Of a stretch of 64,000 nt of DNA, positions 1 through 64,000 are shown one piece after another (within the stretch, counting starts at the first letter, position 1; each line of letters begins with the position of its first letter). The stretch is from Alphaproteobacteria bacterium. Lineage in GTDB: Bacteria > Pseudomonadota > Alphaproteobacteria > Bin95. Location: the NCBI GenBank assembly GCA_963665325.3, contig OZ224045.1, positions 864,001 through 928,000 of the forward strand, in the 5' to 3' direction. The position numbers and the translations under genes were made by a program. The notes below the pieces were generated by a model. It saw only the letters and a program-made list of their open reading frames with translations. It had not been told where the DNA came from and did not search any database.

Positions 1-2136
<2,136 letters not shown>

Positions 2137-2267
2137 GATGCGAAAGCCTCCAGATTGCCGAAATCCACGCAGGCCGGGGTTTACACCCGAACGCGGCCGA
2201 GGCAAAGGGTCGGGGGCAAAGCCGGATCGAGTGAGACGCGTTTGCTGACGGTGCATCCTGTTGTCGA

Positions 2268-2285
2268 TATAGCAAACATGCTATA
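2268..2285. promoter_or_regulatory. Inverted repeat TATAGCA-N4-TGCTATA, probable antitoxin operator
   Basis: Perfect 7-bp palindrome ending 11 bp upstream of the toxin ATG. Confidence 0.6.
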
Positions 2286-2296
2286 GATGCGGCGCC

Positions 2297-2623
2297 ATGG
2301 AATGGACCGTGGAAACCCTCAACGAGACCGTGGACGACGAGCTGCGCGCGTTGCCCGCCGACATGCGCGCGCGATTCGTCCGGATCTGCCGGTTGATTTC
2401 TGCCGTCGGCCTCGAGCGCCTGGGTGCGCCGCGTGTCAGACATCTCACCGGACCGCTCTGGGAAATGCGAATGACCGGCCGGGACGGGATATCGCGGGCA
2501 CTCTATGTCACGGTTCGGGACAGACGGGTGGTGGTCGTGCGGGTATTCGTGAAGAAGACCCAACGAACACCGGGCCGGGAGATTGCATTGGCGCTGCGGC
2601 GCGCCAGGGAGATATTGGAATGA
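2297..2623 (+). CDS. RelE/ParE-superfamily toxin (HigB/Gp49-like)
   Basis: 108 aa with LWEMR...ISRALY...VFVKKTQRTP motifs; toxin-first order; ATGA overlap with the HTH gene. Confidence 0.85.
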   Translation: MEWTVETLNETVDDELRALPADMRARFVRICRLISAVGLERLGAPRVRHLTGPLWEMRMTGRDGISRALYVTVRDRRVVVVRVFVKKTQRTPGREIALALRRAREILE

Positions 2624-2913
2624 CCAAGGTATCGGAACTCCACCGGGAGTGGAGCGCGGACCCGGAATACCGGGAAGCGTATGAGCGTCTCGGCCCGGAG
2701 TTTGCGTTGGCGCGCACGCTCATCGAGGCCCGCCGGGATGCAGGCCTGACCCAGGCCCAATTGGCCGATCGCATGGAAACGACGCAATCCGTTGTGGCCC
2801 GCCTTGAGAGCGGGCGCATCAACCCGTCCACCCGGACGCTGGAGAAGGTCGCCTTAGCCACGGGTACGCGGCTGCGAATCAGTTTCGAGCGGACAAAGAT
2901 GCAATCCGGCTGA
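2620..2913 (+). CDS. XRE-family HTH antitoxin (HigA-like)
   Basis: MTKVSELHREW...GLTQAQLADRMETTQSVVARLESG helix-turn-helix. Confidence 0.85.
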   Translation: MTKVSELHREWSADPEYREAYERLGPEFALARTLIEARRDAGLTQAQLADRMETTQSVVARLESGRINPSTRTLEKVALATGTRLRISFERTKMQSG

Positions 2914-3061
2914 CGGAGGAGGAGCTTGTCATGGCACCGATCGGGCGCTCGGTTGTCCCGGACGAATAGACAGGCGCTCCGTTCAAGCCATCCACCCTCC
3001 CGCATTTGCGGCAGAGGCGGCGAATTGCTATCTCCCTTGGGCATCGGGGGGAGCGAAGCTC

Positions 3062-4285
3062 TTGCGCATTGAAGTCATCTGCACCGGCGACGAGGTGCTG
3101 ACCGGCAAGACCGTCAACACCAATTTCAGCCGCTTGAGCCGGCGGCTGACGGAACTCGGCATGCCGGTGGTGCGCGAAACCACGGTGGGCGACGACCGGG
3201 CGGAGTTGCGCGCCGCCTTCGACACCGCCGCCGGGCGGGCCGACGCGGTGATCGTGAATGGCGGGCTCGGGCCGACCGTGGACGATCTCAGCCAGGAAGT
3301 GGCGGCGGAAGCGGCGGGCGTGGCCCTCGGCCTCCGGCCCGAATGGCTGGCGAACATCCAGGCCTTCTACCGCCGCCGCAACCGCGAGATGCCGCCCAAC
3401 AACCGCAAGCAGGCCATGCTGCCGGAGGGCGCCGAACTCATCGACAACCCCGTCGGCACGGCCTGCGGCTTCGCGCTCGACATCGGCGCAGCGCGGTTCT
3501 TCTTCACCCCCGGCGTGCCCTCGGAACTCGACGTGATGGCCGAGCAGCAGCTGATCCCCCGCCTGCGCGCGATGAGCGGCATCGACGCCGTGATCCATCT
3601 CAAGCGCTTCCATTCCTTCGGCATCGGCGAGTCCCGCGCCGACCATATGCTTGCCGGGATCGAGGCGATGGACGCGCACGGCAGGGTCAAGCTCGGTTTC
3701 CAGTCGCACTACCCGCAACTGGAGACGAAGCTTGCCGTCGCCGCGCCCACGACAGAGGCGGCGGCGGCGCTGCTGGAGCCCATCGGGGCGGAGGTCCGCG
3801 CGCGCCTCGGAAATTTCATCGTCGCGGAGGACGACGGCACCCTGGAGGGCGATGTGCTGGCCCGCCTTCGGGCGTCGGGCGGTTCGCTGAGCGCGGTGGA
3901 GACCGGCTCCCACGGAATTCTGGGCGCGCGCCTTGCGGCCGCCGACGAGGAGGGCGGCGTGTTCCTGCGGGCGTCTTCGGGCAACGCCACGGCCGCCGTG
4001 GCGCGGCCGCTGGGCCTCGCGGTCGACGCCTCGCCGATGGAGCTCGCCGAAGGGGTGCGCCGGGCGGACGGGGTGACGCACGGGCTGGCCGCTGCCGTCA
4101 ATGCCGGGACCGGAGAGGTGCATATCGCGCTCGCCGGGCCGGATGGCGGCTTCGAGCGCCGCGCTCTCATGATCGGCGGCCCGAGGCGGGCGCGGGACGG
4201 CGGCGTGGAACTTGCGCTTGACTGCCTGCGGCGGAGCCTCGCCGGCGCGCCGGTGGACCAGAAGATCGATTTCGAGAAGGCCTGA
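3062..4285 (+). CDS. cinA: CinA-family (competence/damage-inducible, molybdopterin-binding-like) protein
   Basis: GDEVLTGKTVNTN, VGDD, GGLGPTVDD, GTACGF, PGVPSE motifs; C-terminal PncC-like part degenerate. Confidence 0.8.
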   Translation: MRIEVICTGDEVLTGKTVNTNFSRLSRRLTELGMPVVRETTVGDDRAELRAAFDTAAGRADAVIVNGGLGPTVDDLSQEVAAEAAGVALGLRPEWLANIQAFYRRRNREMPPNNRKQAMLPEGAELIDNPVGTACGFALDIGAARFFFTPGVPSELDVMAEQQLIPRLRAMSGIDAVIHLKRFHSFGIGESRADHMLAGIEAMDAHGRVKLGFQSHYPQLETKLAVAAPTTEAAAALLEPIGAEVRARLGNFIVAEDDGTLEGDVLARLRASGGSLSAVETGSHGILGARLAAADEEGGVFLRASSGNATAAVARPLGLAVDASPMELAEGVRRADGVTHGLAAAVNAGTGEVHIALAGPDGGFERRALMIGGPRRARDGGVELALDCLRRSLAGAPVDQKIDFEKA

Positions 4286-4327
4286 GGGCGGGTCCGGCGC
4301 GCGCCGGGCCCCGGGGGAGCGACATCC

Positions 4328-5044
4328 ATGAGCCTCGTGCTGTTTCTTCACGGCGAGCATTTCATTGCCATGGGCCAGCCGTTCCTCGACCGGCTGGGTG
4401 CGGGCCGCGAGCTCCATGCGCCGCTCTATCCGGGCTATGACGGCGCGCCGCCGGACCCGGACTTCCGCAGCGTGGACGACCTCGCCTACCGCTATCTGGA
4501 CCTGCTGGAGGAGCTGGACGCGCGCGACGCCACCATCGTCGGCTGCTCGCTCGGCGGGTGGGTGGCGCTGGAAATGGCGGTGCGCGACCGCTCGCGCATC
4601 GGGCGCATCGCGCTGCTCGCCCCGGTCGGGGTCAAGCTCTCGGGGCGCGAGGAGCGGGACTTCGCCGACCTGCCCTTCATGCGGGAAGCCGAGGCGGCGC
4701 GGACGCTCTTCCACGATCCCGCCCGCTGGGCGCCCGACCATGCCACGCTCGACGAGGCGGCGGTCGAGGCCATTGCGCTGGAGCGCCAGTGGACGGCCTG
4801 GTACGGCTGGAAGCCCTATATGCACAATCCCGTGCTGGCGAAATGGCTGCACCGGGCGGCCGTGCCGACGCTCCTGCTCTGGGGCGAGAGCGACGGTTTC
4901 GCCGCGCCGGACTACGGGCGCAGGCTGGCGGCGCGGCTGCCGGACGCCCGGTTCGAGACGATCCCGGACGCCGGCCACTACCCCCATATCGAACGGGCCG
5001 ATGAGACCGCCGATGCGGTCCTGGCATTCCTGGAGAACGCATGA
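4328..5044 (+). CDS. Alpha/beta fold hydrolase
   Basis: LFLHG, GCSLGG nucleophile elbow, WGESD, AGHYPH. Confidence 0.85.
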   Translation: MSLVLFLHGEHFIAMGQPFLDRLGAGRELHAPLYPGYDGAPPDPDFRSVDDLAYRYLDLLEELDARDATIVGCSLGGWVALEMAVRDRSRIGRIALLAPVGVKLSGREERDFADLPFMREAEAARTLFHDPARWAPDHATLDEAAVEAIALERQWTAWYGWKPYMHNPVLAKWLHRAAVPTLLLWGESDGFAAPDYGRRLAARLPDARFETIPDAGHYPHIERADETADAVLAFLENA

Positions 5045-6198
5045 TGCAGGTCTGGCATTTCAGCGAAATGGCCTACCACCCCGGCTGGGAATCGCTGCCG
5101 GACGGCCTGCGCAATGTGATCCCGAGCCGGGTCTACGACCCGGAGGTCGGCGCGGACCTCTACCATCGCTATCTGGACGAATGGGCGCTCTGCGACCGGC
5201 TCGGCCTCAACATCATGGTGAACGAGCACCATGCGACGGCGACCTGCACCACCTCGGTGTGCACCATCCCGATGGCGATCCTGGCGCGCGAGACCGAGAA
5301 GGCGCGGCTGCTCTGCCTCGGCATGCCGATCGGCAACCGCATGGACGCCGTCCGCGTGGCCGAGGAATACGCCATGCTGGACGTCATCAGCCGCGGGCGG
5401 GTCGAGATGGGCTTCGTGAAGGGGGCGCCCTTCGAGATCAACCCCGCCAACTCCAATCCGGCGGAGCTGGAGGAGCGCTTCTGGGAGGCGCACGACCTGA
5501 TCGTCAAGGCGATGACCACCCATGACGGCCCCTTCAACTGGGAAGGACGGCACTACCACTACCGGGAGGTGAATGTCTGGCCGCGCCCCTGGCAGCAGCC
5601 GCATCCGCCGATCTGGATGACGGTGGCGAGCCCCGGCTCGGCCCAGCGCGTCGCCCGCAAGGGCTATGTCATCGCGGCGCTGAACACGGGCTATGTCCAC
5701 ACGCCGGTCGTTTACGGAGCCTATCGGGAGAGCGCGGCAGAAGCGGGCTTCGACCCCGGGCCGGACCGCTTCGCCTATCTCTGCATTATCGGCGTCGGCG
5801 AGACGGAGGCCGAGGGCAAGCGGCGCGCCCACCAGATCCTCGACTACAGCCGGACGACGCCGCGTGTGCAGCCGCAGTTCTTCTACCCGCCGGGCTATTC
5901 GCCGGCGGCGCGGATGTCGGGCCTGATCCGCAGCGGCTCGGAGCTTCGCATCCAGCGGCGCGACGGCTCCGACTTCCCGATGCAGGACGGCACGGTGGAG
6001 GACTTCATGGCCGCCGGCGTCGCCTTCGCCGGCACGCCCGCGCAGGTGGTCGAGCAGGTGGAGGAGTTCGCCGCGGCCGTCGGCGGCTTCGAGCACCTGC
6101 TGATGATGGGGCAGGGCGGCTTCCTCAGCCACGAGGACACGGTCGCCAACCTCACCCTCTTCTCCGAGGAGGCGCTGCCGGCGATCGGCCGGATGTAG
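5041..6198 (+). CDS. LLM-class (luciferase-like) flavin-dependent monooxygenase
   Basis: NEHH, RVAEEYAMLDVISRGR, WPRPWQQPHPPIW motifs. Confidence 0.9.
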   Translation: MMQVWHFSEMAYHPGWESLPDGLRNVIPSRVYDPEVGADLYHRYLDEWALCDRLGLNIMVNEHHATATCTTSVCTIPMAILARETEKARLLCLGMPIGNRMDAVRVAEEYAMLDVISRGRVEMGFVKGAPFEINPANSNPAELEERFWEAHDLIVKAMTTHDGPFNWEGRHYHYREVNVWPRPWQQPHPPIWMTVASPGSAQRVARKGYVIAALNTGYVHTPVVYGAYRESAAEAGFDPGPDRFAYLCIIGVGETEAEGKRRAHQILDYSRTTPRVQPQFFYPPGYSPAARMSGLIRSGSELRIQRRDGSDFPMQDGTVEDFMAAGVAFAGTPAQVVEQVEEFAAAVGGFEHLLMMGQGGFLSHEDTVANLTLFSEEALPAIGRM

Positions 6199-6274
6199 CC
6201 GGACGCGAACGGGACGGCGCTTGACGGGAAAGGGGCGCCATTCCATAAGGACACCGATGTCGGCTCCGTGCCGG

Positions 6275-6330
6275 CTCCGCGGGATTTGATCGGGCAGCTT
6301 GCATCCGCGTTACCAAGTGCTAAAGCGCCA
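6275..6330 (+). ncRNA. SAM-II (SAM-alpha) riboswitch
   Basis: CGCGG-GATTTG...GCTTG-CA-TCCGCG-TTAC-CAAGT-GCTAAA matches the SAM-II pseudoknot consensus and lies directly upstream of metZ. Confidence 0.85.
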
Positions 6331-6379
6331 CGGGAGGTATTTCCGTGGGCCCGCCAACCGGCAACCCAGGGAGATGGCC

Positions 6380-7597
6380 ATGTCCCGATTGCCCGATTCG
6401 CTCCATGCGGACACAACCGCCGTCCATGGCGGCATCCAGCGCAGCCAGTTCGAGGAAACCGCCGAGGCGCTCTATCTGACCTCGGGCTATGTCTACGGTT
6501 CGGCCGAGGAGGCAGCCGAAGCCTTCGACGGTGTCCGGGACCGCTACATCTACAGCCGCTACGGCAACCCCACGGTGCAGATGTTCATCGACCGGCTCTC
6601 GGCCATCGAGGGTGCGGAGGCGGGCGCGGCAACGGCGAGCGGCATGTCGGCGGTGTTCACCGCGCTGCTCGGCCTGCTGCGGAAGGGCGACCGGCTGGTG
6701 GCTTCGCGCGCGCTCTTCGGCTCCTGCGCCCATATCTGCACCAATATCCTGCCGCGCTACGGCATCGAGACGGAGCTGATCGACGGCAACGACCTGGCGG
6801 CCTGGGAGCGCGCGTTGTCGCAGCCGACCGAGGCGGTGTTTCTGGAAACGCCGACCAATCCGCAACTCGACATCATCGACCTTCGGGCCGTCTCGGAACT
6901 GGCGCACGCCGCCGGGGCGCAGGTCGTCATCGACAACGTCTTCGCCACGCCGCTGTTGCAGAAGCCGCTGGAGCTCGGCGCGGATGTCGTGGTGTACTCG
7001 GCCACCAAGCATATCGACGGCCAGGGGCGCTGCCTCGGCGGGGCGATCCTCGGGACAAGGAAGTTCTGCGACGAGGACCTCCAGCCCTTCATCCGCCACA
7101 CCGGCCCCAGCATGAGCCCGTTCAACGCCTGGGTGCTGCTGAAGGGGCTGGAAACGCTGGCGATCCGCGTCGAGCGCCAGTGCCGGACGGCGATGGAGGT
7201 CGCGCGCTGGCTGGAAGGTCGCGCCGGGATCGCGCGGGTCATCTACCCCTTCCTCGACTCCCACCCGCAGGCGGCTCTGGCGCGCCGCCAGATGAAGGAC
7301 GGCGGCACGGTCGCGACCTTCGAGATCGAGGGCGGCCGGGCGGAGGCCTTCGCGCTGCTGAACGCGCTCCGGTTGGTCCCGATCTCCAACAATCTGGGCG
7401 ACGCCAAGAGCATCGTCACCCACCCGGCCTCGACGACCCACCACCGCATCGGGGCGGAAGCGCGCGCCGCAGTCGGCATCGGCGAGGACATGATCCGCCT
7501 GTCGCTCGGCCTCGAACATGGCGGCGACCTGATCCGCGACCTGGACCGCGCCATCGCCGCGGCCGGGCTGGGTCTGGGCTGCCGTCAGCCTTCCTGA
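6380..7597 (+). CDS. metZ: O-succinylhomoserine sulfhydrylase
   Basis: YSRYGNPT, ASGMSA, FLETPTNP, VYSATKHIDGQGR (PLP lysine), ISNNLGDAKS; start could be 6374. Confidence 0.9.
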   Translation: MSRLPDSLHADTTAVHGGIQRSQFEETAEALYLTSGYVYGSAEEAAEAFDGVRDRYIYSRYGNPTVQMFIDRLSAIEGAEAGAATASGMSAVFTALLGLLRKGDRLVASRALFGSCAHICTNILPRYGIETELIDGNDLAAWERALSQPTEAVFLETPTNPQLDIIDLRAVSELAHAAGAQVVIDNVFATPLLQKPLELGADVVVYSATKHIDGQGRCLGGAILGTRKFCDEDLQPFIRHTGPSMSPFNAWVLLKGLETLAIRVERQCRTAMEVARWLEGRAGIARVIYPFLDSHPQAALARRQMKDGGTVATFEIEGGRAEAFALLNALRLVPISNNLGDAKSIVTHPASTTHHRIGAEARAAVGIGEDMIRLSLGLEHGGDLIRDLDRAIAAAGLGLGCRQPS

Positions 7598-8613
7598 CGC
7601 GCTCTTACGGCCTCGCCCGCGTCCCAGGCGTCGATATGGCGGAGCAGGAGCGGAGAGAGCGCGAAGGAAATCCGGTCGGGCGGGAGCGTGTGGGCAAGGA
7701 CGCCGTCCGCTGCCAGCGCCGCCGCCAGACCCTTCGCATCCGGGCGCTCCAGCACGACATGGGCCCCGCGCCGGGCGGGTGGCAGCGGATCGTCCTCGCC
7801 CAGTGCGCCCAGGAAAAGTGCGGCAAGCGTGCGCGCCTTCCAGCCGGCCGCCGCGATATCGATGCCCGCGAACATGTCGAGCGCGCCGTCCAGCGCGGCG
7901 AGCGCCAGCGCGGAAGGCTCCGGCACTGCCTCCAGGGCCGCGCCGAGTTCGCCGGTCGCATGGATCCAGGCGGGGGCGCCGGGTCCGCCGCCAAGGAAAC
8001 CGCAGCCCCGCCCGACCGCCGCTTCGACGCCGGACGGCTCCAGCGCCGCCGGCAATGCACCCGCCGTTTCGGAGACGTCGAAGGCTGCGAGCGCACCGGC
8101 CTCGCGGGCCTGTGCGGCGAGGGCCGCCATGTCCCGAAGCGCGCCCGTCGCCGGATCGAGATGGCGCAGCAGCAGCAGCGCATCCCGGTTGAGTTGCGCC
8201 TCGGGGGCTTCGGTCTCCGTGACGGTCAGGCCTTTCGCCCCGAGCCGTGCCAGCAGGGCGGCGAACTCGCCGGGTAGCGCCAGCACGCGGTTGCGGCCGG
8301 CGGCGCAGGCCGCATCGGCCAGCGCTTCGATCGCATCGTCCGCAGTGGCGGCAAAGCCCAGCAATTCGGACCGGGTCCCCAGCAGCGGCGCCAGCTTCTC
8401 GGCCGTCGCCTCTGCCAGATGCCGGCCGTTCGTGAAGTCTGCGCCCCAATCGACGCGCAGGAAGCCGTCGAGCCGCGCCCGAACCCCGCGGGTGAGCGGC
8501 CCGAGGCGGTCGCTGTCGAAGCGAAGCGTCCCGGCAGGCACCAGGAACTCCTCGCGCAAATAGGCGAGCGGATCGCCGTCATCCAGCGTGACGCAGTCCT
8601 CGCGCGTCGTCAT
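7585..8613 (-). CDS. Kynureninase-like PLP-fold protein lacking catalytic residues
   Basis: N-terminus MTTREDCVTLDDGDPLAYLREEF and GGPGAPA/RRGAHV match KynU; GCTYKYL is replaced by GRGCGFL. Confidence 0.75.
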   Translation of the reverse strand: MTTREDCVTLDDGDPLAYLREEFLVPAGTLRFDSDRLGPLTRGVRARLDGFLRVDWGADFTNGRHLAEATAEKLAPLLGTRSELLGFAATADDAIEALADAACAAGRNRVLALPGEFAALLARLGAKGLTVTETEAPEAQLNRDALLLLRHLDPATGALRDMAALAAQAREAGALAAFDVSETAGALPAALEPSGVEAAVGRGCGFLGGGPGAPAWIHATGELGAALEAVPEPSALALAALDGALDMFAGIDIAAAGWKARTLAALFLGALGEDDPLPPARRGAHVVLERPDAKGLAAALAADGVLAHTLPPDRISFALSPLLLRHIDAWDAGEAVRARQEG

Positions 8614-9419
8614 GGCGCCCCGAACAGCAAATCGGCCGCGCGCCGGGCCATGCCTGCATTGTCGTGGCCTATTCCGGGGGCGGTGTGCAGCTCCCAGGCG
8701 AAGGGCGCCGGCAGCAGGCGCGCCATGTCCCGGCCGGCAGCATAGAAATAGTGGCCGCGCGCGTAGCGGTGCGGCCCCTGCGCCATCGCCTCGGGCGACT
8801 TCAGCAGCATCGGTGCGTCCGTCACGGTGTCGTTCTCGCCGAGCAGCACGGTCAGCCGGACCGAGAAGGCGGCGGCGAGCGCCTCGTCACCCATCCGGAA
8901 GCCGGTCAGGCCGTAGGGATAGCGCTCCTCTTCGCGCGGCACCGTATAGGCGCCGGCATTGGCCGCGACCGCGGCCTCGACGCGGGCCTCCGGGGCGAAC
9001 AGCGCCATGCGGTGCACGAATTGCCCGCCGGCGGAATGGCCGTAAAGGTAGTAACGCTCCGCCTCCGCGCCGCTCCAGGCGCAGGCAGCGTCGAATGCGC
9101 TCTCGACGACGGCGAAGCTCCAGTCCGCCTCCGGCAGGAAGGTGCGCCGGTCGGGCGTGCGCATATTGCAGACTTCGTATTCGCGCGGGCCGGGAAACTG
9201 CTCGCGGTCGAACTCGGGCGCCGCGACCAGAAAACCGTAGCGCTCGGCGTGCTCCGCCCAGACATCGCGGTAGTCGGCGGCATTGCGCCGGTAGCCGTGC
9301 AGCACGATGAGCACCGGGTCCGAGGGCTGCCAGGCCGCCGGCCGCCAGAGATGGGTGCGGACGGCGACATCTCCCTCGGTCGGACGGCGGTGCGGAACGG
9401 TGATCTCCGCTGCGCTCAC
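8610..9419 (-). CDS. Alpha/beta hydrolase (esterase-like)
   Basis: VLHG, GHSAGG, ANAGAY, GENDT, GIGH. Confidence 0.8.
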   Translation of the reverse strand: MSAAEITVPHRRPTEGDVAVRTHLWRPAAWQPSDPVLIVLHGYRRNAADYRDVWAEHAERYGFLVAAPEFDREQFPGPREYEVCNMRTPDRRTFLPEADWSFAVVESAFDAACAWSGAEAERYYLYGHSAGGQFVHRMALFAPEARVEAAVAANAGAYTVPREEERYPYGLTGFRMGDEALAAAFSVRLTVLLGENDTVTDAPMLLKSPEAMAQGPHRYARGHYFYAAGRDMARLLPAPFAWELHTAPGIGHDNAGMARRAADLLFGAP

Positions 9420-10249
9420 CGCCTCGCCTCGGTCATGTCCGTGCCGGAATAGACCGCGCCCAGCATGCGCTGCATGGCTGTCGTGTGGGCCGCGCAGGCC
9501 GCCGCGTCGAGGTCGGCTTCAGGGCGCGGCTCATGCTCGAAATGCCCATGGCGGTCCACACCGCGCACGAGCGTCGCGGAATCGTCGAGCTTTATCTGGC
9601 GGACATAGGTCGGGATATAGCGGACCGCGAGGCCGATACGCCGGTCGGGCACCCGGTTCGGCTTCGAGCTGTGCACGAGGCGGATATGGTGAAGCGAGAA
9701 CTCGCCCGCCCGGAGCGGCGCATCGACGGCAAGCGCATCGTCCACTTCCATCTCGATTTCCTGGCCGCGCGTCAGCAGGTTGTCCTCGGCGAAGCTGTCG
9801 CTGTGGGCAATCTGGTCGAACTTGTGCGAACCCGGCAGGAAGCGCATCGGGCCGCTCTCCAGCGGCGCGTCTGACAGCGCCACCCAGGCGGTGACGACAT
9901 CGTGGGGATCGAGCCCCCAATAGGTCGAGTCCTGGTGCCAGGAGACGAACGCCGGGTCGCTCGCTTCCTTGATGAAGAAATTGGTCGTCCAGCAGAGCAG
10001 GTCCGGTCCCAGCAGGTCCTCCACGGCGTCGAGGACGCGCGGATGGTGCACGATCTCGTCCGCCCAGCGGAACAGCAGGTGGACCTTGTGGCGCATGTTG
10101 GAATGGATGACGTCGCCGGTCCCGGCCTCATAGGCCTCCAGTCCGTCGCGGTAGCGGCGCGCCTCGGCTGCGGAAAAGGCGCGCAGCGGAAACAGGTAGC
10201 CGTCGCGCTCATAGGCCTCTCTCTGGGCCTCGGTCAGCATCTTGCCCAT
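9416..10249 (-). CDS. Phytanoyl-CoA dioxygenase (PhyH) family Fe/2OG enzyme
   Basis: WHQDSTYW (HxD), PGSH, LVHSSKPN...RRIG. Confidence 0.9.
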   Translation of the reverse strand: MGKMLTEAQREAYERDGYLFPLRAFSAAEARRYRDGLEAYEAGTGDVIHSNMRHKVHLLFRWADEIVHHPRVLDAVEDLLGPDLLCWTTNFFIKEASDPAFVSWHQDSTYWGLDPHDVVTAWVALSDAPLESGPMRFLPGSHKFDQIAHSDSFAEDNLLTRGQEIEMEVDDALAVDAPLRAGEFSLHHIRLVHSSKPNRVPDRRIGLAVRYIPTYVRQIKLDDSATLVRGVDRHGHFEHEPRPEADLDAAACAAHTTAMQRMLGAVYSGTDMTEARR

Positions 10250-10273
10250 CGGTCTTTCCTTGCTACTGGCGGC

Positions 10274-10774
10274 TCAGGTTCCGGTAAGACGCGGCGTAAC
10301 CGGGCGCCAGGCGCGCCCGCCCGGCGGGCAGTCAGCCGTCCCGGAAATTGCCCAGCCGCGCCATGTAACGCTGTGGTCGAGGCCGGCGCCGCGAACCCAG
10401 GAGAGCTCGAATCCGGGGCAGTCCGCCGGCCCGTCGGCGGAATCGACCGTCACAAGAAAGGCGTCCTCCGGCACTTCCGGCAGCGTGTGGAGGCCGTCGA
10501 ACAGGTTGCGCGACCAGTCGATGATGTCCGCCTGCCACTCGCCGAAGCCGCCGCCGCCGGCGCCGCGATAGTTCGCCCGGTCGAAGAATTCGGTGCCCGG
10601 CACGGTATGCACCGCGAGCCAGGGCGCCGGCCCGCCGTCCACCGCGCGGAAACGTTGCGAGGCCTCGAAACCCGGCAGGGTCAGCAAAGAGGCGAGCTTC
10701 GGCCCGCTATACCATTCCGACCATGCCGCCTCGCGCGACGGGTCCCTGAAGCCGCATTCCACCATGTAAAGCAT
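10274..10774 (-). CDS. Hypothetical protein (possible EthD/dimeric alpha-beta barrel N-terminal domain)
   Basis: MLYMVECGF...WSEWY...LLTLPGFEASQRF; co-oriented with the downstream operon. Confidence 0.55.
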   Translation of the reverse strand: MLYMVECGFRDPSREAAWSEWYSGPKLASLLTLPGFEASQRFRAVDGGPAPWLAVHTVPGTEFFDRANYRGAGGGGFGEWQADIIDWSRNLFDGLHTLPEVPEDAFLVTVDSADGPADCPGFELSWVRGAGLDHSVTWRGWAISGTADCPPGGRAWRPVTPRLTGT

Positions 10775-10817
10775 GGGATGGAGTATAGAAGCGGGCAGCT
10801 GGGAGCGGAAGCGGGCC

Positions 10818-11390
10818 ATGGCCGAAGCCGGGATGAGCTGGAGCGACTATTACGCCAAGACGCGGAACCATCCGCCGCGGCCGACCTTGCTGGAGGCGCT
10901 TGCAAGGTTCGGCGGACGGACGGGGCTCGCGGTCGATCTCGGCATCGGCAGCGGGCGCGATGCGACGGTGCTGCTGGCGCGGGGCTGGCGGGTGGTAGGC
11001 ATAGACGCCGAGCCGGCGGTTCTGGCGCTGCCGCGCCATCCCCGGCTGACGATAAGGCGGGAGCCGTTCGAGACCGCCGAACTGCCGGCGGCGGACCTCG
11101 TGAACGCCAGCTTCTGCCTGCCGTTCTGCCACCCGGATGCCTTCCCTGCCTTCTGGGGCCGCATCGCGGCGGCCCTCGGGCCGGGCGGCCGCTTCGCCGG
11201 CCATTTCTTCGGCCCGCGCGACGGCTGGGCCGGCGACCCCAGCATCACCCACATCCCGGAAGAGGAACTGCGCGCCCTCCTCGCCCCCTTCGACCTCGAA
11301 CGTTTCGACGAAGAGGAAGACGACGCCGAAACCCCGCGCGGTGTCATGAAGCACTGGCACATCTTCCACGTCGTGGCGCGGAAGCGGTGA
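10818..11390 (+). CDS. Class I SAM-dependent methyltransferase
   Basis: AVDLGIGSGRD motif I, VGIDAE, DLVNASF. Confidence 0.85.
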   Translation: MAEAGMSWSDYYAKTRNHPPRPTLLEALARFGGRTGLAVDLGIGSGRDATVLLARGWRVVGIDAEPAVLALPRHPRLTIRREPFETAELPAADLVNASFCLPFCHPDAFPAFWGRIAAALGPGGRFAGHFFGPRDGWAGDPSITHIPEEELRALLAPFDLERFDEEEDDAETPRGVMKHWHIFHVVARKR

Positions 11391-11400
11391 ATGGAGCGCC

Positions 11401-12135
11401 CTAAACCGTCTCCGCGATGAGCACGATGCCGGAGAGGCAGAGGAGGGCGGTTACGATGCGCTGGAACAGCAGCGCGTCGATGCGGCGGTAGAGGCGGGCG
11501 CCGGTCCAGGCGGCTGCCAACGCGACCGGCAGGCAGAGCGCGGCGGCTTCGAGCGCGGCCGTGTCCATTGCGCCCGACACCGCCATTGCCGCGGCGGCGA
11601 GCGCCAGCACCACGAGGTTGAACGGCTGATAGACGGCGCGCTGAACGTCCGCGCTGCCGCCCCTGAGGCGGAGCCAGATCACCGGCAGAGGCCCGGACAG
11701 CCCCGCAAAGCCGCCGAGTACGCCGCCGCCGAGCCCGACCGCAGCGTCGGCCGCGCGCGAGGGCGGGGGTCTGGGCAACCGGGCCATCATCGACAGCAGG
11801 GTGTAGGCCACCAGCAGCAGCCCGACGGCAAGCTTGAGCGCCTCGGGCGAGGCGACGGCGAGCACCGCCACACCCAGCGGCACGCCCAGGACGCCGCCAA
11901 TGAGGTAAGGCCCGGCGCGGCGCCGGTCGAAGGCGTGGCGCACGAAGAGCGACGCCACCGCCTGCCCGCCGATGGAGACAAGCGCCACCAGCGGCGGCAC
12001 CGTGCCCGGCTCGAGCGCATGGAACCAGACGCCGGCCGCCACGAGCCCGGTGCCGAAGCCGGCGAGGCCCGTGACGAACCCGCCGGCCAGCGCCCCCAGA
12101 AGCAGAAAAGTCAGCGTCGCGCCGTCAAACTCCAT
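11401..12135 (-). CDS. Sulfite exporter TauE/SafE family membrane protein
   Basis: Hydrophobic; GLAGFGTGL and GGFAGLSGP repeats. Confidence 0.85.
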   Translation of the reverse strand: MEFDGATLTFLLLGALAGGFVTGLAGFGTGLVAAGVWFHALEPGTVPPLVALVSIGGQAVASLFVRHAFDRRRAGPYLIGGVLGVPLGVAVLAVASPEALKLAVGLLLVAYTLLSMMARLPRPPPSRAADAAVGLGGGVLGGFAGLSGPLPVIWLRLRGGSADVQRAVYQPFNLVVLALAAAAMAVSGAMDTAALEAAALCLPVALAAAWTGARLYRRIDALLFQRIVTALLCLSGIVLIAETV

Positions 12136-12175
12136 GACGGCGCGCCGGCGGAGATGCGGACACGGGCGACCGGCT

Positions 12176-13375
12176 TCAGACGAGCATCGCCATCGCGCTG
12201 GCAATGCGCCGGCCGGCCTCTTGCAGCCGGTCGAGCGGCGCCGCGTAGCTCACCCGGACGTGCGGCGAGAGCCCGTAGGACGCGCCCTGCACGACCGCGA
12301 CATGCGCCTCCTCGACCAGATAGTCCGTGACCGCCGTGTCGTCGTCGAGCCGTTTGCCGGAAGGCGTGCGGCAGCCAATGGCCGAGGCGACCGAGGGATA
12401 GACATACATCGCCCCTTCCGGCGCGTGGCAGGGCAGGCCCGCCTCGTTCAACGCGGCGACCATGAGATCGCGGCGCTCGCGCATGATCTGCCGGCGCTCT
12501 TCGACGATGTCCTTCGGCCCGTCCAGCGCCGCCAGCGCCGCATGCTGCCCGACCGCATTGGGGCAAGAGACGAGCTGGCCCTGGAGCTTCCCCATTTCCC
12601 GGACGATATCGCGCGGGCCGCCGGCAAAGCCCACCCGGAAGCCGGTCATCGAATAGGCCTTGGAGACGCCGTTGATGGTGAGTGTGCGCGGGAACAACTC
12701 CGGGGCCACATTGGCCATCGTGGCAAGCGGGGCGTCCGTGTAGAGCAGGTGCTCGTAGATGTCGTCCGCCATCACATGCACATGGGGGTGGCGCGCCAGC
12801 ACTTCGGCAAGTGCTGTGAGGTCGTTCGCGGAATAGGCGGCGCCCGAGGGGTTGGAGGGCGAGTTGAGCGAGAGCCACTTCGTCTTAGGGCCGATGGTGG
12901 CTTCCAGGTCCTCCGGAAGCAGGCGAAAGCCGTTCTGCTGCGGGCAGGAAACCGGCACCGGCACCCCGCCGGCCAGCCGCACAAGGTCCTCGTATGCGCC
13001 CCAGAAGGGCGTCGGCAGGATCACCTCGTCGCCGGGGCCGAGCGTCGCTAGGAAGGCGCAGGAAATCGCCGCCTTGGCCCCCGTCGTCGCCAGCACCTCG
13101 TCGGCCGCGTATTCGAGGCCGTTCTCGCGGCTGAATTTGCGCCGGATCGCCTCCTTGAACTCGGGGATGCCGTCGCGGTTGGTATAGCCGACGACACCCG
13201 CCGCCATCGCCTTCTCGGCTGCCGCGCGCACATGGTCCGGCGGCGGGAAATCGGGCTGCCCGATGGTGAGGTTGATGACGTCGATGCCGTCCGCTGCCAT
13301 GGCGCGGGCGCGCATTGAGGCATTCTGGCTGGCGGAGGCCTTGAAGCGGCGCATCCTGGGCGCAATGATCGACAT
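12176..13375 (-). CDS. Class I/II PLP aminotransferase (aspartate aminotransferase-like)
   Basis: GQPDF, NSPSNPSG, DDIYEH, NGVSKAYSMTGFRVG. Confidence 0.92.
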   Translation of the reverse strand: MSIIAPRMRRFKASASQNASMRARAMAADGIDVINLTIGQPDFPPPDHVRAAAEKAMAAGVVGYTNRDGIPEFKEAIRRKFSRENGLEYAADEVLATTGAKAAISCAFLATLGPGDEVILPTPFWGAYEDLVRLAGGVPVPVSCPQQNGFRLLPEDLEATIGPKTKWLSLNSPSNPSGAAYSANDLTALAEVLARHPHVHVMADDIYEHLLYTDAPLATMANVAPELFPRTLTINGVSKAYSMTGFRVGFAGGPRDIVREMGKLQGQLVSCPNAVGQHAALAALDGPKDIVEERRQIMRERRDLMVAALNEAGLPCHAPEGAMYVYPSVASAIGCRTPSGKRLDDDTAVTDYLVEEAHVAVVQGASYGLSPHVRVSYAAPLDRLQEAGRRIASAMAMLV

Positions 13376-13443
13376 GGGGAAACCTGTCCCTCCCTGGGCC
13401 TCGCGACGGCGCGGGGTTATAGCACCGAAAGGAGCGCCGCCCC

Positions 13444-14412
13444 ATGGCGAGCAACACCCCGCGCAGAATCACCGTCGCCGCAGCCCAGATGGGGCCCATC
13501 GCCCGCGCCGAGCCGCGCAGCCGGGTAGTCGGGCGGCTCGTGGAGATGATGCGGGACGCGCACGGCCGGGGCGCGGGGCTGGTCGTGTTTCCCGAACTCG
13601 CGCTGACGTCCTTCTTCCCGCGCTGGTTCATGGAGGATCCCGCGGAGCTGGACGCCTTCTACGAAGCGGAGATGCCGGGGCCGGAGACGCAGCCGCTGTT
13701 CGACACGGCGGCCGAACTCGGCGTCGGCTTCTATCTCGGCTATGCGGAACTCATCCGCGGAGGCGGGCACGAACGGCGCTTCAACACCGCGATCCTCGTG
13801 GACCGGCAGGGGCACATCGTCGGCAAGTATCGCAAGGTCCATCTGCCGGGCCACAGCGAATACGACCCGAAACGCCCCTGGCAGCATCTGGAGAAGCGCT
13901 ATTTCGAGGTGGGCGACCTCGGCTTCCCGGTCTGGCGGACGATGGGCGGCGTGATGGGCATGGCGCTCTGCAACGACCGCCGCTGGCCGGAGACATTCCG
14001 CGTGATGGGCATGAAGGGCGTCGAGCTGGTGATGCTCGGCTACAACACGCCGGCCGCCAACTCGCTCGGGCCGGAGCCGCACCATGTGCGCATGCTGCAC
14101 AACCATCTATCGATGCAGGCCGGCGCCTACCAGAACGGTTGCTGGGTGGTCGGCGTCGCCAAGGCCGGCCACGAGGAAGGCTGCGACCTGATGGGCGGAA
14201 GCTGCATTATCGCGCCGTCGGGCGAGATTGTGGCCCAGGCGCACACGCTGGAGGACGAGGTGGTCGCCTATGAATGCGACCTGGAGGAAGGCCGCTTCAA
14301 CAAGGAGACGATCTTCAACTTCGCCGCCCACCGGCGCCCGGAGCATTACGGCATCATCACCGCCCAGACGGGCGCGACCGAGCCCGGCGGGGAGGAAGGC
14401 GCCTCGCTGTAG
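13444..14412 (+). CDS. N-carbamoyl-D-amino-acid hydrolase (nitrilase family)
   Basis: FPELAL, YRKVHLPGH, LCNDRRWPE (E-K-C triad). Confidence 0.9.
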   Translation: MASNTPRRITVAAAQMGPIARAEPRSRVVGRLVEMMRDAHGRGAGLVVFPELALTSFFPRWFMEDPAELDAFYEAEMPGPETQPLFDTAAELGVGFYLGYAELIRGGGHERRFNTAILVDRQGHIVGKYRKVHLPGHSEYDPKRPWQHLEKRYFEVGDLGFPVWRTMGGVMGMALCNDRRWPETFRVMGMKGVELVMLGYNTPAANSLGPEPHHVRMLHNHLSMQAGAYQNGCWVVGVAKAGHEEGCDLMGGSCIIAPSGEIVAQAHTLEDEVVAYECDLEEGRFNKETIFNFAAHRRPEHYGIITAQTGATEPGGEEGASL

Positions 14413-14428
14413 CGGCAGAAGCCGGGCC

Positions 14429-15151
14429 ATGCGCGAGACCGAGCTGTATCCGCCCCTGAAGGCGTTTCTCGAAGCGCAGGGCTATGCAGTCAAGGGCGAG
14501 GTCGACGGGTGCGATATTGCAGCGGTGCGCGGAGGCGAGCCGCCCGTCATCGTCGAGATGAAGACCCGGTTCTCGCTGTCGCTGGTTCTTCAGGGCATTC
14601 AGCGGCAGGGTCTTTCCGACCGGGTCTATCTCGCCGTGCCGCCGTTCTCCGGCCGCACGCCCCGCCAGCGCGAGGCGCTCGCGCTCTGCCGCCGGCTGGG
14701 CCTGGGCCTGCTCGCGGTGCGTCCCGAACCCGAACCGGCGGTGGAAGCGCTGCTGGATCCCGCCCCCTATCGCCCGCGCCTGCAAAAGCGCGCGGCCGAA
14801 CGGCTGCTGCGGGAGTTCCAGCGGCGCGTCGGCGACCCCAATGCGGGCGGCTCGACCCGGCGCAAGCTGATGACCGCATACCGGCAGGACGCCTTGCGCT
14901 GCGCCGCCTGCCTGCAGCGCAACGGCCCGACGAAAGCGGCGACGGTCGCCGAGGCTGCAGGCGTGCCCCGGGCCAGGGCGATCATGTATGCCGACCACTA
15001 TGGTTGGTTCGAGCGGCCGGGCGGCGCACCTGCCGGCATCTATGCGCTGACGCCCAAAGGGGCCGATGCGCTCCGCGACCACGCGGACGTTCTGGCCCTG
15101 CTCGAGATCAGCGGGTCCGATGTCCCTGAAGCCGGCCCTCATCGTCGATGA
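14429..15151 (+). CDS. DUF2161-family putative PD-(D/E)XK protein
   Basis: MRETELYPPLKAFLEAQGYAVKGEV...CDI...VEMK; MTAYRQDAL; YGWFER. Confidence 0.8.
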   Translation: MRETELYPPLKAFLEAQGYAVKGEVDGCDIAAVRGGEPPVIVEMKTRFSLSLVLQGIQRQGLSDRVYLAVPPFSGRTPRQREALALCRRLGLGLLAVRPEPEPAVEALLDPAPYRPRLQKRAAERLLREFQRRVGDPNAGGSTRRKLMTAYRQDALRCAACLQRNGPTKAATVAEAAGVPRARAIMYADHYGWFERPGGAPAGIYALTPKGADALRDHADVLALLEISGSDVPEAGPHRR

Positions 15152-15620
15152 GGACGATGCGCGCCGGCGGGTCGTCTCCCCAGCGCCACATCACCAGGTT
15201 GAGATCGCCGCCGCTGGCCCCGGCGGCGAAGCTTCGGACCTGCATGCCCACATATTCCGCTGCGATCAACCGGTCGGCCAGGGCCTGCGATGCGGGGAGC
15301 GTGCCGGCGAGCATCTCCGCTTCCCAGGAGGGGCATGCCAGGTCGGACTCCAACACGCCCAGCGACCGGTAATCTTCCTCGTCCGTCGCGTCGAAGAGGG
15401 GCTCGGCATCCACCTCGTAGGCGCAGAGCGTCAGCGGCTGCATGGGCCGACCCAGCGGCTCGGCCTCGCGTATGGCGGTCAGCGGCGCCAGCGAGGTGTA
15501 GAGCGCCGGAACGCCGCGCCGGTTGAAACGACCGCCGTGACGCCTTGCGCCTTCGCCGGAGAGCGGCGCCCAGGACCATTGCGGATTGTGCGCCCGGTAA
15601 ACCGGGCCCCGGAAACGCAT
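15108..15620 (-). CDS. RES-domain toxin
   Basis: GGRFN...ALYTS...AIREA...VRSFA...NLVMW (R-E-S residues). Confidence 0.85.
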   Translation of the reverse strand: MRFRGPVYRAHNPQWSWAPLSGEGARRHGGRFNRRGVPALYTSLAPLTAIREAEPLGRPMQPLTLCAYEVDAEPLFDATDEEDYRSLGVLESDLACPSWEAEMLAGTLPASQALADRLIAAEYVGMQVRSFAAGASGGDLNLVMWRWGDDPPARIVLIDDEGRLQGHRTR

Positions 15621-15635
15621 CAGGCGCAGGCGGAG

Positions 15636-15986
15636 TCAGGCATAGCCGCCCGCCATGATCCGGTCGAGATAGGCATGCACCCGGTCGGCCTTGCCCTCGC
15701 GCACCAGCAGGTCGGGCGTGGCTCCGCCGAACCCCGGCAGAGGCTCGGCGCGAAACCAGGCATAGGCTGCGAGCAGCGATCCAGTCGCAGCTTCGACACG
15801 ATTCAGGATCTCCAGCATCTGGCGCAACCGGGTCTGCGTCTTGCGCGCCCGGACCCGCGAGGCGCGCGAGAACGCATCCTTGCCGAGCCCCAGCGTGCCG
15901 GCGATCTCGGACCGGGTGGTCCGCAGCGCATCCGCGACAAGCGCCGGGGAAAACGCCCGGTCTTCCATGAATTCGTGAAACTGCAC
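15636..15986 (-). CDS. Xre/MbcA/ParS-type antitoxin
   Basis: GTG start with GAGG RBS; AWFRAEPLPGFGGATPDLL C-terminal toxin-binding motif; upstream of the RES gene. Confidence 0.82.
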   Translation of the reverse strand: MQFHEFMEDRAFSPALVADALRTTRSEIAGTLGLGKDAFSRASRVRARKTQTRLRQMLEILNRVEAATGSLLAAYAWFRAEPLPGFGGATPDLLVREGKADRVHAYLDRIMAGGYA

Positions 15987-16006
15987 TGTCGAACCTCGGA
16001 TTCCTT

Positions 16007-16041
16007 GACGCATTATAGCGACATAAGACCTGTTATTCCAA
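16007..16041 (-). promoter_or_regulatory. Sigma70 promoter TTGGAA-N18-TATAAT with imperfect palindrome over the -10 box
   Basis: Minus strand ttggaa...gtcgcTATAATgcgtc just upstream of the antitoxin RBS. Confidence 0.55.
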
Positions 16042-16065
16042 CATGCAGACGAGGTGGGAGTGGCG

Positions 16066-16782
16066 TCAGCGCTCCGGGCCAATGGGCTCGCGACCGTAGC
16101 GGTGCAAACCCGGGCCTTCGGTCCTGAGCCAGCGTTCGGCGGTGTCGGTTTCCGGGCAGAAGCGGCGGCAGAGGCTCCAGAAGCGGGGGCTGTGGTTCAT
16201 TTCGCGGAGATGGGCAACCTCATGCGCGGCCAGATAATCGAGCACGAAGGGCGGGGCCATGACCGCGCGCCAGGAAAAGTTGAGCCGGCCGGCGGCGCTG
16301 GCGCTGCCCCAGCGCGTCTTCTGGTCCCGGATGGCGATGCCGCGCGGCTCGACGCCGAGCGAAGCGGCGTGGCGGGCGACGGCTTCCTCGAAGGCGCGCC
16401 GCGCTTCGTGCCGCAGCCAGGCTTCCACCAGCCGGGCGCATCCGGCCGGGCTCGCCAGCAGGATGCGGTCGTCTTCGAGCCTGAGCGGGTCCCGTAGCGC
16501 TGGATCGAGGCGGATCAGACGCGGTCTGCCGCGAAACGGGACCGTTTCGCCGGGTTCGAACGGCACCAGGGCGGGCGCGTCCCGCAACCGGCCCGCCACC
16601 CAGTCGCCGCGGCTCCGGAGGAACGCGAGGCCCGTCGCCTCGCTCGCGCCCGGCGGCAAGGTCAGCCGCACCTCGCCGCCCCGGATGCTGAGCGAGATGC
16701 GCCGCGCGCGCGGGTTGCGCCGGACGGCGACCCGCAACGCGCGCCCGCCGACCCGGACCTCTCTATAGCGCCCAGTCGACAA
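16066..16782 (-). CDS. M48/YgjP-like (SprT-like) zinc metallopeptidase
   Basis: [27 protein letters not shown]. Confidence 0.88.
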
Positions 16783-17203
16783 TATGGCGTTCCAGGTCTT
16801 CCTGTTCGGTTCCGATCTCGTCCTCGGAAATCACCTTGCCGCGCACCGACATCTGGGCCAGGTGCACGGTTTCCGGGTCTCCCGAGACCAGCGGGTGCCA
16901 CCAGTAGAGGTCCTTGCCCTCATGCAGCAGGCGGTAGGCGCAGCTCGACGGCATCCAGGCGATCTCGGCGACATTGCGCGGCGAGAGCTGGATGCAATCC
17001 GGCACGCGGGTCTTGCGGTTGGGGTAGTCGGAGCAGCGGCAGCTTTCGGTGTCGAGCAGCCGGCAGGCGACGCAGGTCGGCTCGATCTCGCCCGTATCCG
17101 CCCATTCGATCTTGAGCAGGCAGCATTTGCCGCAGCCGTCGCAGAGCGACTCCCACTCTTCCGGCGTCATCTCGTCGAGCCGCTTCTCCTGCCAGAAGCT
17201 CAT
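16763..17203 (-). CDS. YcgN-family cysteine cluster protein (UPF0260)
   Basis: [33 protein letters not shown]. Confidence 0.9.
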
Positions 17204-17598
17204 GGCCGCCGTCGGTCCCGCCTGTTGCCCGGTTCTTCCTGGCGTTCATTGCCGGTGAGGCCGAGCGCCCACATTGCGGCCAGCACACCGCCCTTCGCCA
17301 CCGGCAGCAGCACGGCGATCAGCGCGAGTGCCAGCAGCGGCCAGACCGTCGCCTGCAGCCAGAGCGCCGGCGCCCAGGCCTGCTCGGCAAACAGGATGAG
17401 CGGTACGACGACATGGCCCGCAACCAGAAGGGCGATATAGGGCGGGAAGTCGTCGGCCCGGATATGCCCGAGCGCCTCGCCGCAGCCGGCGCAGGCCGCC
17501 ACGGGACGCAGATAGCCGGCGAACAGCGCGCCCCGGCCGCAGGCGGGGCACCGCCGGCGGATACCGTTGCCCAGGGCAGGTCCGAGCGCGCGCGCCAT
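17200..17598 (-). CDS. DUF983-family membrane protein
   Basis: [10 protein letters not shown]...CAGCGE...ADDFPPY plus two TM helices, LPVAKG. Confidence 0.85.
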
Positions 17599-17751
17599 AC
17601 CCGGCAAACTGGCCCCGTCGGCACTGCGGGTCAAGCGGTGCTTACGGTGGCACAAGCAGGCGGTCGGACGGCCTGCTCCAGCCAGTTCGCCCGGTTCGCG
17701 GCAAGCCAAGTGGAACGGTCGATAGACTGGCGCCATTCGCGGCCGGCGGGC

Positions 17752-18000
17752 CTACTTCAGCCGCCCCCGGACGAGCACGCCGACGATGGTTTCCTCGCCC
17801 AGGGACCGGCAGGCCTCCAGGCGCTGAAGGCCTTCGACCAGCACCAGGCGCTCGCCGTCCTGGCGTAACAGGACCGGCGTGCGCTGGCCCTCTTCCAGCA
17901 TGCTCTCGGCGATCGCCTCGACGGCTGCGGGATCGAGGGTGCGGCGGCGCCTTACCGGAATGTAGATATCGGCGATTCTGAAGACCTGATCTTTCAGCAT
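17752..18000 (-). CDS. Small stand-alone ParB/Srx N-terminal domain protein
   Basis: 82 aa; IAESMLEEGQRTPV...VEGLQRLEAC. Confidence 0.75.
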   Translation of the reverse strand: MLKDQVFRIADIYIPVRRRRTLDPAAVEAIAESMLEEGQRTPVLLRQDGERLVLVEGLQRLEACRSLGEETIVGVLVRGRLK

Positions 18001-18155
18001 GTCCAAGCCTCTCACGGGCTGGCGCCCCGGGGAAGCGGGAATTCCGCCCGCCTCCGCTATGGATAAGCGGTCCCCGCCGCTCTGTGGAGGCCCGGCATGA
18101 CGGGAGCGCGATCGGACGCGCCGCACGAAACGACACGGACTTCAGAAATGATGCG

Positions 18156-19016
18156 CTATCCGGCGCCCGTCCGCTCGGCAATGGCGACGATGCGGTGCAT
18201 CTCGCGCAGCACCGGCTTCTCGATGAGCTTGCCGTCGATCACCACGAGGCCCGTGTCGGCGGCTTCAAACCCGGCGATAATGCGCCGCGCCCGGGCGATC
18301 CGCTCCGGCGAGGGCGTGAACACTGCGTTGAGCGCCGCGATCTGCCGGGGATGCACCGCGCCCTTGCCCGAAAAGCCCAGATCCCGCGCCTGGATAGCGG
18401 CCCGCTCCATGCCGTCCGGGTCCTCAAGGTCCAGATAGGGCACGTCGATCGCGTCCAGCCCGGCGCTGGCGGCGGCGTGGACGACCCGCGAGCGGGCATA
18501 GAGCAGCGGCTCCCACGCATTCTCGCAGCGCAGTTCGGCTGCCATGTCCACGCCGCCGAAGAACAGGGCGTCGATGCGCGGGCTGCAATGGGCGATGTCA
18601 TAGGCTGCCTCGAGCCCGGCATTGGTCTCGATGATGACGTGCAGGCGGGTTTCGTGGCCGCGCTCGGTCAGCAGGTCGTCGAGCAGCACCACCTCGTCCG
18701 GCGAGCGCACCTTGGGCATCATAAGCCCGGGCGGAGGCGTGTCGGCATCCAGAACGGCCTGCACATCCGCCATGCCGAAGGCCTCGCGCAGCGAGTTGAT
18801 GCGGACGATCCGCTCGATGCCGTCATCGGCCTGCGGGTTCTCGAAGAGCTTCATCGCATTGGCGCGCGCGGCGGGCTTGTCCCTGGGCGCAATCCCGTCC
18901 TCGAGCTCGACGCAGACGATATCCGCCCCGGTCGCGAGCGCCTTCGGATACATCTCGGGGCGCAAGCCCGGCGTAAAGATGAACGACCGGCGGGGGCAGA
19001 CGTTTCGTTCGGGCAT
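18156..19016 (-). CDS. HpcH/HpaI aldolase / citrate lyase beta-subunit (CitE-like) protein
   Basis: RRSFIFTPG, ELEDG, VRIN, IIET, GKGAVHPRQI, DGKLIEKP. Confidence 0.88.
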   Translation of the reverse strand: MPERNVCPRRSFIFTPGLRPEMYPKALATGADIVCVELEDGIAPRDKPAARANAMKLFENPQADDGIERIVRINSLREAFGMADVQAVLDADTPPPGLMMPKVRSPDEVVLLDDLLTERGHETRLHVIIETNAGLEAAYDIAHCSPRIDALFFGGVDMAAELRCENAWEPLLYARSRVVHAAASAGLDAIDVPYLDLEDPDGMERAAIQARDLGFSGKGAVHPRQIAALNAVFTPSPERIARARRIIAGFEAADTGLVVIDGKLIEKPVLREMHRIVAIAERTGAG

Positions 19017-19088
19017 GGGGGAAATCTTCTCTATCGGTCGGACCGGCGTAGCAGTCGCCCCGCCTGACCGGCTTGTCAATCGCCCGCT

Positions 19089-19874
19089 TCAGCACATGGC
19101 CTGGAAGGCTCTTCGGTACTCTCCGGGTTCGAGAACGCTCGCGCCGGAGAGCCGCAGCGCTTTGCGCGCGGGCGCGAGCGTCGGGTCTGACAGGGCCGCG
19201 AACAGCCCTTCGCGCAGCTTGCGGACTTCGCCGTCGGATGTCGCGGCGCCGGTCACATATGGCAGGCCCGGCGCTGTCCGCGAGGTCGTCAGGATGCGGG
19301 TGCCTTGCAATTCCCCGCCGAGCCAGTTGGACAACAGTGCGTAGGTAACGCAATCGACCGCACAGGCATCCGCCTCTCCTGCCGCCACGCTGCGGATACT
19401 GGCGCGGTGGGACCCAATCGCCGCGACCTCCCCGAAGAAGGACCGCACATCCTCGCCCGCGGGCAGCAGGTGCCGCCAGACATGGTAGCCGGAGTAGGAA
19501 TCCTCGCCGTTCACGGCCAGCCGGGCGCCGCGCAAGTCATGGACGTTCTCGGCCGGGTCGGCGTCGCGGACGACGACATGCGCAGCATAGCGGGGACCGT
19601 CGCAGCCGGGCGCACCGTAGTGGGGCGTCGCGACAAGCCTTACGTCCGTCGCCAGGCTGTGCACCAGGGGATAGCCGCAGGTCTGGCCGAACAGGAAGCC
19701 GGGCGCGCGCCATTGCCGGTAGCGGTCCTCCGGCCAGGTCAGCAACTCAGGGACGCCGGAAACGCCCTGCGCCCGCAGATGGCCGGCCAAACCGGACCAC
19801 CAGCGCTGCACGGCCGGGCGGAACTCGACTTCGGCATACATCGGCAGGCCGGCGTGACGCATGGCGGCCGTCAT
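19089..19874 (-). CDS. PhnD/SsuA-like substrate-binding-fold protein without signal peptide
   Basis: LPMY, QTCGYP, DSYSGY, GSHRASI...GEADACAVDCVT, PGLPYV. Confidence 0.75.
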   Translation of the reverse strand: MTAAMRHAGLPMYAEVEFRPAVQRWWSGLAGHLRAQGVSGVPELLTWPEDRYRQWRAPGFLFGQTCGYPLVHSLATDVRLVATPHYGAPGCDGPRYAAHVVVRDADPAENVHDLRGARLAVNGEDSYSGYHVWRHLLPAGEDVRSFFGEVAAIGSHRASIRSVAAGEADACAVDCVTYALLSNWLGGELQGTRILTTSRTAPGLPYVTGAATSDGEVRKLREGLFAALSDPTLAPARKALRLSGASVLEPGEYRRAFQAMC

Positions 19875-20728
19875 CCGCCGCCGCCCGAACCGTTCCGCAA
19901 TCGCGCCAGGAACGACGCGAGCTCGACCGGCTGCACGACGGCGGCGCGAATGAGATCGTCGAAATGCCGGTTCAGCACCGCGATATGCTCGGTCGTGTTG
20001 AACACCAGGTAGAACTGGCCGACATAGAGCGCGGCCCGCTGGTGGCCGAAGATCGTGTAGGGCGCCGAATAGTGCGTCAGGCCGTCGAAGAGATACATGC
20101 GCAGGCCGGGATAGAGCTCGTCCACGACCTCGGCAAGCCGGTCCAGCTGCCGCTGCCGCGCAGGAGCAGCCAGTGTGCGCCATATCCCGCCTCCGCTGGC
20201 GAGGGCCTCCAGCGCCTGCCGGGACAGGCAGATTTCCATGTCCGTCTCCGGCAGCCGGATATGCTCCAGCTTGTCGCGGGAGGCGCTGATGGCGCGGTCC
20301 GGCCCCCTGGTCCGGAAATAGCGGTATTCGTGGTGGAACACCTCTTCGGTCTTGGCGATATCCGGTATCGTGGTCGGCACGTAGCGCATCTTGTATCCGG
20401 CCGCTTCCTCGAACCAGCGCACCAGCATCTCGTCCACCGGCGTCTGCGAGCTCTCGGCGATCTGTAGCGACTCGTGAAGAATGTCGGCTCCCAGCCTTTG
20501 CACATGACTGAGCCCGAGCAGCCAGTCGAGGCTGACCCGAAGTTCCGTCGCGATGGCCGCGACCGTGTCGGCGCGCGGCAGCCGGTCCATGTCGTCGGAG
20601 AGAAGCTGGGCCAGGGTGGAGCGGTCGATGCCGGCCCGGCGCGCGAGCGCCGAACGGGACAATCCCGACTGCGCCAGCATTTCGGTCAGGCGCAGGCGGA
20701 ACAGGCGCGAGACTTCCCTTCTGTCCAT
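19871..20728 (-). CDS. XRE-family transcriptional regulator with C-terminal domain
   Basis: LSRSALARRAGIDRSTLAQLL HTH; VSLDWLLG. Confidence 0.85.
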   Translation of the reverse strand: MDRREVSRLFRLRLTEMLAQSGLSRSALARRAGIDRSTLAQLLSDDMDRLPRADTVAAIATELRVSLDWLLGLSHVQRLGADILHESLQIAESSQTPVDEMLVRWFEEAAGYKMRYVPTTIPDIAKTEEVFHHEYRYFRTRGPDRAISASRDKLEHIRLPETDMEICLSRQALEALASGGGIWRTLAAPARQRQLDRLAEVVDELYPGLRMYLFDGLTHYSAPYTIFGHQRAALYVGQFYLVFNTTEHIAVLNRHFDDLIRAAVVQPVELASFLARLRNGSGGGG

Positions 20729-20903
20729 AGAGCCACCGTCGCAGAATCTGTGGGTTTTATGATCAGTCTGTAGAGAAATATCAACATATGTTTGAATTTG
20801 CTGCGCTACGCGACAATGCGTTGCAATTCCCTCATTGCCGGCCCGGGTTCCGGCTGCCTGCAATGGCCGCCTCAGGACATGGCGGCAAGGGGATCCGGTT
20901 TCG

Positions 20904-21869
20904 ATGGCTTGCAAGGGGCGCGGAAATCGGAATCGGGCTGCGCCGTCGCGGCACGGTGGGGAATGGCCGACCTGGGTCGTCGCGGGCGCCATCTACGGCG
21001 GATGGCTCCTGCTCACCTTCCATGCGGCGGCGCTGCCCTGGTGGCTGCTGTTGCCCGCCGGGGCCTTCATCGTCTGCTGGCACGGTTCGCTGCAGCACGA
21101 GGCGGTGCATGGACATCCGACGCGGTCGCCGAACGTCAACCTCGCGCTTGCCTGGCTGCCGCTCGGCCTGTGGATGCCCTACGAGATCTACCGCGACACC
21201 CACCTGCGCCACCATGCCTGCCCGGCCCTGACTGACCCGCTTGAGGACACCGAGTCAAATTTCGTCCGGGAGCGCGACTGGAACAGCATGAGTCGAACCC
21301 GCCGTCTGCTGCTCCGGTTCAACCAGACGCTGTCCGGCCGTCTGGCGCTGGGTCCGACGCTCGCCGCGCTTGCGCTGTGGCGGGCGGAGCTGGGGCGGGT
21401 CCGTTCCGGCGATCTAGCCAATGGCGGCGTCTGGCTGCGCCACGCGCTCGGCGCGGGTCTGGTCCTCGGCTGGGTCGTCCTCGTCTGCGAACTGTCCGTC
21501 GGCGCCTATGTCGCTCTGTTCGCCTATCCGGGCCTGTCGCTGACCCTGCTGCGATCCTACGCCGAACATCATCCCGCCGCCGGGAAGAGCGGGCGGACCG
21601 CCATCGTGCTGGGCGGACCGCTCAGCCGGCTCCTCTACCTCAACAACAACCTCCATGTCGTGCATCACAGCCGCCCGGACCTGCCCTGGCACGCCATCCC
21701 GGCGGCGTTCTCCGCGCGGCGCGGGGACTACACGGCAGAGGCGGGCGGCCTAGTCTATGCAGGCTACCCGACGCTGTTGCGCCGTTTCCTGTTCCGCGCC
21801 CGGCGCCACCCGGTCCACCCCGACCACCGGCTCGCGGATATTCGAGGGTCGCGGCCCGTCACCCTTTAG
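20904..21869 (+). CDS. Fatty acid desaturase-family membrane di-iron enzyme
   Basis: His boxes HEAVH, HLRHH, HVVHH; start uncertain. Confidence 0.85.
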   Translation: MACKGRGNRNRAAPSRHGGEWPTWVVAGAIYGGWLLLTFHAAALPWWLLLPAGAFIVCWHGSLQHEAVHGHPTRSPNVNLALAWLPLGLWMPYEIYRDTHLRHHACPALTDPLEDTESNFVRERDWNSMSRTRRLLLRFNQTLSGRLALGPTLAALALWRAELGRVRSGDLANGGVWLRHALGAGLVLGWVVLVCELSVGAYVALFAYPGLSLTLLRSYAEHHPAAGKSGRTAIVLGGPLSRLLYLNNNLHVVHHSRPDLPWHAIPAAFSARRGDYTAEAGGLVYAGYPTLLRRFLFRARRHPVHPDHRLADIRGSRPVTL

Positions 21870-22470
21870 CCGGGCGGAATTGCCGGCTTGCGGGGCTTTC
21901 GGGCCAGGCGACGAGGCCGCCGTCTGCGACGCGCTCGTGCCCGTACACGAGCCAGGGATCGTCCACCGTGCCGATGACGGCATCGACGCGGAACCTTCCG
22001 GGGTGCCGTTCGGCAAGCTCAAGGGCGGTGAGGCCGCTGTCCCAGGCGCCGTCGAGCAGGCCCTCGGCAACCCGCATAATCGAGCTTGCAGGCACATGCT
22101 CCGGCAAGGCGGAGATATCGGCATAGCCGCTTGTGGCCGGTTGCAGGGCGAGCGTCCTCGGCCGGGCAATTTCGGCGCGCGTGAGGATGCCCAATTCCCT
22201 GCTCGGCGAAATGAAGCAATCGACGATATGGATGCCGTGGTCGAAATGCGCCCTGGATACGATTTCAGCGCAGTCGGGGTGGACGGCGACCTGGACCATG
22301 AAATCGGCCTCGCCGCCGGCCATCGCCGCCAGGCCGTCGAAGAAATCGTCGATCAGGAGGACCTGCGCGTCATCGAGGCCGTGGAACGCCAGATAGTTGC
22401 GGGTGACGAGATCGTGGTTGGTCCCGGCCGGCCCGAGTGTGACGAAGCGCGGGCTGCTTCTGCGGCCCAT
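21859..22470 (-). CDS. Hypothetical protein with prephenate dehydratase-like N-terminus
   Basis: TLGPAGTNH start resembles PDT/BacA-type LGPxGT; no ACT domain. Confidence 0.55.
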   Translation of the reverse strand: MGRRSSPRFVTLGPAGTNHDLVTRNYLAFHGLDDAQVLLIDDFFDGLAAMAGGEADFMVQVAVHPDCAEIVSRAHFDHGIHIVDCFISPSRELGILTRAEIARPRTLALQPATSGYADISALPEHVPASSIMRVAEGLLDGAWDSGLTALELAERHPGRFRVDAVIGTVDDPWLVYGHERVADGGLVAWPESPASRQFRPAKG

Positions 22471-22474
22471 CGTG

Positions 22475-23383
22475 CTACGTCCTGCTGAGGGTCGCCGCGC
22501 CCGCAGCGGCCGAGTGGCGCCGGGGGCCGAAGAGGGCGGCCGCGGCCACGACCGCGCCCGAGACGGCGGCGATGCAGCCGGCGGCGTTCAGCGACCAGGA
22601 CGCGCCGAACAGTGCCGGGGCGAAGCCGGCGAGACCGTAGCCGGCAACGGCCGAACCGATGCCCAGCGCCATGCTCAGCAGGATCTGGGTGCGGTAGTCG
22701 TCGGTCATCAGGCGCGCGGCTGCGGGCGGGCAGATCAGCATGGCGATCACCAGGATCGAGCCGACGGCCTCGAAGGAGGCGATGGACGCCGCCGCCACGA
22801 ACAGCACCACGCCCAGATGGACGAGGCCGGGGCGGAAGCCGAGCGCGGCGGCGAAAGCGGGATCGAACACGGCGAGCCTGATCTCCTTCGCCAGCAGCAG
22901 CACTGCCGCGGCCGCCACGGCGAAGACGCCGGCGAGCGTCCAGACCTCGCGCGGCAGCGCCCCTATGTCCGGCGCGTCGAGCCAGAGGATGTCTTCCAGC
23001 TGGCCGTAGAGCACGCAGTCGGCGTCGATATGCAGGTTTCGCCCGGCGGCCTGCTCCAGCATGAACACGCCGGCTGCGAACATGACCGTGAAGACCGCGC
23101 CCATCGCGGCGCCCGGCTCGATGCGCCCGAGGCGGCGAACGAGCTGGATCGCGCCTGCAGCGACCAGCGCGGCGGCAAGCGCCCCCGCCAGCATCGCCGG
23201 AGACGCAAGCGCGCCGGCCAGCAGGAAACCACCGACGATGCCCGGCAGCACGGCATGGGCGATGGCGTCGCCGAGCAGGCTTTCGCGCCTGAGCACAAGG
23301 AAATTGCCTAGCAGCGCGCACAGGCCGGAGGCGAGGCCGGCCGCCAGCAAGGCCGGGAAATCGACTTGCCAGAAGAGACTCAC
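22475..23383 (-). CDS. Mn/Zn ABC transporter permease (TroD/MntD-like)
   Basis: GDAIAHAVLPGI, VLYG, VGSILVIAMLICPPAAARL; GTG start overlaps the upstream stop. Confidence 0.88.
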   Translation of the reverse strand: MSLFWQVDFPALLAAGLASGLCALLGNFLVLRRESLLGDAIAHAVLPGIVGGFLLAGALASPAMLAGALAAALVAAGAIQLVRRLGRIEPGAAMGAVFTVMFAAGVFMLEQAAGRNLHIDADCVLYGQLEDILWLDAPDIGALPREVWTLAGVFAVAAAAVLLLAKEIRLAVFDPAFAAALGFRPGLVHLGVVLFVAAASIASFEAVGSILVIAMLICPPAAARLMTDDYRTQILLSMALGIGSAVAGYGLAGFAPALFGASWSLNAAGCIAAVSGAVVAAAALFGPRRHSAAAGAATLSRT

Positions 23384-24528
23384 CGGTTCCGTCTCCCCAA
23401 TTGCGCGAGCGCTTCGGGCGGTAGCGGGTCGATACCCCAGGCGAGGCCTGCGGGCAGTGCGTCCGGCGATTCGGCAAGGCACCGGTCCCAGAGTTCGAGC
23501 CGGGCGACCGCCGCCGCGCCCCTCGCCGTGGGCCGGCCGCCGCGCCGCCAGCCGACGAGCGCCGCGCCGGGATAGCCGCGCCCGGCCTGCAAGGCCCTCG
23601 CGGCCCGCAACCGCCAGCCTGCCGCGCCGCGCCGGAAGGTTTCCGCAAAGACGCCGCGCCGGGGCGCCGCCAGCAGGCTCGCCGCGAACACGGCGCCCAG
23701 CGCCAGCACGATGGAGGCGCCGGTCGGCGCGCGCGGCCAGACCGCCGAGGCAGCCGCGCCCAGGAATGCGCCGCCCGCCCCGAAGGCGACCGACAGCCAG
23801 AAAATGCCCCTGAGCCGCTCGGACCAGAACCGCGCCGCGACCGCCGGCAGGATCAGGAGCGCCACCACCAGGACAAGTCCCACCGTCTGGAGGCCGAGCA
23901 CGGTGACCAGCACGCCGAGCCCGAGCAGCGCCGCATCCAGCCTTGCGACCGGCCAGCCACGGGCGCGGGCGTGGTCCTCGTCGAAACACAAGAGGCCGAA
24001 CGGGCGGAAGAGCGCCAGCAACACTGCGAGCGCTGCCAGCGCCGCGATGCCGAGCCCCACCGCTTCGGACGCCGAAAGCGCCGCAGCCTGCCCCAGGATA
24101 AAGCTCTCGAGGCCGCCCTGGCTGCCCTGCGGCAGGGTCTGGACCCAGGACAGCAGCACGATGCCGATGGCGTAGGAGACGCTGAGCGTAATGGCGATGG
24201 CGGCGTCGGGGGCGAGGCGGGTGCTGCGGGTCAGCGCCTCCGCCGCCGCCATGCCGAGCATGCCGGTGGCCGCCGCCCCGGCGAGCAGCACGGGGAGCGA
24301 ACGCCCTTCGGCGCCCAGAAGGCCGGCGGCGACGAAGGCCAGAACGATGCCCGGAAGAGTGGCGTGCCCCACGGCATCGGCCGCCATCGCCCGCGCGCGC
24401 AGGAAAAGGAAGGCGCCGACTCCGCCGGCCGCGGCGCCCAGCGCCGCCGCGCCGGCCATGACCACGCCCGTATTGTAGCCCGCCCGGAAGGTCAGGACCT
24501 CGAGCGGCCCGACTTCCGCGCCGGTCAT
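23380..24528 (-). CDS. Mn/Zn ABC transporter permease (TroC/MntC-like)
   Basis: ADAVGHATLPGI, FILGQAA, VGLVLVVALLILPAVAARFW. Confidence 0.88.
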   Translation of the reverse strand: MTGAEVGPLEVLTFRAGYNTGVVMAGAAALGAAAGGVGAFLFLRARAMAADAVGHATLPGIVLAFVAAGLLGAEGRSLPVLLAGAAATGMLGMAAAEALTRSTRLAPDAAIAITLSVSYAIGIVLLSWVQTLPQGSQGGLESFILGQAAALSASEAVGLGIAALAALAVLLALFRPFGLLCFDEDHARARGWPVARLDAALLGLGVLVTVLGLQTVGLVLVVALLILPAVAARFWSERLRGIFWLSVAFGAGGAFLGAAASAVWPRAPTGASIVLALGAVFAASLLAAPRRGVFAETFRRGAAGWRLRAARALQAGRGYPGAALVGWRRGGRPTARGAAAVARLELWDRCLAESPDALPAGLAWGIDPLPPEALAQLGRRNR

Positions 24529-25283
24529 TCCGCCGCCAGCGCGCGCGGCTTCAGTCCCGAAGCGTCATAGGCGCGCCGGAGCGTGTCTTCGGCCAGCGCC
24601 TCGGCGGGGGGGCCGCTGGCCATGACGACGGCGTTCAGCACGGTCGCATGGTCGAAATAGGCGGCGACGGTGCGCAAATCGTGGTGGATGCAGACGATAT
24701 GCCGGCCCTCGCCTTCGAGTTCGCCCAGCACATCGAGGATGGCGGCTTCCGAGGCGGTGTCGATGCCGGAGAACGGCTCGTCCAGCAGCAGCAGTTCGGC
24801 CTCCTGCGCGAGCGCGCGGGCCAGGAAGACGCGCTGCTGCTGGCCGCCGGACAGCCGCCCGATCTGGCGATGGCGGTAGTCGCCGAGCCCGACCCGGTCG
24901 AGCGCTGCATCCGCGGCGTTCACCTCGCGCCGGCGGAGGCGGCGGAACCATCCGACCCGGCCGTAAAGCCCCATGGCGGCCACATCGCGGGCGGACACCG
25001 GGAAGTCCCAATCGACGCTGCTGCGCTGCGGCATATAGGCGATGCGCCGGCGGACCCGCGCAACCGGCTCGCCCAGCAGCCGCACCTGGCCCGTCAGCAC
25101 GGGCGCCAGGCCGAGCGCCGCCTTGAAGAGGGTGGACTTGCCCGCGCCGTTCGGCCCCACCACTGCCGCCAGGCCCTGTGTCGGCAACCGGAGATCGACA
25201 TTCCAGAGCACGGGCCGCCCGCCCCAGGCAACCGTGAGCCCGTTGGCCTCGAAGGGCGAGACGGCCGGGGCGTCAGCGGTCAT
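24525..25283 (-). CDS. Mn/Zn ABC transporter ATP-binding protein
   Basis: GPNGAGKST, YMPQR, LSGGQQQR, LLDEP, HHDL. Confidence 0.92.
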   Translation of the reverse strand: MTADAPAVSPFEANGLTVAWGGRPVLWNVDLRLPTQGLAAVVGPNGAGKSTLFKAALGLAPVLTGQVRLLGEPVARVRRRIAYMPQRSSVDWDFPVSARDVAAMGLYGRVGWFRRLRRREVNAADAALDRVGLGDYRHRQIGRLSGGQQQRVFLARALAQEAELLLLDEPFSGIDTASEAAILDVLGELEGEGRHIVCIHHDLRTVAAYFDHATVLNAVVMASGPPAEALAEDTLRRAYDASGLKPRALAAE

Positions 25284-26184
25284 GGGCTGCAAGCTTTCCC
25301 AGCATCCCGCGCGCTGGCGCCCGGCCGCCGAGCGCGCGCGCGATGGTGGTGACATTGTGGTCGATCATGCCGACATAGGTCCCTTCGTAGGTGCCCGCCG
25401 GCCCCATCGCGTCCGAGAACAGCCGGCCGCCAACTGCCACCCGGTGCCCGCGCGCCGCCGCACCCTCGACAATGGCGCGGACATTGCGGTCGGAGACGGT
25501 CGATTCGACGAAGACCGCCGGAAGCCTGCGTGTGACGACTGTTTCGACCGCTGCTTCGATAGCCCGGAGGCCGGCTTCGGACTCGGTGTTGACCCCCTGG
25601 ATGCCGACTACTTCAAGTCCGTAGCGGCGGCCGAAATAGGCAAAGGCATCGTGCGCGGTTACGAGCACACGCGCCTCGGGCGGAATGCTCCCGATAGAGG
25701 CGCGCGCATAGGCGTCGAGGCGCGCGAAGCCCTCCGGCGCCGGCAGGCCGAGCCGGTTCGCAGCATTAGCCAGCGCCTCGGCCCAGAGTGCGGGGTCCAT
25801 CCAGAGGTGCGGGTCGGCTGCGCCCGCATAGCCGGAAGCGACCGACAGGCGTTCGGCCTCGGGCACTGCCTCGCAAACGGCAGTGGCGGGCTTGCCGGAC
25901 GCGGCCAGGCGCTCGAAAGCATCCAGCATCTTCCCTTCGAGGCCGAGGCCGCAATAGAGGATATGCGGGGCGCCGATCAGCCGGGCGATATCGGTGCGCG
26001 TCAGCTTGTAGAGATGCGGGTCCACGCCGGATCCCATCAGGCTCTCCACGCCCAGCGGCTCCGCAATCATGGCGATCGTGGCGACCGGCCCTCGGTCGAT
26101 GGCCGCAGAAACGGGCGGCGCGGCAAGGACCGGCAGGGCGAGGAGAAGGGCCATAAGCCTTCGCATAGCAGCGCTAATTGGCAT
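25273..26184 (-). CDS. Mn/Zn ABC transporter substrate-binding protein (TroA-like)
   Basis: Signal peptide; VDPHLY, DPHLW, TAHDAF, FSDAMG metal ligands. Confidence 0.9.
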   Translation of the reverse strand: MPISAAMRRLMALLLALPVLAAPPVSAAIDRGPVATIAMIAEPLGVESLMGSGVDPHLYKLTRTDIARLIGAPHILYCGLGLEGKMLDAFERLAASGKPATAVCEAVPEAERLSVASGYAGAADPHLWMDPALWAEALANAANRLGLPAPEGFARLDAYARASIGSIPPEARVLVTAHDAFAYFGRRYGLEVVGIQGVNTESEAGLRAIEAAVETVVTRRLPAVFVESTVSDRNVRAIVEGAAARGHRVAVGGRLFSDAMGPAGTYEGTYVGMIDHNVTTIARALGGRAPARGMLGKLAAHDR

Positions 26185-26240
26185 GGATAAGCCCCGGCGG
26201 CAATCTCCCGCCCCGACATAAAGGTGAATGTAAGGCAGAA

Positions 26241-26262
26241 AAATAAAGCCTCGGCTGTATTC
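26241..26262. promoter_or_regulatory. Putative MntR/DtxR-type operator AAATAAAGCCTCGGCTGTATTC
   Basis: Imperfect palindrome upstream of the metal ABC operon, resembling the enterobacterial MntR box as recalled (AAACATAGCN4GCTATGTTT). Confidence 0.5.
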
Positions 26263-26320
26263 TTGCGTTCATCGGCGGCGAAGGGCATGGTGCGCCCCGC
26301 CCGAGATAGAGAGAAACCCG

Positions 26321-27331
26321 ATGACCGAGAACCGCCAGATCGTCCTGAAGAGCCGGCCCGTCGGCCTGCCGACGCCGGAGAATTTCGCACTTGAGAGCGC
26401 GGCCATGCCGGTCGCCGGCGATGGCGAGATGCTCGTCCGCACGCTCTGGATGTCCGTGGACCCGTATATCCGCGGTCGGATCAGCGACCGGAAGAGCTAT
26501 GCGCCGCCCTTCCAGATCGGGGAGCCGCTGGACGGCTATTTCGTCGGGCGCGTGGAAGAGTCGAAGGGCGGGCGCTTTCCGGCCGGGACGCATGTGTTCG
26601 GCACCGGCGGCGGCTGGCGCGACTACCACGCCGCGGACGGCAAGGCGCTCCGGACCGTCGATCCGGACATCGCTCCGCTCCAGGCCAATATCGGCGTGCT
26701 CGGGATGCCTGGCCAGACCGCTTATGTCGGTCTGCTCGACATCGGCCAGCCGAAGGCGGGGGAAACCGTGTTCGTCTCCGCGGCCTCGGGCGCGGTCGGT
26801 GCGGTCGTCTGCCAGATCGCGAAGCTGAAGGGCTGCCGGGTCGTCGGCTCGGCCGGCTCGGACGAGAAATGCGCCTGGCTTCGCGACGAGGCCGGGGTGG
26901 ATGCGGCGATCAATTACAAGACCTGCGGGGACCTGGAGGCCGCGGTCGCGGCGGCGTGCCCGGACGGCATCGACGTCTATTTCGAGAATGTCGGCGGCGA
27001 GCATCTCCAGGCCGCGCTCTCGCAGATGAACTTCTTCGGCCGCATCGTCGCCTGCGGCATGATCGCGGGCTACAACGACAGCAAGCCGAGGCCGGGCCCG
27101 AACAATCTGTTCCTCGTCGTCGGGCGGCGCATCCGCATGCAGGGCTTCATCGTCTCCGACCACCGCGAGCGCAGCGACGCCTTCATCGAGGATGTCGGCG
27201 GCTGGATCCGCGACGGCAGGCTGCGCTGGCGCGAGACGGTGGTGGAAGGCCTCGAAGCCGCCCCGGGCGCCTTCATCGGCCTCTTCCACGGCGACAATTT
27301 CGGCAAGATGTGCGTGAAGGTGGCGGAGTAG
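26321..27331 (+). CDS. NADP-dependent oxidoreductase (CurA/prostaglandin reductase-like MDR)
   Basis: SVDPYIRGR, GMPGQTAY, SAASGAVG, YFENVGG, GDNFGK. Confidence 0.92.
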   Translation: MTENRQIVLKSRPVGLPTPENFALESAAMPVAGDGEMLVRTLWMSVDPYIRGRISDRKSYAPPFQIGEPLDGYFVGRVEESKGGRFPAGTHVFGTGGGWRDYHAADGKALRTVDPDIAPLQANIGVLGMPGQTAYVGLLDIGQPKAGETVFVSAASGAVGAVVCQIAKLKGCRVVGSAGSDEKCAWLRDEAGVDAAINYKTCGDLEAAVAAACPDGIDVYFENVGGEHLQAALSQMNFFGRIVACGMIAGYNDSKPRPGPNNLFLVVGRRIRMQGFIVSDHRERSDAFIEDVGGWIRDGRLRWRETVVEGLEAAPGAFIGLFHGDNFGKMCVKVAE

Positions 27332-27343
27332 GCCGGGCCGGCG

Positions 27344-28138
27344 ATGCAGGACCGTTACGCGGGCGATGTCGGGGACTTCGGTAAATTCGGCCTTCTCCGT
27401 GCTCTTTGCGGGACGGATTTCCGACTCGGCGTGCTTTGGTATCGCAATGACCGCGATCCGCCGGGCGAGGATGGAAGACACATCGGCTATCTGGACAAGA
27501 TCGAGGAGTACGGGAATTGCGACGCCCCGCTCTTCGAGCTCATGCGGAAGGTAGTGGGCGAAAAGCGTTCGATAGACATAATCGAGTCCATCGGCGTACT
27601 CCCCGAGACTACCGAGTACCATTCGACGAGGTTCGAGGAAACCGGGCGCCGGAATTCCTGGATCGCGGACGGCCTGAAGAAAGTGGCCGGATGCGATCTG
27701 GTGTTCGCGGACCCCGACAACGGCCTCGAAGTAGGCAGCGTACTCTCCGATGACCCGGAAGCCGTCAAATATGCCTTCTATGCCGATCTCGTTCCCGTCT
27801 GGAAACGCGGGCAGAGTCTGATCGTATATCAACACGGGAACAGAAATAAGCTTGTCGAGCGGCAAATCGAGGAGCGCCTCAGGGCCTTGCGCAAGAGATT
27901 CTGCAACCCGCCGCCTTGCTTCATCGCCCTTCGGTATCGCCGCGGCACGGCCAGAATGTTCTTTATACTGGCGCAGCCGAAGCACAGGGACCGTATCGCG
28001 AACCGGTGCCGCAACTTCATGGCGTCCCCCTGGGGCAGGAAAGGACATTTCACCTGGCCGGACGCTATGCGCGGAACGGCAATCGAAACATGCGCTGCGA
28101 GCGGACAGGATAGGGCGCGGCAGGGAGGCACGGTATGA
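27344..28138 (+). CDS. Hypothetical protein, possible methyltransferase-fold (DLVFADPDNG)
   Basis: 264 aa ORF, lower GC than flanks; YAGDVGDFGKFGLLRAL N-terminus. Confidence 0.65.
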   Translation: MQDRYAGDVGDFGKFGLLRALCGTDFRLGVLWYRNDRDPPGEDGRHIGYLDKIEEYGNCDAPLFELMRKVVGEKRSIDIIESIGVLPETTEYHSTRFEETGRRNSWIADGLKKVAGCDLVFADPDNGLEVGSVLSDDPEAVKYAFYADLVPVWKRGQSLIVYQHGNRNKLVERQIEERLRALRKRFCNPPPCFIALRYRRGTARMFFILAQPKHRDRIANRCRNFMASPWGRKGHFTWPDAMRGTAIETCAASGQDRARQGGTV

Positions 28139-28373
28139 ACAGGCGGTTGACCGCGATTGTCGAACGGCGGGATGGCAACGGTTATGTTGCCCTGTGCGCG
28201 GACGCGGATATCGCCAGCTAGGGAATACCGTGCCCGAGGCGCGGGACGCTCCGGCGGAAGCCCTGACCCTGTTCTTCCAAACCGCCGACGCCGGGAAAAT
28301 CCGGCGTGCCCCGCCCGGAATTCGAGTGGCGACCGGGGAGGCGGCCGTGCAGGATGCGGGCGAAGTATGGTAA
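28135..28373 (+). pseudogene. HicB-family antitoxin pseudogene
   Basis: MNRRLTAIVERRDGNGYVALCADADIAS* (TAG 28219-28221), then a frameshift to GNTVPEARDAPAEALTLFF; matches the HicB-like pattern LTAIIEREGDGYVALCPELDIASQGDT. Confidence 0.75.
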
Positions 28374-28412
28374 GGAATGCAATACGGCGCAGACGAAAGA
28401 GGTAGCGAAGCG

Positions 28413-28637
28413 ATGCTTGCAGTCAGGTTGCCGGCCGATGTGGAAGCGCGACTCGATTCGTTGGCGAAGGCAACGGGTCGAACCAAGTCCTTTTATGCCC
28501 GTCAGGCGATCTTGCAGCATCTGGACGACCTTGAAGACCTTTATATCGCCGAACAACGGCTGCGCGACTATCGCGACGGCAAGGAAGACACGGTGCCGCT
28601 GGATGAGGTGATGCGGCGCCATGGTATGGCAGATTGA
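28413..28637 (+). CDS. Ribbon-helix-helix antitoxin (RelB/StbD-like)
   Basis: MLAVRLPADVEARLDSLAKATGRTKSFY...LDDLEDLYIAE. Confidence 0.88.
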   Translation: MLAVRLPADVEARLDSLAKATGRTKSFYARQAILQHLDDLEDLYIAEQRLRDYRDGKEDTVPLDEVMRRHGMAD

Positions 28638-28896
28638 GTTTCTCAGGTCTGCCGAACGCGATCTGAACAGGCTGGATCGACCTGTCAGGCGACGCATTCT
28701 CTCTTTCCTGCATGGCCGCCTCGGGGCGACGGACAATCCGCGAAGCTTAGGCGCAGCGCTCAGGGGCTCCGAGATGGGGGAGCTTTGGCGCTACCGCGTG
28801 GGCGATTGGCGCATAGTCGCCCAGATTGAGGACAACACCATGCGGATTCTTGTCGTGCGGATCGACCATCGTCGAGACGTCTATCGTTTGCTCTGA
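28621..28896 (+). CDS. RelE/StbE toxin
   Basis: NPRSLGAAL...LWRYRVGDWRIV...IDHRRDVYR. Confidence 0.9.
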   Translation: MVWQIEFLRSAERDLNRLDRPVRRRILSFLHGRLGATDNPRSLGAALRGSEMGELWRYRVGDWRIVAQIEDNTMRILVVRIDHRRDVYRLL

Positions 28897-28953
28897 GACT
28901 TTCTTCGACAGCATCCCGTCCCGCTGCTACCGTTTGCGGGGAGGACCGAAGCG

Positions 28954-29982
28954 TTGAAAACCGTCTATACCCCGGCGCATGAGCGCCATCGGCCGCCGAC
29001 CATCCTGACGCGCGGCGTGGAAGTTCCGCATTGGGAAGTGGCCGAGCGGGCGGAGCGGCTGCTGGCGGCTGCCGCGGCGGCCGGGCATGAGGTCGTCGAA
29101 CCGGCGGACTACGGGCGCGCGCCGCGGGCCGCTGTCCACGACCCGGGCTATCTCGCCTTCCTGGAGAATGCGTGGATCCGCTGGCAGAAGCTCCCCGATC
29201 CGACGCCGGCAGTGCAGCCCTACGCCCATCCGGGCCGCCACATGCACGGGCAGCCGAGCGGCATCGAGGGCCAGGCGGGCTACTACATGGCGACCGGCAG
29301 CGCGCCCATTGTCGAAGGCACCTGGGAGGCCGCGATCGCCGCCGCCCATGCCGCGACCCATGCCGCGCGCCTGGTGCTGGACGGCGAGGACGCCGCCTAC
29401 GCGCTCTGCCGTCCGCCCGGCCACCACGCCTTCTCCGACCTTGGCGGCGGCTTCTGCTACCTGAACAACATCGCCATTGCCGCCGAATATATGCGCCGCG
29501 AACGGGGCCGCGTCGCGGTGCTCGATTTCGACGTGCATCACGGCAACGGCACGCAGGGCATCTTCTGGCGCCGGCGCGATGTGCTGTTCGTTTCGCTGCA
29601 TGGCGATCCGGCCGACTACTTCCCCTTCTTCGCCGGCTATGCGAACGAGATCGGCGGGGGCGACGGGCGCGGCTACAACCTCAACCTGCCGCAGCCGCCG
29701 GGCACGGGCGACGCCGCCTTCCTCGATGCGCTGGGCACCGCGCTGGAGGCGGTCCGGCATTTCGCGCCGGAGGCCCTGCTCGTCTCCGTCGGTTTCGATG
29801 CCTTCGAGGCCGATCCCATCGGCGTGCTGAAGATCACGACGCCCGGCTTCGGCGAGATCGGCCGGCGGATCGGCGGGCTCGGCCTGCCGACCGTGCTGGT
29901 GCAGGAGGGCGGCTACAATATCGAGGCGCTCGGCGCCAACCTCTCCGCCTTCCTCGGCGGGTTCACGGGCGGGCGCGGGTGA
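28954..29982 (+). CDS. Histone deacetylase-family / acetylpolyamine amidohydrolase
   Basis: RPPGHH, GFCYLNN, DFDVHHGNGTQ, SLH, QEGGY. Confidence 0.92.
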   Translation: MKTVYTPAHERHRPPTILTRGVEVPHWEVAERAERLLAAAAAAGHEVVEPADYGRAPRAAVHDPGYLAFLENAWIRWQKLPDPTPAVQPYAHPGRHMHGQPSGIEGQAGYYMATGSAPIVEGTWEAAIAAAHAATHAARLVLDGEDAAYALCRPPGHHAFSDLGGGFCYLNNIAIAAEYMRRERGRVAVLDFDVHHGNGTQGIFWRRRDVLFVSLHGDPADYFPFFAGYANEIGGGDGRGYNLNLPQPPGTGDAAFLDALGTALEAVRHFAPEALLVSVGFDAFEADPIGVLKITTPGFGEIGRRIGGLGLPTVLVQEGGYNIEALGANLSAFLGGFTGGRG

Positions 29983-30004
29983 AGGGCGGGGCCCGCCGCC
30001 GGCC

Positions 30005-31558
30005 TTGACCGACGAGAGCGTCGAGACCCTCTACGCCCGGTTCGGGCCCGCTTACCGGTGGCTCGCGACCTTCACCGGCATGACGGCCTCCTTCACCATG
30101 GTGCTGACCGGCACGGTGGTGGCGGTCGCGGTGCCCGACGTGATGGGCGCCTACGGCGTCGGGCAGGACCGGGCGCAGCTGCTGACCACGGGCTTCATCG
30201 TCGCCATGACGGCGAGCCAGCTGCTGAACGCCTGGTTCGTCGCGCGCTTCGGCCAGCGGCACACCTTCCTCATCGTCATCGCGCTGTTCTTCGCCGGCGG
30301 GCTGATGGCCGCGCTCGGGCCGACGCTCGACTTCATCATCGTCGGGCGGGTGGTCCAGGGCTTCGCCTCGGGCGTGGTCCAGCCGCTGGTGATGGTCACC
30401 GTCTTCCAGGTGTTCCCCGCCAACCGGCGCGGCATGGCCATGGGCATCTACACGATGGCGCTGGCGATGGCGCTCGGCGTCGGGCCGGTCGTCGGCGGCG
30501 TCACCATCGACCTGCTCTCCTGGCGGCATATCTTCGTCATCACGCTGCCCTTCGTCGCCGTCTCCTTCTTCCTGGGCATGGTGTTTATGCCGCAGGTCCG
30601 CCCGCGCGGGCCCTTCCCGCGTTTCGACTGGTCGGGCTACGCGCTGCTCTGCGTGGCGCTGTTCTGCCTGATGTCCGTGCTCTCCACCGGGCTCCGGGTC
30701 GGCTGGACCTCGGACACGATCCTGTTCCAGACGGCGCTCGGCGCGGCCTGCGGGGTGCTGTTCCTGGTCTCGCAGATGCGCGTCGACGCCTCGCTGCTGG
30801 ACCTCTCGCTCTTGCGCAACAAGGCGTTCGCCTCGGCCGTGTGCATCGCGATCGTGTTCGGCGCCGGCAATTTCGCCACCAGCTACGCCATCCCCGTGTT
30901 CGGCCAGCTGGTGCAGAACCAGACGGCGACCGAAGCCGGCCTGCTGCTGCTGCCGGCGAGCCTGCTGGTCGTGGCGATGCTGCCGCTGACGGGCCGCGCG
31001 TCGGACATCGTGCCGACCTGGATCCCGGTCATGGGCGGGCTGCTCTGCTTCGCCGCCGGCGCGGCGCTGCTGTCCGTTGCGGACGCGAACACGCCCTACT
31101 GGTCGCTCGTCCTGTTCGCCGGCATCAGCCGCTTCGGCATGGCCTGGATCAACCCGGCGCTGATGACGGCCGCGCTCTCCGCCCTGCCGCAGGACCGGCT
31201 CAACCAGGCGGGCGGCGCGATCAACTTCTTCCGCCAGCTCGGCGGCGGCACCGGCACGGGGGTGATCGTGCTGGTGCTGGAATCGCGCATGCTGGTCTAT
31301 GCCGAGGCGCTGGCGGTGACGCAGACGCCCGATAACGCCGCCTCGCGCGATCTGCTCCAGGGCCTCGGCATGCTGCTGGACCGGGCCGGGCTGCCGGAGG
31401 CGGAGACGAGGCATGCGGCGCTCGACTGGCTGGGCCAGGCCGTCTATGCGCAGGCCACCGCCTTCAGCTTCCAGGACGGCTTCCTCGTGCTCGCCATGCT
31501 GTTCGTGCTGGCGCTCGTCCCGGCCTGGGCGCTCGCCCGCGTCAACCGCTTCCGGTAA
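30005..31558 (+). CDS. DHA2-family MFS efflux transporter
   Basis: 14-TM-like hydrophobic pattern, GRVVQG, GPVVGG, RQLGG. Confidence 0.88.
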   Translation: MTDESVETLYARFGPAYRWLATFTGMTASFTMVLTGTVVAVAVPDVMGAYGVGQDRAQLLTTGFIVAMTASQLLNAWFVARFGQRHTFLIVIALFFAGGLMAALGPTLDFIIVGRVVQGFASGVVQPLVMVTVFQVFPANRRGMAMGIYTMALAMALGVGPVVGGVTIDLLSWRHIFVITLPFVAVSFFLGMVFMPQVRPRGPFPRFDWSGYALLCVALFCLMSVLSTGLRVGWTSDTILFQTALGAACGVLFLVSQMRVDASLLDLSLLRNKAFASAVCIAIVFGAGNFATSYAIPVFGQLVQNQTATEAGLLLLPASLLVVAMLPLTGRASDIVPTWIPVMGGLLCFAAGAALLSVADANTPYWSLVLFAGISRFGMAWINPALMTAALSALPQDRLNQAGGAINFFRQLGGGTGTGVIVLVLESRMLVYAEALAVTQTPDNAASRDLLQGLGMLLDRAGLPEAETRHAALDWLGQAVYAQATAFSFQDGFLVLAMLFVLALVPAWALARVNRFR

Positions 31559-31589
31559 AAGCGGAACTCCCGAAGACCGGGAGAGGGGC

Positions 31590-33194
31590 GTGCCCAGTTC
31601 AGCGGATCTGATTGCCCGGCGGCTGGCGGCGGCCGGCTGCCGCCATGCCTTCGGCATTCCGGGCGGCGAGGTGCTTGCCCTCATGGACGCGCTCGACCGG
31701 GCCGGCATCCGGGTCGTGCTCGCCCGGCACGAGACCTGCGCGGGCTTCATGGGCGAGGGCGTCCACCACCGCGACGGCGCGCCTGCGATCCTGGTCGTCA
31801 CCATCGGCCCGGGCCTCGCCAACGCGGTGAACGTCATCGCCAATGCCTGGCAGGACCGCGTGCCGATGGTGGTGCTGACGGGCTGCGTCTCCACCTCCGA
31901 GCAACATGGCTACACCCACCAGGTGCTCGACCATGCGAGGCTGGTGGAGCCCATCGCCAAGGCGGCGTTCCGCGTCGAGGACGGCATGGCGGCCATGCTC
32001 GCAGACCGGGCGGTCGCCATCGCCACGGAAGGCCGGCCCGGCCCGGTGCTGCTGGATGTGCCCATCGACGTCCAGACCCGCGAACAGCCCGCGCCGCCGC
32101 CCCCGGAGCCCGCGCCCGCGCCGGTCGGCCCGGCCGAGGGCCCGGCGCTGGACGAGGCCCGGTCATGGCTTGCAGAGGCCCGCCGCCCGCTCGTCATCGC
32201 CGGCCTCGACGTGCTGAACCAGGAGGCGGAGGCGGCCGTCGCGGCGTTCTGCCGGCGGTTCGGCGCGCCGCTCGTCACCAGCTACAAGGCGAAGGGCGTG
32301 CTGCCGGAAGACGACCCGCTGGCGCTCGGCGGCGCCGGCCTCAGCCCGCGCGCGGACGGCCGCCTGCTGCCGGTCGTCGCGGCGTCGGACTGCGTGGTGC
32401 TCGCCGGCTACGACCCTATCGAGATGCGCATCGGCTGGCGCGACCCCTGGGCGGACGGCGCGCGCGTCATCGACCTGCCGGCCGTCGCCGGCGGTCACGG
32501 CATGCACCGGGCCCGGCTCGTGTTTCCGGGCGATGTCGCCGCCGGCCTGGAGGCGCTCGGCCGGGGGCAGGAGCCGCGCGAGACCTGGGCCGGGGGCGAG
32601 CCGGCGGCGGCAAGCGCGGCGCTCCGGGCCGAAAGCCGGCTCGACGAGGACTGGGGCCCGGCGGCGGTCGTCGATGTGCTCCGCCGGTCGCTACCGCGCG
32701 ACGCCGTGGTCACCACCGACAGCGGCGCGCACCGGATCGTGCTGAGCCAGCTCTTCGAGTGCTACCGCCCGCGCGGCCTGCTCCAGTCCACCGGGCTCTG
32801 CACCATGGGCTGCGCGGTGCCGCTCGCCATCGGGCGCAAGCTGGCGGAGCCGGACCGCGCGGTGGTGGCGACGATAGGCGACGGGGGCCTGGAGATGTTC
32901 CTCGGCGAGCTCGCCACGCTGCGCGACCTGAAGCTCGCCATCCCCATCCTCGTCTTCGTGGACACGCAGCTCGGCCTGATCGAGCTGAAGCAGCGCACAT
33001 CCCAACTCCCGAACCTCGCCGTGGACTTCGGCGCCACAGACTTCCCCGCCGTCGCAAGGGCGCTCGGCGGCGAAGGCGTCGCCGTCAGCGACCGCGCCGG
33101 CCTCGCGCGGGAGATGGAGGCGGCGTTGTCGCGAGACCGCTTCACGATTATCGCTGCCGAGATCGGCCGGCGGGCTTATGACGGGCGGATTTGA
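31590..33194 (+). CDS. Thiamine pyrophosphate-dependent enzyme (acetolactate synthase-like)
   Basis: FGIPGG, RHE, GPGLAN, PGPVLLD, TMGCAVP, GDGG. Confidence 0.9.
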   Translation: MPSSADLIARRLAAAGCRHAFGIPGGEVLALMDALDRAGIRVVLARHETCAGFMGEGVHHRDGAPAILVVTIGPGLANAVNVIANAWQDRVPMVVLTGCVSTSEQHGYTHQVLDHARLVEPIAKAAFRVEDGMAAMLADRAVAIATEGRPGPVLLDVPIDVQTREQPAPPPPEPAPAPVGPAEGPALDEARSWLAEARRPLVIAGLDVLNQEAEAAVAAFCRRFGAPLVTSYKAKGVLPEDDPLALGGAGLSPRADGRLLPVVAASDCVVLAGYDPIEMRIGWRDPWADGARVIDLPAVAGGHGMHRARLVFPGDVAAGLEALGRGQEPRETWAGGEPAAASAALRAESRLDEDWGPAAVVDVLRRSLPRDAVVTTDSGAHRIVLSQLFECYRPRGLLQSTGLCTMGCAVPLAIGRKLAEPDRAVVATIGDGGLEMFLGELATLRDLKLAIPILVFVDTQLGLIELKQRTSQLPNLAVDFGATDFPAVARALGGEGVAVSDRAGLAREMEAALSRDRFTIIAAEIGRRAYDGRI

Positions 33195-33292
33195 CTGGTG
33201 GCGGGGTGACCGCGGTCAAGGCGGCTTCGGTTCAACGTGGATGGTGTAGGGTGGGACAAACCGGAGTCAACAGGCGATGTACGGAAGAGGGT

Positions 33293-33739
33293 ATGGTTGA
33301 CATTGTGGACAGCAAGCGGCGCAGTGAACTTATGGCCGGGATCCGCGGCCGCGACACCGCTCCCGAACTCGCTGTCCGCCGCATCGCCCACCGCATGGGC
33401 TTGCGTTTCCGTCTCCACCGGAAAGGCCTACCTGGCCGCCCCGACCTTGTTTTCCCGAAGCACCGTCTCGCCGTCTTGGTGCACGGCTGTTTCTGGCACC
33501 TGCATGAGGGCTGCCCATTCTCCCACATTCCCAAAACGCGTACGGCCTATTGGGCCGACAAGTTTGAACGGAATGTCGCTCGCGACAAGCGCAACCGGGA
33601 AGCGTTGCAGGGCCTTGGATGGCGGGTTGTCCTTATTTGGGAATGCGAAGTCGGTGACGAAGAAGCGGTACGGCAGCGGTTGGCGGCGGCGACCGGACGC
33701 GGGGAATCGGGCTTTGCCGCTGCCGTCGCAATATGCTAG
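33293..33739 (+). CDS. vsr: Very short patch repair endonuclease
   Basis: MVDIVDSKRRSELMAGIRGRDTAPE, LPGRPD, HGCFWH, GWRVVLIWEC. Confidence 0.95.
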   Translation: MVDIVDSKRRSELMAGIRGRDTAPELAVRRIAHRMGLRFRLHRKGLPGRPDLVFPKHRLAVLVHGCFWHLHEGCPFSHIPKTRTAYWADKFERNVARDKRNREALQGLGWRVVLIWECEVGDEEAVRQRLAAATGRGESGFAAAVAIC

Positions 33740-33751
33740 GAGGCGCTGCTC

Positions 33752-34993
33752 ATGGAAGCGCCCGCGCAACCCGATTCGCGCCCGTCCTTCGTAGATGCGT
33801 TCGCAGGCTGCGGCGGCTTGAGCCTCGGCCTCAAGCGCGCAGGGTGGCAGGGGCTCTTTGCTATCGAGAAAGACCCCAACGCATTCCAAACCCTGTCGGC
33901 GAACTTCCCCACGGGCGACGGCCCGCTCTCCTATGCATGGCCTGAGGGAATAGAACGGCAGACTTGGGACATCCGAGAGTTGCTGTCGCAGCGCCAGCAG
34001 GTATTGAAGGGCCTTGAGGGCAAGGTGGACCTACTAGCGGGCGGGCCGCCTTGTCAGGGGTTTTCGCAGGCCGGACCGAGGCAGGCGGGCGACCCCCGAA
34101 ACACCCTCTTCGAGGCTTATCTGGAACTTGTCGAACTGCTGCGCCCGCGTTTCGTGCTCGTGGAGAATGTCCGGGGGTTCGCATCGGATTTCAAAGCGCG
34201 GGAATCCGGACCCGTCGAGAACTTTGCCGAGGCGCTGAAGCGAGGCCTTGAAGGGCAATATGACATTATGCCGGCATTCATCCGGGCCAGCGATTTCGGG
34301 GTGCCGCAGATGCGGCCCCGTTTCTTTCTGGTCGGGGCCCTCAAGGGAATGGAGGTGAGCGGAGGAATCGAAGCCTTTTTCGGTGACCTGCGGGAAGCAG
34401 CCCCTGGTTTCCTGTCAGAACGGGGGCTTCCAGAAAAGCCTAATGCCAAGGATGCAATCGGCGACCTTGAGACAGAGATAAACGGCACGATACTTTGCGA
34501 CGAATGCAAGGGATTCGAGAAGATCGGCTACAAAGCACCACGTACGGCCTACCAAAAGGCCATGCGCGACGGCTACAAGGGTGTCCCCTCTTGCACGCGA
34601 CTGGCCCGCCACAGGCCACATATCCGCGAGCGTTTTGCTTCCATCATTGCAGCGTGCAAGGAAGAGAAACGCCTCAATACATCGCTTTCGGCCAAGATGC
34701 GGTCCGACTACGGGCTCAGCAAATCAGGCCTCAGAGTCATGGACCCGAAAGCGCCTACACCAACTATTACCAGCCTGCCCGACGACCTTCTGCACTATTC
34801 CGAGCCGAGAACCCTAACCGTACGCGAAAATGCGCGGCTCCAATCCTTTCCCGATTGGTTTGAATTCAAGGGCAAATACACGACTGGTGGCGAACGGCGG
34901 CGCAACGAAGTCCCTCGGTTCACGCAAGTAGCAAATGCAGTTCCTCCCTTATTGGCGGAGCAAATTGGCCTAGCTCTCTTGCGAATACGCTAA
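33752..34993 (+). CDS. dcm: C5 DNA cytosine methyltransferase
   Basis: FAGCGG, GGPPCQGFS, ENV, PQMRPR, RENARLQSFPD, ANAVPP motifs. Confidence 0.95.
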   Translation: MEAPAQPDSRPSFVDAFAGCGGLSLGLKRAGWQGLFAIEKDPNAFQTLSANFPTGDGPLSYAWPEGIERQTWDIRELLSQRQQVLKGLEGKVDLLAGGPPCQGFSQAGPRQAGDPRNTLFEAYLELVELLRPRFVLVENVRGFASDFKARESGPVENFAEALKRGLEGQYDIMPAFIRASDFGVPQMRPRFFLVGALKGMEVSGGIEAFFGDLREAAPGFLSERGLPEKPNAKDAIGDLETEINGTILCDECKGFEKIGYKAPRTAYQKAMRDGYKGVPSCTRLARHRPHIRERFASIIAACKEEKRLNTSLSAKMRSDYGLSKSGLRVMDPKAPTPTITSLPDDLLHYSEPRTLTVRENARLQSFPDWFEFKGKYTTGGERRRNEVPRFTQVANAVPPLLAEQIGLALLRIR

Positions 34994-35937
34994 AGGCTTG
35001 GAGACCCGAGTTCATTCCGCAACACTTCACAAATGGCCTCCAACGCTCGCCGATGGATGCGGAGCTTCTTTCGAAAGCTCTGCATCCATTCGTCATCGAT
35101 TACTTCGACATCGCCTCGCCGTGTAGGACGTAAAATAATCTGACCATCGCTAGCAAATTCCTCGTTAGCATGCGCTAACAGGTTTCGATTGTCTATAATG
35201 TCTTGCTTGTACGACTGCAGGAAAGTATCTTCTTTCTCGAAATCTGCGTCTACTACTTTAGTCATCCTTACAATGGCACGGTATCTGTCGTAGGATGAAA
35301 ACAAACCAGTGTCCAAAACAACAGGAATTAATCCGTCCACTAATTTACCTCTTAACCGAGCAGAACGGCCCTCCATATTTTTGACAAGTTTCTCCGTCGT
35401 CCTCCTCTCCACTCGTAACACTCTCGGATTATTCAAGTTCAAAATAAATACAATCGCTTTTTCCATAATTATATCCATCTCCGCAACTTCTGCCATAGCA
35501 ATACCCCGCATCAGTGTAAGGTCTACCGCCTTTCCAATCACAGTATCTGCAATTCCTTTAAGAGGATCACTCAAATATCGCCTCTCTTCTACAAAAACTC
35601 CCGAAACTCCGTGTTCCAGAAGCTCTTTTTGCAACTCCCTGGTCGGAATTCCGGAATAAAACACCATATCTGTATACGGTAGAGTAACCCTTAGGCGTCT
35701 CGCCACCTGAGCACCATCAATGTCGTCATGGCCGAGATTGTAGTCGATCATAACGAGATTGAAACTCTTCCCCTTCCCCTTTTCGAGCTCCTGCAGTGAC
35801 TCTTCGGATATTTCATCCAAGTAACGCGAACTCAGGCTAAATCCCTTCGAGTCTAGGTGCTCTTCGAGAGTTCTGATTGCTTGTTGAAGACCTTCGGGAT
35901 TATCGTCCACAATCAAAAGAGAAAAATCGAGCTTCAT
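34990..35937 (-). CDS. Response-regulator receiver domain fused to HEPN-like C-terminal domain
   Basis: LIVDD, VMIDYNL (phosphoacceptor Asp), VFYSG; C-terminal NRNLLAH (Rx4H). Confidence 0.75.
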   Translation of the reverse strand: MKLDFSLLIVDDNPEGLQQAIRTLEEHLDSKGFSLSSRYLDEISEESLQELEKGKGKSFNLVMIDYNLGHDDIDGAQVARRLRVTLPYTDMVFYSGIPTRELQKELLEHGVSGVFVEERRYLSDPLKGIADTVIGKAVDLTLMRGIAMAEVAEMDIIMEKAIVFILNLNNPRVLRVERRTTEKLVKNMEGRSARLRGKLVDGLIPVVLDTGLFSSYDRYRAIVRMTKVVDADFEKEDTFLQSYKQDIIDNRNLLAHANEEFASDGQIILRPTRRGDVEVIDDEWMQSFRKKLRIHRRALEAICEVLRNELGSPSL

Positions 35938-38207
35938 GTCGGTATCCTAAGCACCATGTGGGCACCGCTAAGCAGTTCGGACTGAGGCTCCTTTGGTGCC
36001 TCAACAAGCCCGCCCATGCCCTCCACCACCTGCTTGACGTGGTAAAGGCCAAGGCCAGAGCCATCTGTAGTTGTAACACCTTTTTCGAAGACGCGGCTTA
36101 CGGGCTCCATGGAAGACGGCCAGCCGGGTCCGTTGTCGCCAACGGAAATCCTGAGTTCAGGTTCTGGGCCTTTCCCGACATCTAAGGCAAATCCAATGTT
36201 GGTCGCGCGCGCTTTGGCCGCATTCGAAACGAGATTGTCGATAACAATACCGATCTCGATTGGGCGGAACGAGCGCGAGAAAGGCTTGCTATCACTTCCA
36301 AATTCCACCGCGATGCCCTGTGGAGCCCACAGAGCGGACACTGTTTCGATATAGTCGCGTATAAAGGCGGTGAGATCGGCTTTCACTTTCGCCGATTGCT
36401 GCCGGTATCCGCCTTTGGTTGCAAACCGCGCGGCCGTCAGGATTTGGCTGTTCCTGAATGAGACCTGCTCTAGGAAGTCCACCCAGTCGCCTTTTGTGAG
36501 GGCCGCACCGTTCCTAAGCTTAGCCATCATCCGGCGCACGCCCTCGTGGACATCCGAGGCATGCATAATGATCTGGTGGTGGAGATTGAGAATCGTGTCT
36601 TGGTCTAGGGACGAAACGGCTACTAGGAACTCGCTGCGTTTGCGTTCCTCCGCATATCTGGCCTCCGCAACTGTCTTAGCCCTAGATGCCGAGGCTGCTC
36701 TTCCCTCCGCCCGGCGTTCGGCCTCCCGTGCTTCTGCTTCAGCAGCTTGAAGAGCCTTGATACGCTTCTTGGCGTCGTCCACGCGAGCAAGAAGGACGTT
36801 GTCACCGGTTCTCTCGGCCAACAGTTCGAGGGCTTTTAGAGATGTTTCAAACGCTGACGACTTCGCGTCCACAATGCGCACAATATCTGGATTGTACTCC
36901 ACAAGGTCAATGCCATCGGTAGCAGCTAATCTGGACACCAGTTGTCCTATTTTAGCGCTGCTCTCGTCGAGCATCATCCGCGAAGTGTCTTGAATGTCTT
37001 TATCAAATTTATCCGCCCAAGAGATATCTACGACATATCGTTCAAGGCGTCTAATGCATTTCGCTATAAAGCAGTCTATCAGCTCTTCGACTTGTTGTGT
37101 GCGGATAAGCCCCTGGTCCCGGCTCGTTGCCTCGACAAACCCATCGACGCCTTTGATTTGTACGTGGCCAATCAGGTCCCGAGTTCCCAGAAATCGTCTC
37201 ATCCCTTGCTGTTTTCGATGAAGCAAGCGAAAAAAGTCGTCTGTTTGATCTCCAATTGGAAATACCCGAAAGCCATTACGAAATAGGAAAATTGATCCGA
37301 AGGCAACACTTTGTATTCCCATCCGATGGGCGAATAACGTTTTGGCTCCACGGTTCAAGAAATAGATTTCTGAAGTGAATTGCGACTTTGTCAATTTTTC
37401 GTACTGATTCTTTTCCCTGATTCTATAAATTGTTTCGCCGCGATCCGTGAGATGGGTTTGGATGATTGCGCCGTTGTCTACTATTTCTACCTTTATTGTG
37501 GTTGTTCGTTGTTTCAACACATTAAGAATTTCGTTAGTAACCTCACCACTCAGGGATGATTTTCCTTTGATGTGCAAATTTATGCGAAACTTGGTCTCTT
37601 CGTCAGAAAATGGATTGATTAACTTCGCAAGTTCCCGGCGCAATTTTTGAAAATCCTCGTCGCTCCATGCGTGCCGCAAAGAGGTAATTTCAAGTATCGT
37701 TCCTTTCTTGGTGTGCGGAAACATGTCGAATGAGGGAAGGTTGACGTCTTCCCGAATTTCGACTTCGATATCCCCAAATTCTTGCTTGGAATTTTGTTCG
37801 TATCTTGTCCAGTCAATGTCCAATACTTGTACGGGGCCAATATGAGAGCGAGAATTGAGTACTAGACGACTTCCAAGGCGATCACACGAAAACCTCCCGA
37901 TGCCCTTAGCGCCGGCAAAAGGGCGACTTCGGTCTGCAACCTTGTCACGGTAGTCTTGATCCTCAGTGCCGTCTCGCTTTGCGGAATAGGCAACAAATAG
38001 CCATTTGTCGAGAATGTCGCGTCGGGACATTCCCTTGCCGTTGTCCGCGATGACAATCCTGTCATCCTCAAAGCAAATGTGGACAGAGTCAGCATGGGCG
38101 TCAAAAGAATTCTTGACCAGTTCAAAGACGGCTACGAAGTCGTTGGTGATCAGCTCACGTCCGATCAGGTCCTTCAACCCGGTACTGACCCTGAACGCTT
38201 TCTGCAT
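35934..38207 (-). CDS. MORC/MutL-type GHKL ATPase fused to histidine kinase
   Basis: N-terminal ELVKNSFDA, DNGKGM, GAKGIGRF, RNGFRV; coiled coil; NLHHQ H-box; C-terminal NLVSNA, DNGPG, GSGLGL. Confidence 0.85.
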   Translation of the reverse strand: MQKAFRVSTGLKDLIGRELITNDFVAVFELVKNSFDAHADSVHICFEDDRIVIADNGKGMSRRDILDKWLFVAYSAKRDGTEDQDYRDKVADRSRPFAGAKGIGRFSCDRLGSRLVLNSRSHIGPVQVLDIDWTRYEQNSKQEFGDIEVEIREDVNLPSFDMFPHTKKGTILEITSLRHAWSDEDFQKLRRELAKLINPFSDEETKFRINLHIKGKSSLSGEVTNEILNVLKQRTTTIKVEIVDNGAIIQTHLTDRGETIYRIREKNQYEKLTKSQFTSEIYFLNRGAKTLFAHRMGIQSVAFGSIFLFRNGFRVFPIGDQTDDFFRLLHRKQQGMRRFLGTRDLIGHVQIKGVDGFVEATSRDQGLIRTQQVEELIDCFIAKCIRRLERYVVDISWADKFDKDIQDTSRMMLDESSAKIGQLVSRLAATDGIDLVEYNPDIVRIVDAKSSAFETSLKALELLAERTGDNVLLARVDDAKKRIKALQAAEAEAREAERRAEGRAASASRAKTVAEARYAEERKRSEFLVAVSSLDQDTILNLHHQIIMHASDVHEGVRRMMAKLRNGAALTKGDWVDFLEQVSFRNSQILTAARFATKGGYRQQSAKVKADLTAFIRDYIETVSALWAPQGIAVEFGSDSKPFSRSFRPIEIGIVIDNLVSNAAKARATNIGFALDVGKGPEPELRISVGDNGPGWPSSMEPVSRVFEKGVTTTDGSGLGLYHVKQVVEGMGGLVEAPKEPQSELLSGAHMVLRIPT

Positions 38208-38349
38208 TCCTAACGATGTTCCAACCGTTGATTAAGAAACGGCAGGGAAGGCCCTGCTGCCTGCATTCATGCTGGTCGCTGCGGGCTGTTCCGTCAAGCC
38301 TTCGTTGCTACGCGGCCGGTTGCTGGTTGCGAGGAGAGCGGAGAAGCGA

Positions 38350-38408
38350 CCCAGCCGGGGAGTACCGCAAAAGAGGTTGAATCCGTCCACATGGACGAAC
38401 CTGCGCAC
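38350..38408 (-). pseudogene. NYN-domain ribonuclease N-terminal remnant
   Basis: VRRFVHVDGFNLFCG resembles the NYN start MRTxVYVDGFNLYYG; similarity is lost after about 20 codons. Confidence 0.55.
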
Positions 38409-38428
38409 CGGAACCTGCCAAGAAAGCA

Positions 38429-38469
38429 GAGGCCTCCGAAGAGGCCCCGCGCCGGGCGGTCGAAACCGC
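38429..38469 (-). ncRNA. Two tandem UUCG-tetraloop hairpins (structured leader)
   Basis: Minus strand GCGGT-TTCG-ACCGC and GGCCTC-TTCG-GAGGCC immediately upstream of the NYN remnant. Confidence 0.45.
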
Positions 38470-38527
38470 AAGGAGTGTTGACGGCAATCTATACCTTCCC
38501 TCCTAGACTATCGAGCGGACTCGAGGA

Positions 38528-38923
38528 TCAGACCCGCCGCCCCCGCGCAAGGCGTTCCTTCCGCTGCAAGCCGTGGCGCTCCAGGAAGCGCTGTACCGTG
38601 GCGGCGCTGACGGTCAGGCCCTCGACCGCCAGCGCGGCCCGCAGCGCCGGGATGGTTAGCTTCGGGCGCTGCTTCAGCAGGCGGAACACCAGTGCGCGCG
38701 CCGGCTCGATCCGAGACGGCGGGCGTCGGCGCGGGTCCGCCCGGACATTGCCGCGCTGGCGGTAGCGCTGGACCCACCGATGGACGCTGGTCTGGGCGAC
38801 CTCGAATTTCAGCGCCGCTTCGCGAAAGCTCATGCCCCGCTCGAGCACCGCCGCCACCGCCCGGCGGCGCAGGTCCTCGCCTACCGCCTTGCCCGGCTTC
38901 GGCCCCGCCAATTCGTCCGCCAT
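38528..38923 (-). CDS. IS630-like N-terminal HTH protein without DDE domain
   Basis: EDLRRRAVAAV...SFREAALKFEVAQTSVHRWVQR...VSAATVQRFLERHG. Confidence 0.7.
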   Translation of the reverse strand: MADELAGPKPGKAVGEDLRRRAVAAVLERGMSFREAALKFEVAQTSVHRWVQRYRQRGNVRADPRRRPPSRIEPARALVFRLLKQRPKLTIPALRAALAVEGLTVSAATVQRFLERHGLQRKERLARGRRV

Positions 38924-39172
38924 CCTGTCCGCCCTCCTTTCCATCGCCGTTTCCGCCGGCCGCCGTTCCAGCCTGTTTGCGTTGTCTGCGCGGGCCGCGG
39001 GCCGCTGCCGTTCCAGGCCCGACGATTTAATGCCCTCCGCCGCGCGCACCTGTCCGGTTGAGCGTCCGCCCCTCGATACAGCTCCCAAATCCCTCGCGAG
39101 GCGCCGCCCGGCGCCCCGGCTCACGTCCACGTCATCGCCTCGTTTCCTCGCGGTTGGCACGGGTATTGGGGG

Positions 39173-39201
39173 TATATAGGGAACAAACAGGCAAGATGCA
39201 A
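39173..39201 (-). promoter_or_regulatory. Putative sigma70 promoter TTGCAT-N17-TATATA
   Basis: Exact 17-bp spacing in an AT-rich patch, pointing toward the IS630-like HTH gene. Confidence 0.4.
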
Positions 39202-39315
39202 GGAATTTGAGGAATTTATGCCGGATTTCGGGGTGCGAGACTCCGTCCGCCGCTTCCGCCGGGGCGCTGCGTCACGCTCCGCCCCCAATGTCGCCAGGCC
39301 TGTTCCCGTCCTTTC

Positions 39316-39402
39316 CGTCATGCCCGGACTTGTTCCGGGCATCTCCCTCGGGGCCACTGCGATGGCGGAAATGGATGCCCGGATCAAAGCCGGAGCATGT
39401 CG
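39316..39402. repeat. Alphaproteobacterial REP-like palindromic element
   Basis: GTCATGCCCGGACTTGTTCCGGGCATC ... GATGCCCGGATCAAAGCCGGAGCATGTC inverted arms. Confidence 0.75.
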
Positions 39403-39659
39403 TGATCGAATCTCGTAACTGACTAGACTCATTGAAGAATTCACCCTTGAATTGATGGTGTGGAAGCCATAATCCTAAATCAGTCATCAAGTCGAAAGCA
39501 GAATTTTTCAATATCAGGTCGGCCGTCGGCAGCGTCTGGCAACGCATTACCATTTTCGAGCGTCGAGGCCAATGTAACCGTTCGGGTCCCGGGGGATCGT
39601 AGCCTCCCACTGATTTTTCTCACTGGTAACTAAGTCGCGCATGCGCTACCGTCTCGCGC

Positions 39660-41825
39660 ATGGCGGTTCTCGAGGCGGATTTCGTCACCGACCTGACGCC
39701 GGCCGAGGGCGGCGACATGCTGTGGTCGCTTCCCGTCGTGGCGCCGGCGCGCGAGCCGCTCGACTGGGCGTCTCTGCTTGAAGAGGCGGAGGCGCGCGTC
39801 AAGGAGGAACGGGGCCGCGCGGCTGTGGCGGAGTTGCGCCGCGAGGAACTGCGCCGGTCGGAGAGCGATGCCCGAGCGCTTGCGGACTCGCTGACGAGGC
39901 AGCTCGACACCTGCCGGTTCAAGCTCAAGACGGCGACCTCGAAGACCGCGTCGCGGGCCGCGAAGGGGTTGGAGCGCAGGGTCGAGTCCCAGGACGACGA
40001 AATCGCCGATCTTCGCCTCACGCTGCGCAGGTCTCACGAGCGCCAGGAGCGGATCGAAAAACGCCACCAGGACGAGATCAACTGGCTGAAGCAGGACATC
40101 GACCGGGAGCGCTCGCGGATCGCGAAGGTGTACCGCAAGGGCGAGCGCGTGGCCGGGTCGCTGCGCAAGCAGTTCGACCGGCAGCTCGCGGCGGCCAGGC
40201 GGCTGGTGGAGACCCGGGAGGGCACGATCGCATGGCTGCGCGAACGCAACGCCCGGATGCGGGCGGCGATCGTGCGGGCCACGGAGCTGATCGCCTCGCT
40301 GCGGGAGAAGAATACCCGGCTGCGCGCCGAGGTGCGGGATCTGAAGGACGAGAACGCGGCGCTGGCCTCGCAGGTCGAGACGCTGCAAGCCCAGCTCGAC
40401 AAGCTGCGCTCGACCCGGAGCGTCCTGTCGAAGGCGCTCTACGGCAGCAGGAGCGAGCAGCAGAAGAGGCCGGGCACCGGGCGCAAGCGCGGCCAGCAGC
40501 GCGGCGCCGCCGGGCACGGCCGCACCCAGCGCCCCGGGCTCGGGCAGAAGAAGGAACCGCGCGACCCGCCTGAGGAAGCGCGTGTGTGTCCGCGTTGCGG
40601 CAAGCCCTACGCCGCCAACGGCGAGCGCTGCACCACTCTCTTCGAGATCGATGTCGAGGCCTACGAGAACACCATCGTGCGGTCGCGCTGGCGCCACAGT
40701 TGCGACTGCGCCTCCGCGCCGCGGGAGGTGACCGCGCCGCCGGTGACGCGGCTGTTCGAGACCACGCCCTACGGGATCAGCGTATGGACGTGCATGCTCT
40801 ACGAGCGCTTCGTCTGCTGCCGTCCCCTGCATCGGGTCGCGGCCTGGCTGGCCGACATGGGGCTGGCGATCTCGCCGGGGACCCTGGCCGACAGCATCAA
40901 GCGCTTCGTGCCGCTGTTCGAACCGTTGGCCGAGGCGATCCTCGCGCACCAGAACGAGGCCGCGCTGCGCCACGCCGACGAAACATCCTGGCGCGTTCAG
41001 GCGTATCGCGAGAAAGGCCGGTCGAGCCGCGCCTGGTTGTGGATCTCGGTCAGCAACGATGCCGTCTACTTCCACATCGACCCCTCGCGCAGCGCCGAGG
41101 TCGCGATGAAGCTGTTCGGTTCGGTCAAGGATACCGTGGTCCTGGTCTGCGACCGGTTCAGCGCCTACAGGAAGCTGGCTCGCGAACTCGCCGGCAAGGT
41201 GATCCTGCAATGGTGCTGGGCACATCAAAGGCGCTCGTTCATCGACCGTGCCGCCGGTCATGTGCGGCTCAGGCGCTGGTGCCAGAGATGGATCGAGCGG
41301 ATCGCGCTGATCTACCGGCTGAACGACGATCGGCTGGAGCATTACGACCCCGCTCACCCCCTCGAACGACAGTCGCCGGCGTTCGATATCGCGCACGCCA
41401 AGCTGAAGAAGGAGGTCGACGAGCTGTTCGCAGCCGCCGAAGCGGAACTGGCCGGGCTGACGGACAGGGCGCGCAGGGCCAAGCCGCTGCGCTCGCTTCT
41501 CAACCACCGCGGGGGGCTGTGCGTCTTCGTCGACAAGCCGTTCGTGCCCATGGACAACAACCGCGGCGAGCTCTCGTTGCGCTTCGCGGTTATCGGACGA
41601 CGGCTCTCGTTCGGCTCCGACAGCGAGAAAGGCGCCGGGTTCACGGCGACGATGTACTCGGTGGCTGGCACGCTGGCGATCAACGGCATCGACGTCCGGC
41701 GCTGGCTCAGGGAATGGCTGACCGCGTGCGCGGAAAACGGCGGCAATCCGCCGGACGACCTCTCGCCCTGGCTGCCGTGGTCGATGAGCGAGGAGCGCCG
41801 GCGCGAACTCACGGCGTCGGGATGA
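39660..41825 (+). CDS. tnpC: IS66 transposase with long N-terminal coiled coil
   Basis: CPRCG zinc finger, HADETSW, VCDRFSAY, CWAHQRR, DNNRGELSLR. Confidence 0.92.
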   Translation: MAVLEADFVTDLTPAEGGDMLWSLPVVAPAREPLDWASLLEEAEARVKEERGRAAVAELRREELRRSESDARALADSLTRQLDTCRFKLKTATSKTASRAAKGLERRVESQDDEIADLRLTLRRSHERQERIEKRHQDEINWLKQDIDRERSRIAKVYRKGERVAGSLRKQFDRQLAAARRLVETREGTIAWLRERNARMRAAIVRATELIASLREKNTRLRAEVRDLKDENAALASQVETLQAQLDKLRSTRSVLSKALYGSRSEQQKRPGTGRKRGQQRGAAGHGRTQRPGLGQKKEPRDPPEEARVCPRCGKPYAANGERCTTLFEIDVEAYENTIVRSRWRHSCDCASAPREVTAPPVTRLFETTPYGISVWTCMLYERFVCCRPLHRVAAWLADMGLAISPGTLADSIKRFVPLFEPLAEAILAHQNEAALRHADETSWRVQAYREKGRSSRAWLWISVSNDAVYFHIDPSRSAEVAMKLFGSVKDTVVLVCDRFSAYRKLARELAGKVILQWCWAHQRRSFIDRAAGHVRLRRWCQRWIERIALIYRLNDDRLEHYDPAHPLERQSPAFDIAHAKLKKEVDELFAAAEAELAGLTDRARRAKPLRSLLNHRGGLCVFVDKPFVPMDNNRGELSLRFAVIGRRLSFGSDSEKGAGFTATMYSVAGTLAINGIDVRRWLREWLTACAENGGNPPDDLSPWLPWSMSEERRRELTASG

Positions 41826-42703
41826 CCGGCGCGGTCGAGTGCCGCTACCACGGCCGAGACTTCACCGCCGAGGAAATGGCGCTGCTGCGCGCGCTCATCG
41901 CCGGTCCCGCATCGCTCTCCCGCCGCGCCCTGTCGATCGAGTTCTGCCGGCGCATCGGCTGGATCAAGCCCGACGGCGGGCTCAAGGATATGATGGCCCG
42001 CGTCACCATGCTCGCCATGCACCGCGACGGCCTCATCGAACTGCCGCCGCCCAGGTGGCAGCGGGGACGGCCCAGGCCCATCGTCTTCGGACCCGACACC
42101 GAGCCGCCGCTGTTCCCCGCGCCCACGACCCTCGACGAGGTCCGTCCGCTCGACTTCCGCGCCGTCGTGCACAGCACCCGGGAAGGCAGGCTCTGGAACG
42201 AGTTCGTCGCCCGCTACCATTATCTCGGATACAAGACCCTGGTCGGCGCCCAGATGCGCTACGCCGTCCACGACCGAAACGGCTGGCCCGTCGCCATGCT
42301 CGGCTTCTCCACCGCCGCCTGGAAGCTCGCCCCGCGCGACAACTTCATCGGATGGTCGCCCGAAAAGCGCGAGAAGAACCTCCCGCTCGTGGTCGACAAC
42401 CCGCGCTTCCTGATATTGCCGTGGATCCAGATCCCCAACCTCGGATCGCACATCCTCGCCATCGTGCGCCGGCGCCTGCCCACCGACTGGACCGAGCGCT
42501 ACGGCACCACCCCCGTGCTGATCGAAACCTTCGTCGAGACCCCGCGATACACCGGCGCCGTCTACAAGGCGTCGGGCTGGACCCGCGTCGGGACCACCCA
42601 GGGCCGTGGCCGCTACGACAGGCATACCAAACGAGCTCAGCCGAAAAAGGACATCTGGCTCCGCCCCCTCCGAAAAGATTGGCAACGCACCCTCAATCGG
42701 TAG
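41822..42703 (+). CDS. DUF4338 (Druantia DruA-like) protein, IS passenger
   Basis: YHYLG, VDNPRFLILPW, NLGSHIL, DWTERYG..PVLIETFVE, GAVYKASGW; ATGA overlap with tnpC. Confidence 0.85.
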   Translation: MTGAVECRYHGRDFTAEEMALLRALIAGPASLSRRALSIEFCRRIGWIKPDGGLKDMMARVTMLAMHRDGLIELPPPRWQRGRPRPIVFGPDTEPPLFPAPTTLDEVRPLDFRAVVHSTREGRLWNEFVARYHYLGYKTLVGAQMRYAVHDRNGWPVAMLGFSTAAWKLAPRDNFIGWSPEKREKNLPLVVDNPRFLILPWIQIPNLGSHILAIVRRRLPTDWTERYGTTPVLIETFVETPRYTGAVYKASGWTRVGTTQGRGRYDRHTKRAQPKKDIWLRPLRKDWQRTLNR

Positions 42704-42838
42704 AATCACACCCGGTCGCGACCAGGTGCGGGTAAGCATGCCAACAAGCGGATAACCTCCTCCTCATCCCCCGGGACCCGAACGGTTACAGGCCAATTCG
42801 AGGCCGAATTGGGTGAGAACCGATTCATTCGTATACGT

Positions 42839-43669
42839 TCACGTCTCGTCCAGAGCGATCCTTACGCTGTTTTCTCCATGGGTGATGAGCTTTCTGTCCT
42901 CTTGGGGCCCTTCGGCGAAGACGACGCCCTGGAGGATCAGAGCCCTTCTCGCGCTGCCGTCCATCGGTAACTCGATTGTCCAGACCGCACTGCCGCTTAC
43001 GCCACCATGGGTCCGGGGAATCCACGGATCGTCGCTCGTAATGGCGTACTCACCGTAGTCCCAACCATCCTCGTCTGTCGCCTGTTCTGCTGTCCTGCCT
43101 ATCAGCATGCCGTGGGCGACCACCATGTTCTCGCCCAGGTCGCTCGCGGCGTGGACGAATCCGAAAACAATTCCGATCTGGCATACTTCGCCCTCGAACG
43201 CATCGCGCGGTCTCGCCCTGTTGCGGAAGACGGCACCAAGTGCCTCCATCCTCTCCACATCTTCTCCCGACAAGGGCATCCAGCCGATATCCGGACCCAA
43301 CGGCCCTTGGTTGGCTTCTCCCCGGCCTGTCATGCCCGCGCCTTCAATCCTGATCCAGTTGACCAGTTCTCGGTCCTGGGCCGGGAGCACGAGGATGTTC
43401 TGCCTGGCCTTGACGGCGCCGATGACGTGCCCGGCCGTCAGAATGCCATGCTGGCCATCGGTTCTTCTGACAAACGTTCCGGAACCGATTGGTGTCAGCT
43501 GCCCCTCCGCGCCGTAACCGATGATCGTCGTGTATCGGCGTACGAGATCGGCCAGGATCCGCGGCGCAGTCTCGGGATTCAACTGGTCCTCCTGGAAGAT
43601 ACCGGTCCTCGCAAGGTAGCCCGAAACTTCGGACCAGCCGGCGGTCACGATCGCGGGTTCTGGAGCCAT
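42839..43669 (-). CDS. Trypsin-like serine protease, no signal peptide
   Basis: GSGTFV, LTAGHV (His), PDIG (Asp), GGVSGSAV (Ser). Confidence 0.75.
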   Translation of the reverse strand: MAPEPAIVTAGWSEVSGYLARTGIFQEDQLNPETAPRILADLVRRYTTIIGYGAEGQLTPIGSGTFVRRTDGQHGILTAGHVIGAVKARQNILVLPAQDRELVNWIRIEGAGMTGRGEANQGPLGPDIGWMPLSGEDVERMEALGAVFRNRARPRDAFEGEVCQIGIVFGFVHAASDLGENMVVAHGMLIGRTAEQATDEDGWDYGEYAITSDDPWIPRTHGGVSGSAVWTIELPMDGSARRALILQGVVFAEGPQEDRKLITHGENSVRIALDET

Positions 43670-44941
43670 GATGCATTCCGTTCTGTTCGGTGGCGGGTCA
43701 TACTGGGAGATGGTGGGCGATTGGAAATCTGAGGCCGGCGGGTTTGGGCGAAGTCTATAGGGATGCGGTGCTCTTCGGGCGGCGATGGCGTTGTGCAACG
43801 TGATGTGGCGGGATGGGCATGGTCTAGCCGGATGTATTCACGTCGATTAAATCGGAGGGTTTGGAGCGCGCAGGGGTGGGCGTTCGGCGCCGCTACGGTG
43901 CCGGGATCTGAAGTTTTCGAAGTCGAAGTTGAGGGTTGAGCCGGCTCGGGTTGGTGGGGCACGCCGCCCCGTCGGTCAGGGTCCCGAGGTCGCGAACCGG
44001 CCCGCCAGCAGCCGGAACAGGGCGGCGTCGGGGCAGGCCGAGGTGAAGTGGATGCGGATGCGCGCGGCCTTCTCGACGACGCGCGCGCCTATCTTGAGCA
44101 GTTTCTGGCGGAGGGCTGCGAACTCGGCCAAGTGGAGCGGCATCCTGCGCGGCACGGCATCGCGGAGCGCGAGCATCAGCCAGTAGGCGGCGATGTGCAG
44201 GACCAGCCTGAACTGGTTGGCGAGCGGGCCCTGGCAGGAGGTGCGGTCGGAGGCGAGCTGGGCCTTGTGCAACTTGATGAGGTTTTCCGCCTGGCCGCGG
44301 GCGCAGTAGATCCCTTCGTAGAGATGGCGGGGCTCGCCGGTGAGCGAGGTGACGATGTAGCGCGCGTCGAAGCCGCGGGTCGTCGCCTCCAGCCGGGCGA
44401 CCACGCGGCGCGCGCGGTTCCACGAGCCGGCGGCGTAGGCGAAGTCGTCGAAGCCGCGGACCTTGTCGCCACCGGCTTCGGCGTGGCGCGCCCGGACCTC
44501 CTCGCCGGACTCGTCGGCGAGGCGGTGCAGCACCGCATTGCCGGCCAGGCCGAAGATATAGTCGACGCCGTTGTCCTCGCACCATGCCATCGCCTCGGTC
44601 CGACCGTAGTGGCTGTCGCCCCGGAAGGTGAGCCGGGTGCGCGGCCAGTGCCGGCGGATGCGCCGCGTCAGATGCTTGAGCATGGTGCGGACCTCGACCC
44701 CCGACGGCGTCTTGCCGGGGCGCGGGAGAACCGCCACCGGCCTGCCGCTCTCGACATGGTAGACGTGCACCGGGAGGAAGCAGCGGGTGTCATGGAAGCC
44801 GTTGAACAGCGAGAGTTGCTGGTGGCCGTGCACCGCGTCGCAGGTCTCGTCGATGGTAACCGTTCGGGTCCCGGGGGATGAGGAGGAGGTTATCCGCTTG
44901 TTGGCATGCTTACCCGCACCTGGTCGCGACCGGGTGTGATT

Positions 44942-45823
44942 CTACCGATTGAGGGTGCGTTGCCAATCTTTTCGGAGGGGGCGGAGCCAGATGTCCTTTT
45001 TCGGCTGAGCTCGTTTGGTATGCCTGTCGTAGCGGCCACGGCCCTGGGTGGTCCCGACGCGGGTCCAGCCCGACGCCTTGTAGACGGCGCCGGTGTATCG
45101 CGGGGTCTCGACGAAGGTTTCGATCAGCACGGGGGTGGTGCCGTAGCGCTCGGTCCAGTCGGTGGGCAGGCGCCGGCGCACGATGGCGAGGATGTGCGAT
45201 CCGAGGTTGGGGATCTGGATCCACGGCAATATCAGGAAGCGCGGGTTGTCGACCACGAGCGGGAGGTTCTTCTCGCGCTTTTCGGGCGACCATCCGATGA
45301 AGTTGTCGCGCGGGGCGAGCTTCCAGGCGGCGGTGGAGAAGCCGAGCATGGCGACGGGCCAGCCGTTTCGGTCGTGGACGGCGTAGCGCATCTGGGCGCC
45401 GACCAGGGTCTTGTATCCGAGATAATGGTAGCGGGCGACGAACTCGTTCCAGAGCCTGCCTTCCCGGGTGCTGTGCACGACGGCGCGGAAGTCGAGCGGA
45501 CGGACCTCGTCGAGGGTCGTGGGCGCGGGGAACAGCGGCGGCTCGGTGTCGGGTCCGAAGACGATGGGCCTGGGCCGTCCCCGCTGCCACCTGGGCGGCG
45601 GCAGTTCGATGAGGCCGTCGCGGTGCATGGCGAGCATGGTGACGCGGGCCATCATATCCTTGAGCCCGCCGTCGGGCTTGATCCAGCCGATGCGCCGGCA
45701 GAACTCGATCGACAGGGCGCGGCGGGAGAGCGATGCGGGACCGGCGATGAGCGCGCGCAGCAGCGCCATTTCCTCGGCGGTGAAGTCTCGGCCGTGGTAG
45801 CGGCACTCGACCGCGCCGGTCAT
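44942..45823 (-). CDS. DUF4338 (DruA-like) protein, copy 2
   Basis: Same translation as 41822-42703. Confidence 0.85.
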   Translation of the reverse strand: MTGAVECRYHGRDFTAEEMALLRALIAGPASLSRRALSIEFCRRIGWIKPDGGLKDMMARVTMLAMHRDGLIELPPPRWQRGRPRPIVFGPDTEPPLFPAPTTLDEVRPLDFRAVVHSTREGRLWNEFVARYHYLGYKTLVGAQMRYAVHDRNGWPVAMLGFSTAAWKLAPRDNFIGWSPEKREKNLPLVVDNPRFLILPWIQIPNLGSHILAIVRRRLPTDWTERYGTTPVLIETFVETPRYTGAVYKASGWTRVGTTQGRGRYDRHTKRAQPKKDIWLRPLRKDWQRTLNR

Positions 45824-47985
45824 CCCGACGCCGTGAGTTCGCGCCGGCGCTCCTCGCTCATCGACCACGGCAGCCAGGGCGAGAGGTCGTCCGGCGGATT
45901 GCCGCCGTTTTCCGCGCACGCGGTCAGCCATTCCCTGAGCCAGCGCCGGACGTCGATGCCGTTGATCGCCAGCGTGCCAGCCACCGAGTACATCGTCGCC
46001 GTGAACCCGGCGCCTTTCTCGCTGTCGGAGCCGAACGAGAGCCGTCGTCCGATAACCGCGAAGCGCAACGAGAGCTCGCCGCGGTTGTTGTCCATGGGCA
46101 CGAACGGCTTGTCGACGAAGACGCACAGCCCCCCGCGGTGGTTGAGAAGCGAGCGCAGCGGCTTGGCCCTGCGCGCCCTGTCCGTCAGCCCGGCCAGTTC
46201 CGCTTCGGCGGCTGCGAACAGCTCGTCGACCTCCTTCTTCAGCTTGGCGTGCGCGATATCGAACGCCGGCGACTGTCGTTCGAGGGGGTGAGCGGGGTCG
46301 TAATGCTCCAGCCGATCGTCGTTCAGCCGGTAGATCAGCGCGATCCGCTCGATCCATCTCTGGCACCAGCGCCTGAGCCGCACATGACCGGCGGCACGGT
46401 CGATGAACGAGCGCCTTTGATGTGCCCAGCACCATTGCAGGATCACCTTGCCGGCGAGTTCGCGAGCCAGCTTCCTGTAGGCGCTGAACCGGTCGCAGAC
46501 CAGGACCACGGTATCCTTGACCGAACCGAACAGCTTCATCGCGACCTCGGCGCTGCGCGAGGGGTCGATGTGGAAGTAGACGGCATCGTTGCTGACCGAG
46601 ATCCACAACCAGGCGCGGCTCGACCGGCCTTTCTCGCGATACGCCTGAACGCGCCAGGATGTTTCGTCGGCGTGGCGCAGCGCGGCCTCGTTCTGGTGCG
46701 CGAGGATCGCCTCGGCCAACGGTTCGAACAGCGGCACGAAGCGCTTGATGCTGTCGGCCAGGGTCCCCGGCGAGATCGCCAGCCCCATGTCGGCCAGCCA
46801 GGCCGCGACCCGATGCAGGGGACGGCAGCAGACGAAGCGCTCGTAGAGCATGCACGTCCATACGCTGATCCCGTAGGGCGTGGTCTCGAACAGCCGCGTC
46901 ACCGGCGGCGCGGTCACCTCCCGCGGCGCGGAGGCGCAGTCGCAACTGTGGCGCCAGCGCGACCGCACGATGGTGTTCTCGTAGGCCTCGACATCGATCT
47001 CGAAGAGAGTGGTGCAGCGCTCGCCGTTGGCGGCGTAGGGCTTGCCGCAACGCGGACACACACGCGCTTCCTCAGGCGGGTCGCGCGGTTCCTTCTTCTG
47101 CCCGAGCCCGGGGCGCTGGGTGCGGCCGTGCCCGGCGGCGCCGCGCTGCTGGCCGCGCTTGCGCCCGGTGCCCGGCCTCTTCTGCTGCTCGCTCCTGCTG
47201 CCGTAGAGCGCCTTCGACAGGACGCTCCGGGTCGAGCGCAGCTTGTCGAGCTGGGCTTGCAGCGTCTCGACCTGCGAGGCCAGCGCCGCGTTCTCGTCCT
47301 TCAGATCCCGCACCTCGGCGCGCAGCCGGGTATTCTTCTCCCGCAGCGAGGCGATCAGCTCCGTGGCCCGCACGATCGCCGCCCGCATCCGGGCGTTGCG
47401 TTCGCGCAGCCATGCGATCGTGCCCTCCCGGGTCTCCACCAGCCGCCTGGCCGCCGCGAGCTGCCGGTCGAACTGCTTGCGCAGCGACCCGGCCACGCGC
47501 TCGCCCTTGCGGTACACCTTCGCGATCCGCGAGCGCTCCCGGTCGATGTCCTGCTTCAGCCAGTTGATCTCGTCCTGGTGGCGTTTTTCGATCCGCTCCT
47601 GGCGCTCGTGAGACCTGCGCAGCGTGAGGCGAAGATCGGCGATTTCGTCGTCCTGGGACTCGACCCTGCGCTCCAACCCCTTCGCGGCCCGCGACGCGGT
47701 CTTCGAGGTCGCCGTCTTGAGCTTGAACCGGCAGGTGTCGAGCTGCCTCGTCAGCGAGTCCGCAAGCGCTCGGGCATCGCTCTCCGACCGGCGCAGTTCC
47801 TCGCGGCGCAACTCCGCCACAGCCGCGCGGCCCCGTTCCTCCTTGACGCGCGCCTCCGCCTCTTCAAGCAGAGACGCCCAGTCGAGCGGCTCGCGCGCCG
47901 GCGCCACGACGGGAAGCGACCACAGCATGTCGCCGCCCTCGGCCGGCGTCAGGTCGGTGACGAAATCCGCCTCGAGAACCGCCAT
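45820..47985 (-). CDS. tnpC: IS66 transposase, copy 2
   Basis: Same 721-aa translation as copy 1. Confidence 0.92.
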   Translation of the reverse strand: MAVLEADFVTDLTPAEGGDMLWSLPVVAPAREPLDWASLLEEAEARVKEERGRAAVAELRREELRRSESDARALADSLTRQLDTCRFKLKTATSKTASRAAKGLERRVESQDDEIADLRLTLRRSHERQERIEKRHQDEINWLKQDIDRERSRIAKVYRKGERVAGSLRKQFDRQLAAARRLVETREGTIAWLRERNARMRAAIVRATELIASLREKNTRLRAEVRDLKDENAALASQVETLQAQLDKLRSTRSVLSKALYGSRSEQQKRPGTGRKRGQQRGAAGHGRTQRPGLGQKKEPRDPPEEARVCPRCGKPYAANGERCTTLFEIDVEAYENTIVRSRWRHSCDCASAPREVTAPPVTRLFETTPYGISVWTCMLYERFVCCRPLHRVAAWLADMGLAISPGTLADSIKRFVPLFEPLAEAILAHQNEAALRHADETSWRVQAYREKGRSSRAWLWISVSNDAVYFHIDPSRSAEVAMKLFGSVKDTVVLVCDRFSAYRKLARELAGKVILQWCWAHQRRSFIDRAAGHVRLRRWCQRWIERIALIYRLNDDRLEHYDPAHPLERQSPAFDIAHAKLKKEVDELFAAAEAELAGLTDRARRAKPLRSLLNHRGGLCVFVDKPFVPMDNNRGELSLRFAVIGRRLSFGSDSEKGAGFTATMYSVAGTLAINGIDVRRWLREWLTACAENGGNPPDDLSPWLPWSMSEERRRELTASG

Positions 47986-48865
47986 GCGCGAGACGGTAGC
48001 GCATGCGCGACTTAGTTACCAGTGAGAAAAATCAGTGGGAGGCTACGATCCCCCGGGACCCGAACGGTTACCGTCGATGTCGAGCGTGATCGCCGCCGGC
48101 GGGGACGCGAAGGAGCGGCAGAAGATGTCGACCAGGGCGGCCGTCAGGCGCCCCGTCTCGCTACTGGACGGCGCGTTCTCCAGCCGGCTCATGGTAGGCT
48201 GCGAACAGAGATCGCGGCCGCTCTCCGGCGCCCGGCCGACCGCCAGCTTGAACAGCGGATCGGCGCGCAGGTCGTCGCAATCGTCGGCGTCCTCATACCC
48301 GCAGGCGATCGCGAACATGCGGAACCGAAGCATCGCCGGCAGGCTGTGGACGACCCGGTCGGGGTCGCGCCATTCCCGGATGCAGCCGGCCAGCGTCTCG
48401 GCCAGGCCGAGCCGGCGCTCCGCCCCGCGCAGCAGGACCAGCCCACCGTCCGACGAGATCGAACCGCCGGCGAAATCGGCAGTCACCTTCTTGCGGCTTA
48501 CGGCTGGAAGATCGAACGGGAGAAGGGTATCATCGGTCATGGCGGGCGTGGCGCTTTCGTTGCTTCGGCAGAAATGCGCTGGGAAACGAATTTCTACCCG
48601 AATCCAACGGGTTACGCCACGTTCGCCACCATGCCTTCAGACCCTGATGAATACATCAGGTTAGACCGGTTGCCGGGGCAGGTCAATGGCGAGTACTCGA
48701 CATGGCGAGTACTCGGCTGTATTCCGTCTGACACTTCTGTCCGACGCCCAGCAAGAGGATTATCTCGACGATGTTTGGCAGGTCTCGCATATTTCTGCCA
48801 TCGTTGAAAACCGTATTAGAAGGCTAATGACAACTGGGCTCCGAACAACAAAGGACTAATGGTAA

Positions 48866-49519
48866 ATGCCATCAAGCGCACTAAGGAAGTTCGAAGGCCC
48901 AATGATGCGGGATGTTGAGCGCATTATTGCGACGCATGCGGATATGCAGGCAGGGAGCCCTGGGAACATGGGACTTGGGCATCTGACAAGAGCAGGCGTT
49001 CTTTTCCTATGCGCCGCATGGGAATTATACATTGAGGAAGTGCTGAATGAAAGTATCAAACACTGCATCCAGAAGAGTTCGTCACCTGAAGATCTCCCAA
49101 AAACGGTAAAGAAGACAATTTCCCAATACGTACGTGATTCCAAACATCAACTCAAGCCAATCGGTATGGCAGGAGACGGCTGGAAAACGATTTACTCTGA
49201 AATCGCTAGCGAATGGGTCGTCGGACTCAATACACCCAAATCTCACAATATCGATCAAGGTTTTCGTACACTCGTGGGTATTGAAAAATTATCTGAAAAC
49301 TGGTCTTTAGGGGCCGCCGTAGTGAATAGCTTCGTCGAAGTTAGAGGGGATATAGCGCACCGTGGATCGGATGCAGGCAACGTTCATATGAGTACGTTGA
49401 AGAATGCCTATAAAGAACAAATTACAAAATGTGTCCTTGAAACAGATAATGCTTTATCGAATTACATCAGGAATGCGTTTTCTCCTACAAGCTATCCATG
49501 GAACCGGCGTCAAATATAG
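48866..49519 (+). CDS. HEPN domain protein (RiboL-PSP-HEPN/MAE_28990-like)
   Basis: RAGVLFLCAAWELYIEE N-terminal helix, LNTPK, VRGDIAH (Rx4H); AT-rich. Confidence 0.78.
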   Translation: MPSSALRKFEGPMMRDVERIIATHADMQAGSPGNMGLGHLTRAGVLFLCAAWELYIEEVLNESIKHCIQKSSSPEDLPKTVKKTISQYVRDSKHQLKPIGMAGDGWKTIYSEIASEWVVGLNTPKSHNIDQGFRTLVGIEKLSENWSLGAAVVNSFVEVRGDIAHRGSDAGNVHMSTLKNAYKEQITKCVLETDNALSNYIRNAFSPTSYPWNRRQI

Positions 49520-49777
49520 TCTTCGTATTCGTTACTTGGGCAGATCGGCTAATTGCAGTCTGCGGTCGGGTTCTGTAGTCAAGCAGCATACTAAGATCCA
49601 CGCTGGGGCAGGATCATGCTTCTGTATACGGTTAGCCCGGTGGCCGCCGGTAGCTTGGGTCAAGCGCGGGGGGGCGGGTCAATCCAGCGGTCGGGCTCAC
49701 GAGGTGGCTCAGCAATTTTCTCGACCTCACCCATTTCGGTTTTCCCTGGCCTCGGGACATCTGCTACGCGGGTTCTT

Positions 49778-49945
49778 CTAAGTGATCGCTCGCAGCTGCC
49801 TTTTGCTCGCCGGGGGGCGGCGGAAGACGTGATGGCCCGTCCATATCCTGTGAAGCATGATCGCCAGCTTCGTGGTGACCGCGAATACGGCTCTCTTCTG
49901 TCGCCGGCGCCGCGCTACGCGAATTCCGCAGCTCTTGTGGACCGA
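49778..49945 (-). pseudogene. IS110-family transposase C-terminal remnant
   Basis: Manual translation KSCGIRVARRRRQKRAVFAVTTKLAIMLHRIWTGHHVFR resembles the IS110 C-terminus KAWGxRIAKRRGxKRAxVAVARKLAVILHRMW. Confidence 0.7.
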
Positions 49946-50479
49946 TGGCCTGGCGCGGTGCCCGGAACCACCCCAAGCTTGTGTCCCGGCCGCAAAGCGG
50001 GAGCGGTCGCTGTCTCGGATCGGTGCACCCCGCGCCCCCTACGGGCGCGCGGGGTGGCCGCAGTTCGTCTCCCGGCCCCAAAGTCGGAGCGGTTGTCGTC
50101 CTCGGTCTTACGGGGGATCGCAACAGCGCGGCGGACGTCCTGATCCATCGGGCGTCTCGGCGGGTCGTGGATTGCTTCGGTTCTGCGGGCACCTGATGAA
50201 TGAACGCCGACCGGTCATCAAATCGAATGCGGGTGTTTTCAATACCGGGACTTGGGCGGGCGACACATGGCGCTGAAACACCATTTTGGCGCGCGGGGGC
50301 AAGGTCCAGGCTGCTATCGGCAGCAATTCAGCGGAGCGGCATCCAGCCGCCACAGGAAATCGCTCCGGACTCGCTGACCGCAAGCAGGCCCTCCGGAAGA
50401 GCATGGGGGCGGCGACAACGGTGTTGCGGTACGCACTGGAACGCAGCGCCTCGAATTCCCATATCGACGATAGTGAGCA

Positions 50480-50841
50480 TGCGGCCGGCCGACCGCATGC
50501 GGCTGGCGCTGGACGGCTCGCGCGTCTTCCGGCTCGGGCAGCGGCGCAGCCTGGCGGCGTCGCTGGGAGGCAGTTTCGTCCGCGACGGAGGGGACGGCGG
50601 TGCGGGGACGGGCGTTGGGCTCGCCGCGTCGATGCGCCACGCATCGCCGGGACACGCGATATACGCCAGCGTGGATCTGTTCGACGGCGGGCGCGAATAC
50701 ACGATCGGCTGGCGGATGGAGCCGGCCCGCCGCACCGTGCCGGGTCTCCGCCTGGGCCTCCAGGCGGCGCGGCGCGAGCATACGGCCGCATACGGGGACA
50801 CGGAGTACGCGATCCGTCTCGGCGCGATCGTGACCTGGTAG
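50480..50841 (+). pseudogene. Autotransporter/outer-membrane beta-barrel C-terminal remnant
   Basis: RLALDGSR...RDGGDG...REYTIGWR...LGLQAARRE...AIVTW* with terminal aromatic residue; no N-terminal passenger. Confidence 0.55.
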
Positions 50842-50899
50842 GCGGCAGGCCGGGCCGCGCAGCTTCGGAGCGGCATGGCGCGGCTCGCTCCGGGCACCC

Positions 50900-51417
50900 G
50901 CTCCGGGTCGACGGGCGCGCGCTCGGCGGGATCGACGACCAGCACGAGCGCGCCGACGCCGCCCGGGCCGGATTCGACGCCCTCGCCGTGCACCGGGCTG
51001 ACATGCACGACCAGCCGGGACCGGGCCTCCGGGCGGCCGAGCGGCATCGAACCGCCGACGCCGGGCCCGTCGCGGGACGGCAGGGCGCGCGCGATCAGCC
51101 GCTGGAGCGCCGCATCCTCCCCGGGCAGCGCGGCGCGCAGGCGGCCGCCCTCGTCCCGGAGCCCGTCGCCCCGGCGCAGCAGCGCCAGGGCACGGTCGTT
51201 GGCCGCCACCACCCGGCCGCGGCGGTCGAGCCGGACGACGCCGGCGCGGACGTTGTCGAGCAGGTCGAGCAGCGAGGCGCCGAGCGCCCCGCTCTCGAGC
51301 AGCGCGTGCCTGACAGCCACGAAGTGGCGCAGATGCGGCAGCAGCCGCTCGATCGTCCCGACCCGCTCGGACGTCCAGCCGTCCCGGTCGACGGGGTCGC
51401 CGATCTCCGCCACGACG
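50900..51417 (-). pseudogene. Internal fragment of PAS/LuxR-type regulator (HTH missing)
   Basis: LLPHLRHFV...GVVRLDRRGRVVAANDRA...LVLVVDP; truncated at both ends. Confidence 0.6.
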
Positions 51418-51531
51418 GAATGGCTTTCCCCGCGCCGTGGAACTGCCTGTCCATGGTCCGGTTGGCGGCCCGTCCCGCGGTCGGCGAAGGTCGTGCGGGG
51501 TCGGCCCGGGCGGATGGACAGGGAAACGGCC

Positions 51532-51922
51532 ATGACGCGAAAGCCAGCAACCGGATTCACCGGACGGCAGCGGCCGGGGCTCGCCCTGCCGGTCGATTTG
51601 GACCGGTCCCTTCGTATGCTGGACGACGATGGGCTCGACCGGCTCGCGAAGGCCGTGGCCGAAGGTCCGGCGGCGGGGCCGTGGCCTGCCCGGTGGGTCG
51701 TCCGCGTCAGGGCGGAAGACCGAAATGCCCGGCACGGCAAGGCCGGCAAAGGCGAAACCGGCAACAGCCGGCGGCGCCGCTTCGGTGACACCGGGACAGG
51801 AGCGTCCGATCCTCGCCGCCTTCGAGGCCGGCCCGACCCCGGCGGCGATCGCAAGGGAATTCCGCCTCGCACGGGCAACCGTGCAGCAGGTTGTCGCTGC
51901 CGCCCGGCGCGGTCGCCCGTGA
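51532..51922 (+). pseudogene. Small HTH protein, frameshifted near 51663
   Basis: One frame gives MTRK...LPVDLDRSLRMLDDDGLDRLAKAVAE; the next gives VRRRG...ILAAFEAGPTPAAIAREFRLARATVQQ. Confidence 0.6.
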
Positions 51923-51998
51923 GGCGGAGCGGCAGTTAGCCAGGCGTTGGCGGCAGAACGGTTGAGCCTCGCGAACGAAAGCGACTACAAGGCGCACC

Positions 51999-52892
51999 AT
52001 GGGTTCCGTTGCCGACAAAATGGCGAAGAAGATCGCCGCGTCCCGCGGATCGAAGGTTGTCGATCTGGCGAACTGGCGGGAGGGCAGGGAGATGGCCCTC
52101 GAAGCCGGTTTGGACGGCGAGGGTCCGATTCCGGCGAAGTTCGCGGACCATGACCCCTGCCACGGGATCTACGCTTTGACGCAGAACATCGCCTCCCTCA
52201 TGTCGGAATCCATGTCCACGATGAAAGAGGCGAAGGGCTTCGTCAGGATCGCCGGCGAGGCCGAGGACGAATACATGCCGTCCGGGCCGCCGATGAGCCC
52301 GCTGACGGTCAGCTACTTCACCATGTGGGCGCTGTTCGACGTCCGGTTCGGGAGCAGCCGGGAGACCATGGGCAGCTGCATCCTGCGCATCGCCCCTGAG
52401 TTCGACTCCCCGTCCTGGCTGACGGACACCGTCGGGCTGATGCAGCGGTCACGGATGGGCTTCTACGTACACTGCGGCAGCGAGGACGACGGCGTTCTGC
52501 TGCGCGAGGTCGGCACCCGGGAAATCGTGTCCTGTACGGTTCCGGCCGGCTATGCCGGCAGCAAGGGCCAGGTCTGGTTCGTGCGCGTGCTGCCGCCGCC
52601 GCATCCCTTGTGCCGCCGGCATGTGGTGTTCAACACGCCCTACGTCATCCGGGACTGGCCCGAAGAGGCCTTTGTCGACTATCTGGAGCGCGAGCTCGCG
52701 CGGATGAAGGCGCAGAAGAGACCGCCCCGGACGGATGACCTGCACGGTCATCTGATGAAGTACGGTCCGGAGCCGAACCACTGGAACGAATTCATCTTCA
52801 GCGCCTATTCGGGGCACCGGCAGGAGGCGATCTTTCTGACCGGTATCCCCGATATCCGGGAGAGTCTTCCCCACGCCTCGGCCGATCGGTAG
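51999..52892 (+). CDS. Hypothetical protein (297 aa)
   Basis: Protein-like composition (EDEYMPSGPPMSP, WNEFIFSAY); no family recognised. Confidence 0.75.
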   Translation: MGSVADKMAKKIAASRGSKVVDLANWREGREMALEAGLDGEGPIPAKFADHDPCHGIYALTQNIASLMSESMSTMKEAKGFVRIAGEAEDEYMPSGPPMSPLTVSYFTMWALFDVRFGSSRETMGSCILRIAPEFDSPSWLTDTVGLMQRSRMGFYVHCGSEDDGVLLREVGTREIVSCTVPAGYAGSKGQVWFVRVLPPPHPLCRRHVVFNTPYVIRDWPEEAFVDYLERELARMKAQKRPPRTDDLHGHLMKYGPEPNHWNEFIFSAYSGHRQEAIFLTGIPDIRESLPHASADR

Positions 52893-52935
52893 TTCAACAA
52901 TCGCGCATCGGCGCCGCAACGACAGGAAACCGGAG

Positions 52936-53700
52936 ATGAGCTTCAGCTGCGCGGACAACGAGCGGCTCAACGATGCGCTCGTGGCTATGGCGGAGGGCAA
53001 GTACGATGCGCTGGTTGCCGCCTATGCCGCCAGGCGCTTCGAGAACGAAGCCGCGCGGACGTTCGCAAGCCGGGGTTTCCCCCGCCGGCTCGAACTCATG
53101 AAGCAGTGCCTCCTCGGATCGATGGAGCCGTTTCCGCCGCGTATCTCCTGGGCCCCCAGCCGGTTCGACATTCTCGACGCGGCGATCCATCTCCAGGCAT
53201 TCGCGGTAAACGCGCGAGGCTGCATCGACAATCTCGCTCATGTCTGGGTCCGGGAGAAGGAGCTGACGGGAGAGGACGACGCGCCGCTCGCGGACGCGGA
53301 AGTGGGGTTCGCGCCGGGCAACGAGGCCGTGCTCGACTCGCTCTCACCGGAATTCGCGGGCTACCTGAGAGACCTCGGTCCGTGGTTCGAGTATCTCGGG
53401 CGCTTCCTGCATGCGCTTGAGCATCGTGTGCCGCTCTACGTGCCGGGGGACACGGTTTCGCAGGAGACGCTGCGGACATTCGAGGAGATGGGCGGGCGGA
53501 TCGGGGACGCCGAGCTCCGCGGCGACCGTGAAGAGGCCGACAGGCTGACGCGCGAGCGGAGCGCGCTGGTTTCGTTCTTCCCGATCGTGGAACATGCGTT
53601 CGGCGAAGACGCGAAGAAAGGGGTCTTTCAGTTTCAGATGATGACGGACTTCGAGACCGTCGTGGAAATCGCCCAAAGACTGCTGCTGGAATTGGACTGA
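52936..53700 (+). CDS. Putative HEPN-like protein (Cthe_2314-like) with altered motif
   Basis: GGAG RBS; LQAFAVNARGCIDNLAHVW; FLHALEHRVPLY. Confidence 0.6.
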   Translation: MSFSCADNERLNDALVAMAEGKYDALVAAYAARRFENEAARTFASRGFPRRLELMKQCLLGSMEPFPPRISWAPSRFDILDAAIHLQAFAVNARGCIDNLAHVWVREKELTGEDDAPLADAEVGFAPGNEAVLDSLSPEFAGYLRDLGPWFEYLGRFLHALEHRVPLYVPGDTVSQETLRTFEEMGGRIGDAELRGDREEADRLTRERSALVSFFPIVEHAFGEDAKKGVFQFQMMTDFETVVEIAQRLLLELD

Positions 53701-54104
53701 GGCGGCGACATGCGCCTTGCCGAATGATTGGGGGTCGATGTTGAATGCCGATCGACAGATCGGGCGGCGATTTCGGTGTCGCCCGGCAGGCGAACCTGCG
53801 GCCACAGCGGCTGGAACCGCCTCCGAAGAGGTGAAATGGAGCCCGCATCGCGCGGAGCGCGCTCCTGCGGCGTAAGGAATGCGCTCGATCCCGATGCCGG
53901 CTGTTTCGGCTCAGGGAACGCCGCCGCAATCTGCCGGCAATTCGATGCGGCGGTGTGTCTCGGCAATCGCTCGATCGGGTCGATTCGTGGTACGGGTTCT
54001 CCATGATTCGCCGGGCTGTGGATAGCGGGTCTCTTCGTCAACCGGACGATGGCGCGGGTTCGGCTTCGACTGTCGGGGGCCGGCGGCGAAAGGCGCCGGG
54101 AAGG

Positions 54105-54449
54105 CGGGTTGCATCGGACCTCGACATGGTTCTTGAGGCAGCGCTCCGCGAGATCGGCGACGGTGGGCGCGGGCGCCGGCGTCGGATCCTCGCCCCGCTT
54201 GATCCGGTCGATGACGAGGGCCGCCTCGCGCCGGTGCTTGTCGACCGGCTCGTCGCCGACCCGCCCCAGGGTGATCCGTTTCAGGCCGGCCGGCCCCCGG
54301 GACTGGACGATGTAGAGCTTGCGTCCGGTGGTGTGGACCCGCACGCCGAAGCCGGCGAGGTCGGCGTCCCAGAAGATCGCGTCCTTGCCGTCGGCCTTGA
54401 GCCGTTCCACTATCCGCTTGGTCAGTCTGAGCGTGCTGCGCTTCGGCAT
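54105..54449 (-). pseudogene. Tyrosine integrase N-terminal arm-binding fragment (truncated)
   Basis: LTKRIVE...FWDADLAGFGVRV...RITLGR...GEDP...TVADLAER; no catalytic RHRY domain follows. Confidence 0.8.
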
Positions 54450-54655
54450 CGCCCCTCCTTCGGTCGGCCCGAATGTCAGTCATCAAACCGCACACGAGCG
54501 ACATCAAATTCTGGGGTCAATGTGGACGATGCGTGGCGTCGATGCAAGGGGCAGGAAGCCGGTGGAGGGACGATTATTGCCGATTTACCAACAGCTTACC
54601 ACGAATCCGTCTCCAAACGTCGAGGCGCGTCATTGTGTGTCTTCGATACCCCTTC

Positions 54656-54682
54656 TGTCCGGATTAAGTCCGGGCATGACGG
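54656..54682. repeat. Single REP-like arm
   Basis: TGTCCGGATTAAGTCCGGGCATGACGG, near reverse complement of the arm at 39317. Confidence 0.6.
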
Positions 54683-54731
54683 TGGGGAAGCAGCCGCGTA
54701 TCGAGGGACCGCGACGATGGGCGCCCGCCGA

Positions 54732-55223
54732 TCAGCCCCCCGCCGGGCGCCGGTAGAGCCGGTAGCGCCCCGGCGCGACGCCTTCCGGCAGCGGCTCTTC
54801 CGTCCAGCCGGGGAGCGGCATGGGCTGGTCGCTGGCGAGGATGGCGCCGGGGGTTGTCAGGCGGGGCAGGAGGGGGGCGAGCGCGGCGGCGAGCGCCAGC
54901 GAGGCCTGCTTGTCGCCGGTGCCGATGTCGGCGTGGACGAGGGCTGCGGGGGCGGGCAGGCGGACATGGGGCAGCGTGTCGAGGAAGTCGCCGGCGATGA
55001 GCCGGTCTTCGGGCGGCGTGCAGTCCGGGTGGGCGGCGGGCTGGCGCTCGAACACGAAGATATCCCTGTCGGCCAGGCGGGCGCGGAGATGGTCGTAGGT
55101 GCGCCCGTTGCCAAGCCCTAGCTCCAGCACCGGGCCGGGCACGCCCTCGACCAGCGACGCCGCCCGGTCGAGGCAGGCGCGCTGGGCCTCAAGGCGGCGG
55201 ATGGCGCTGTCGAGCCGGGTCAT
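54732..55223 (-). CDS. Small class I SAM-dependent methyltransferase-like protein
   Basis: VLELGLGNGRTYDHLR, HADIGTG, SDQP. Confidence 0.82.
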   Translation of the reverse strand: MTRLDSAIRRLEAQRACLDRAASLVEGVPGPVLELGLGNGRTYDHLRARLADRDIFVFERQPAAHPDCTPPEDRLIAGDFLDTLPHVRLPAPAALVHADIGTGDKQASLALAAALAPLLPRLTTPGAILASDQPMPLPGWTEEPLPEGVAPGRYRLYRRPAGG

Positions 55224-55233
55224 GCCGGGGCGC

Positions 55234-55692
55234 TCATCCGGCGGCCAGCTGCGCGCGGGCTTCGCGGAGGTCGTGGGTGGTCTTGTCGAGGCGCTGGGCG
55301 AGCTCGCGCATGATCTCGACCGCCATTTGCGGGAACTCCGCCACCAGGCGGAAGAACAGCTCCTTGGAGATGCGCAGCGCCGTCATCGCCTCCGTGGTGC
55401 GCACGGTCGCGGTGCGCGGCACATCGATCAGGATGGCGATCTCGCCGATGATGTCGTTCCTGCCCAGGTCGGCGACCTTGAGCGGGCCCTGGGGTGTGTC
55501 GACCAGCACCTCGGCCGCGCCCTCCAGCACGATATAGGCGGCATCGCCGATGTCGCCCTCGGTCACCACAAGGTCGCCCGGCTCGAAGCGCACCCGCTCG
55601 CTGGTGAAGGCGAGCAGGCGCAGCTTCGACGCCTCGATGCGCTGGAACAGCGGGATGGCGCGGAGCGCCTCGACTTCCTCGTTGAGCGCCAT
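55234..55692 (-). CDS. Stand-alone cyclic nucleotide-binding domain protein
   Basis: EGDIGD, GEIAIL..PRTATV phosphate-binding cassette. Confidence 0.9.
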   Translation of the reverse strand: MALNEEVEALRAIPLFQRIEASKLRLLAFTSERVRFEPGDLVVTEGDIGDAAYIVLEGAAEVLVDTPQGPLKVADLGRNDIIGEIAILIDVPRTATVRTTEAMTALRISKELFFRLVAEFPQMAVEIMRELAQRLDKTTHDLREARAQLAAG

Positions 55693-55708
55693 GGTCCGTT
55701 CCTCCTCC

Positions 55709-58357
55709 TTACTGCCGCAGGAGCCGGGCGAACGGGCCGCCGGCCCCGCTCAGCTCCTCCCAGCTCCCGTCCTCCACCGTGCGCCCCTCCTCGACCGTGA
55801 CGATGCGGGAGAAGCCTTCCGCCAGCTCCGGCGATTCCAGCACCCAGACGATGCCGCGCCCGGCCATCGCCGTGCGGGCCGCCAGGAAGAGCATCTCGCG
55901 CGCCACGCGCTCGACGCCGGCGGTCGCCATGTTGACCACCAGCAGCGCCGGGCGCTTGAGCAGCGCGCGGGCGAAGGCGAGCTTCTGGCGCTGGGTTGCG
56001 GTCAGCCGGCTGCCGCCGATGCCGACCTGGAAGGCGAGCCCCGCCTCCATCACGGCTTCGCGGATGCCTACCTCGTCGACGACCTCGCCGAGCAGCGCGC
56101 TCATCCTGGCCGCGCCCTGCGCCTGGCCGTGGCGGATGCGCCCGAACAGGATGTTGTCCTGGAGGCTCGCCTGCGCCGCATAGCGCTCCGCGTCGAAGAA
56201 CTCGACCGAGCCGCGGTCCGCCTCCGGCAGGCGCTCGCGGAACAGGCTGCGGGCCGTGAGCAGGTCGCGGCGGATGTCGTCGTCGATGAGGCCGAGCCTG
56301 TGGCGCTCCGGGATCAGCAGGAAGGGCAGGCCGAGCAGCCGCTCGCGCTCGTCGGCCTCCAGCCCCTCCAGCCCCAGCCGGTCGGCGCGCGCGGCGATGG
56401 TGCGGAACTCCGGCAGGTCGTCGGCCCCGATGAAGCTGAACTGCTGGAAGAGCTCGTGGCCGGGGTCGATGTCGGCGAACAGCTCCACCATGATCTTCGC
56501 CACCTGGAGGCCGATACCCTCCAGCCGGTCGAGCAGGCCGGCTTCCTCCAGCACGCTGCGCACGAAGGGATGGCCCGCAAGGTTCTCCAGCGCGAAGGCC
56601 GGGCCGATGGGCGCGCCGAACAGGAGGTTCTCCGCGAGCGTGGCGTTGACATTGTAGGCATCCGCGTCGAAGGGCTCGATCGGCGCGGCGGCGCCCGGCG
56701 CGTCGAGGCGGGAGCGGAGCGCGGCCCTTGCTTCCAGCACCCGTTCGGCAAGGCCCGCATGGGCGCCCGGGTTGAGCACGCCGCGCAGGCCGAGCGTGTA
56801 GAGGTCGTCGTCGAGGCCGACGGCCGCCAGCACCTCCACCATCCGGCGCACCATCTCCTGGCCGGGCGCGGCGCCGGCGGCCTCGTAGTCCACCCAGTCC
56901 GCGCCAATGTCGGCGTCGCTGTTGCCGGAGCGCCGGGCCTCGGCGGCCCGGGCGTCGCGGCGGGCGGCCGCTTCCGGGCCGGCGTCGGCAGGCCGGAGCG
57001 GCCGGTGGCGCAGGCCGAACAGCAGGTTCTCGCGCACGGTCGCGTTGAAGAGGCTGGCGTTCGGCCCGACATAGGCCGCCCCGCGCCCGAAGGCCGCCTG
57101 CGGCAGCTCTTCGAGCGCCGCGCCGTCCAGATGCGCGCGCCCGCCGGTGACGGTGGCGAGCCGGGCCGCGAGCAGGCCGAGCTCCTCCTTGCCGCCGCCG
57201 CTCGGGCCGACGATGGCGACATGCTCGTCGAGGCGGGCGGAGAAGGTGGCGCTGCGCACGGGCTGGGAAATCTCGTCCTCGGCATAGGCGGCGTTCTCGA
57301 AGGCGAGCCGGCTGTCCGGCGTCAGGGCGGGCAGGGGCTCGGGCTCCTCCACCTGCAGCGCCTCGTCGATCATGCCGGGCGGGTCGAACTGCTGCGCCAC
57401 CTGGTCGTATTTGATGCGCGCGTCGGCCTGCTGCTGGTAGTAGGCGAGCAGCTCCTTCCAGGGCGCGGACATGTCCTTGTAGGCGGCGAGCACGGCGACC
57501 ATGGCGCCGAAGCTGAGGCGGCCCTCGATGATCAGGTAGCCGCCGATCGCGTAGAAGAAGAAGGGGGTGAGCTGGGCCAGGAAGTTGTTGAGGAACTTGA
57601 TGAAGAACTTGCGCCGGAAGATCTCGTAGCGGATGTCGTATATGTCGCCGAGGCGGTGGGCGATGTCGGCGCGCAGCCGGTTGGAGCCGTCGTCGGCGTG
57701 GACGGCCTCGATGGTGGAGATCGACTCGCCGATCCGGTCCGACAGCCGGCGCACATGCTGCACCCGCTCCTTCGCCAACGCGGTCACCCGGCGCTGCAAC
57801 TTCGGGATCGCATACATCTGGAAGGGGTAGAGCGCGAGCGCGGCAAGGCCCAGAATGGGCTCCTGGATGAGCATGAAGGCGCCGATGGTGACCAGTATGC
57901 CGAGTTGATAGACCGGCTGGGCCAGCGCATCGCCCATGAAGCCGCCGAGCGGCTCGACCTCCTGCGTCACCATCGGGATGATCTCGCCCTGGCCGGTGCG
58001 CTTGAAGACCGGGAGCGGGAAGCGCAGCAGGCGCGAATAGAGGTCGTAGCGCAGGCGGCGCAGCAGCCGTTCGCCGAGCCGGCCCTTGCCGGTGTTGATG
58101 GCGAATTTGAACGCGCCGTTCAGAAGCACGAGGCCCAGAAAGGCGAAGCTCAGCACCATCAGATATTCGATCTGCCCGAGCTCCAGCCCGAGCAGCGACC
58201 GGGGGAAGCCTTCGCCGCCGATGGCGTCGTTGATGATCTGCTTGGGCAGTTCGAGCGAAACGTAGAGCACCGGGAAAGACGCCACGGTAAGCGCCAGCAG
58301 GAACAACTGCTGCGGCAGGCTGTGGCGGAACACGAAGCCGTAGATCGTCTTTTCCAT
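55709..58357 (-). CDS. ABC exporter-like TMD-NBD protein with degenerate NBD and large insertion
   Basis: 6-TM domain; GPSGGGKE, LTATQRQK, LVVNMAT. Confidence 0.85.
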   Translation of the reverse strand: MEKTIYGFVFRHSLPQQLFLLALTVASFPVLYVSLELPKQIINDAIGGEGFPRSLLGLELGQIEYLMVLSFAFLGLVLLNGAFKFAINTGKGRLGERLLRRLRYDLYSRLLRFPLPVFKRTGQGEIIPMVTQEVEPLGGFMGDALAQPVYQLGILVTIGAFMLIQEPILGLAALALYPFQMYAIPKLQRRVTALAKERVQHVRRLSDRIGESISTIEAVHADDGSNRLRADIAHRLGDIYDIRYEIFRRKFFIKFLNNFLAQLTPFFFYAIGGYLIIEGRLSFGAMVAVLAAYKDMSAPWKELLAYYQQQADARIKYDQVAQQFDPPGMIDEALQVEEPEPLPALTPDSRLAFENAAYAEDEISQPVRSATFSARLDEHVAIVGPSGGGKEELGLLAARLATVTGGRAHLDGAALEELPQAAFGRGAAYVGPNASLFNATVRENLLFGLRHRPLRPADAGPEAAARRDARAAEARRSGNSDADIGADWVDYEAAGAAPGQEMVRRMVEVLAAVGLDDDLYTLGLRGVLNPGAHAGLAERVLEARAALRSRLDAPGAAAPIEPFDADAYNVNATLAENLLFGAPIGPAFALENLAGHPFVRSVLEEAGLLDRLEGIGLQVAKIMVELFADIDPGHELFQQFSFIGADDLPEFRTIAARADRLGLEGLEADERERLLGLPFLLIPERHRLGLIDDDIRRDLLTARSLFRERLPEADRGSVEFFDAERYAAQASLQDNILFGRIRHGQAQGAARMSALLGEVVDEVGIREAVMEAGLAFQVGIGGSRLTATQRQKLAFARALLKRPALLVVNMATAGVERVAREMLFLAARTAMAGRGIVWVLESPELAEGFSRIVTVEEGRTVEDGSWEELSGAGGPFARLLRQ

Positions 58358-58515
58358 GCCGTGCGGCTCCCGCGCCTCGACAAACGCCCGTATCATGGGC
58401 CTATCGGGTGCAATTGAAAGTGCGGCCTCGGCGCACGACATTCAATGGAGCAGCGTTCCCGGAAGCCGCAACCCGCGCTTCCGCGCCGCGCCGGAGATAT
58501 GCGATAGTCGGTCCC

Positions 58516-59721
58516 ATGCGAGGCAAGCGTATCCTCATATACAGCCATGACAGCTTCGGCCTCGGCCATCTGCGCCGCTGCCGGACGATTGCGCATGCGC
58601 TGGTCGGCCGGCGCCGGGACCTCTCGGTGCTGATCCTCTCGGGCTCGCCGATCATCGGCAGCTTCGATTTCCGCACGCGGGTCGATTTCGTGCGCGTGCC
58701 GGGCATGATCAAGCTGCGCAACGGCGACTACACGCCGCTCAACCTGAATATGGCGCCGGAAGAGACGCTGGCGATGCGGGCCTCGATCATCCGCCACACG
58801 GCGGAGATCTTCGACCCGGACCTGTTTCTGGTGGACAAGGAGCCGCTCGGCCTGCGCGGCGAGGTGGCCGAGACGCTGGAAATCCTGCGCCAACGGGGCA
58901 CGCGCCTCGTGCTCGGCCTGCGCGACGTGCTGGACGAGCCGGAAATGCTGGCGCCGGAATGGGAGCGCAAGAACGTCGCCCCGGCGCTCTCGCGGCTCTA
59001 CGACCAGATCTGGATATACGGCCTGCCGCAGATCTGCGACCCGCTGGACGGCCTCGGCCTGCCGGAGGCGGTGCAGCGCAAGGCGGTCTATACCGGATAC
59101 CTGCCGCGCAGCGTGCCGGATGCGCCGCTCTCGCCGGAAGCCGAGCGCGCGGCGGGCGAGCCCTTCGTGCTGGTGACGGCCGGCGGTGGCGGCGACGGCG
59201 ACGAGCTGATCGACTGGGTGCTGCGCGCCTATGAGCAGGCGGGCCCGATGCCGTGGCGGGCTGTGCTGGTGTTCGGGCCCTTCATGCCTTCGGAGCGCCA
59301 AGCGGAGTTCCGCCAGCGGGCGGCGGCGCTGCGGCAAGTCTCGACGCTGGTGTTCGACGCCCATCTGGAGGCGCTGATGGAGCGCGCCGCCGGGGTCGTC
59401 GCCATGGGGGGGTACAACACCTTTTGCGAGATCCTCTCGCTCGACAAGCCGGCAGTGATCGTGCCGCGCACCCGGCCCCGGCTGGAGCAGCGCATCCGCG
59501 CCGAGCGCGCACAGGAACTCGGCCTCGTGCGGATGCTGGACCCGGACTTCCTCGCCGACACCCGCGCCATGGCGGCAGCGATCCGCAACCTCGCCGTGCA
59601 GAACCGGCCGTCCGAGGTGGTCGTGCCGGGTCTGTTAGACGGCGTGGAGAGCATTGCGCGGCTCACGGATCGGGCGCTGGAGCGCCCGGCCGCCGAGTCG
59701 CTCAGGCTCGTGCAGCCTTGA
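58516..59721 (+). CDS. Glycosyltransferase (GT-B, GT28-like C-terminus)
   Basis: YSHDSFGLGHLRR, GGGGDG, MGGYNT, LEQ..RA. Confidence 0.88.
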   Translation: MRGKRILIYSHDSFGLGHLRRCRTIAHALVGRRRDLSVLILSGSPIIGSFDFRTRVDFVRVPGMIKLRNGDYTPLNLNMAPEETLAMRASIIRHTAEIFDPDLFLVDKEPLGLRGEVAETLEILRQRGTRLVLGLRDVLDEPEMLAPEWERKNVAPALSRLYDQIWIYGLPQICDPLDGLGLPEAVQRKAVYTGYLPRSVPDAPLSPEAERAAGEPFVLVTAGGGGDGDELIDWVLRAYEQAGPMPWRAVLVFGPFMPSERQAEFRQRAAALRQVSTLVFDAHLEALMERAAGVVAMGGYNTFCEILSLDKPAVIVPRTRPRLEQRIRAERAQELGLVRMLDPDFLADTRAMAAAIRNLAVQNRPSEVVVPGLLDGVESIARLTDRALERPAAESLRLVQP

Positions 59722-60947
59722 CCGTCGCGGTCGTCGTCAAGGGCTATCCGCGCCTTTCCGAAACCTTCATCGCACAGGAAATTCTGGGCCTTGAGGAGCG
59801 CGGGGTCGCCCAGCGCATCTTTTCGCTGCGGCACCCGACCGACCCAGCCCGCCACCCGATGCATGAGCGGATCGCGGCCCCGGTCCACTACCTGCCGGAA
59901 TATGTGCATGAGGAGCCGCTCCGGGCCTGGCGGGGCTGGCGAAGGGCGCGCCGCCTGCCGGGCTACCGCGCCGCCCGCGCCGCCTGGCTCCGAGATTGGC
60001 GGCGCGATCCGACGCCAAACCGGGGCCGGCGCTTCGCCCAGGCGGCCGTGCTGGCGACGGAACTGCCGCGGGATGTTGAGCGCCTGCATGTCCATTTCCT
60101 GCACACCCCGGCCTCCGTCGCCCGCTATGCCAGCCTGATGACCGGCCTGCCCTGGTCCTGCTCGGCGCACGCCAAGGACATCTGGACAACGCCCGAATGG
60201 GAAAAGCGCGAGAAACTGGCGGCGTGCGAGTGGCTGGCGACCTGCACCGGGTCCGGCGCAGAGCATCTGGAAGCGCTTGCGCCTGCGCCCGGGCGAGTGA
60301 AGCTGGTCTATCACGGCCTCGACCTGGAGCGCTTTCCTCCGCCGCCGGAGCGCGATGGGGCCGACGGCAGCGACCCGGAGCGGCCCGTCAACATCGTGTC
60401 GATCGGCCGCGCGGTGGAGAAGAAGGGCTACGACATCCTGATCGCGGCGCTGGGCCTGCTGCCGCCGGAGCTGCACTGGCGGTTCGTACATATCGGCGGC
60501 GGCAAGCTGGCTGGGCCGTTGGAGCGGGCCGCAGCGGACCTGCCGGCCTCATTTCTCGGCGCGCAGCCGCAGGACCGGGTGGTGGAGGAGCTGCGCAGAG
60601 CGGACTTGTTCGCGCTTGCCTGCCGGATCGCTCCCGACGGTGACCGCGACGGCCTGCCCAATGTGCTGATGGAAGCGGCGTCTCAGGGCCTGCCGGCCGT
60701 TTCGACGCGGGTTTCGGCCGTACCGGAGTTCGTACGGGCCGGGGAGTCCGGCCTGTTGGTCGAGCCGGAAGACCCCCACGCCTTCGCGGCGGCGCTCGCG
60801 GCGCTCATCCGCAATCCGGCGGAGAGGGCCGCGATGGGCCGGGCGGCCTATGCCCGCCTCCGCGCGGGCTTTTCCTTCGAGGCCGGCATCGACCGCCTCG
60901 CCGAGCGTTTCGGTGCGCCATGCGCATTGCGTTCCATGCACCGCTGA
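59718..60947 (+). CDS. Glycosyltransferase family 4
   Basis: KGYPRLSETFI, HAKDIW, EKKG, DGLPNVLMEA. Confidence 0.9.
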   Translation: MTVAVVVKGYPRLSETFIAQEILGLEERGVAQRIFSLRHPTDPARHPMHERIAAPVHYLPEYVHEEPLRAWRGWRRARRLPGYRAARAAWLRDWRRDPTPNRGRRFAQAAVLATELPRDVERLHVHFLHTPASVARYASLMTGLPWSCSAHAKDIWTTPEWEKREKLAACEWLATCTGSGAEHLEALAPAPGRVKLVYHGLDLERFPPPPERDGADGSDPERPVNIVSIGRAVEKKGYDILIAALGLLPPELHWRFVHIGGGKLAGPLERAAADLPASFLGAQPQDRVVEELRRADLFALACRIAPDGDRDGLPNVLMEAASQGLPAVSTRVSAVPEFVRAGESGLLVEPEDPHAFAAALAALIRNPAERAAMGRAAYARLRAGFSFEAGIDRLAERFGAPCALRSMHR

Positions 60948-61963
60948 AGCCGCCCGACCATCCCGTGCCCTCCGGCGAGCGGCAGATCGCGCGCCTCATG
61001 CTGCGTGCACTGGAAGCGGCCGGCCACGAGGTGTTCCTCGCCTCGCGCTTCCGCCCGCTGGACAAGCGGGGCGACCCCTGCCGCCAGCAGCGCCTTTGCG
61101 CGCTCGGCGGACGGCTTGTCGAAAGACTGGAAGCGCGCCTGCCGGCCTTCGACGCTTGGTTTACTTACCACCTGTACTACAAGGCGCCGGACTGGCTGGG
61201 ACCGCGTCTGGCGGCGGCGCGCGGCGCGGCCTACTGGGTGGCGGAAGCCTCCCACGCACCGAAGCGCGCCGGCGGCCCCTGGGATCTCGGGCACCGTGCC
61301 GTCGCCGAAGCCATAGCCCGCGCGGACCGACTGTTCTGTCTCAACCCCAACGACCGCGCCTGCCTCGCGCAACTCGTCCCCCCGGAGCGTATGACCGATC
61401 TGCCCCCTTTCCTGGATGCGTCGGCCTGGCGGACGGCATCCTGCGGCGGCGACCCGCCCATGCTCGTGACCGTGGCGATGATGCGCGAGGGGGCGAAGCT
61501 CGCCTCCTACCGCCGGCTGGGCGCGGCGCTGGCAAAACTGGACGACCTGCCCTGGCGGCTGCTCGTGGTGGGCGACGGGCCGGCGCGCGAGCAGGTGCTG
61601 GCGGCGTTGCCGGCGGAGCGCATCTGCTGGCTTGGCAGGCGGGGCGAAGCGGAACTGCCGGCAATTCTGGCGAATGCCGACCTCTTCGTCTGGCCGGCGG
61701 AGCGCGAAGCCATCGGCCTGGCATTGCTGGAAGCCGCCGCTGCCGGCCTGCCCGTGGTAGCGGCCGAGACCGACGGTGTGCCGGCGGTAGTGGCGCATGG
61801 CGAGACGGGATTGCTGGCGCCGCCGGGTGATACTGGCGCCTTCGCCGGCTGCCTGCGCGCGCTGCTGACGGATCCCGCCCGGCGGCGGGCGATGGGCGCG
61901 GCTGCGCGGAAGCGCGTGCTCGCGCGCCACGACATCGTCCACGCGGCGGCGGTACTGGCATGA
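60920..61963 (+). CDS. Glycosyltransferase family 4
   Basis: PSGER, YHLYYKAPD, EAIGLALLEAAAAGLPVV. Confidence 0.9.
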   Translation: MRIAFHAPLKPPDHPVPSGERQIARLMLRALEAAGHEVFLASRFRPLDKRGDPCRQQRLCALGGRLVERLEARLPAFDAWFTYHLYYKAPDWLGPRLAAARGAAYWVAEASHAPKRAGGPWDLGHRAVAEAIARADRLFCLNPNDRACLAQLVPPERMTDLPPFLDASAWRTASCGGDPPMLVTVAMMREGAKLASYRRLGAALAKLDDLPWRLLVVGDGPAREQVLAALPAERICWLGRRGEAELPAILANADLFVWPAEREAIGLALLEAAAAGLPVVAAETDGVPAVVAHGETGLLAPPGDTGAFAGCLRALLTDPARRRAMGAAARKRVLARHDIVHAAAVLA

Positions 61964-62547
61964 CCCTGCTTGCCGTCATCCGGCACGGGCCGACCGTCTG
62001 GAACCGGGAACGCCGCTTGCAGGGTCGGTGCGACATTCCGCTGGACGCCGAGGGCGTGGCTGAGGTTGCAGGGTGGAAGCTGCCGCCGGGCTTCTCCTCC
62101 TTCGACTGGACGGCGAGCCCACTTGCCCGCGCACGGCGCACGGCGGCGATTCTGGCCGGGGGCGCGGTCTCCTGCGCGCCGGCGCTCATCGAGATGGACT
62201 GGGGCGAATGGGAAGGCCGGCGGCTGGCGGAACTCCGCGCGGAACTCGGCGCGGTCATGACCCGGAACGAGGCGCGCGGCCTCGATTTCCTTCCGCCCGG
62301 CGGCGAGAGCCCGCGCATGGTGCAGCGCCGCCTCGCGCCCTGGCTGGCGGAAGTGGCGCGCCGCGGCAGGCCGATGGTCGCGGTCGCGCATCGCGGTGTG
62401 CTGCGCGCGCTTTATGCCGAGGCCGCCGGTTGGGACATGACGGGCCGTCCGCCGCGCGGGCTGTCCTCGCCGGCGGCGCATCTGTTCGAAATCGCAGCCG
62501 ATGGACGGCCCCGGCTGCGCAGCCTCGACATACAGGCGTTCCGATGA
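61960..62547 (+). CDS. Histidine phosphatase family protein
   Basis: IRHGPT, SPLARARRTA, EMDWG, VAHRG. Confidence 0.9.
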   Translation: MTLLAVIRHGPTVWNRERRLQGRCDIPLDAEGVAEVAGWKLPPGFSSFDWTASPLARARRTAAILAGGAVSCAPALIEMDWGEWEGRRLAELRAELGAVMTRNEARGLDFLPPGGESPRMVQRRLAPWLAEVARRGRPMVAVAHRGVLRALYAEAAGWDMTGRPPRGLSSPAAHLFEIAADGRPRLRSLDIQAFR

Positions 62548-63674
62548 AGGTCTTTTTCTGGGTCCAGCACCTGCTCGGCATCGGCCATCTGCGCCGTACA
62601 CTGTCGCTTGCGAGGGCGACGGCCGCCGCCGGGCTCGAAACTGTGGTGGCCTCGGGCGGCATGCCGGTGCCCGGCGCCGACCCCGGCGGGGCCAAGCTGG
62701 TGCAGCTTCCGCCGGTGCGCGCCGTGGACCGCTATTTCAAGAAGCTCGTGGATGAGCACGACCGGCCGATAGATGACGCCTGGCGCAATCGACGGCGAGA
62801 AGCGCTGTTCGACGTTTATGAGGCGGCCCGGCCGGGTGCAGTGGTGACGGAGCTCTTCCCCTTCGGCCGGCGGCAATTGCGCTTCGAGTTGGAGCCGCTT
62901 CTGTGGCAGGCACGCGGGGATGGCTGCGCCGTCGTCTCCTCGGTGCGCGACATACTCGTGGAACCCGACAAGCCCGAGCGGATCGGCGAGATGATCGAGC
63001 GGATCGAGCAGTGGTACGACCTGGTTCTGGTCCACGGCGATCCGGAATTCGTGCCCTTCGATGTGACCTTTCCCGGCCTCGGCGAGATCGCGCCGCTCGT
63101 GCGCTACACCGGCTACACGGTGGACCGGGCCGCCGCGCCGCCCCCGGGCGACGGGGAGGGCGAGGTGCTGGTCTCGGCCGGTGGCGGGGCGGTCGGCGAG
63201 CCGCTCTTGCGCGCTGCGCTCGCCGCCCGTCCGCTCTCGACCGCCCGCGACCGGAGCTGGCGCTTCCTCGTCGGAGAAGGGCTACCGGAAGCCGTGTTTG
63301 CCGATCTCGTCCGCGTTGCCCCGCCCGGCATTGTCGTCGAGCGGGCGCGGCCGGACTTCCAGGCACTGCTCGGCCGCGCTCATCTCTCCGTCTCGCAGGG
63401 CGGCTACAACACGGTGATGGAAGTGCTGGCTGCGGGGCTCCGCGCCGTCGTCGCGCCCTATGCGGGCGGGCACGAAAGCGAGCAGACCTTGCGCGCGGGC
63501 GCCCTTGCCGAACGCGGCGCCCTGCAGGTGGTGAGCGAGGACGAGCTTTCCCCGGACCGGCTGGCCGCCGCCATCGACCGAGCGCTTGCCGGTCCGCCGT
63601 TGGGCGCCGCCGGCATCGACCTTGGCGGCATTCCGGCGACGGTAGCGTTGCTGCGGGACCTCAATGGCCGCTGA
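62544..63674 (+). CDS. Glycosyltransferase (GT-B, GT28-like C-terminus)
   Basis: VQHLLGIGHL, ELFPFGR, SAGGGAVG, QGGYNT, EQTLRA. Confidence 0.88.
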   Translation: MKVFFWVQHLLGIGHLRRTLSLARATAAAGLETVVASGGMPVPGADPGGAKLVQLPPVRAVDRYFKKLVDEHDRPIDDAWRNRRREALFDVYEAARPGAVVTELFPFGRRQLRFELEPLLWQARGDGCAVVSSVRDILVEPDKPERIGEMIERIEQWYDLVLVHGDPEFVPFDVTFPGLGEIAPLVRYTGYTVDRAAAPPPGDGEGEVLVSAGGGAVGEPLLRAALAARPLSTARDRSWRFLVGEGLPEAVFADLVRVAPPGIVVERARPDFQALLGRAHLSVSQGGYNTVMEVLAAGLRAVVAPYAGGHESEQTLRAGALAERGALQVVSEDELSPDRLAAAIDRALAGPPLGAAGIDLGGIPATVALLRDLNGR

Positions 63675-64000
63675 CCCCTGGCAAGCGCTGGCGGAGGAAC
63701 TCGACCTCTGGCCGGAACCGGCGGATTTCTGGTGGCGCGACGACGATGCCCAGGCTTGGACGCCTGCGCTGAAGCGGCTGGTGGAGGCTCTGGACGGCGT
63801 GCCCTTTGCGCTTGCGGTCGTTCCGGCCGAGGCCGTCGCCGACCTGCCGGGCACGATCCTCCAGCATGGCTGGCGCCACCGGAACCATGCCGGACCGGAG
63901 GAGAAAAAGGCGGAGTACGGCCGCCACCGTTCCGTAGCGGCCATGCTGATCGAGCTCGAAGCCGGTCGCAAGCGGCTGCGGTCGCTTTACGGCCGGCGCT
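63664..64000 (+). CDS. Polysaccharide deacetylase family protein (partial)
   Basis: FWWRDDDA, LAVVP, LQHGWRH.NHA; runs off the window. Confidence 0.8.
   Translation, partial: MAADPWQALAEELDLWPEPADFWWRDDDAQAWTPALKRLVEALDGVPFALAVVPAEAVADLPGTILQHGWRHRNHAGPEEKKAEYGRHRSVAAMLIELEAGRKRLRSLYGRR

Follow-up and report, generated by a model that had tools for sequence, protein, structure and literature searches.

The stretch of DNA analysed (64,000 nucleotides, the window) carries a foreign, horizontally acquired cassette of four genes, in which a Vsr endonuclease and a C5 cytosine DNA methyltransferase face a double-GHKL kinase and a receiver protein that probably ends in a HEPN domain. The cassette looks like a restriction-modification system wired via a phosphorelay. 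We see about an even chance that it is a self-contained mobile unit of this R-M-like kind, with a signalling pathway as its restriction arm.

Gene content and origin of the cassette

On the plus strand, the very-short-patch repair endonuclease Vsr (33293-33739, 148 aa) matched PF03852 (E 7.2e-27), TIGR00632 (137.6 bits, cut-off 97.85, with the match beginning at profile position 1), and the PADLOC profile Vsr (E 1.6e-32). The C5 cytosine DNA methyltransferase (33752-34993, plus strand, 413 aa) matched PF00145 (E 4.8e-52), TIGR00675 (136 bits against a cut-off of 100.65), and PADLOC MTase_II (E 7.5e-80), and its translation contains the motif FAGCGG (residues 17-22) and Cys101 of the PCQ motif. 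The minus strand encodes the receiver protein (34990-35937, 315 aa) and the kinase (35934-38207, 757 aa), in which PF13589 covers residues 24-150 and PF02518 covers residues 651-756. Two nucleotides are common to the stop codons of the methylase (TAA, 34991-34993) and the receiver (TAG, 34992-34990 on the minus strand), and the ATGA at 35937-35934 forms both the kinase stop and the receiver start. An earlier note, made from the sequence alone, had claimed these four open reading frames; all were found at these coordinates, with the overlaps and the low GC it described. It was right in calling Vsr, a C5 methyltransferase, a receiver protein bearing an Rx4H motif, and a histidine kinase fused to a MutL/Hsp90/MORC-type GHKL ATPase.

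The GC content was 0.45-0.56 across 34.5-38 kb compared to 0.70-0.76 across 29-33 kb. GC3 was 0.70 for Vsr, 0.66 for the methylase, 0.47 for the receiver, and 0.54 for the kinase, whereas flanking host genes had values of 0.88-0.90; the left flank (31413-33194) is a host gene for a TPP-dependent enzyme with a GC3 of 0.90. The cassette was absent from 40 relatives. This difference in GC3 (47-70% vs. 88-90% in host genes), the flanking IS elements, and the absence from relatives demonstrate the foreign origin of the cassette. The IS-element cluster lies outside the module on the right flank (38528-47985), where Pfam matches revealed an IS630-type HTH fragment, two inverted IS66-family transposase genes, and a DDE_Tnp_1_4 gene; this cluster marks the mobile context of the module.

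Domains of the kinase and the receiver protein

The kinase begins with a GHKL ATPase of the MutL/Hsp90/MORC type (residues 1-211; 37575-38207, minus strand; PF13589, E 1.3e-20), which contains motif I (E29, N33), motif II (D55-x-G57-x-G59), and motif III (G99-x-K101-G102-x-G104). The best NCBIfam match of residues 15-211 was NF050001, the BbrUII/HgiDII restriction enzyme family (E 3.4e-23), with a score of 82 bits that is far under the family cut-off of 550. The N-terminus also matched the MutL model TIGR00585 (E 8.6e-7), and its PDB sequence matches were TRAP1/Hsp90 (E 2.6e-6) and also MutL/PMS1. Any DNA binding or reading of methylation by this module is putative.

The middle region (residues 212-639; 36291-37574, minus strand) matched no Pfam family at E<=10. 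It consists of a conserved globular part that includes FRNGFRVFPIG (residues 309-319), a coiled coil rich in Ala, Glu, and Arg (about residues 470-525), and a DHp-like helix in which L542 and H544 (codon 36576-36578) are invariant. In hhalign, H544 aligns with the HEF-motif His that is invariant among PF19191-type kinases. The C-terminal catalytic ATP-binding (CA) domain (residues 651-756; 35940-36257, minus strand; PF02518, E 1.5e-19) has an N box (D657-N658...N662...K665) and G boxes (G693 and G716-x-G718-L-G720-L), and its PDB sequence matches were histidine kinases, the best being 7z8n (E 2.6e-11, profile positions 484-772). The catalytic residues of both ATPase modules and the H box were intact in all 22 aligned kinases.

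The receiver protein starts with a REC domain (residues 1-118; 35584-35937, minus strand) that matched PF00072 with an E-value of 4.5e-5 and 24 bits, under the gathering score of 30.2. Its AlphaFold model (pLDDT 81) matched receiver domains in Foldseek, for example 2rdm (TMt 0.71) and CheY 5chy. The acidic pocket is D11/D12 and the predicted phospho-acceptor is D65 (codon 35743-35745). D11, D65, S95, and R119 were invariant across 30 receiver sequences; R119 occupies the usual place of the conserved Lys of receivers, which, like the low PF00072 score, counts against the mechanism proposed below.

The C-terminal helical domain (residues 119-315; 34993-35583, minus strand) carries the motif R251-N252-x-L254-A255-H256 at 35170-35187. 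The R, N, L, and H of this RNxLAH motif were invariant and A255 nearly so in 21 sequences with identities down to 19%. In the domain model (pLDDT 86.6, pTM 0.80) the motif is located at the end of helix 3, followed by a beta-hairpin and then the last helix. The Rx4-6H motif of HEPN domains is described at the same position, and there R is followed by a polar residue (PMC3710099). Among the 50 entries listed by VIA-align, HEPN proteins were at ranks 1, 3, 4, 6, 7, 12, 23, 25, and 46 (given as Z, rmsd, and number aligned: 1wwp, 8.6, 3.8, 103; 1ylm, 8.1, 4.1, 111; 7ae2, 7.7, 4.3, 111; 1jog, 7.3, 4.3, 113; 5yep, 7.2, 3.8, 106; 4rgp, 6.6, 3.8, 115; 3o10, 6.3, 3.9, 109; 2hsb, 6.2, 3.8, 101; 8vz6, 5.7, 6.3, 152), interleaved with non-HEPN bundles such as 5lm1 (Z 8.4), and Z-scores of 6-8.6 are within the range reported by VIA-align for unrelated helical bundles. 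The 26 weak Pfam matches of the domain include four different HEPN families, with best E-values of 0.0056-0.064 from one member each; the weak HEPN_Swt1 match of the window receiver covers the last helix, not the motif. No significant sequence match to any HEPN family was obtained, a profile search of PDB sequences returned nothing relevant, and Foldseek gave no match at E<=0.001.

A homodimer was predicted for the C-terminal domain with an ipSAE of 0.72 compared to 0.01 for the best control, a level attained by 20 of 30 proteins whose solved structures are pairs of one chain and by one of 23 whose structures are single chains; these counts are only rough because our own alignment was used. 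At least 91% of the contacts agreed between runs, and the partner pLDDT was at least 79. R27, R134, and R172 (domain numbering) lie at the predicted interface, which includes the motif Arg. Since HEPN dimers have already been solved, the dimer result may reflect likeness to those structures. The assignment to HEPN made in the earlier note is supported by the invariant Rx4H motif, the modelled topology, and the mid-range structural Z-scores, and not by any significant sequence match; on these grounds the domain is probably HEPN and a putative RNase.

Related loci and comparison with known systems

The kinase gene adjoined the receiver gene in 21 of the 22 loci found using the receiver protein, in hosts from Binatia, Alpha- and Gammaproteobacteria, Acidobacteriota, Gemmatimonadota-type bacteria, Bacteroidota, Cyanobacteria, and Melainabacteria. 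Of 21 loci, which came from at least six phyla, 19 contained the triad of kinase, receiver, and m5C methylase, with the methylase convergent in 16 and co-directional upstream in three. Methylase orthologs with 41-68% identity adjoined the kinase-receiver pair in 18/21 loci, and Vsr was present in 8/21. In 20/21 loci, the kinase frame stopped 3 nt after the base at which the receiver match begins; with this junction kept and the methylase so often adjacent, the arrangement is not due to chance. In a sample of 400 Pseudomonadota genomes, three had the HEPN-like domain, and the methylase and kinase were adjacent in all three, in agreement with the linkage reported above. Identities to the window proteins co-varied across 20 loci (Spearman 0.89 for kinase and methylase and 0.93 for kinase and receiver, values inflated by kinship), indicating that the three genes travel as a unit.

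The absence of a restriction endonuclease, claimed in the earlier note, holds for the module and extends to the related loci, as none was recurrent in the flanks of the 21. No further gene recurred in these flanks either (the commonest extra domain was ResIII, 5/21), and the genome of the window contained no BbrUII/HgiDII-type enzyme over the family cut-off. Other R-M or defence-type genes flanked 9/21 loci and integrases 2/21. In one locus (L007), the kinase and receiver were intact with all invariant residues, the methylase was a remnant of roughly 75 residues, and no other close methylase copy was found in that genome at E<=1e-20. The pair can therefore persist without the methylase, at least for a time, which argues against an obligatory methylase requirement.

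The architecture of kinase, receiver, C5 methylase, and Vsr is not new, and its novelty was overstated in the earlier note. HEF_HK (PF19191)/Response_reg_2 (PF19192) pairs linked to C5 methylases, Vsr, and paraMORCs were described computationally by Bellieny-Rabelo, Pretorius & Moleleki, 2021 (PMC8011034), and the related Ambrosia system, comprising methylase, HATPase, REC, and HNH, was validated as phage defence (bioRxiv 10.1101/2025.09.30.679545). Like the window kinase, HEF_HK is soluble and has HATPase_c_3 at its N-terminus, a DHp, and HATPase_c at its C-terminus, and its gene lies beside those for a receiver-type protein and an m5C methylase, often with Vsr as well; in sampled HEF_HK loci the methylase was adjacent in 8/8 and Vsr in 5/8. 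The two kinase families displayed full-length homology (hhalign probability 99.9%, E 1.6e-36, 711 columns), but neither PF19191 nor PF19192 matched the window proteins or their genome at E<=1, and PF19192 gave one faint match (E 0.24) among five divergent relatives. The window kinase is smaller (about 760 aa vs. about 1000 aa for HEF_HK), and its H box is HQ rather than HE. The window receiver has 315 aa and a HEPN-like output, whereas Response_reg_2 proteins have about 570-720 aa and an unrelated C-terminal domain with a conserved C...ACD motif (hhalign between the two families was insignificant, probability 14%). The gene order is mostly convergent in the window branch and co-directional in HEF_HK/Response_reg_2. 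By these sequence comparisons, what is new is a kinase outside the two Pfam models and a receiver with an unrelated output domain.

Compared by description, Ambrosia resembles the window cassette in uniting a DNA methylase and a receiver with a histidine-kinase/Hsp90-like ATPase. Its five genes include those for an XRE regulator, an N6-adenine methylase, a transcriptional receiver of the REC-wHTH kind, and a type IV HNH nuclease, whereas the window cassette has a C5 methylase, Vsr, and a receiver-HEPN-like fusion, without XRE or HNH. Mutation of the receiver Asp abolishes defence by Ambrosia; its methylase does not protect phage DNA and its receiver is thought to act on transcription (10.1101/2025.09.30.679545), so a self-marking logic is not general for cassettes of methylase and two-component proteins. 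Like the window kinase, the paraMORC/MORC GHKL ATPases of restriction-modification operons (Iyer, Abhiman & Aravind, 2008; PMC2292703), among them the paraMORC3-type VcSduA, and the BbrUII/HgiDII-type enzymes start with a GHKL ATPase whose Bergerat motifs are intact and occur in a neighbourhood of cytosine methylase and Vsr; in the window kinase, DHp and CA domains replace their C-terminal nuclease. The window domain resembles HEPN RNases of abortive infection and toxin systems, for example PrrC/RloC, MNT-HEPN toxins, and Csm6 (Anantharaman et al., 2013; PMC3710099), in several respects: its helical bundle has an insert separating helices 2 and 3, an Rx4H motif whose Arg is followed by Asn stands where helix 3 ends, a homodimer is predicted, and the context is R-M. 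A receiver-HEPN fusion is not among the HEPN architectures in the consulted passages of that paper.

Proposed mechanism and alternative explanations

We propose that the C5 methyltransferase would mark the host genome constitutively and that the linked Vsr would repair the T:G mismatches arising from 5mC deamination. The 757-aa kinase would be a soluble dimeric GHKL clamp ATPase of the paraMORC type, with the N-terminal halves of BbrUII/HgiDII-type restriction enzymes as its closest curated relatives, and with the DHp helix (H544) and CA domain where those enzymes have a nuclease. A clamp on DNA without cognate methylation (phage, plasmid, or newly unprotected host DNA) might trigger autophosphorylation at H544, from which the translationally coupled receiver protein could take up the phosphoryl group at D65. 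Phosphorylation may then alter the hold of the receiver domains on two C-terminal HEPN-like domains, and RNA would be cleaved by an Rx4H site that both of these domains form jointly where they dimerise, leading to growth arrest or abortive infection. Such a methylation-sensing RNase mechanism is a plausible candidate.

Four other explanations were considered. The kinase might instead monitor the methylase or a GHKL-bound state, not DNA methylation, and phage anti-restriction or anti-methylase factors that disturb it would unleash the HEPN RNase as second-line suicide, a guard or backup arrangement as for PrrC with EcoprrI. It has been argued that HEPN domains in R-M contexts are PrrC-like and released upon R-M blockage (PMC3710099). 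An ArdC anti-restriction gene lies beside locus L006, and the tight joint inheritance of the methylase with the kinase and receiver could reflect a physical complex just as well as a common sequence specificity. A phosphorelay would, however, be unusual for coupling two proteins already in one complex, and L007 keeps the kinase-receiver pair without the methylase; we consider this explanation unlikely.

To a similar degree, we doubt that the pair is a regulatory two-component system that tunes the expression or activity of the methylase and Vsr, with the helical domain as a non-catalytic or transcript-specific RNA- or protein-binding output rather than a toxic effector. A regulatory role over R-M systems was proposed by Bellieny-Rabelo et al. 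(PMC8011034), and the Ambrosia pair was proposed as a transcription regulator (10.1101/2025.09.30.679545). The convergent genes with overlapping stops could permit antisense or 3'-end control of the methylase mRNA, and the HEPN sequence support is weak. The receiver has no DNA-binding output domain, though, the invariant RNxLAH with a polar residue after R is the catalytic signature of active HEPN RNases, and many loci are located among defence genes and mobile elements.

Less probable still is a sensor for a non-DNA cue, for instance nucleotide pools or a phage protein gripped by the GHKL clamp in the manner of Hsp90-like defence proteins; the methylase and Vsr would then have a separate role and travel along as an orphan modification unit. 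NTP sensing was speculated on by Bellieny-Rabelo et al. (PMC8011034), the Tiamat preprint describes the middle domains of Hsp90-like defence ATPases as thought to bind infection signals, and the PDB matches of the kinase N-terminus include TRAP1/Hsp90 alongside MutL/PMS1. The adjacency of the methylase in both samples of this branch and in the sister PF19191/PF19192 branch, together with its co-divergence with the kinase, makes hitch-hiking a hard explanation. Pure addiction by post-segregational killing, in which methylation dilutes after loss of the cassette and a longer-lived kinase-RNase pair fires with no meaningful phage defence, is just as improbable: it follows the logic of type II R-M addiction and suits the patchy spread over phyla, the strong compositional foreignness, and the IS or integrase neighbours, but L007 lost its methylase and kept an intact pair, the opposite of what strict addiction predicts, and both the related Ambrosia and VcSduA, a paraMORC3-type GHKL-nuclease (PMC12137116), do defend against phage.

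Layout, origin and linkage of the four-gene cassette

The four genes of the cassette are closely packed as two convergent pairs, and the layout given in the earlier note was confirmed in every particular, coordinates included. A Vsr gene (33293-33739, +; PF03852, E 7e-27; TIGR00632 above its cut-off), whose ATG at 33293 is supported by a TIGR00632 match that begins at profile position 1, is followed by a C5 cytosine methyltransferase gene (33752-34993, +; PF00145, E 5e-52; TIGR00675 above cut-off). On the other strand lie the genes for a 315-aa protein with an N-terminal receiver domain (34990-35937, -) and a 757-aa kinase (35934-38207, -). The stops of the methylase and receiver genes overlap with two bases in common, and the kinase gene overlaps the receiver start by ATGA. 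The lower GC content of the cassette was likewise borne out, with values of 0.45-0.56 over the kinase and receiver genes versus about 0.70-0.76 in the left flank; GC3 was 0.47-0.70 in the four genes versus 0.88-0.90 in the host genes flanking them.

The left neighbor of the cassette is a host TPP-dependent enzyme, and the right flank is a nest of insertion sequences comprising an IS630-type HTH fragment, two inverted IS66-family genes and a DDE_Tnp_1_4 gene. The two IS66-family transposase genes (39660-42735, +, and 44910-47985, -) encode 721 aa each, yielded identical Pfam scores and are each followed by a 298-aa ORF; the pair encloses the DDE_Tnp_1_4 transposase gene (43976-44833), a layout like that of a composite transposon or nested insertion sequences. 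The cassette was single-copy in its own genome, not found in 20 relatives by DNA search, and not found in 40 relatives (16 congeneric, 8 from the same family, 16 from the same class) when searched with a profile of the receiver protein's C-terminal domain. A plasmid collection yielded relatives over half the length at 24-31% identity and no full-length match. No convincing direct or inverted repeats were found at the cassette borders, promoter-like sites (3 versus 3.1 expected) and terminator-like sites (8 versus 7.6 expected) were at chance level, and no tRNA gene was found near the cassette. The sole ARAGORN call in the window (8501-8593, -) is a 93-nt tRNA-like gene to which the program assigned no identity and which would carry a four-base anticodon (attt). 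Elsewhere in the window, a 770-aa ORF (26174-28486, -) gave no Pfam match at E<=1e-4; the GC content around it is lowered (0.61-0.62 at 27-29 kb), and it may be another foreign gene.

In a survey of homolog neighborhoods, a check that the earlier note had proposed, one genome per species was scanned with the receiver family. This yielded 22 loci, one of which (L022) is a weak receiver-only match. The kinase was directly upstream of the receiver in 21 of the 22, its frame running 3 nt beyond the point where the receiver match begins in 20 of 21, and an m5C methylase adjoined the kinase-receiver pair in 19 of 21 loci, convergent in 16 and co-directional upstream in 3. The adjacent methylase aligned over at least 395 residues at 41-68% identity in 18 of 21 loci, with a two-piece match in L012; a Vsr gene occurred in 8 of 21. 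Among the hosts are Binatia, Alpha- and Gammaproteobacteria, Acidobacteriota, Longimicrobiales, Bacteroidota, Cyanobacteria and Melainabacteria. In an independent draw of 400 Pseudomonadota genomes, three further loci were found, all with kinase and methylase adjacent. Across 20 loci, sequence identities to the window proteins co-varied among kinase, receiver and methylase (Spearman 0.89-0.93, figures inflated by kinship), which argues that the three genes move as a unit. At one locus (L017:7910-9746), the receiver gene is split into parts covering residues 1-150 and 138-308 about 0.9 kb apart, there is no adjacent methylase, and the cassette copy appears to be decaying.

The earlier note had also remarked that a restriction endonuclease is missing, and none was found in the cassette or recurring in the flanks of the 21 loci. 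Among the 106 flanking ORFs surveyed, no family was common to more than five loci, the commonest being ResIII (five loci). Other restriction-modification or defense-type genes were present at 9 of 21 loci (type I restriction-modification parts, an N6_N4 methylase with ResIII, PDDEXK_13, and an AbiEii-like AAA_21 protein), integrases flanked 2 of 21 and ArdC 1 of 21, and several loci lay amid metabolic genes. In the cassette's own genome, no enzyme of the BbrUII/HgiDII type scored above the NF050001 cut-off, the best match being the kinase itself; an unlinked nuclease of another family is possible there.

The kinase and its relation to the HEF_HK class

The kinase has the domain order HATPase_c_3 (PF13589, residues 24-150, E 1.3e-20), a DHp-like helix bearing L542 and H544, and HATPase_c (PF02518, residues 651-756). 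Invariant across 22 aligned homologs were the Bergerat-fold residues that mark the N-terminal module (E29, N33, D55-x-G57-x-G59 and G99-x-K101-G102-x-G104), the L542-x-H544 pair in a helix that comes after an Ala/Glu/Arg-rich coiled coil, and both the N and the G boxes in the C-terminal catalytic domain. Because these catalytic residues are invariant, both ATPase modules and the phospho-acceptor site look functional.

The first 200 residues matched MutL, sacsin and Hsp90 models weakly. The best curated match of the N-terminus was NF050001, the model of the BbrUII/HgiDII restriction enzymes (E 3.4e-23, profile positions 13-198 of 659), scored at 82 bits versus a cut-off of 550, and the nuclease part of the profile was not matched. 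Among the PADLOC models, REase_II (at the N-terminus, E 5e-10) and TmtA (E 1e-3) matched weakly. In a comparison with PDB sequences, histidine kinases were matched by the C-terminal third, and TRAP1/Hsp90 and MutL/PMS1 by the N-terminus. The S5 domain is the defining feature of MORC-like proteins; a conserved globular region of the kinase (about residues 212-400) is common to plasmid-borne homologs and PF19191-type kinases. We read the kinase as a probable paraMORC-type ATPase in which the nuclease end has been swapped for a kinase transmitter.

ParaMORC ATPases were defined in restriction-modification operons that also carry cytosine methylases and Vsr genes (Iyer et al., 2008, PMC2292703), and HEF_HK kinases, which combine HATPase_c_3, DHp and HATPase_c, are described as pairing with Response_reg_2 proteins (Bellieny-Rabelo et al., 2021, PMC8011034). 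The latter report gives 91.6% linkage over 644 regions with C5 methylases and Vsr enriched, proposes an origin of HEF_HK from paraMORCs, and finds the partner to carry no known domain besides the receiver (PMC8011034). The Pfam families of the class were not recovered here: HEF_HK (PF19191) was without a match in the middle region of the kinase (E<=10), in its own genome (E<=1) and in five related kinases (E<=1), and Response_reg_2 (PF19192) was without a match in the window protein and its own genome (E<=1), with one faint match (E 0.24) in one of five divergent relatives. True members of PF19191/PF19192 were found in 9 of 401 Pseudomonadota genomes.

The class and the cassette share a kinase of the HATPase_c_3, DHp and HATPase_c type adjacent to a receiver and a C5 methylase, often with Vsr; at the loci of the class, all 8 of 8 had an m5C methylase upstream, and 5 of 8 had a Vsr gene. 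When compared profile to profile, the kinase family and the PF19191-bearing kinases were homologous end to end (E 1.6e-36), and H544 aligned with the HEF histidine. The class differs in size, with kinases of about 1000 aa and partners of about 570-720 aa, whereas the window kinase is shorter. It also differs in output, since the C-terminal domain of its partner is unrelated to the HEPN-like domain of the window receiver; an hhalign comparison of the two partner families gave a probability of 14%, at most a faint receiver similarity. Because the kinases are homologous and the outputs of their partners unrelated, the cassette represents a sister branch of the HEF_HK class with a different, recognizably effector-type output. 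The Response_reg_2 partners themselves (loci L032-L039) end in a domain with an invariant G...C....CD pattern (consensus YxLCVxPACD) and without a Pfam match.

The receiver protein and its putative HEPN output domain

Among 3402 candidates, 343 proteins belonged to the receiver family at E<=0.001, and the 120 listed span 309-405 aa; judged from these matches, this is a large and uniform family. Across 30 aligned members, D11, D65 and S95 were invariant and D12 nearly so, which fits a phosphorylatable receiver with D65 as the predicted phospho-acceptor, and an invariant arginine (R119) occupies the position of the usual receiver lysine. PF00072 scored 24 bits versus a gathering score of 30.2. 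The model of the full-length protein (pLDDT 81) contains a (beta-alpha)5 domain, and Foldseek matched it to receiver domains (E 1e-4 to 4e-6, TMt up to 0.71) and to nothing besides. No PADLOC-DB v2 family model matched the receiver protein; the methylase and Vsr matched generic models in the same collection.

The C-terminal 195 residues were also modeled alone (pLDDT 86.6, pTM 0.80). The modeled fold consists of a long helix 1, helix 2, a helical insert, helix 3, a beta-hairpin and a long last helix, and the motif R-N-x-L-A-H (R251-H256) forms the end of helix 3 (domain residues 126-138). Its R, N, L and H were invariant, and A255 nearly so, in 21 sequences reaching down to 19% identity. HEPN domains are described as four-helix bundles with an insert between helices 2 and 3 and an Rx4-6H motif that ends helix 3 or starts the helix 3-4 loop, with a polar residue next to the motif arginine and, in Csx1, a hairpin after the motif (Anantharaman et al., 2013, PMC3710099). 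The motif of the receiver protein agrees with this definition in its Rx4H spacing, the polar Asn after R251 and its place at the end of helix 3.

When the domain model was compared with known structures by VIA-align, HEPN proteins stood at ranks 1, 3, 4, 6, 7, 12, 23, 25 and 46 of the 50 entries listed, with unrelated bundles interleaved. These entries were 1wwp (Z 8.6, rmsd 3.8, 103 aligned), 1ylm (Z 8.1, rmsd 4.1, 111 aligned), 7ae2 (Z 7.7, rmsd 4.3, 111 aligned), 1jog (Z 7.3, rmsd 4.3, 113 aligned), 5yep, which we take to be a HEPN protein (Z 7.2, rmsd 3.8, 106 aligned), 4rgp (Z 6.6, rmsd 3.8, 115 aligned), 3o10 (Z 6.3, rmsd 3.9, 109 aligned), 2hsb (Z 6.2, rmsd 3.8, 101 aligned) and 8vz6 (Z 5.7, rmsd 6.3, 152 aligned), and Z values below about 13 are common among helical bundles. 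The HEPN labels of the entries other than 5yep were taken from entry titles or PMC3710099. Foldseek with the domain model gave nothing at E<=0.001, a PDB sequence profile search gave a nanobody at E 2.4 and nothing else, and the top clusters of the ESM Atlas were unnamed and uninformative (scores 0.88-0.89). The best Pfam HEPN matches were HEPN_Apea (E 0.0056), HEPN_Swt1 (E 0.0067), HEPN_MAE_28990 (E 0.051) and HEPN_RiboL-PSP (E 0.064); these four families occurred among 26 sub-threshold matches of 21 members, each through one of the 21, and none was significant.

A homodimer was predicted with an ipSAE of 0.72 versus 0.01 for the best control, a mark that 20 of 30 solved homodimers reached, as did 1 of 23 proteins whose solved structure is a single chain, these counts being only a rough benchmark because our own alignment was used for the homodimer model. 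Contact agreement between runs was at least 91% and pLDDT at least 79, and the motif arginine and two further invariant arginines sit in the predicted interface. Because solved HEPN dimers exist, the score may reflect likeness to them. The profile of the domain matched 950 cluster representatives (clustered at 50% identity) at E<=0.001 and 576 at E<=1e-10. Among the 150 matches listed, most were 290-335 aa with the domain at about 117-310 and the shorter ones looked like fragments; therefore, the domain seems essentially confined to a position behind this receiver. We consider the C-terminal domain to be probably a HEPN RNase.

Proposed mechanism, competing readings and significance

The mechanism put forward in the earlier note is, with qualifications, the best-supported reading of the cassette, and as an interpretation it is partly supported. 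Its most novel form is an analog of restriction-modification with signaling in place of restriction, in which a GHKL clamp would read the C5 mark set by its co-inherited methylase and turn the presence of unmethylated DNA into a His-to-Asp relay, with a response regulator acting as a phosphorylation-gated HEPN RNase; we put this form forward tentatively, as a possible rather than an expected outcome. The linked Vsr genes imply that, on an evolutionary timescale, the host genome is a target of the methylase; methylation is thus a plausible self mark. The N-terminus of the kinase has its closest likeness in the ATPase half of those restriction enzymes that are paired with C5 methylases, and methylase and kinase co-diverge in the manner of cognate R and M genes. 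Phosphotransfer is indicated by the ATGA coupling and by H544 and D65 being intact, and the output domain carries the predicted dimer and the catalytic signature of HEPN RNases. Beyond the domain assignments, we infer each step as follows. Unmethylated cognate DNA would set off a clamp cycle of the GHKL module, which would lead the kinase to autophosphorylate on H544; the phosphoryl group would pass to D65 of the receiver, the phosphorylated receiver would re-arrange its HEPN dimer, and the re-arranged dimer would cleave RNA and stop growth.

Experimental precedent is indirect. Ambrosia, composed of an XRE regulator, an N6 methylase, a HATPase kinase, a REC-wHTH protein and an HNH nuclease, is reported to protect Pseudomonas from phage and to need its receiver Asp (bioRxiv 10.1101/2025.09.30.679545), and VcSduA, a GHKL-nuclease of the paraMORC3 type, is described as a validated defense protein (PMC12137116). 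A full-text literature search covering article texts turned up neither a test of the HEF_HK class nor an account of this branch or of a receiver fused to HEPN, although the supplements of PMC8011034, PMC3710099 and the Ambrosia preprint could list one.

The main counter-evidence is a locus (L007:5638-9181) with an intact kinase and receiver, every invariant residue kept, where the convergent m5C methylase is only a frameshifted C-terminal remnant of about 75 residues beside an N6_N4 methylase/ResIII pair; no other close methylase copy was found in that genome at E<=1e-20. Ambrosia calls for further caution, since methylation there does not protect. Among the competing readings, a PrrC-like guard of the methylase is unlikely, and we give an equally low likelihood to a regulatory system that acts on the methylase. 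A pure addiction module is more doubtful still, as is, to the same degree, a kinase sensing a signal other than DNA.

If the analogy with restriction-modification is true, the cassette would hold the first histidine kinase that senses DNA methylation and the first example of a two-component system whose response regulator is a nuclease, and an effector logic could be assigned to the whole HEF_HK/Response_reg_2 class. The function of the published methylase-linked family of MORC kinases and receivers could not be guessed because its output was not identified; this branch has the same sensor kinase and a receiver ending in a recognizable effector-type domain with an invariant Rx4H, which renders the class experimentally tractable. 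The branch is large (576 clusters at 50% identity, E<=1e-10), and it is missed by the current Pfam models of the class and by the PADLOC models. Point mutants are offered by E29/N33 and H544 of the kinase, D65 and R251/H256 of the receiver, and Cys101 of the methylase. The biochemical prediction is an autophosphorylation that depends on DNA and its methylation, followed by phosphotransfer and then RNA cleavage. If this mechanism holds, restriction-modification and two-component signaling, both among the most thoroughly studied paradigms in bacteria, would be joined in one four-gene cassette.

Two further genes of the same genome lie at sites not linked to the cassette: a second m5C methylase of 502 aa beside a RadC-like JAB protein (C1:2092-2095 kb), and a stand-alone 676-aa HATPase_c_3 protein whose gene adjoins an aldehyde dehydrogenase gene (C1:1589-1592 kb).

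Follow-up and report, generated by a model that had tools for sequence, protein, structure and literature searches.

The window, a stretch of 64,000 nucleotides analysed as a whole, contains an insertion sequence (IS) of 3216 bp at positions 39574-42789, as delimited by an inverted repeat search and the listing of open reading frames. The search returned two arms at 39573-39597 and 42766-42790 (25 nt, 100% complementary), which were narrowed by reading of the flanks to perfect 24-bp terminal inverted repeats (TIRs) at 39574-39597 and 42766-42789. A direct repeat of 8 bp borders the element at 39566-39573 and 42790-42797. Only two long same-strand ORFs were found within these boundaries, at 39660-41825 (721 aa, TnpC) and 41822-42703 (293 aa, ORF2). 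The repeats, the target-site duplication and the two genes with their ATGA overlap had been described in an initial annotation, and the repeat search, the flanks and the ORF coordinates confirmed them. The features are as follows (coordinates in the window, strand, description and basis).

39566..39573 (no strand): left copy of the target-site duplication, AGGCCAAT; flank reading and comparison
39574..39597 (+): IRL, GTAACCGTTCGGGTCCCGGGGGAT; inverted repeat search, 100% complementary
39591..39617 (+): terminator-like hairpin and T-run inside IRL, reading inward; consensus match only
39660..41825 (+): tnpC, encoding a 721-aa IS66-family DDE transposase; ORF and profile matches
39771..40466 (+): variable coiled-coil arm of TnpC, aa 38-269; weak coiled-coil/SMC matches and dN/dS
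40587..40709 (+): Cys cluster of TnpC; conservation of C310, C313, C348 and C350
40773..41636 (+): DDE_Tnp_IS66 catalytic domain, aa 372-659; Pfam match
41637..41822 (+): conserved C-terminal tail of TnpC, aa 660-721; invariant W/L/P residues and dN/dS
41822..41825 (+): ATGA, in which the stop codon of tnpC overlaps the start codon of ORF2; sequence reading
41822..42703 (+): ORF2, encoding a DruA-like (PF14236) putative partner protein of 293 aa; ORF and Pfam match
41822..42046 (+): N-terminal domain of ORF2, aa 1-75, possibly winged-helix-like; weak structural support, best Z 5.4
42128..42700 (+): predicted GNAT-fold, Mom-like domain of ORF2, aa 103-293; model, structure searches and alignments
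42679..42706 (+): outward sigma-70-like promoter match, TTGGCA-16-TAGAAT, near the right end; consensus match only
42766..42789 (-): IRR; inverted repeat search
42790..42797 (no strand): right copy of the target-site duplication, AGGCCAAT; flank reading
44856..48071 (-): second identical IS copy; duplication CGTCGATG at 44848-44855 and 48072-48079

Mobility and family membership of the element

The genome holds three copies of the 3216 bp at 100% identity, one of the others lying in the same window within an IS1380-type (DDE_Tnp_1_4) transposase gene and bordered by its own 8-bp duplication; two of the three identical copies each have a duplication of their own. Among related copies with both ends available, 29 of 56 have identical 8-nt flanks, where about 0.04 would be expected by chance, and the ends of related elements start with GTAAGCG or GTAACCG. 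The anatomy of the IS and its duplications are far beyond chance. A composite transposon formed by the two inverted copies in the window was considered and rejected, because the 8-nt flanks match across each copy separately, whereas the outer flanks of the pair do not match.

Next to the IS, on its two sides, the ORFs that were tested comprise a piece of an HTH transposase, an IS1380-type transposase, a HEPN protein and ORFs without a Pfam match. The hairpin and T-run at 39591..39617 could block read-through into tnpC, and the consensus scan for sigma-70-like promoters found one match against 0.3 expected. Small portions of the element's words are shared by 15 RNA-recorded runs. Four of these were examined and gave solely Logan contigs 90-99% like the element, and none of the contigs listed from these four runs bridges the tnpC/ORF2 junction. 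Raised summed depth over 42166-42597 was rejected as a sign of expression, as it mirrors the stronger conservation of that stretch.

The hallmarks of the IS66 family are terminal inverted repeats starting with GTAA and an 8-bp target duplication, and the family comprises a canonical three-gene group (tnpA-tnpB-tnpC) and the ISBst12 group, which has the single gene tnpC. The present element fits the family by its type of DDE transposase, its GTAA-starting TIR and its 8-bp duplication. TnpC matched Pfam DDE_Tnp_IS66 (PF03050, aa 372-659, E 2.1e-51) and NCBIfam transpos_IS66 (NF033517, aa 281-689, E 1.7e-73) with 247.9 bits against a cut-off of 180. Canonical tnpA and tnpB are missing upstream of tnpC, and the element is not of the single-ORF ISBst12 type, as a conserved coupled second ORF was present in every complete relative examined. 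The absence of tnpA and tnpB, already reported in the initial annotation, held in the Pfam search, in which neither ORF of the element matched HTH_Tnp_1 or TnpB_IS66. A canonical tnpA-tnpB-tnpC IS66 with both accessory domains is present elsewhere in the same genome.

Outside the catalytic domain, aa 38-269 of TnpC gave only weak matches to coiled-coil/SMC families in Pfam and NCBIfam, and the dN/dS of this arm is about 1 between IS subtypes. The tail (aa 660-721) has many invariant W/L/P residues and a dN/dS of 0.31. C310, C313, C348 and C350 are invariant in 30 relatives, and this cluster is probably a zinc finger, with no match to Pfam zf-IS66 at E<=0.01.

Linkage and constraint of the two genes

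The linkage between tnpC and the second gene is strict and ancient. The 3' end of TnpC lies directly upstream of the partner start in 79 of 79 loci found via the partner, a set that was picked by partner similarity and is biased towards intact partners. Among loci found via the TnpC core, the partner is present at 19 of 21, and the other two are TnpC pieces without the 3' end. The inferred start of the partner reads ATGA in 67 of the 79 loci, is one base off in 8 and reads GTGA in 4, and the ATGA overlap at 41822-41825 suggests translational coupling. A sister lineage encodes transposase and partner as one protein of ~810 aa, and PF03050 and PF14236 occur together in such a single protein in 98 of the best 120 long relatives.

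Further relatives lie next to, or are fused with, Tn5-like, ISAs1, DDE_3 (IS630-type) or UPF0236 transposases, and at three loci the partner is found upstream of an IS66 tnpC, in the usual place of tnpA/tnpB. The partner accompanies transposases of at least five unrelated families, in units of IS size that hold no further cargo, and therefore probably does something general for transposition. Clusters at 50% identity that match the partner family at E<=0.001 number 8555. The MAGs over which the elements are spread carry labels of different phyla and classes, the proteins of the elements being 81-95% identical, and many genomes contain several to ten or more copies. No relative of the partner was found by tblastn in 50,697 phage records, and the plasmid collection gave only two matching records, both from Candidatus Thiodictyon. 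The second gene is thus a fixed part of the element and no chance passenger. The initial annotation had regarded it as carried by the IS, a view that is replaced here by that of a fixed, more conserved partner of the TnpC lineage.

The partner is under stronger constraint than the transposase, with a dN/dS of 0.22-0.33 against about 0.5-0.6 (0.52-0.59) for the TnpC catalytic core. Protein distances of partner and TnpC are correlated across 30 elements (Mantel r 0.58, with none of 2000 permutations as high), and in the same elements the partner diverges at about half the rate of TnpC. Module exchange was seen in at least one pair of elements, with a partner distance of 0.07 against a TnpC distance of 0.35, and part of the low divergence of the partner therefore comes from recombination.

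Fold of ORF2 and its relation to Mom and DruA

Structure prediction gave a model of ORF2 with a pLDDT of 93.2. Foldseek with this model returned 250 PDB chains at E<=0.001, nearly all of them GNATs, and 764 of 999 chains re-aligned with VIA-align had Z>=8. By this model, the domain of aa 103-293 is a GNAT fold; DUF4338 is also termed a GNAT domain in the accessible text of PMC10853773. The top VIA-align match was phage Mu Mom (8bv8_A, Z 14.4, rmsd 3.7, 170 residues aligned), which led the runner-up (Z 13.1) by only 1.3 Z, and Foldseek ranked Mom 11th among many GNATs. The check suggested in the initial annotation thus supported a GNAT fold and, by VIA-align, the similarity to Mom. Its remark that GAVYKASGWTRVG resembles the GNAT motif of Mom-like enzymes is also supported, as this motif of ORF2 aligns with GVVYQASNFDFIG of Mom. 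The N-terminal domain modelled in isolation had a pLDDT of 71.6 and a best Z of 5.4 against 48,161 chains, which is within noise. Most of the chains listed are winged-helix proteins, and there is only a hint that this domain is winged-helix-like.

As described in the accessible text of PMC13219725, Mom is a Gly-tRNA(Gly)-dependent enzyme that transfers glycine onto adenine N6 of dsDNA, with H58, Y59, R111, S124, D149, R151 and Y159 in its active site. The profile-profile match between ORF2 and Mom is weak (E 0.0049, probability 7%), and in it hhalign pairs H133/Y134, S209 and E239 of ORF2 with H58/Y59, S124 and D149 of Mom, and R242 and Y248 with R151 and Y159. Six of the seven active-site residues of Mom align in this way with near-invariant residues of the ORF2 family, in an alignment of low statistical support. 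The equivalent residues are conserved in 31-37 of 37 relatives, of which 34 have E or D at the position of E239, and 31 transposon-linked rows drawn from eight contexts retain them as well. The essential R111 of Mom falls on an alignment gap, and we can only guess that the invariant R195 of ORF2 is its equivalent. The residues of note in the Mom-like domain are H133, Y134, R195, S209, E235, E239, R242 and Y248. Where the CoA-binding loop would usually lie, the ORF2 family has P-N-L-G-S, aligned with R-N-S-E-S of Mom.

The Pfam Mom family (PF25680) did not match ORF2 of the window at E<=0.01. Weak matches to it at E<=1 were obtained for 18 of 37 relatives (best 0.0023), one relative scoring 25.9 bits against a cut-off of 27.1. 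The stretch of ORF2 aligned with the HTH-like insertion of Mom (residues ~175-209) is a short loop. The family profile gave only two chance matches against PDB sequences (E 1 and 1.3).

ORF2 matches Pfam PF14236 'DruA' (DUF4338) at aa 108-268 with E 4.2e-39, in agreement with the domain given in the initial annotation. The description 'DruA-like' stands for the Pfam model and finds little support for identity with Druantia DruA: ORF2 scored 21.9 bits (E 1.9e-5) on PADLOC DruA1, against 268, 384, 592 and 967 bits for four real DruA-type proteins on PADLOC DruA, and no Druantia neighbours (druB-druE operon) lie beside the gene, which is enclosed in the 3.2-kb TIR-bounded IS. The Mom-equivalent residues are mostly replaced in the four DruA-type proteins, as far as a distant and uncertain alignment indicates. 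A quick tree showed DruA as an offshoot nested among the transposon-linked proteins; this was rejected because a tree constrained to have all 44 transposon-linked proteins in one clade apart from DruA was better than the free one (lnL +18.8, p-AU 0.775). The accessible part of a preprint on YprA/Druantia (10.1101/2025.09.15.676423) mentions 'Druantia' and contains nothing on DruA itself. Judged by these sequence comparisons, ORF2 is unlikely to be a Druantia DruA in any useful sense. As Pfam names the family 'Druantia protein DruA', pipelines will label these very common IS genes as defence.

Proposed role, alternatives and known systems

We propose, with a probability of about 0.6, that the element is an autonomous, recently active IS from a distinct IS66 branch with two genes, in which TnpC has an obligatory Mom-like partner. 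As the DDE transposase, TnpC, with its long and variable coiled-coil arm, would cut and join DNA, and the ATGA-coupled second protein would be made together with it, act as its obligatory partner and fill the place held by TnpA/TnpB in canonical IS66. The partner would consist of a small winged-helix-like N-terminal domain and a GNAT domain with a catalytic centre matching that of Mom. The two proteins presumably bind each other, and the partner may be active as an acyl- or aminoacyl-transferase. DNA at the transposon ends or at the target would be the likeliest substrate, at odds clearly short of even, and a covalent mark placed there could permit or restrict transposition or protect the DNA while it moves. 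Linkage and fusions appear to favour such an accessory role over the other functions proposed earlier. A wider and rather doubtful generalization is that a large, previously undescribed family of Mom-like transferases, possibly aminoacyl-tRNA-dependent, is a standard part of DDE transposons in at least five families, and that it couples transposition to covalent DNA modification at ends or target.

ORF2 could instead be cargo, either a Mom-like DNA modifier or an anti-restriction or defence-related protein, aiding the element or its host in horizontal transfer outside the transposition reaction. Mom itself is, according to the accessible text of PMC13219725, an anti-restriction enzyme at the end of a transposable phage. 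ORF2 resembles it in fold and active-site residues, its family has a Pfam model in common with a defence protein, and mobile and defence-like genes abound around it in the window; elements spread among MAGs labelled with different phyla and classes could also profit from protecting their DNA on arrival. Cargo genes normally come and go, however, whereas none of the complete members examined in the TnpC clade lacks ORF2, which is probably coupled to the transposase in translation and is fused to it in the sister clade. Its recurrence with at least five unrelated transposase families in otherwise cargo-free units, and the lack of relatives in the phage records searched, also make cargo unlikely, and little DNA would be protected by an enzyme that a chromosomal IS makes in the amounts typical of a transposase.

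Somewhat less likely still, ORF2 would be an ordinary acetyl-CoA-dependent protein acetyltransferase, which controls the transposase, or a host factor for DNA bending or replication, by acetylating lysines or the N-terminus. Its structural neighbours are mostly protein or small-molecule N-acetyltransferases (NatF, Z 13.1; RimI, RimL and SpeG, Z ~12.3-12.5), and fusion to the transposase would place such an enzyme beside its protein substrate. The usual CoA-binding motif of GNATs is the glycine-rich Q/RxxGxG/A, but the ORF2 family has P-N-L-G-S at this position. None of the 37 relatives matched a Pfam acetyltransferase at E<=1, against 18 with a weak match to Mom, and the invariant Arg, His and Trp together with the winged-helix-like domain would better fit a nucleic-acid substrate. 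A GNAT-type toxin like TacT/AtaT, which would stabilize the element by addiction through acetylation of charged tRNA, is highly improbable: ORF2 has the GNAT fold and Mom is superposed on the tRNA-acetylating toxin TacT in the accessible text of PMC13219725, but the ORF listing of the 3216-bp element holds no antitoxin-like small gene, copy numbers of several to ten or more are tolerated in many genomes, and fusion to a transposase is hard to square with a free toxin.

Returning to the proposed obligatory partner of TnpC, our literature search found no paper on this two-gene IS66 organisation, and no transposon-encoded acyltransferase partner of a DDE transposase was found in the literature searched. 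Little is understood of what accessory proteins do in IS66-family transposition. If the partner modifies DNA as Mom does, transposition and DNA base modification would be linked in a new way, the family would supply new enzymes that modify nucleic acids, and there would be a concrete, testable idea for the function of DruA. Mobile DNA would then encode its own epigenetic licence or shield, and DruA of Druantia would be a relative with an altered active site.

With DruA of Druantia type I, ORF2 has the family model PF14236 in common, and it differs in its far lower PADLOC score, in the absence of the operon partners and in apparently having kept the Mom-equivalent residues. The likeness to phage Mu Mom (PDB 8BV8, PF25680) consists of the predicted GNAT fold with Mom as top VIA-align match, the equivalents of H58, Y59, S124, D149, R151 and Y159 in the alignment of low statistical support, the common motif G-x-V-Y-x-A-S and the position of the gene near the right end of a DDE-transposable element. 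Unlike Mom, ORF2 has an additional N-terminal domain and no evident counterpart of the HTH-like insertion that is required for Mom activity; sequence similarity is marginal, members of the ORF2 family are fused with transposases or coupled to them, and the phage records gave no relative. The element shares with the IS66 family the DDE_Tnp_IS66 catalytic domain, the GTAA ends and the 8-bp target duplications, and its TnpC has a coiled coil and a Cys cluster in the N-terminal half, as in IS66 TnpC. In contrast to canonical IS66, it has no tnpA/tnpB and instead an ATGA-coupled downstream gene of another predicted fold (winged-helix-like plus Mom-like GNAT). The coiled coil of its TnpC is much longer and evolves fast, and this TnpC also has a conserved C-terminal tail of its own and shares only 25% identity with the canonical TnpC proteins that the genome encodes. 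From the ISBst12 group, the element is set apart by having two genes in place of a single ORF.

A multi-copy IS66 element with two overlapping genes

In a repeat search, a single long inverted repeat with perfectly matching arms (39573-39597 and 42766-42790) was found in this region, and reading of both ends placed the bounds of a 3216-bp element at 39574-42789. Its 24-bp terminal inverted repeats (TIRs) start with GTAACCG, the direct repeat AGGCCAAT flanks both sides, and two ORFs that overlap by ATGA fill the interior:

39660-41825, + strand: ORF1, the IS66-type transposase TnpC, 721 aa
41822-42703, + strand: ORF2, the DruA-like/DUF4338 (PF14236) partner, 293 aa

The perfect TIRs, the direct repeat and the gene content had all been described in the initial annotation, whose descriptive statements were all correct. 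ORF1 matched Pfam PF03050 (E 2.1e-51) and NCBIfam transpos_IS66 (247.9 bits, cut-off 180). Its residues 38-269 gave solely weak coiled-coil-type matches in Pfam and NCBIfam, and no LZ, zf-IS66 or C-terminal domain was matched in Pfam at E<=0.01. ORF2 matched PF14236 (E 4.2e-39), currently named 'Druantia protein DruA', and weakly the PADLOC DruA model (21.9 bits). By consensus match only, an outward-facing promoter-like site lies at the right end (42679-42706, TTGGCA-16-TAGAAT, 10 of 12) and a terminator-like hairpin just inside the left end (39591-39617); if circles or tandem junctions of the element form, the promoter-like site would read into tnpC.

The element is a live, multi-copy IS, present three times at 100% identity over 3216 bp in the 5.58-Mb, five-contig genome. 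Copy 2 (window 44856-48071, minus strand) has its own duplication, CGTCGATG (44848-44855 and 48072-48079), and interrupts an IS1380-type (DDE_Tnp_1_4) transposase gene, whose C-terminal 285 aa are encoded at 43976-44833. Copies 1 and 2 are inverted, with 2066 bp between them; since each has its own duplication, a composite transposon was rejected. Copy 3 (contig 1, 437326-440541) is without target duplication. Comparison of its locus (contig 1, 437132-442753) with window 39378-39573 and 48072-50282 revealed, in order, 196 bp of the copy 1 left flank, the IS and 2.2 kb of the copy 2 right flank, with the left flank stopping 2 nt short (GAGGCCA, not GAGGCCAAT). An adjacent deletion caused by the IS within a duplicated region may explain this locus; it would have hit the same 8-bp site, which sits in a small hairpin (CCAATTCG-AGGC-CGAATTGG).

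Two diverged subtypes of the two-gene element share the genome, one in three copies (contigs 3 and 5) and the other as a single interrupted copy (contig 2); both are 54-56% identical to the window's element in TnpC and 85-86% in the ORF2 protein. A canonical IS66 is also present, with tnpA (HTH_Tnp_1), tnpB (TnpB_IS66) and a 561-aa tnpC that has LZ, zf-IS66, DDE and C-terminal Pfam domains.

The surroundings (34990-38207, 42839-43798 and 48866-49519) look like a mobile/defence island. Two GHKL ATPase domains occur in a 757-aa protein there, next to which a receiver-like protein is encoded; the stretch further holds a HEPN_RiboL-PSP protein and an ORF of 319 aa that has no Pfam match and in which motifs resembling a trypsin-type protease were seen by eye.

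Linkage and constraint of tnpC and ORF2

Scanning one genome per species with ORF2 yielded 367 stretches encoding a relative, the best 80 of which gave 79 loci. The MAGs in which they lie are titled Alpha- and Gammaproteobacteria, Bryobacterales, Thalassobaculaceae, Rariloculaceae, Azotimanducaceae, Foliamicus, Defluviicoccus and others, and a single genome frequently has many copies. Each of the 79 has a TnpC match that ends at most 40 nt upstream of the ORF2 start (78 when matches >80 aa are listed), and the inferred start is ATGA in 67, one base off in eight and GTGA in four. Conversely, of 301 genomes from the class to which the window belongs, six had matches to the catalytic half of TnpC. 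The 21 loci obtained include five in the window's own genome; an ORF2 homologue lies directly downstream in 19, and the two exceptions are TnpC fragments that lack the 3' end. The linkage is strict, and tnpC and ORF2 are inseparable. Related elements measure about 3.0-4.0 kb, with a median near 3.4 kb, and have GTAAGCG-type ends; identical 8-nt flanks border 29 of the 56 copies with both ends in hand.

ORF2 is the most constrained part of the element and under strong purifying selection. Nei-Gojobori estimates of dN/dS between subtypes within this genome were 0.22-0.33 for ORF2, 0.31 for the TnpC C-terminal tail, 0.52-0.59 for the Cys-cluster plus DDE core and 0.93-1.13 for the coiled coil. 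Among loci with an ORF2 protein 81-95% identical to the window's, TnpC identity spans about 45% to 89%. When 30 elements were compared in pairs, ORF2 distances correlated with TnpC distances (Mantel r 0.58, reached by 0 of 2000 permutations), with means of 0.167 for ORF2 and 0.316 for the C-terminal 441 aa of TnpC, a contrast somewhat inflated by choosing these loci on ORF2 similarity; the within-genome comparison is without that bias. Outliers such as L078/L085 (0.07 against 0.35) point to occasional module exchange. That ORF2 is independent cargo seems unlikely.

At six related loci (L022, L023, L025, L027, L053 and L087) a group II intron lies one base inside the IS66-type TIR tip, as at about 1-1357 of L025, which also has an RT-like ORF; the four intron loci scanned scored 120-128 bits with Rfam group-II-D1D4-6. 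As it occurs at either IS end, in three genomes and four IS subtypes, the intron appears to use the conserved IS end as a homing site. A 7.3-kb repeated unit (L114 of genome G191, 1096-8450; also L115) consists of a two-gene IS66 element with a 1.9-kb repeat interrupting its tnpC; this repeat recurs once near the left end of the unit. The 3' end of the ORF2 homologue falls within the unit's terminal inverted repeats of 126-132 bp. The unit exists in at least two near-identical copies, and its right part is common to three loci.

PF14236 proteins in other transposases and in Druantia

In a library clustered at 50% identity, 8555 representatives match the whole family at E<=0.001. Among the best 120 of 307 long relatives (514-2000 aa, E<=0.001), 98 combine PF03050 and PF14236 in one protein. 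Most of these fall into one class, about 810 aa long and sharing 39-47% identity with ORF2; their source names include several 'transposase' and one 'IS66 family transposase'. Tn5-type domains occur in five of the 120, PF01609 in four and IstB-like ATPase domains in one; the last, P0416 (532 aa, 51% identical to ORF2; PF01695 and PF00308), may be a link to IS21-type helper proteins. By Pfam scan the PF14236 domain is N-terminal in Tn5-like (P0217, P0249, P0234, P0231), other DDE_Tnp_1 (P0262, P0270) and DDE_3 (IS630-type; P0268) transposases, and also in an ISAs1-type transposase of a Thiodictyon plasmid. A free-standing DUF4338 gene, 41% identical to ORF2, was seen on Thiodictyon plasmid pTs485 (282572-283450), accompanied by integrase, IS91 and IS4 transposases within an insertion splitting a DUF2235 gene.

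For a less biased sample, 401 genomes of the phylum were searched with PF14236; 26 had matches, and the loci examined outside the window's genome numbered 28. Thirteen are transposase-linked (3 IS66, with the partner upstream of tnpC, 3 Tn5-like, 5 ISAs1 and 2 UPF0236), two ambiguous, nine fragments or short contigs, and four true DruA-type by PADLOC (268, 967, 592 and 384 bits); the transposon-linked proteins tested reached 20-25 bits at most. In a quick tree the proteins fell into groups that followed transposase family, with long-branched true DruA nested among them; constraining the 44 transposon-linked rows together was better by 18.8 log-likelihood units (p-AU 0.775), and the nesting is therefore not supported. 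The data fit a transposon-linked clade separate from Druantia DruA, and the Pfam name of PF14236 is misleading for ORF2.

Two DruA-type loci, L116 (genome G596) and L133 (genome G302), stood out: one true DruA-type gene (PADLOC 268 bits) directly adjoins a TniQ-domain gene, and a different DruA-type protein, of 1077 aa, has a weak SspF/DndF-like stretch, consistent with the DndF fusions mentioned in PMC10853773, where DUF4338 is already termed a GNAT domain and is fused to some DndF proteins.

Predicted fold and possible role of ORF2

A structure model of ORF2, built with a 37-sequence alignment (37-79% identity to ORF2), reached a mean pLDDT of 93.2. At E<=0.001 Foldseek returned 250 chains of the PDB, nearly all of them GNATs, with Mom (8bv8) 11th. 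After re-alignment with VIA-align, Mom led with Z 14.4 (rmsd 3.7 over 170 aligned residues, covering residues 103-293 of the model), followed by NatF (Z 13.1) and many GNATs (11.6-12.8). Against BFVD, model m9428c8d218cf best matched uncharacterised viral GNAT-like proteins, with a Mom 7th. Several phage proteins of about 500-700 aa annotated as homing endonuclease or endonuclease-like also match the GNAT domain there (E 1e-6 to 1e-5), so that domains of the Mom-like GNAT type may go with other mobile nucleases as well.

According to PMC13219725, Mom moves glycine from Gly-tRNA(Gly) onto adenine N6 in dsDNA, its putative active site is lined by H58, Y59, R111, S124, D149, R151 and Y159, and R111, S124 and R151 are essential. 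Aligning the profile of the ORF2 family with that of 20 Mom homologues gave a statistically weak match (E 0.0049, probability 7%) over 152 columns.

Residues paired in this weak alignment (ORF2; Mom; conservation among 37 relatives)
H133; H58; 37
Y134; Y59; 31
S209; S124; 36
E239; D149; E or D in 34
R242; R151; 33, plus 2 K
Y248; Y159; 35
gap; R111; -

R195 is invariant among the relatives, and 18 of the 37 weakly match the Pfam Mom model. Transposon-linked rows, 31 in number and drawn from eight contexts, keep these residues, R195 among them. In four true DruA rows, whose alignment at such distance is uncertain, they are mostly replaced (S209 by N in three; R195 by T, I, V or T). The ORF2 model is a GNAT fold, and its Mom-like set of residues is conserved. 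The first 75 residues of ORF2 resemble a winged helix, a structural match within noise.

We hypothesize that the ORF2 protein is made in step with TnpC via termination-reinitiation, binds TnpC and works at the transpososome as an acyl- or aminoacyl-transferase. By analogy with Mom, DNA would be its most likely substrate, with an overall probability of about one in three; conserved Arg, His and Trp residues, together with the additional DNA-binding-like domain, favour a nucleic acid. Protein acetylation would suit the many GNATs among the structural matches; against it, none of the 37 relatives matches an acetyltransferase family in Pfam at E<=1, and we consider it quite improbable. A toxin is hardly credible.

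None of the publications searched links the DUF4338/ORF2 domain to IS elements; a curated yet unpublished description may exist. If DNA is the substrate, a mark on the ends or target could license or restrict transposition, or shield the DNA while it moves. For such licensing or restriction, the part that Dam methylation plays in IS10 and IS50 offers an analogy.
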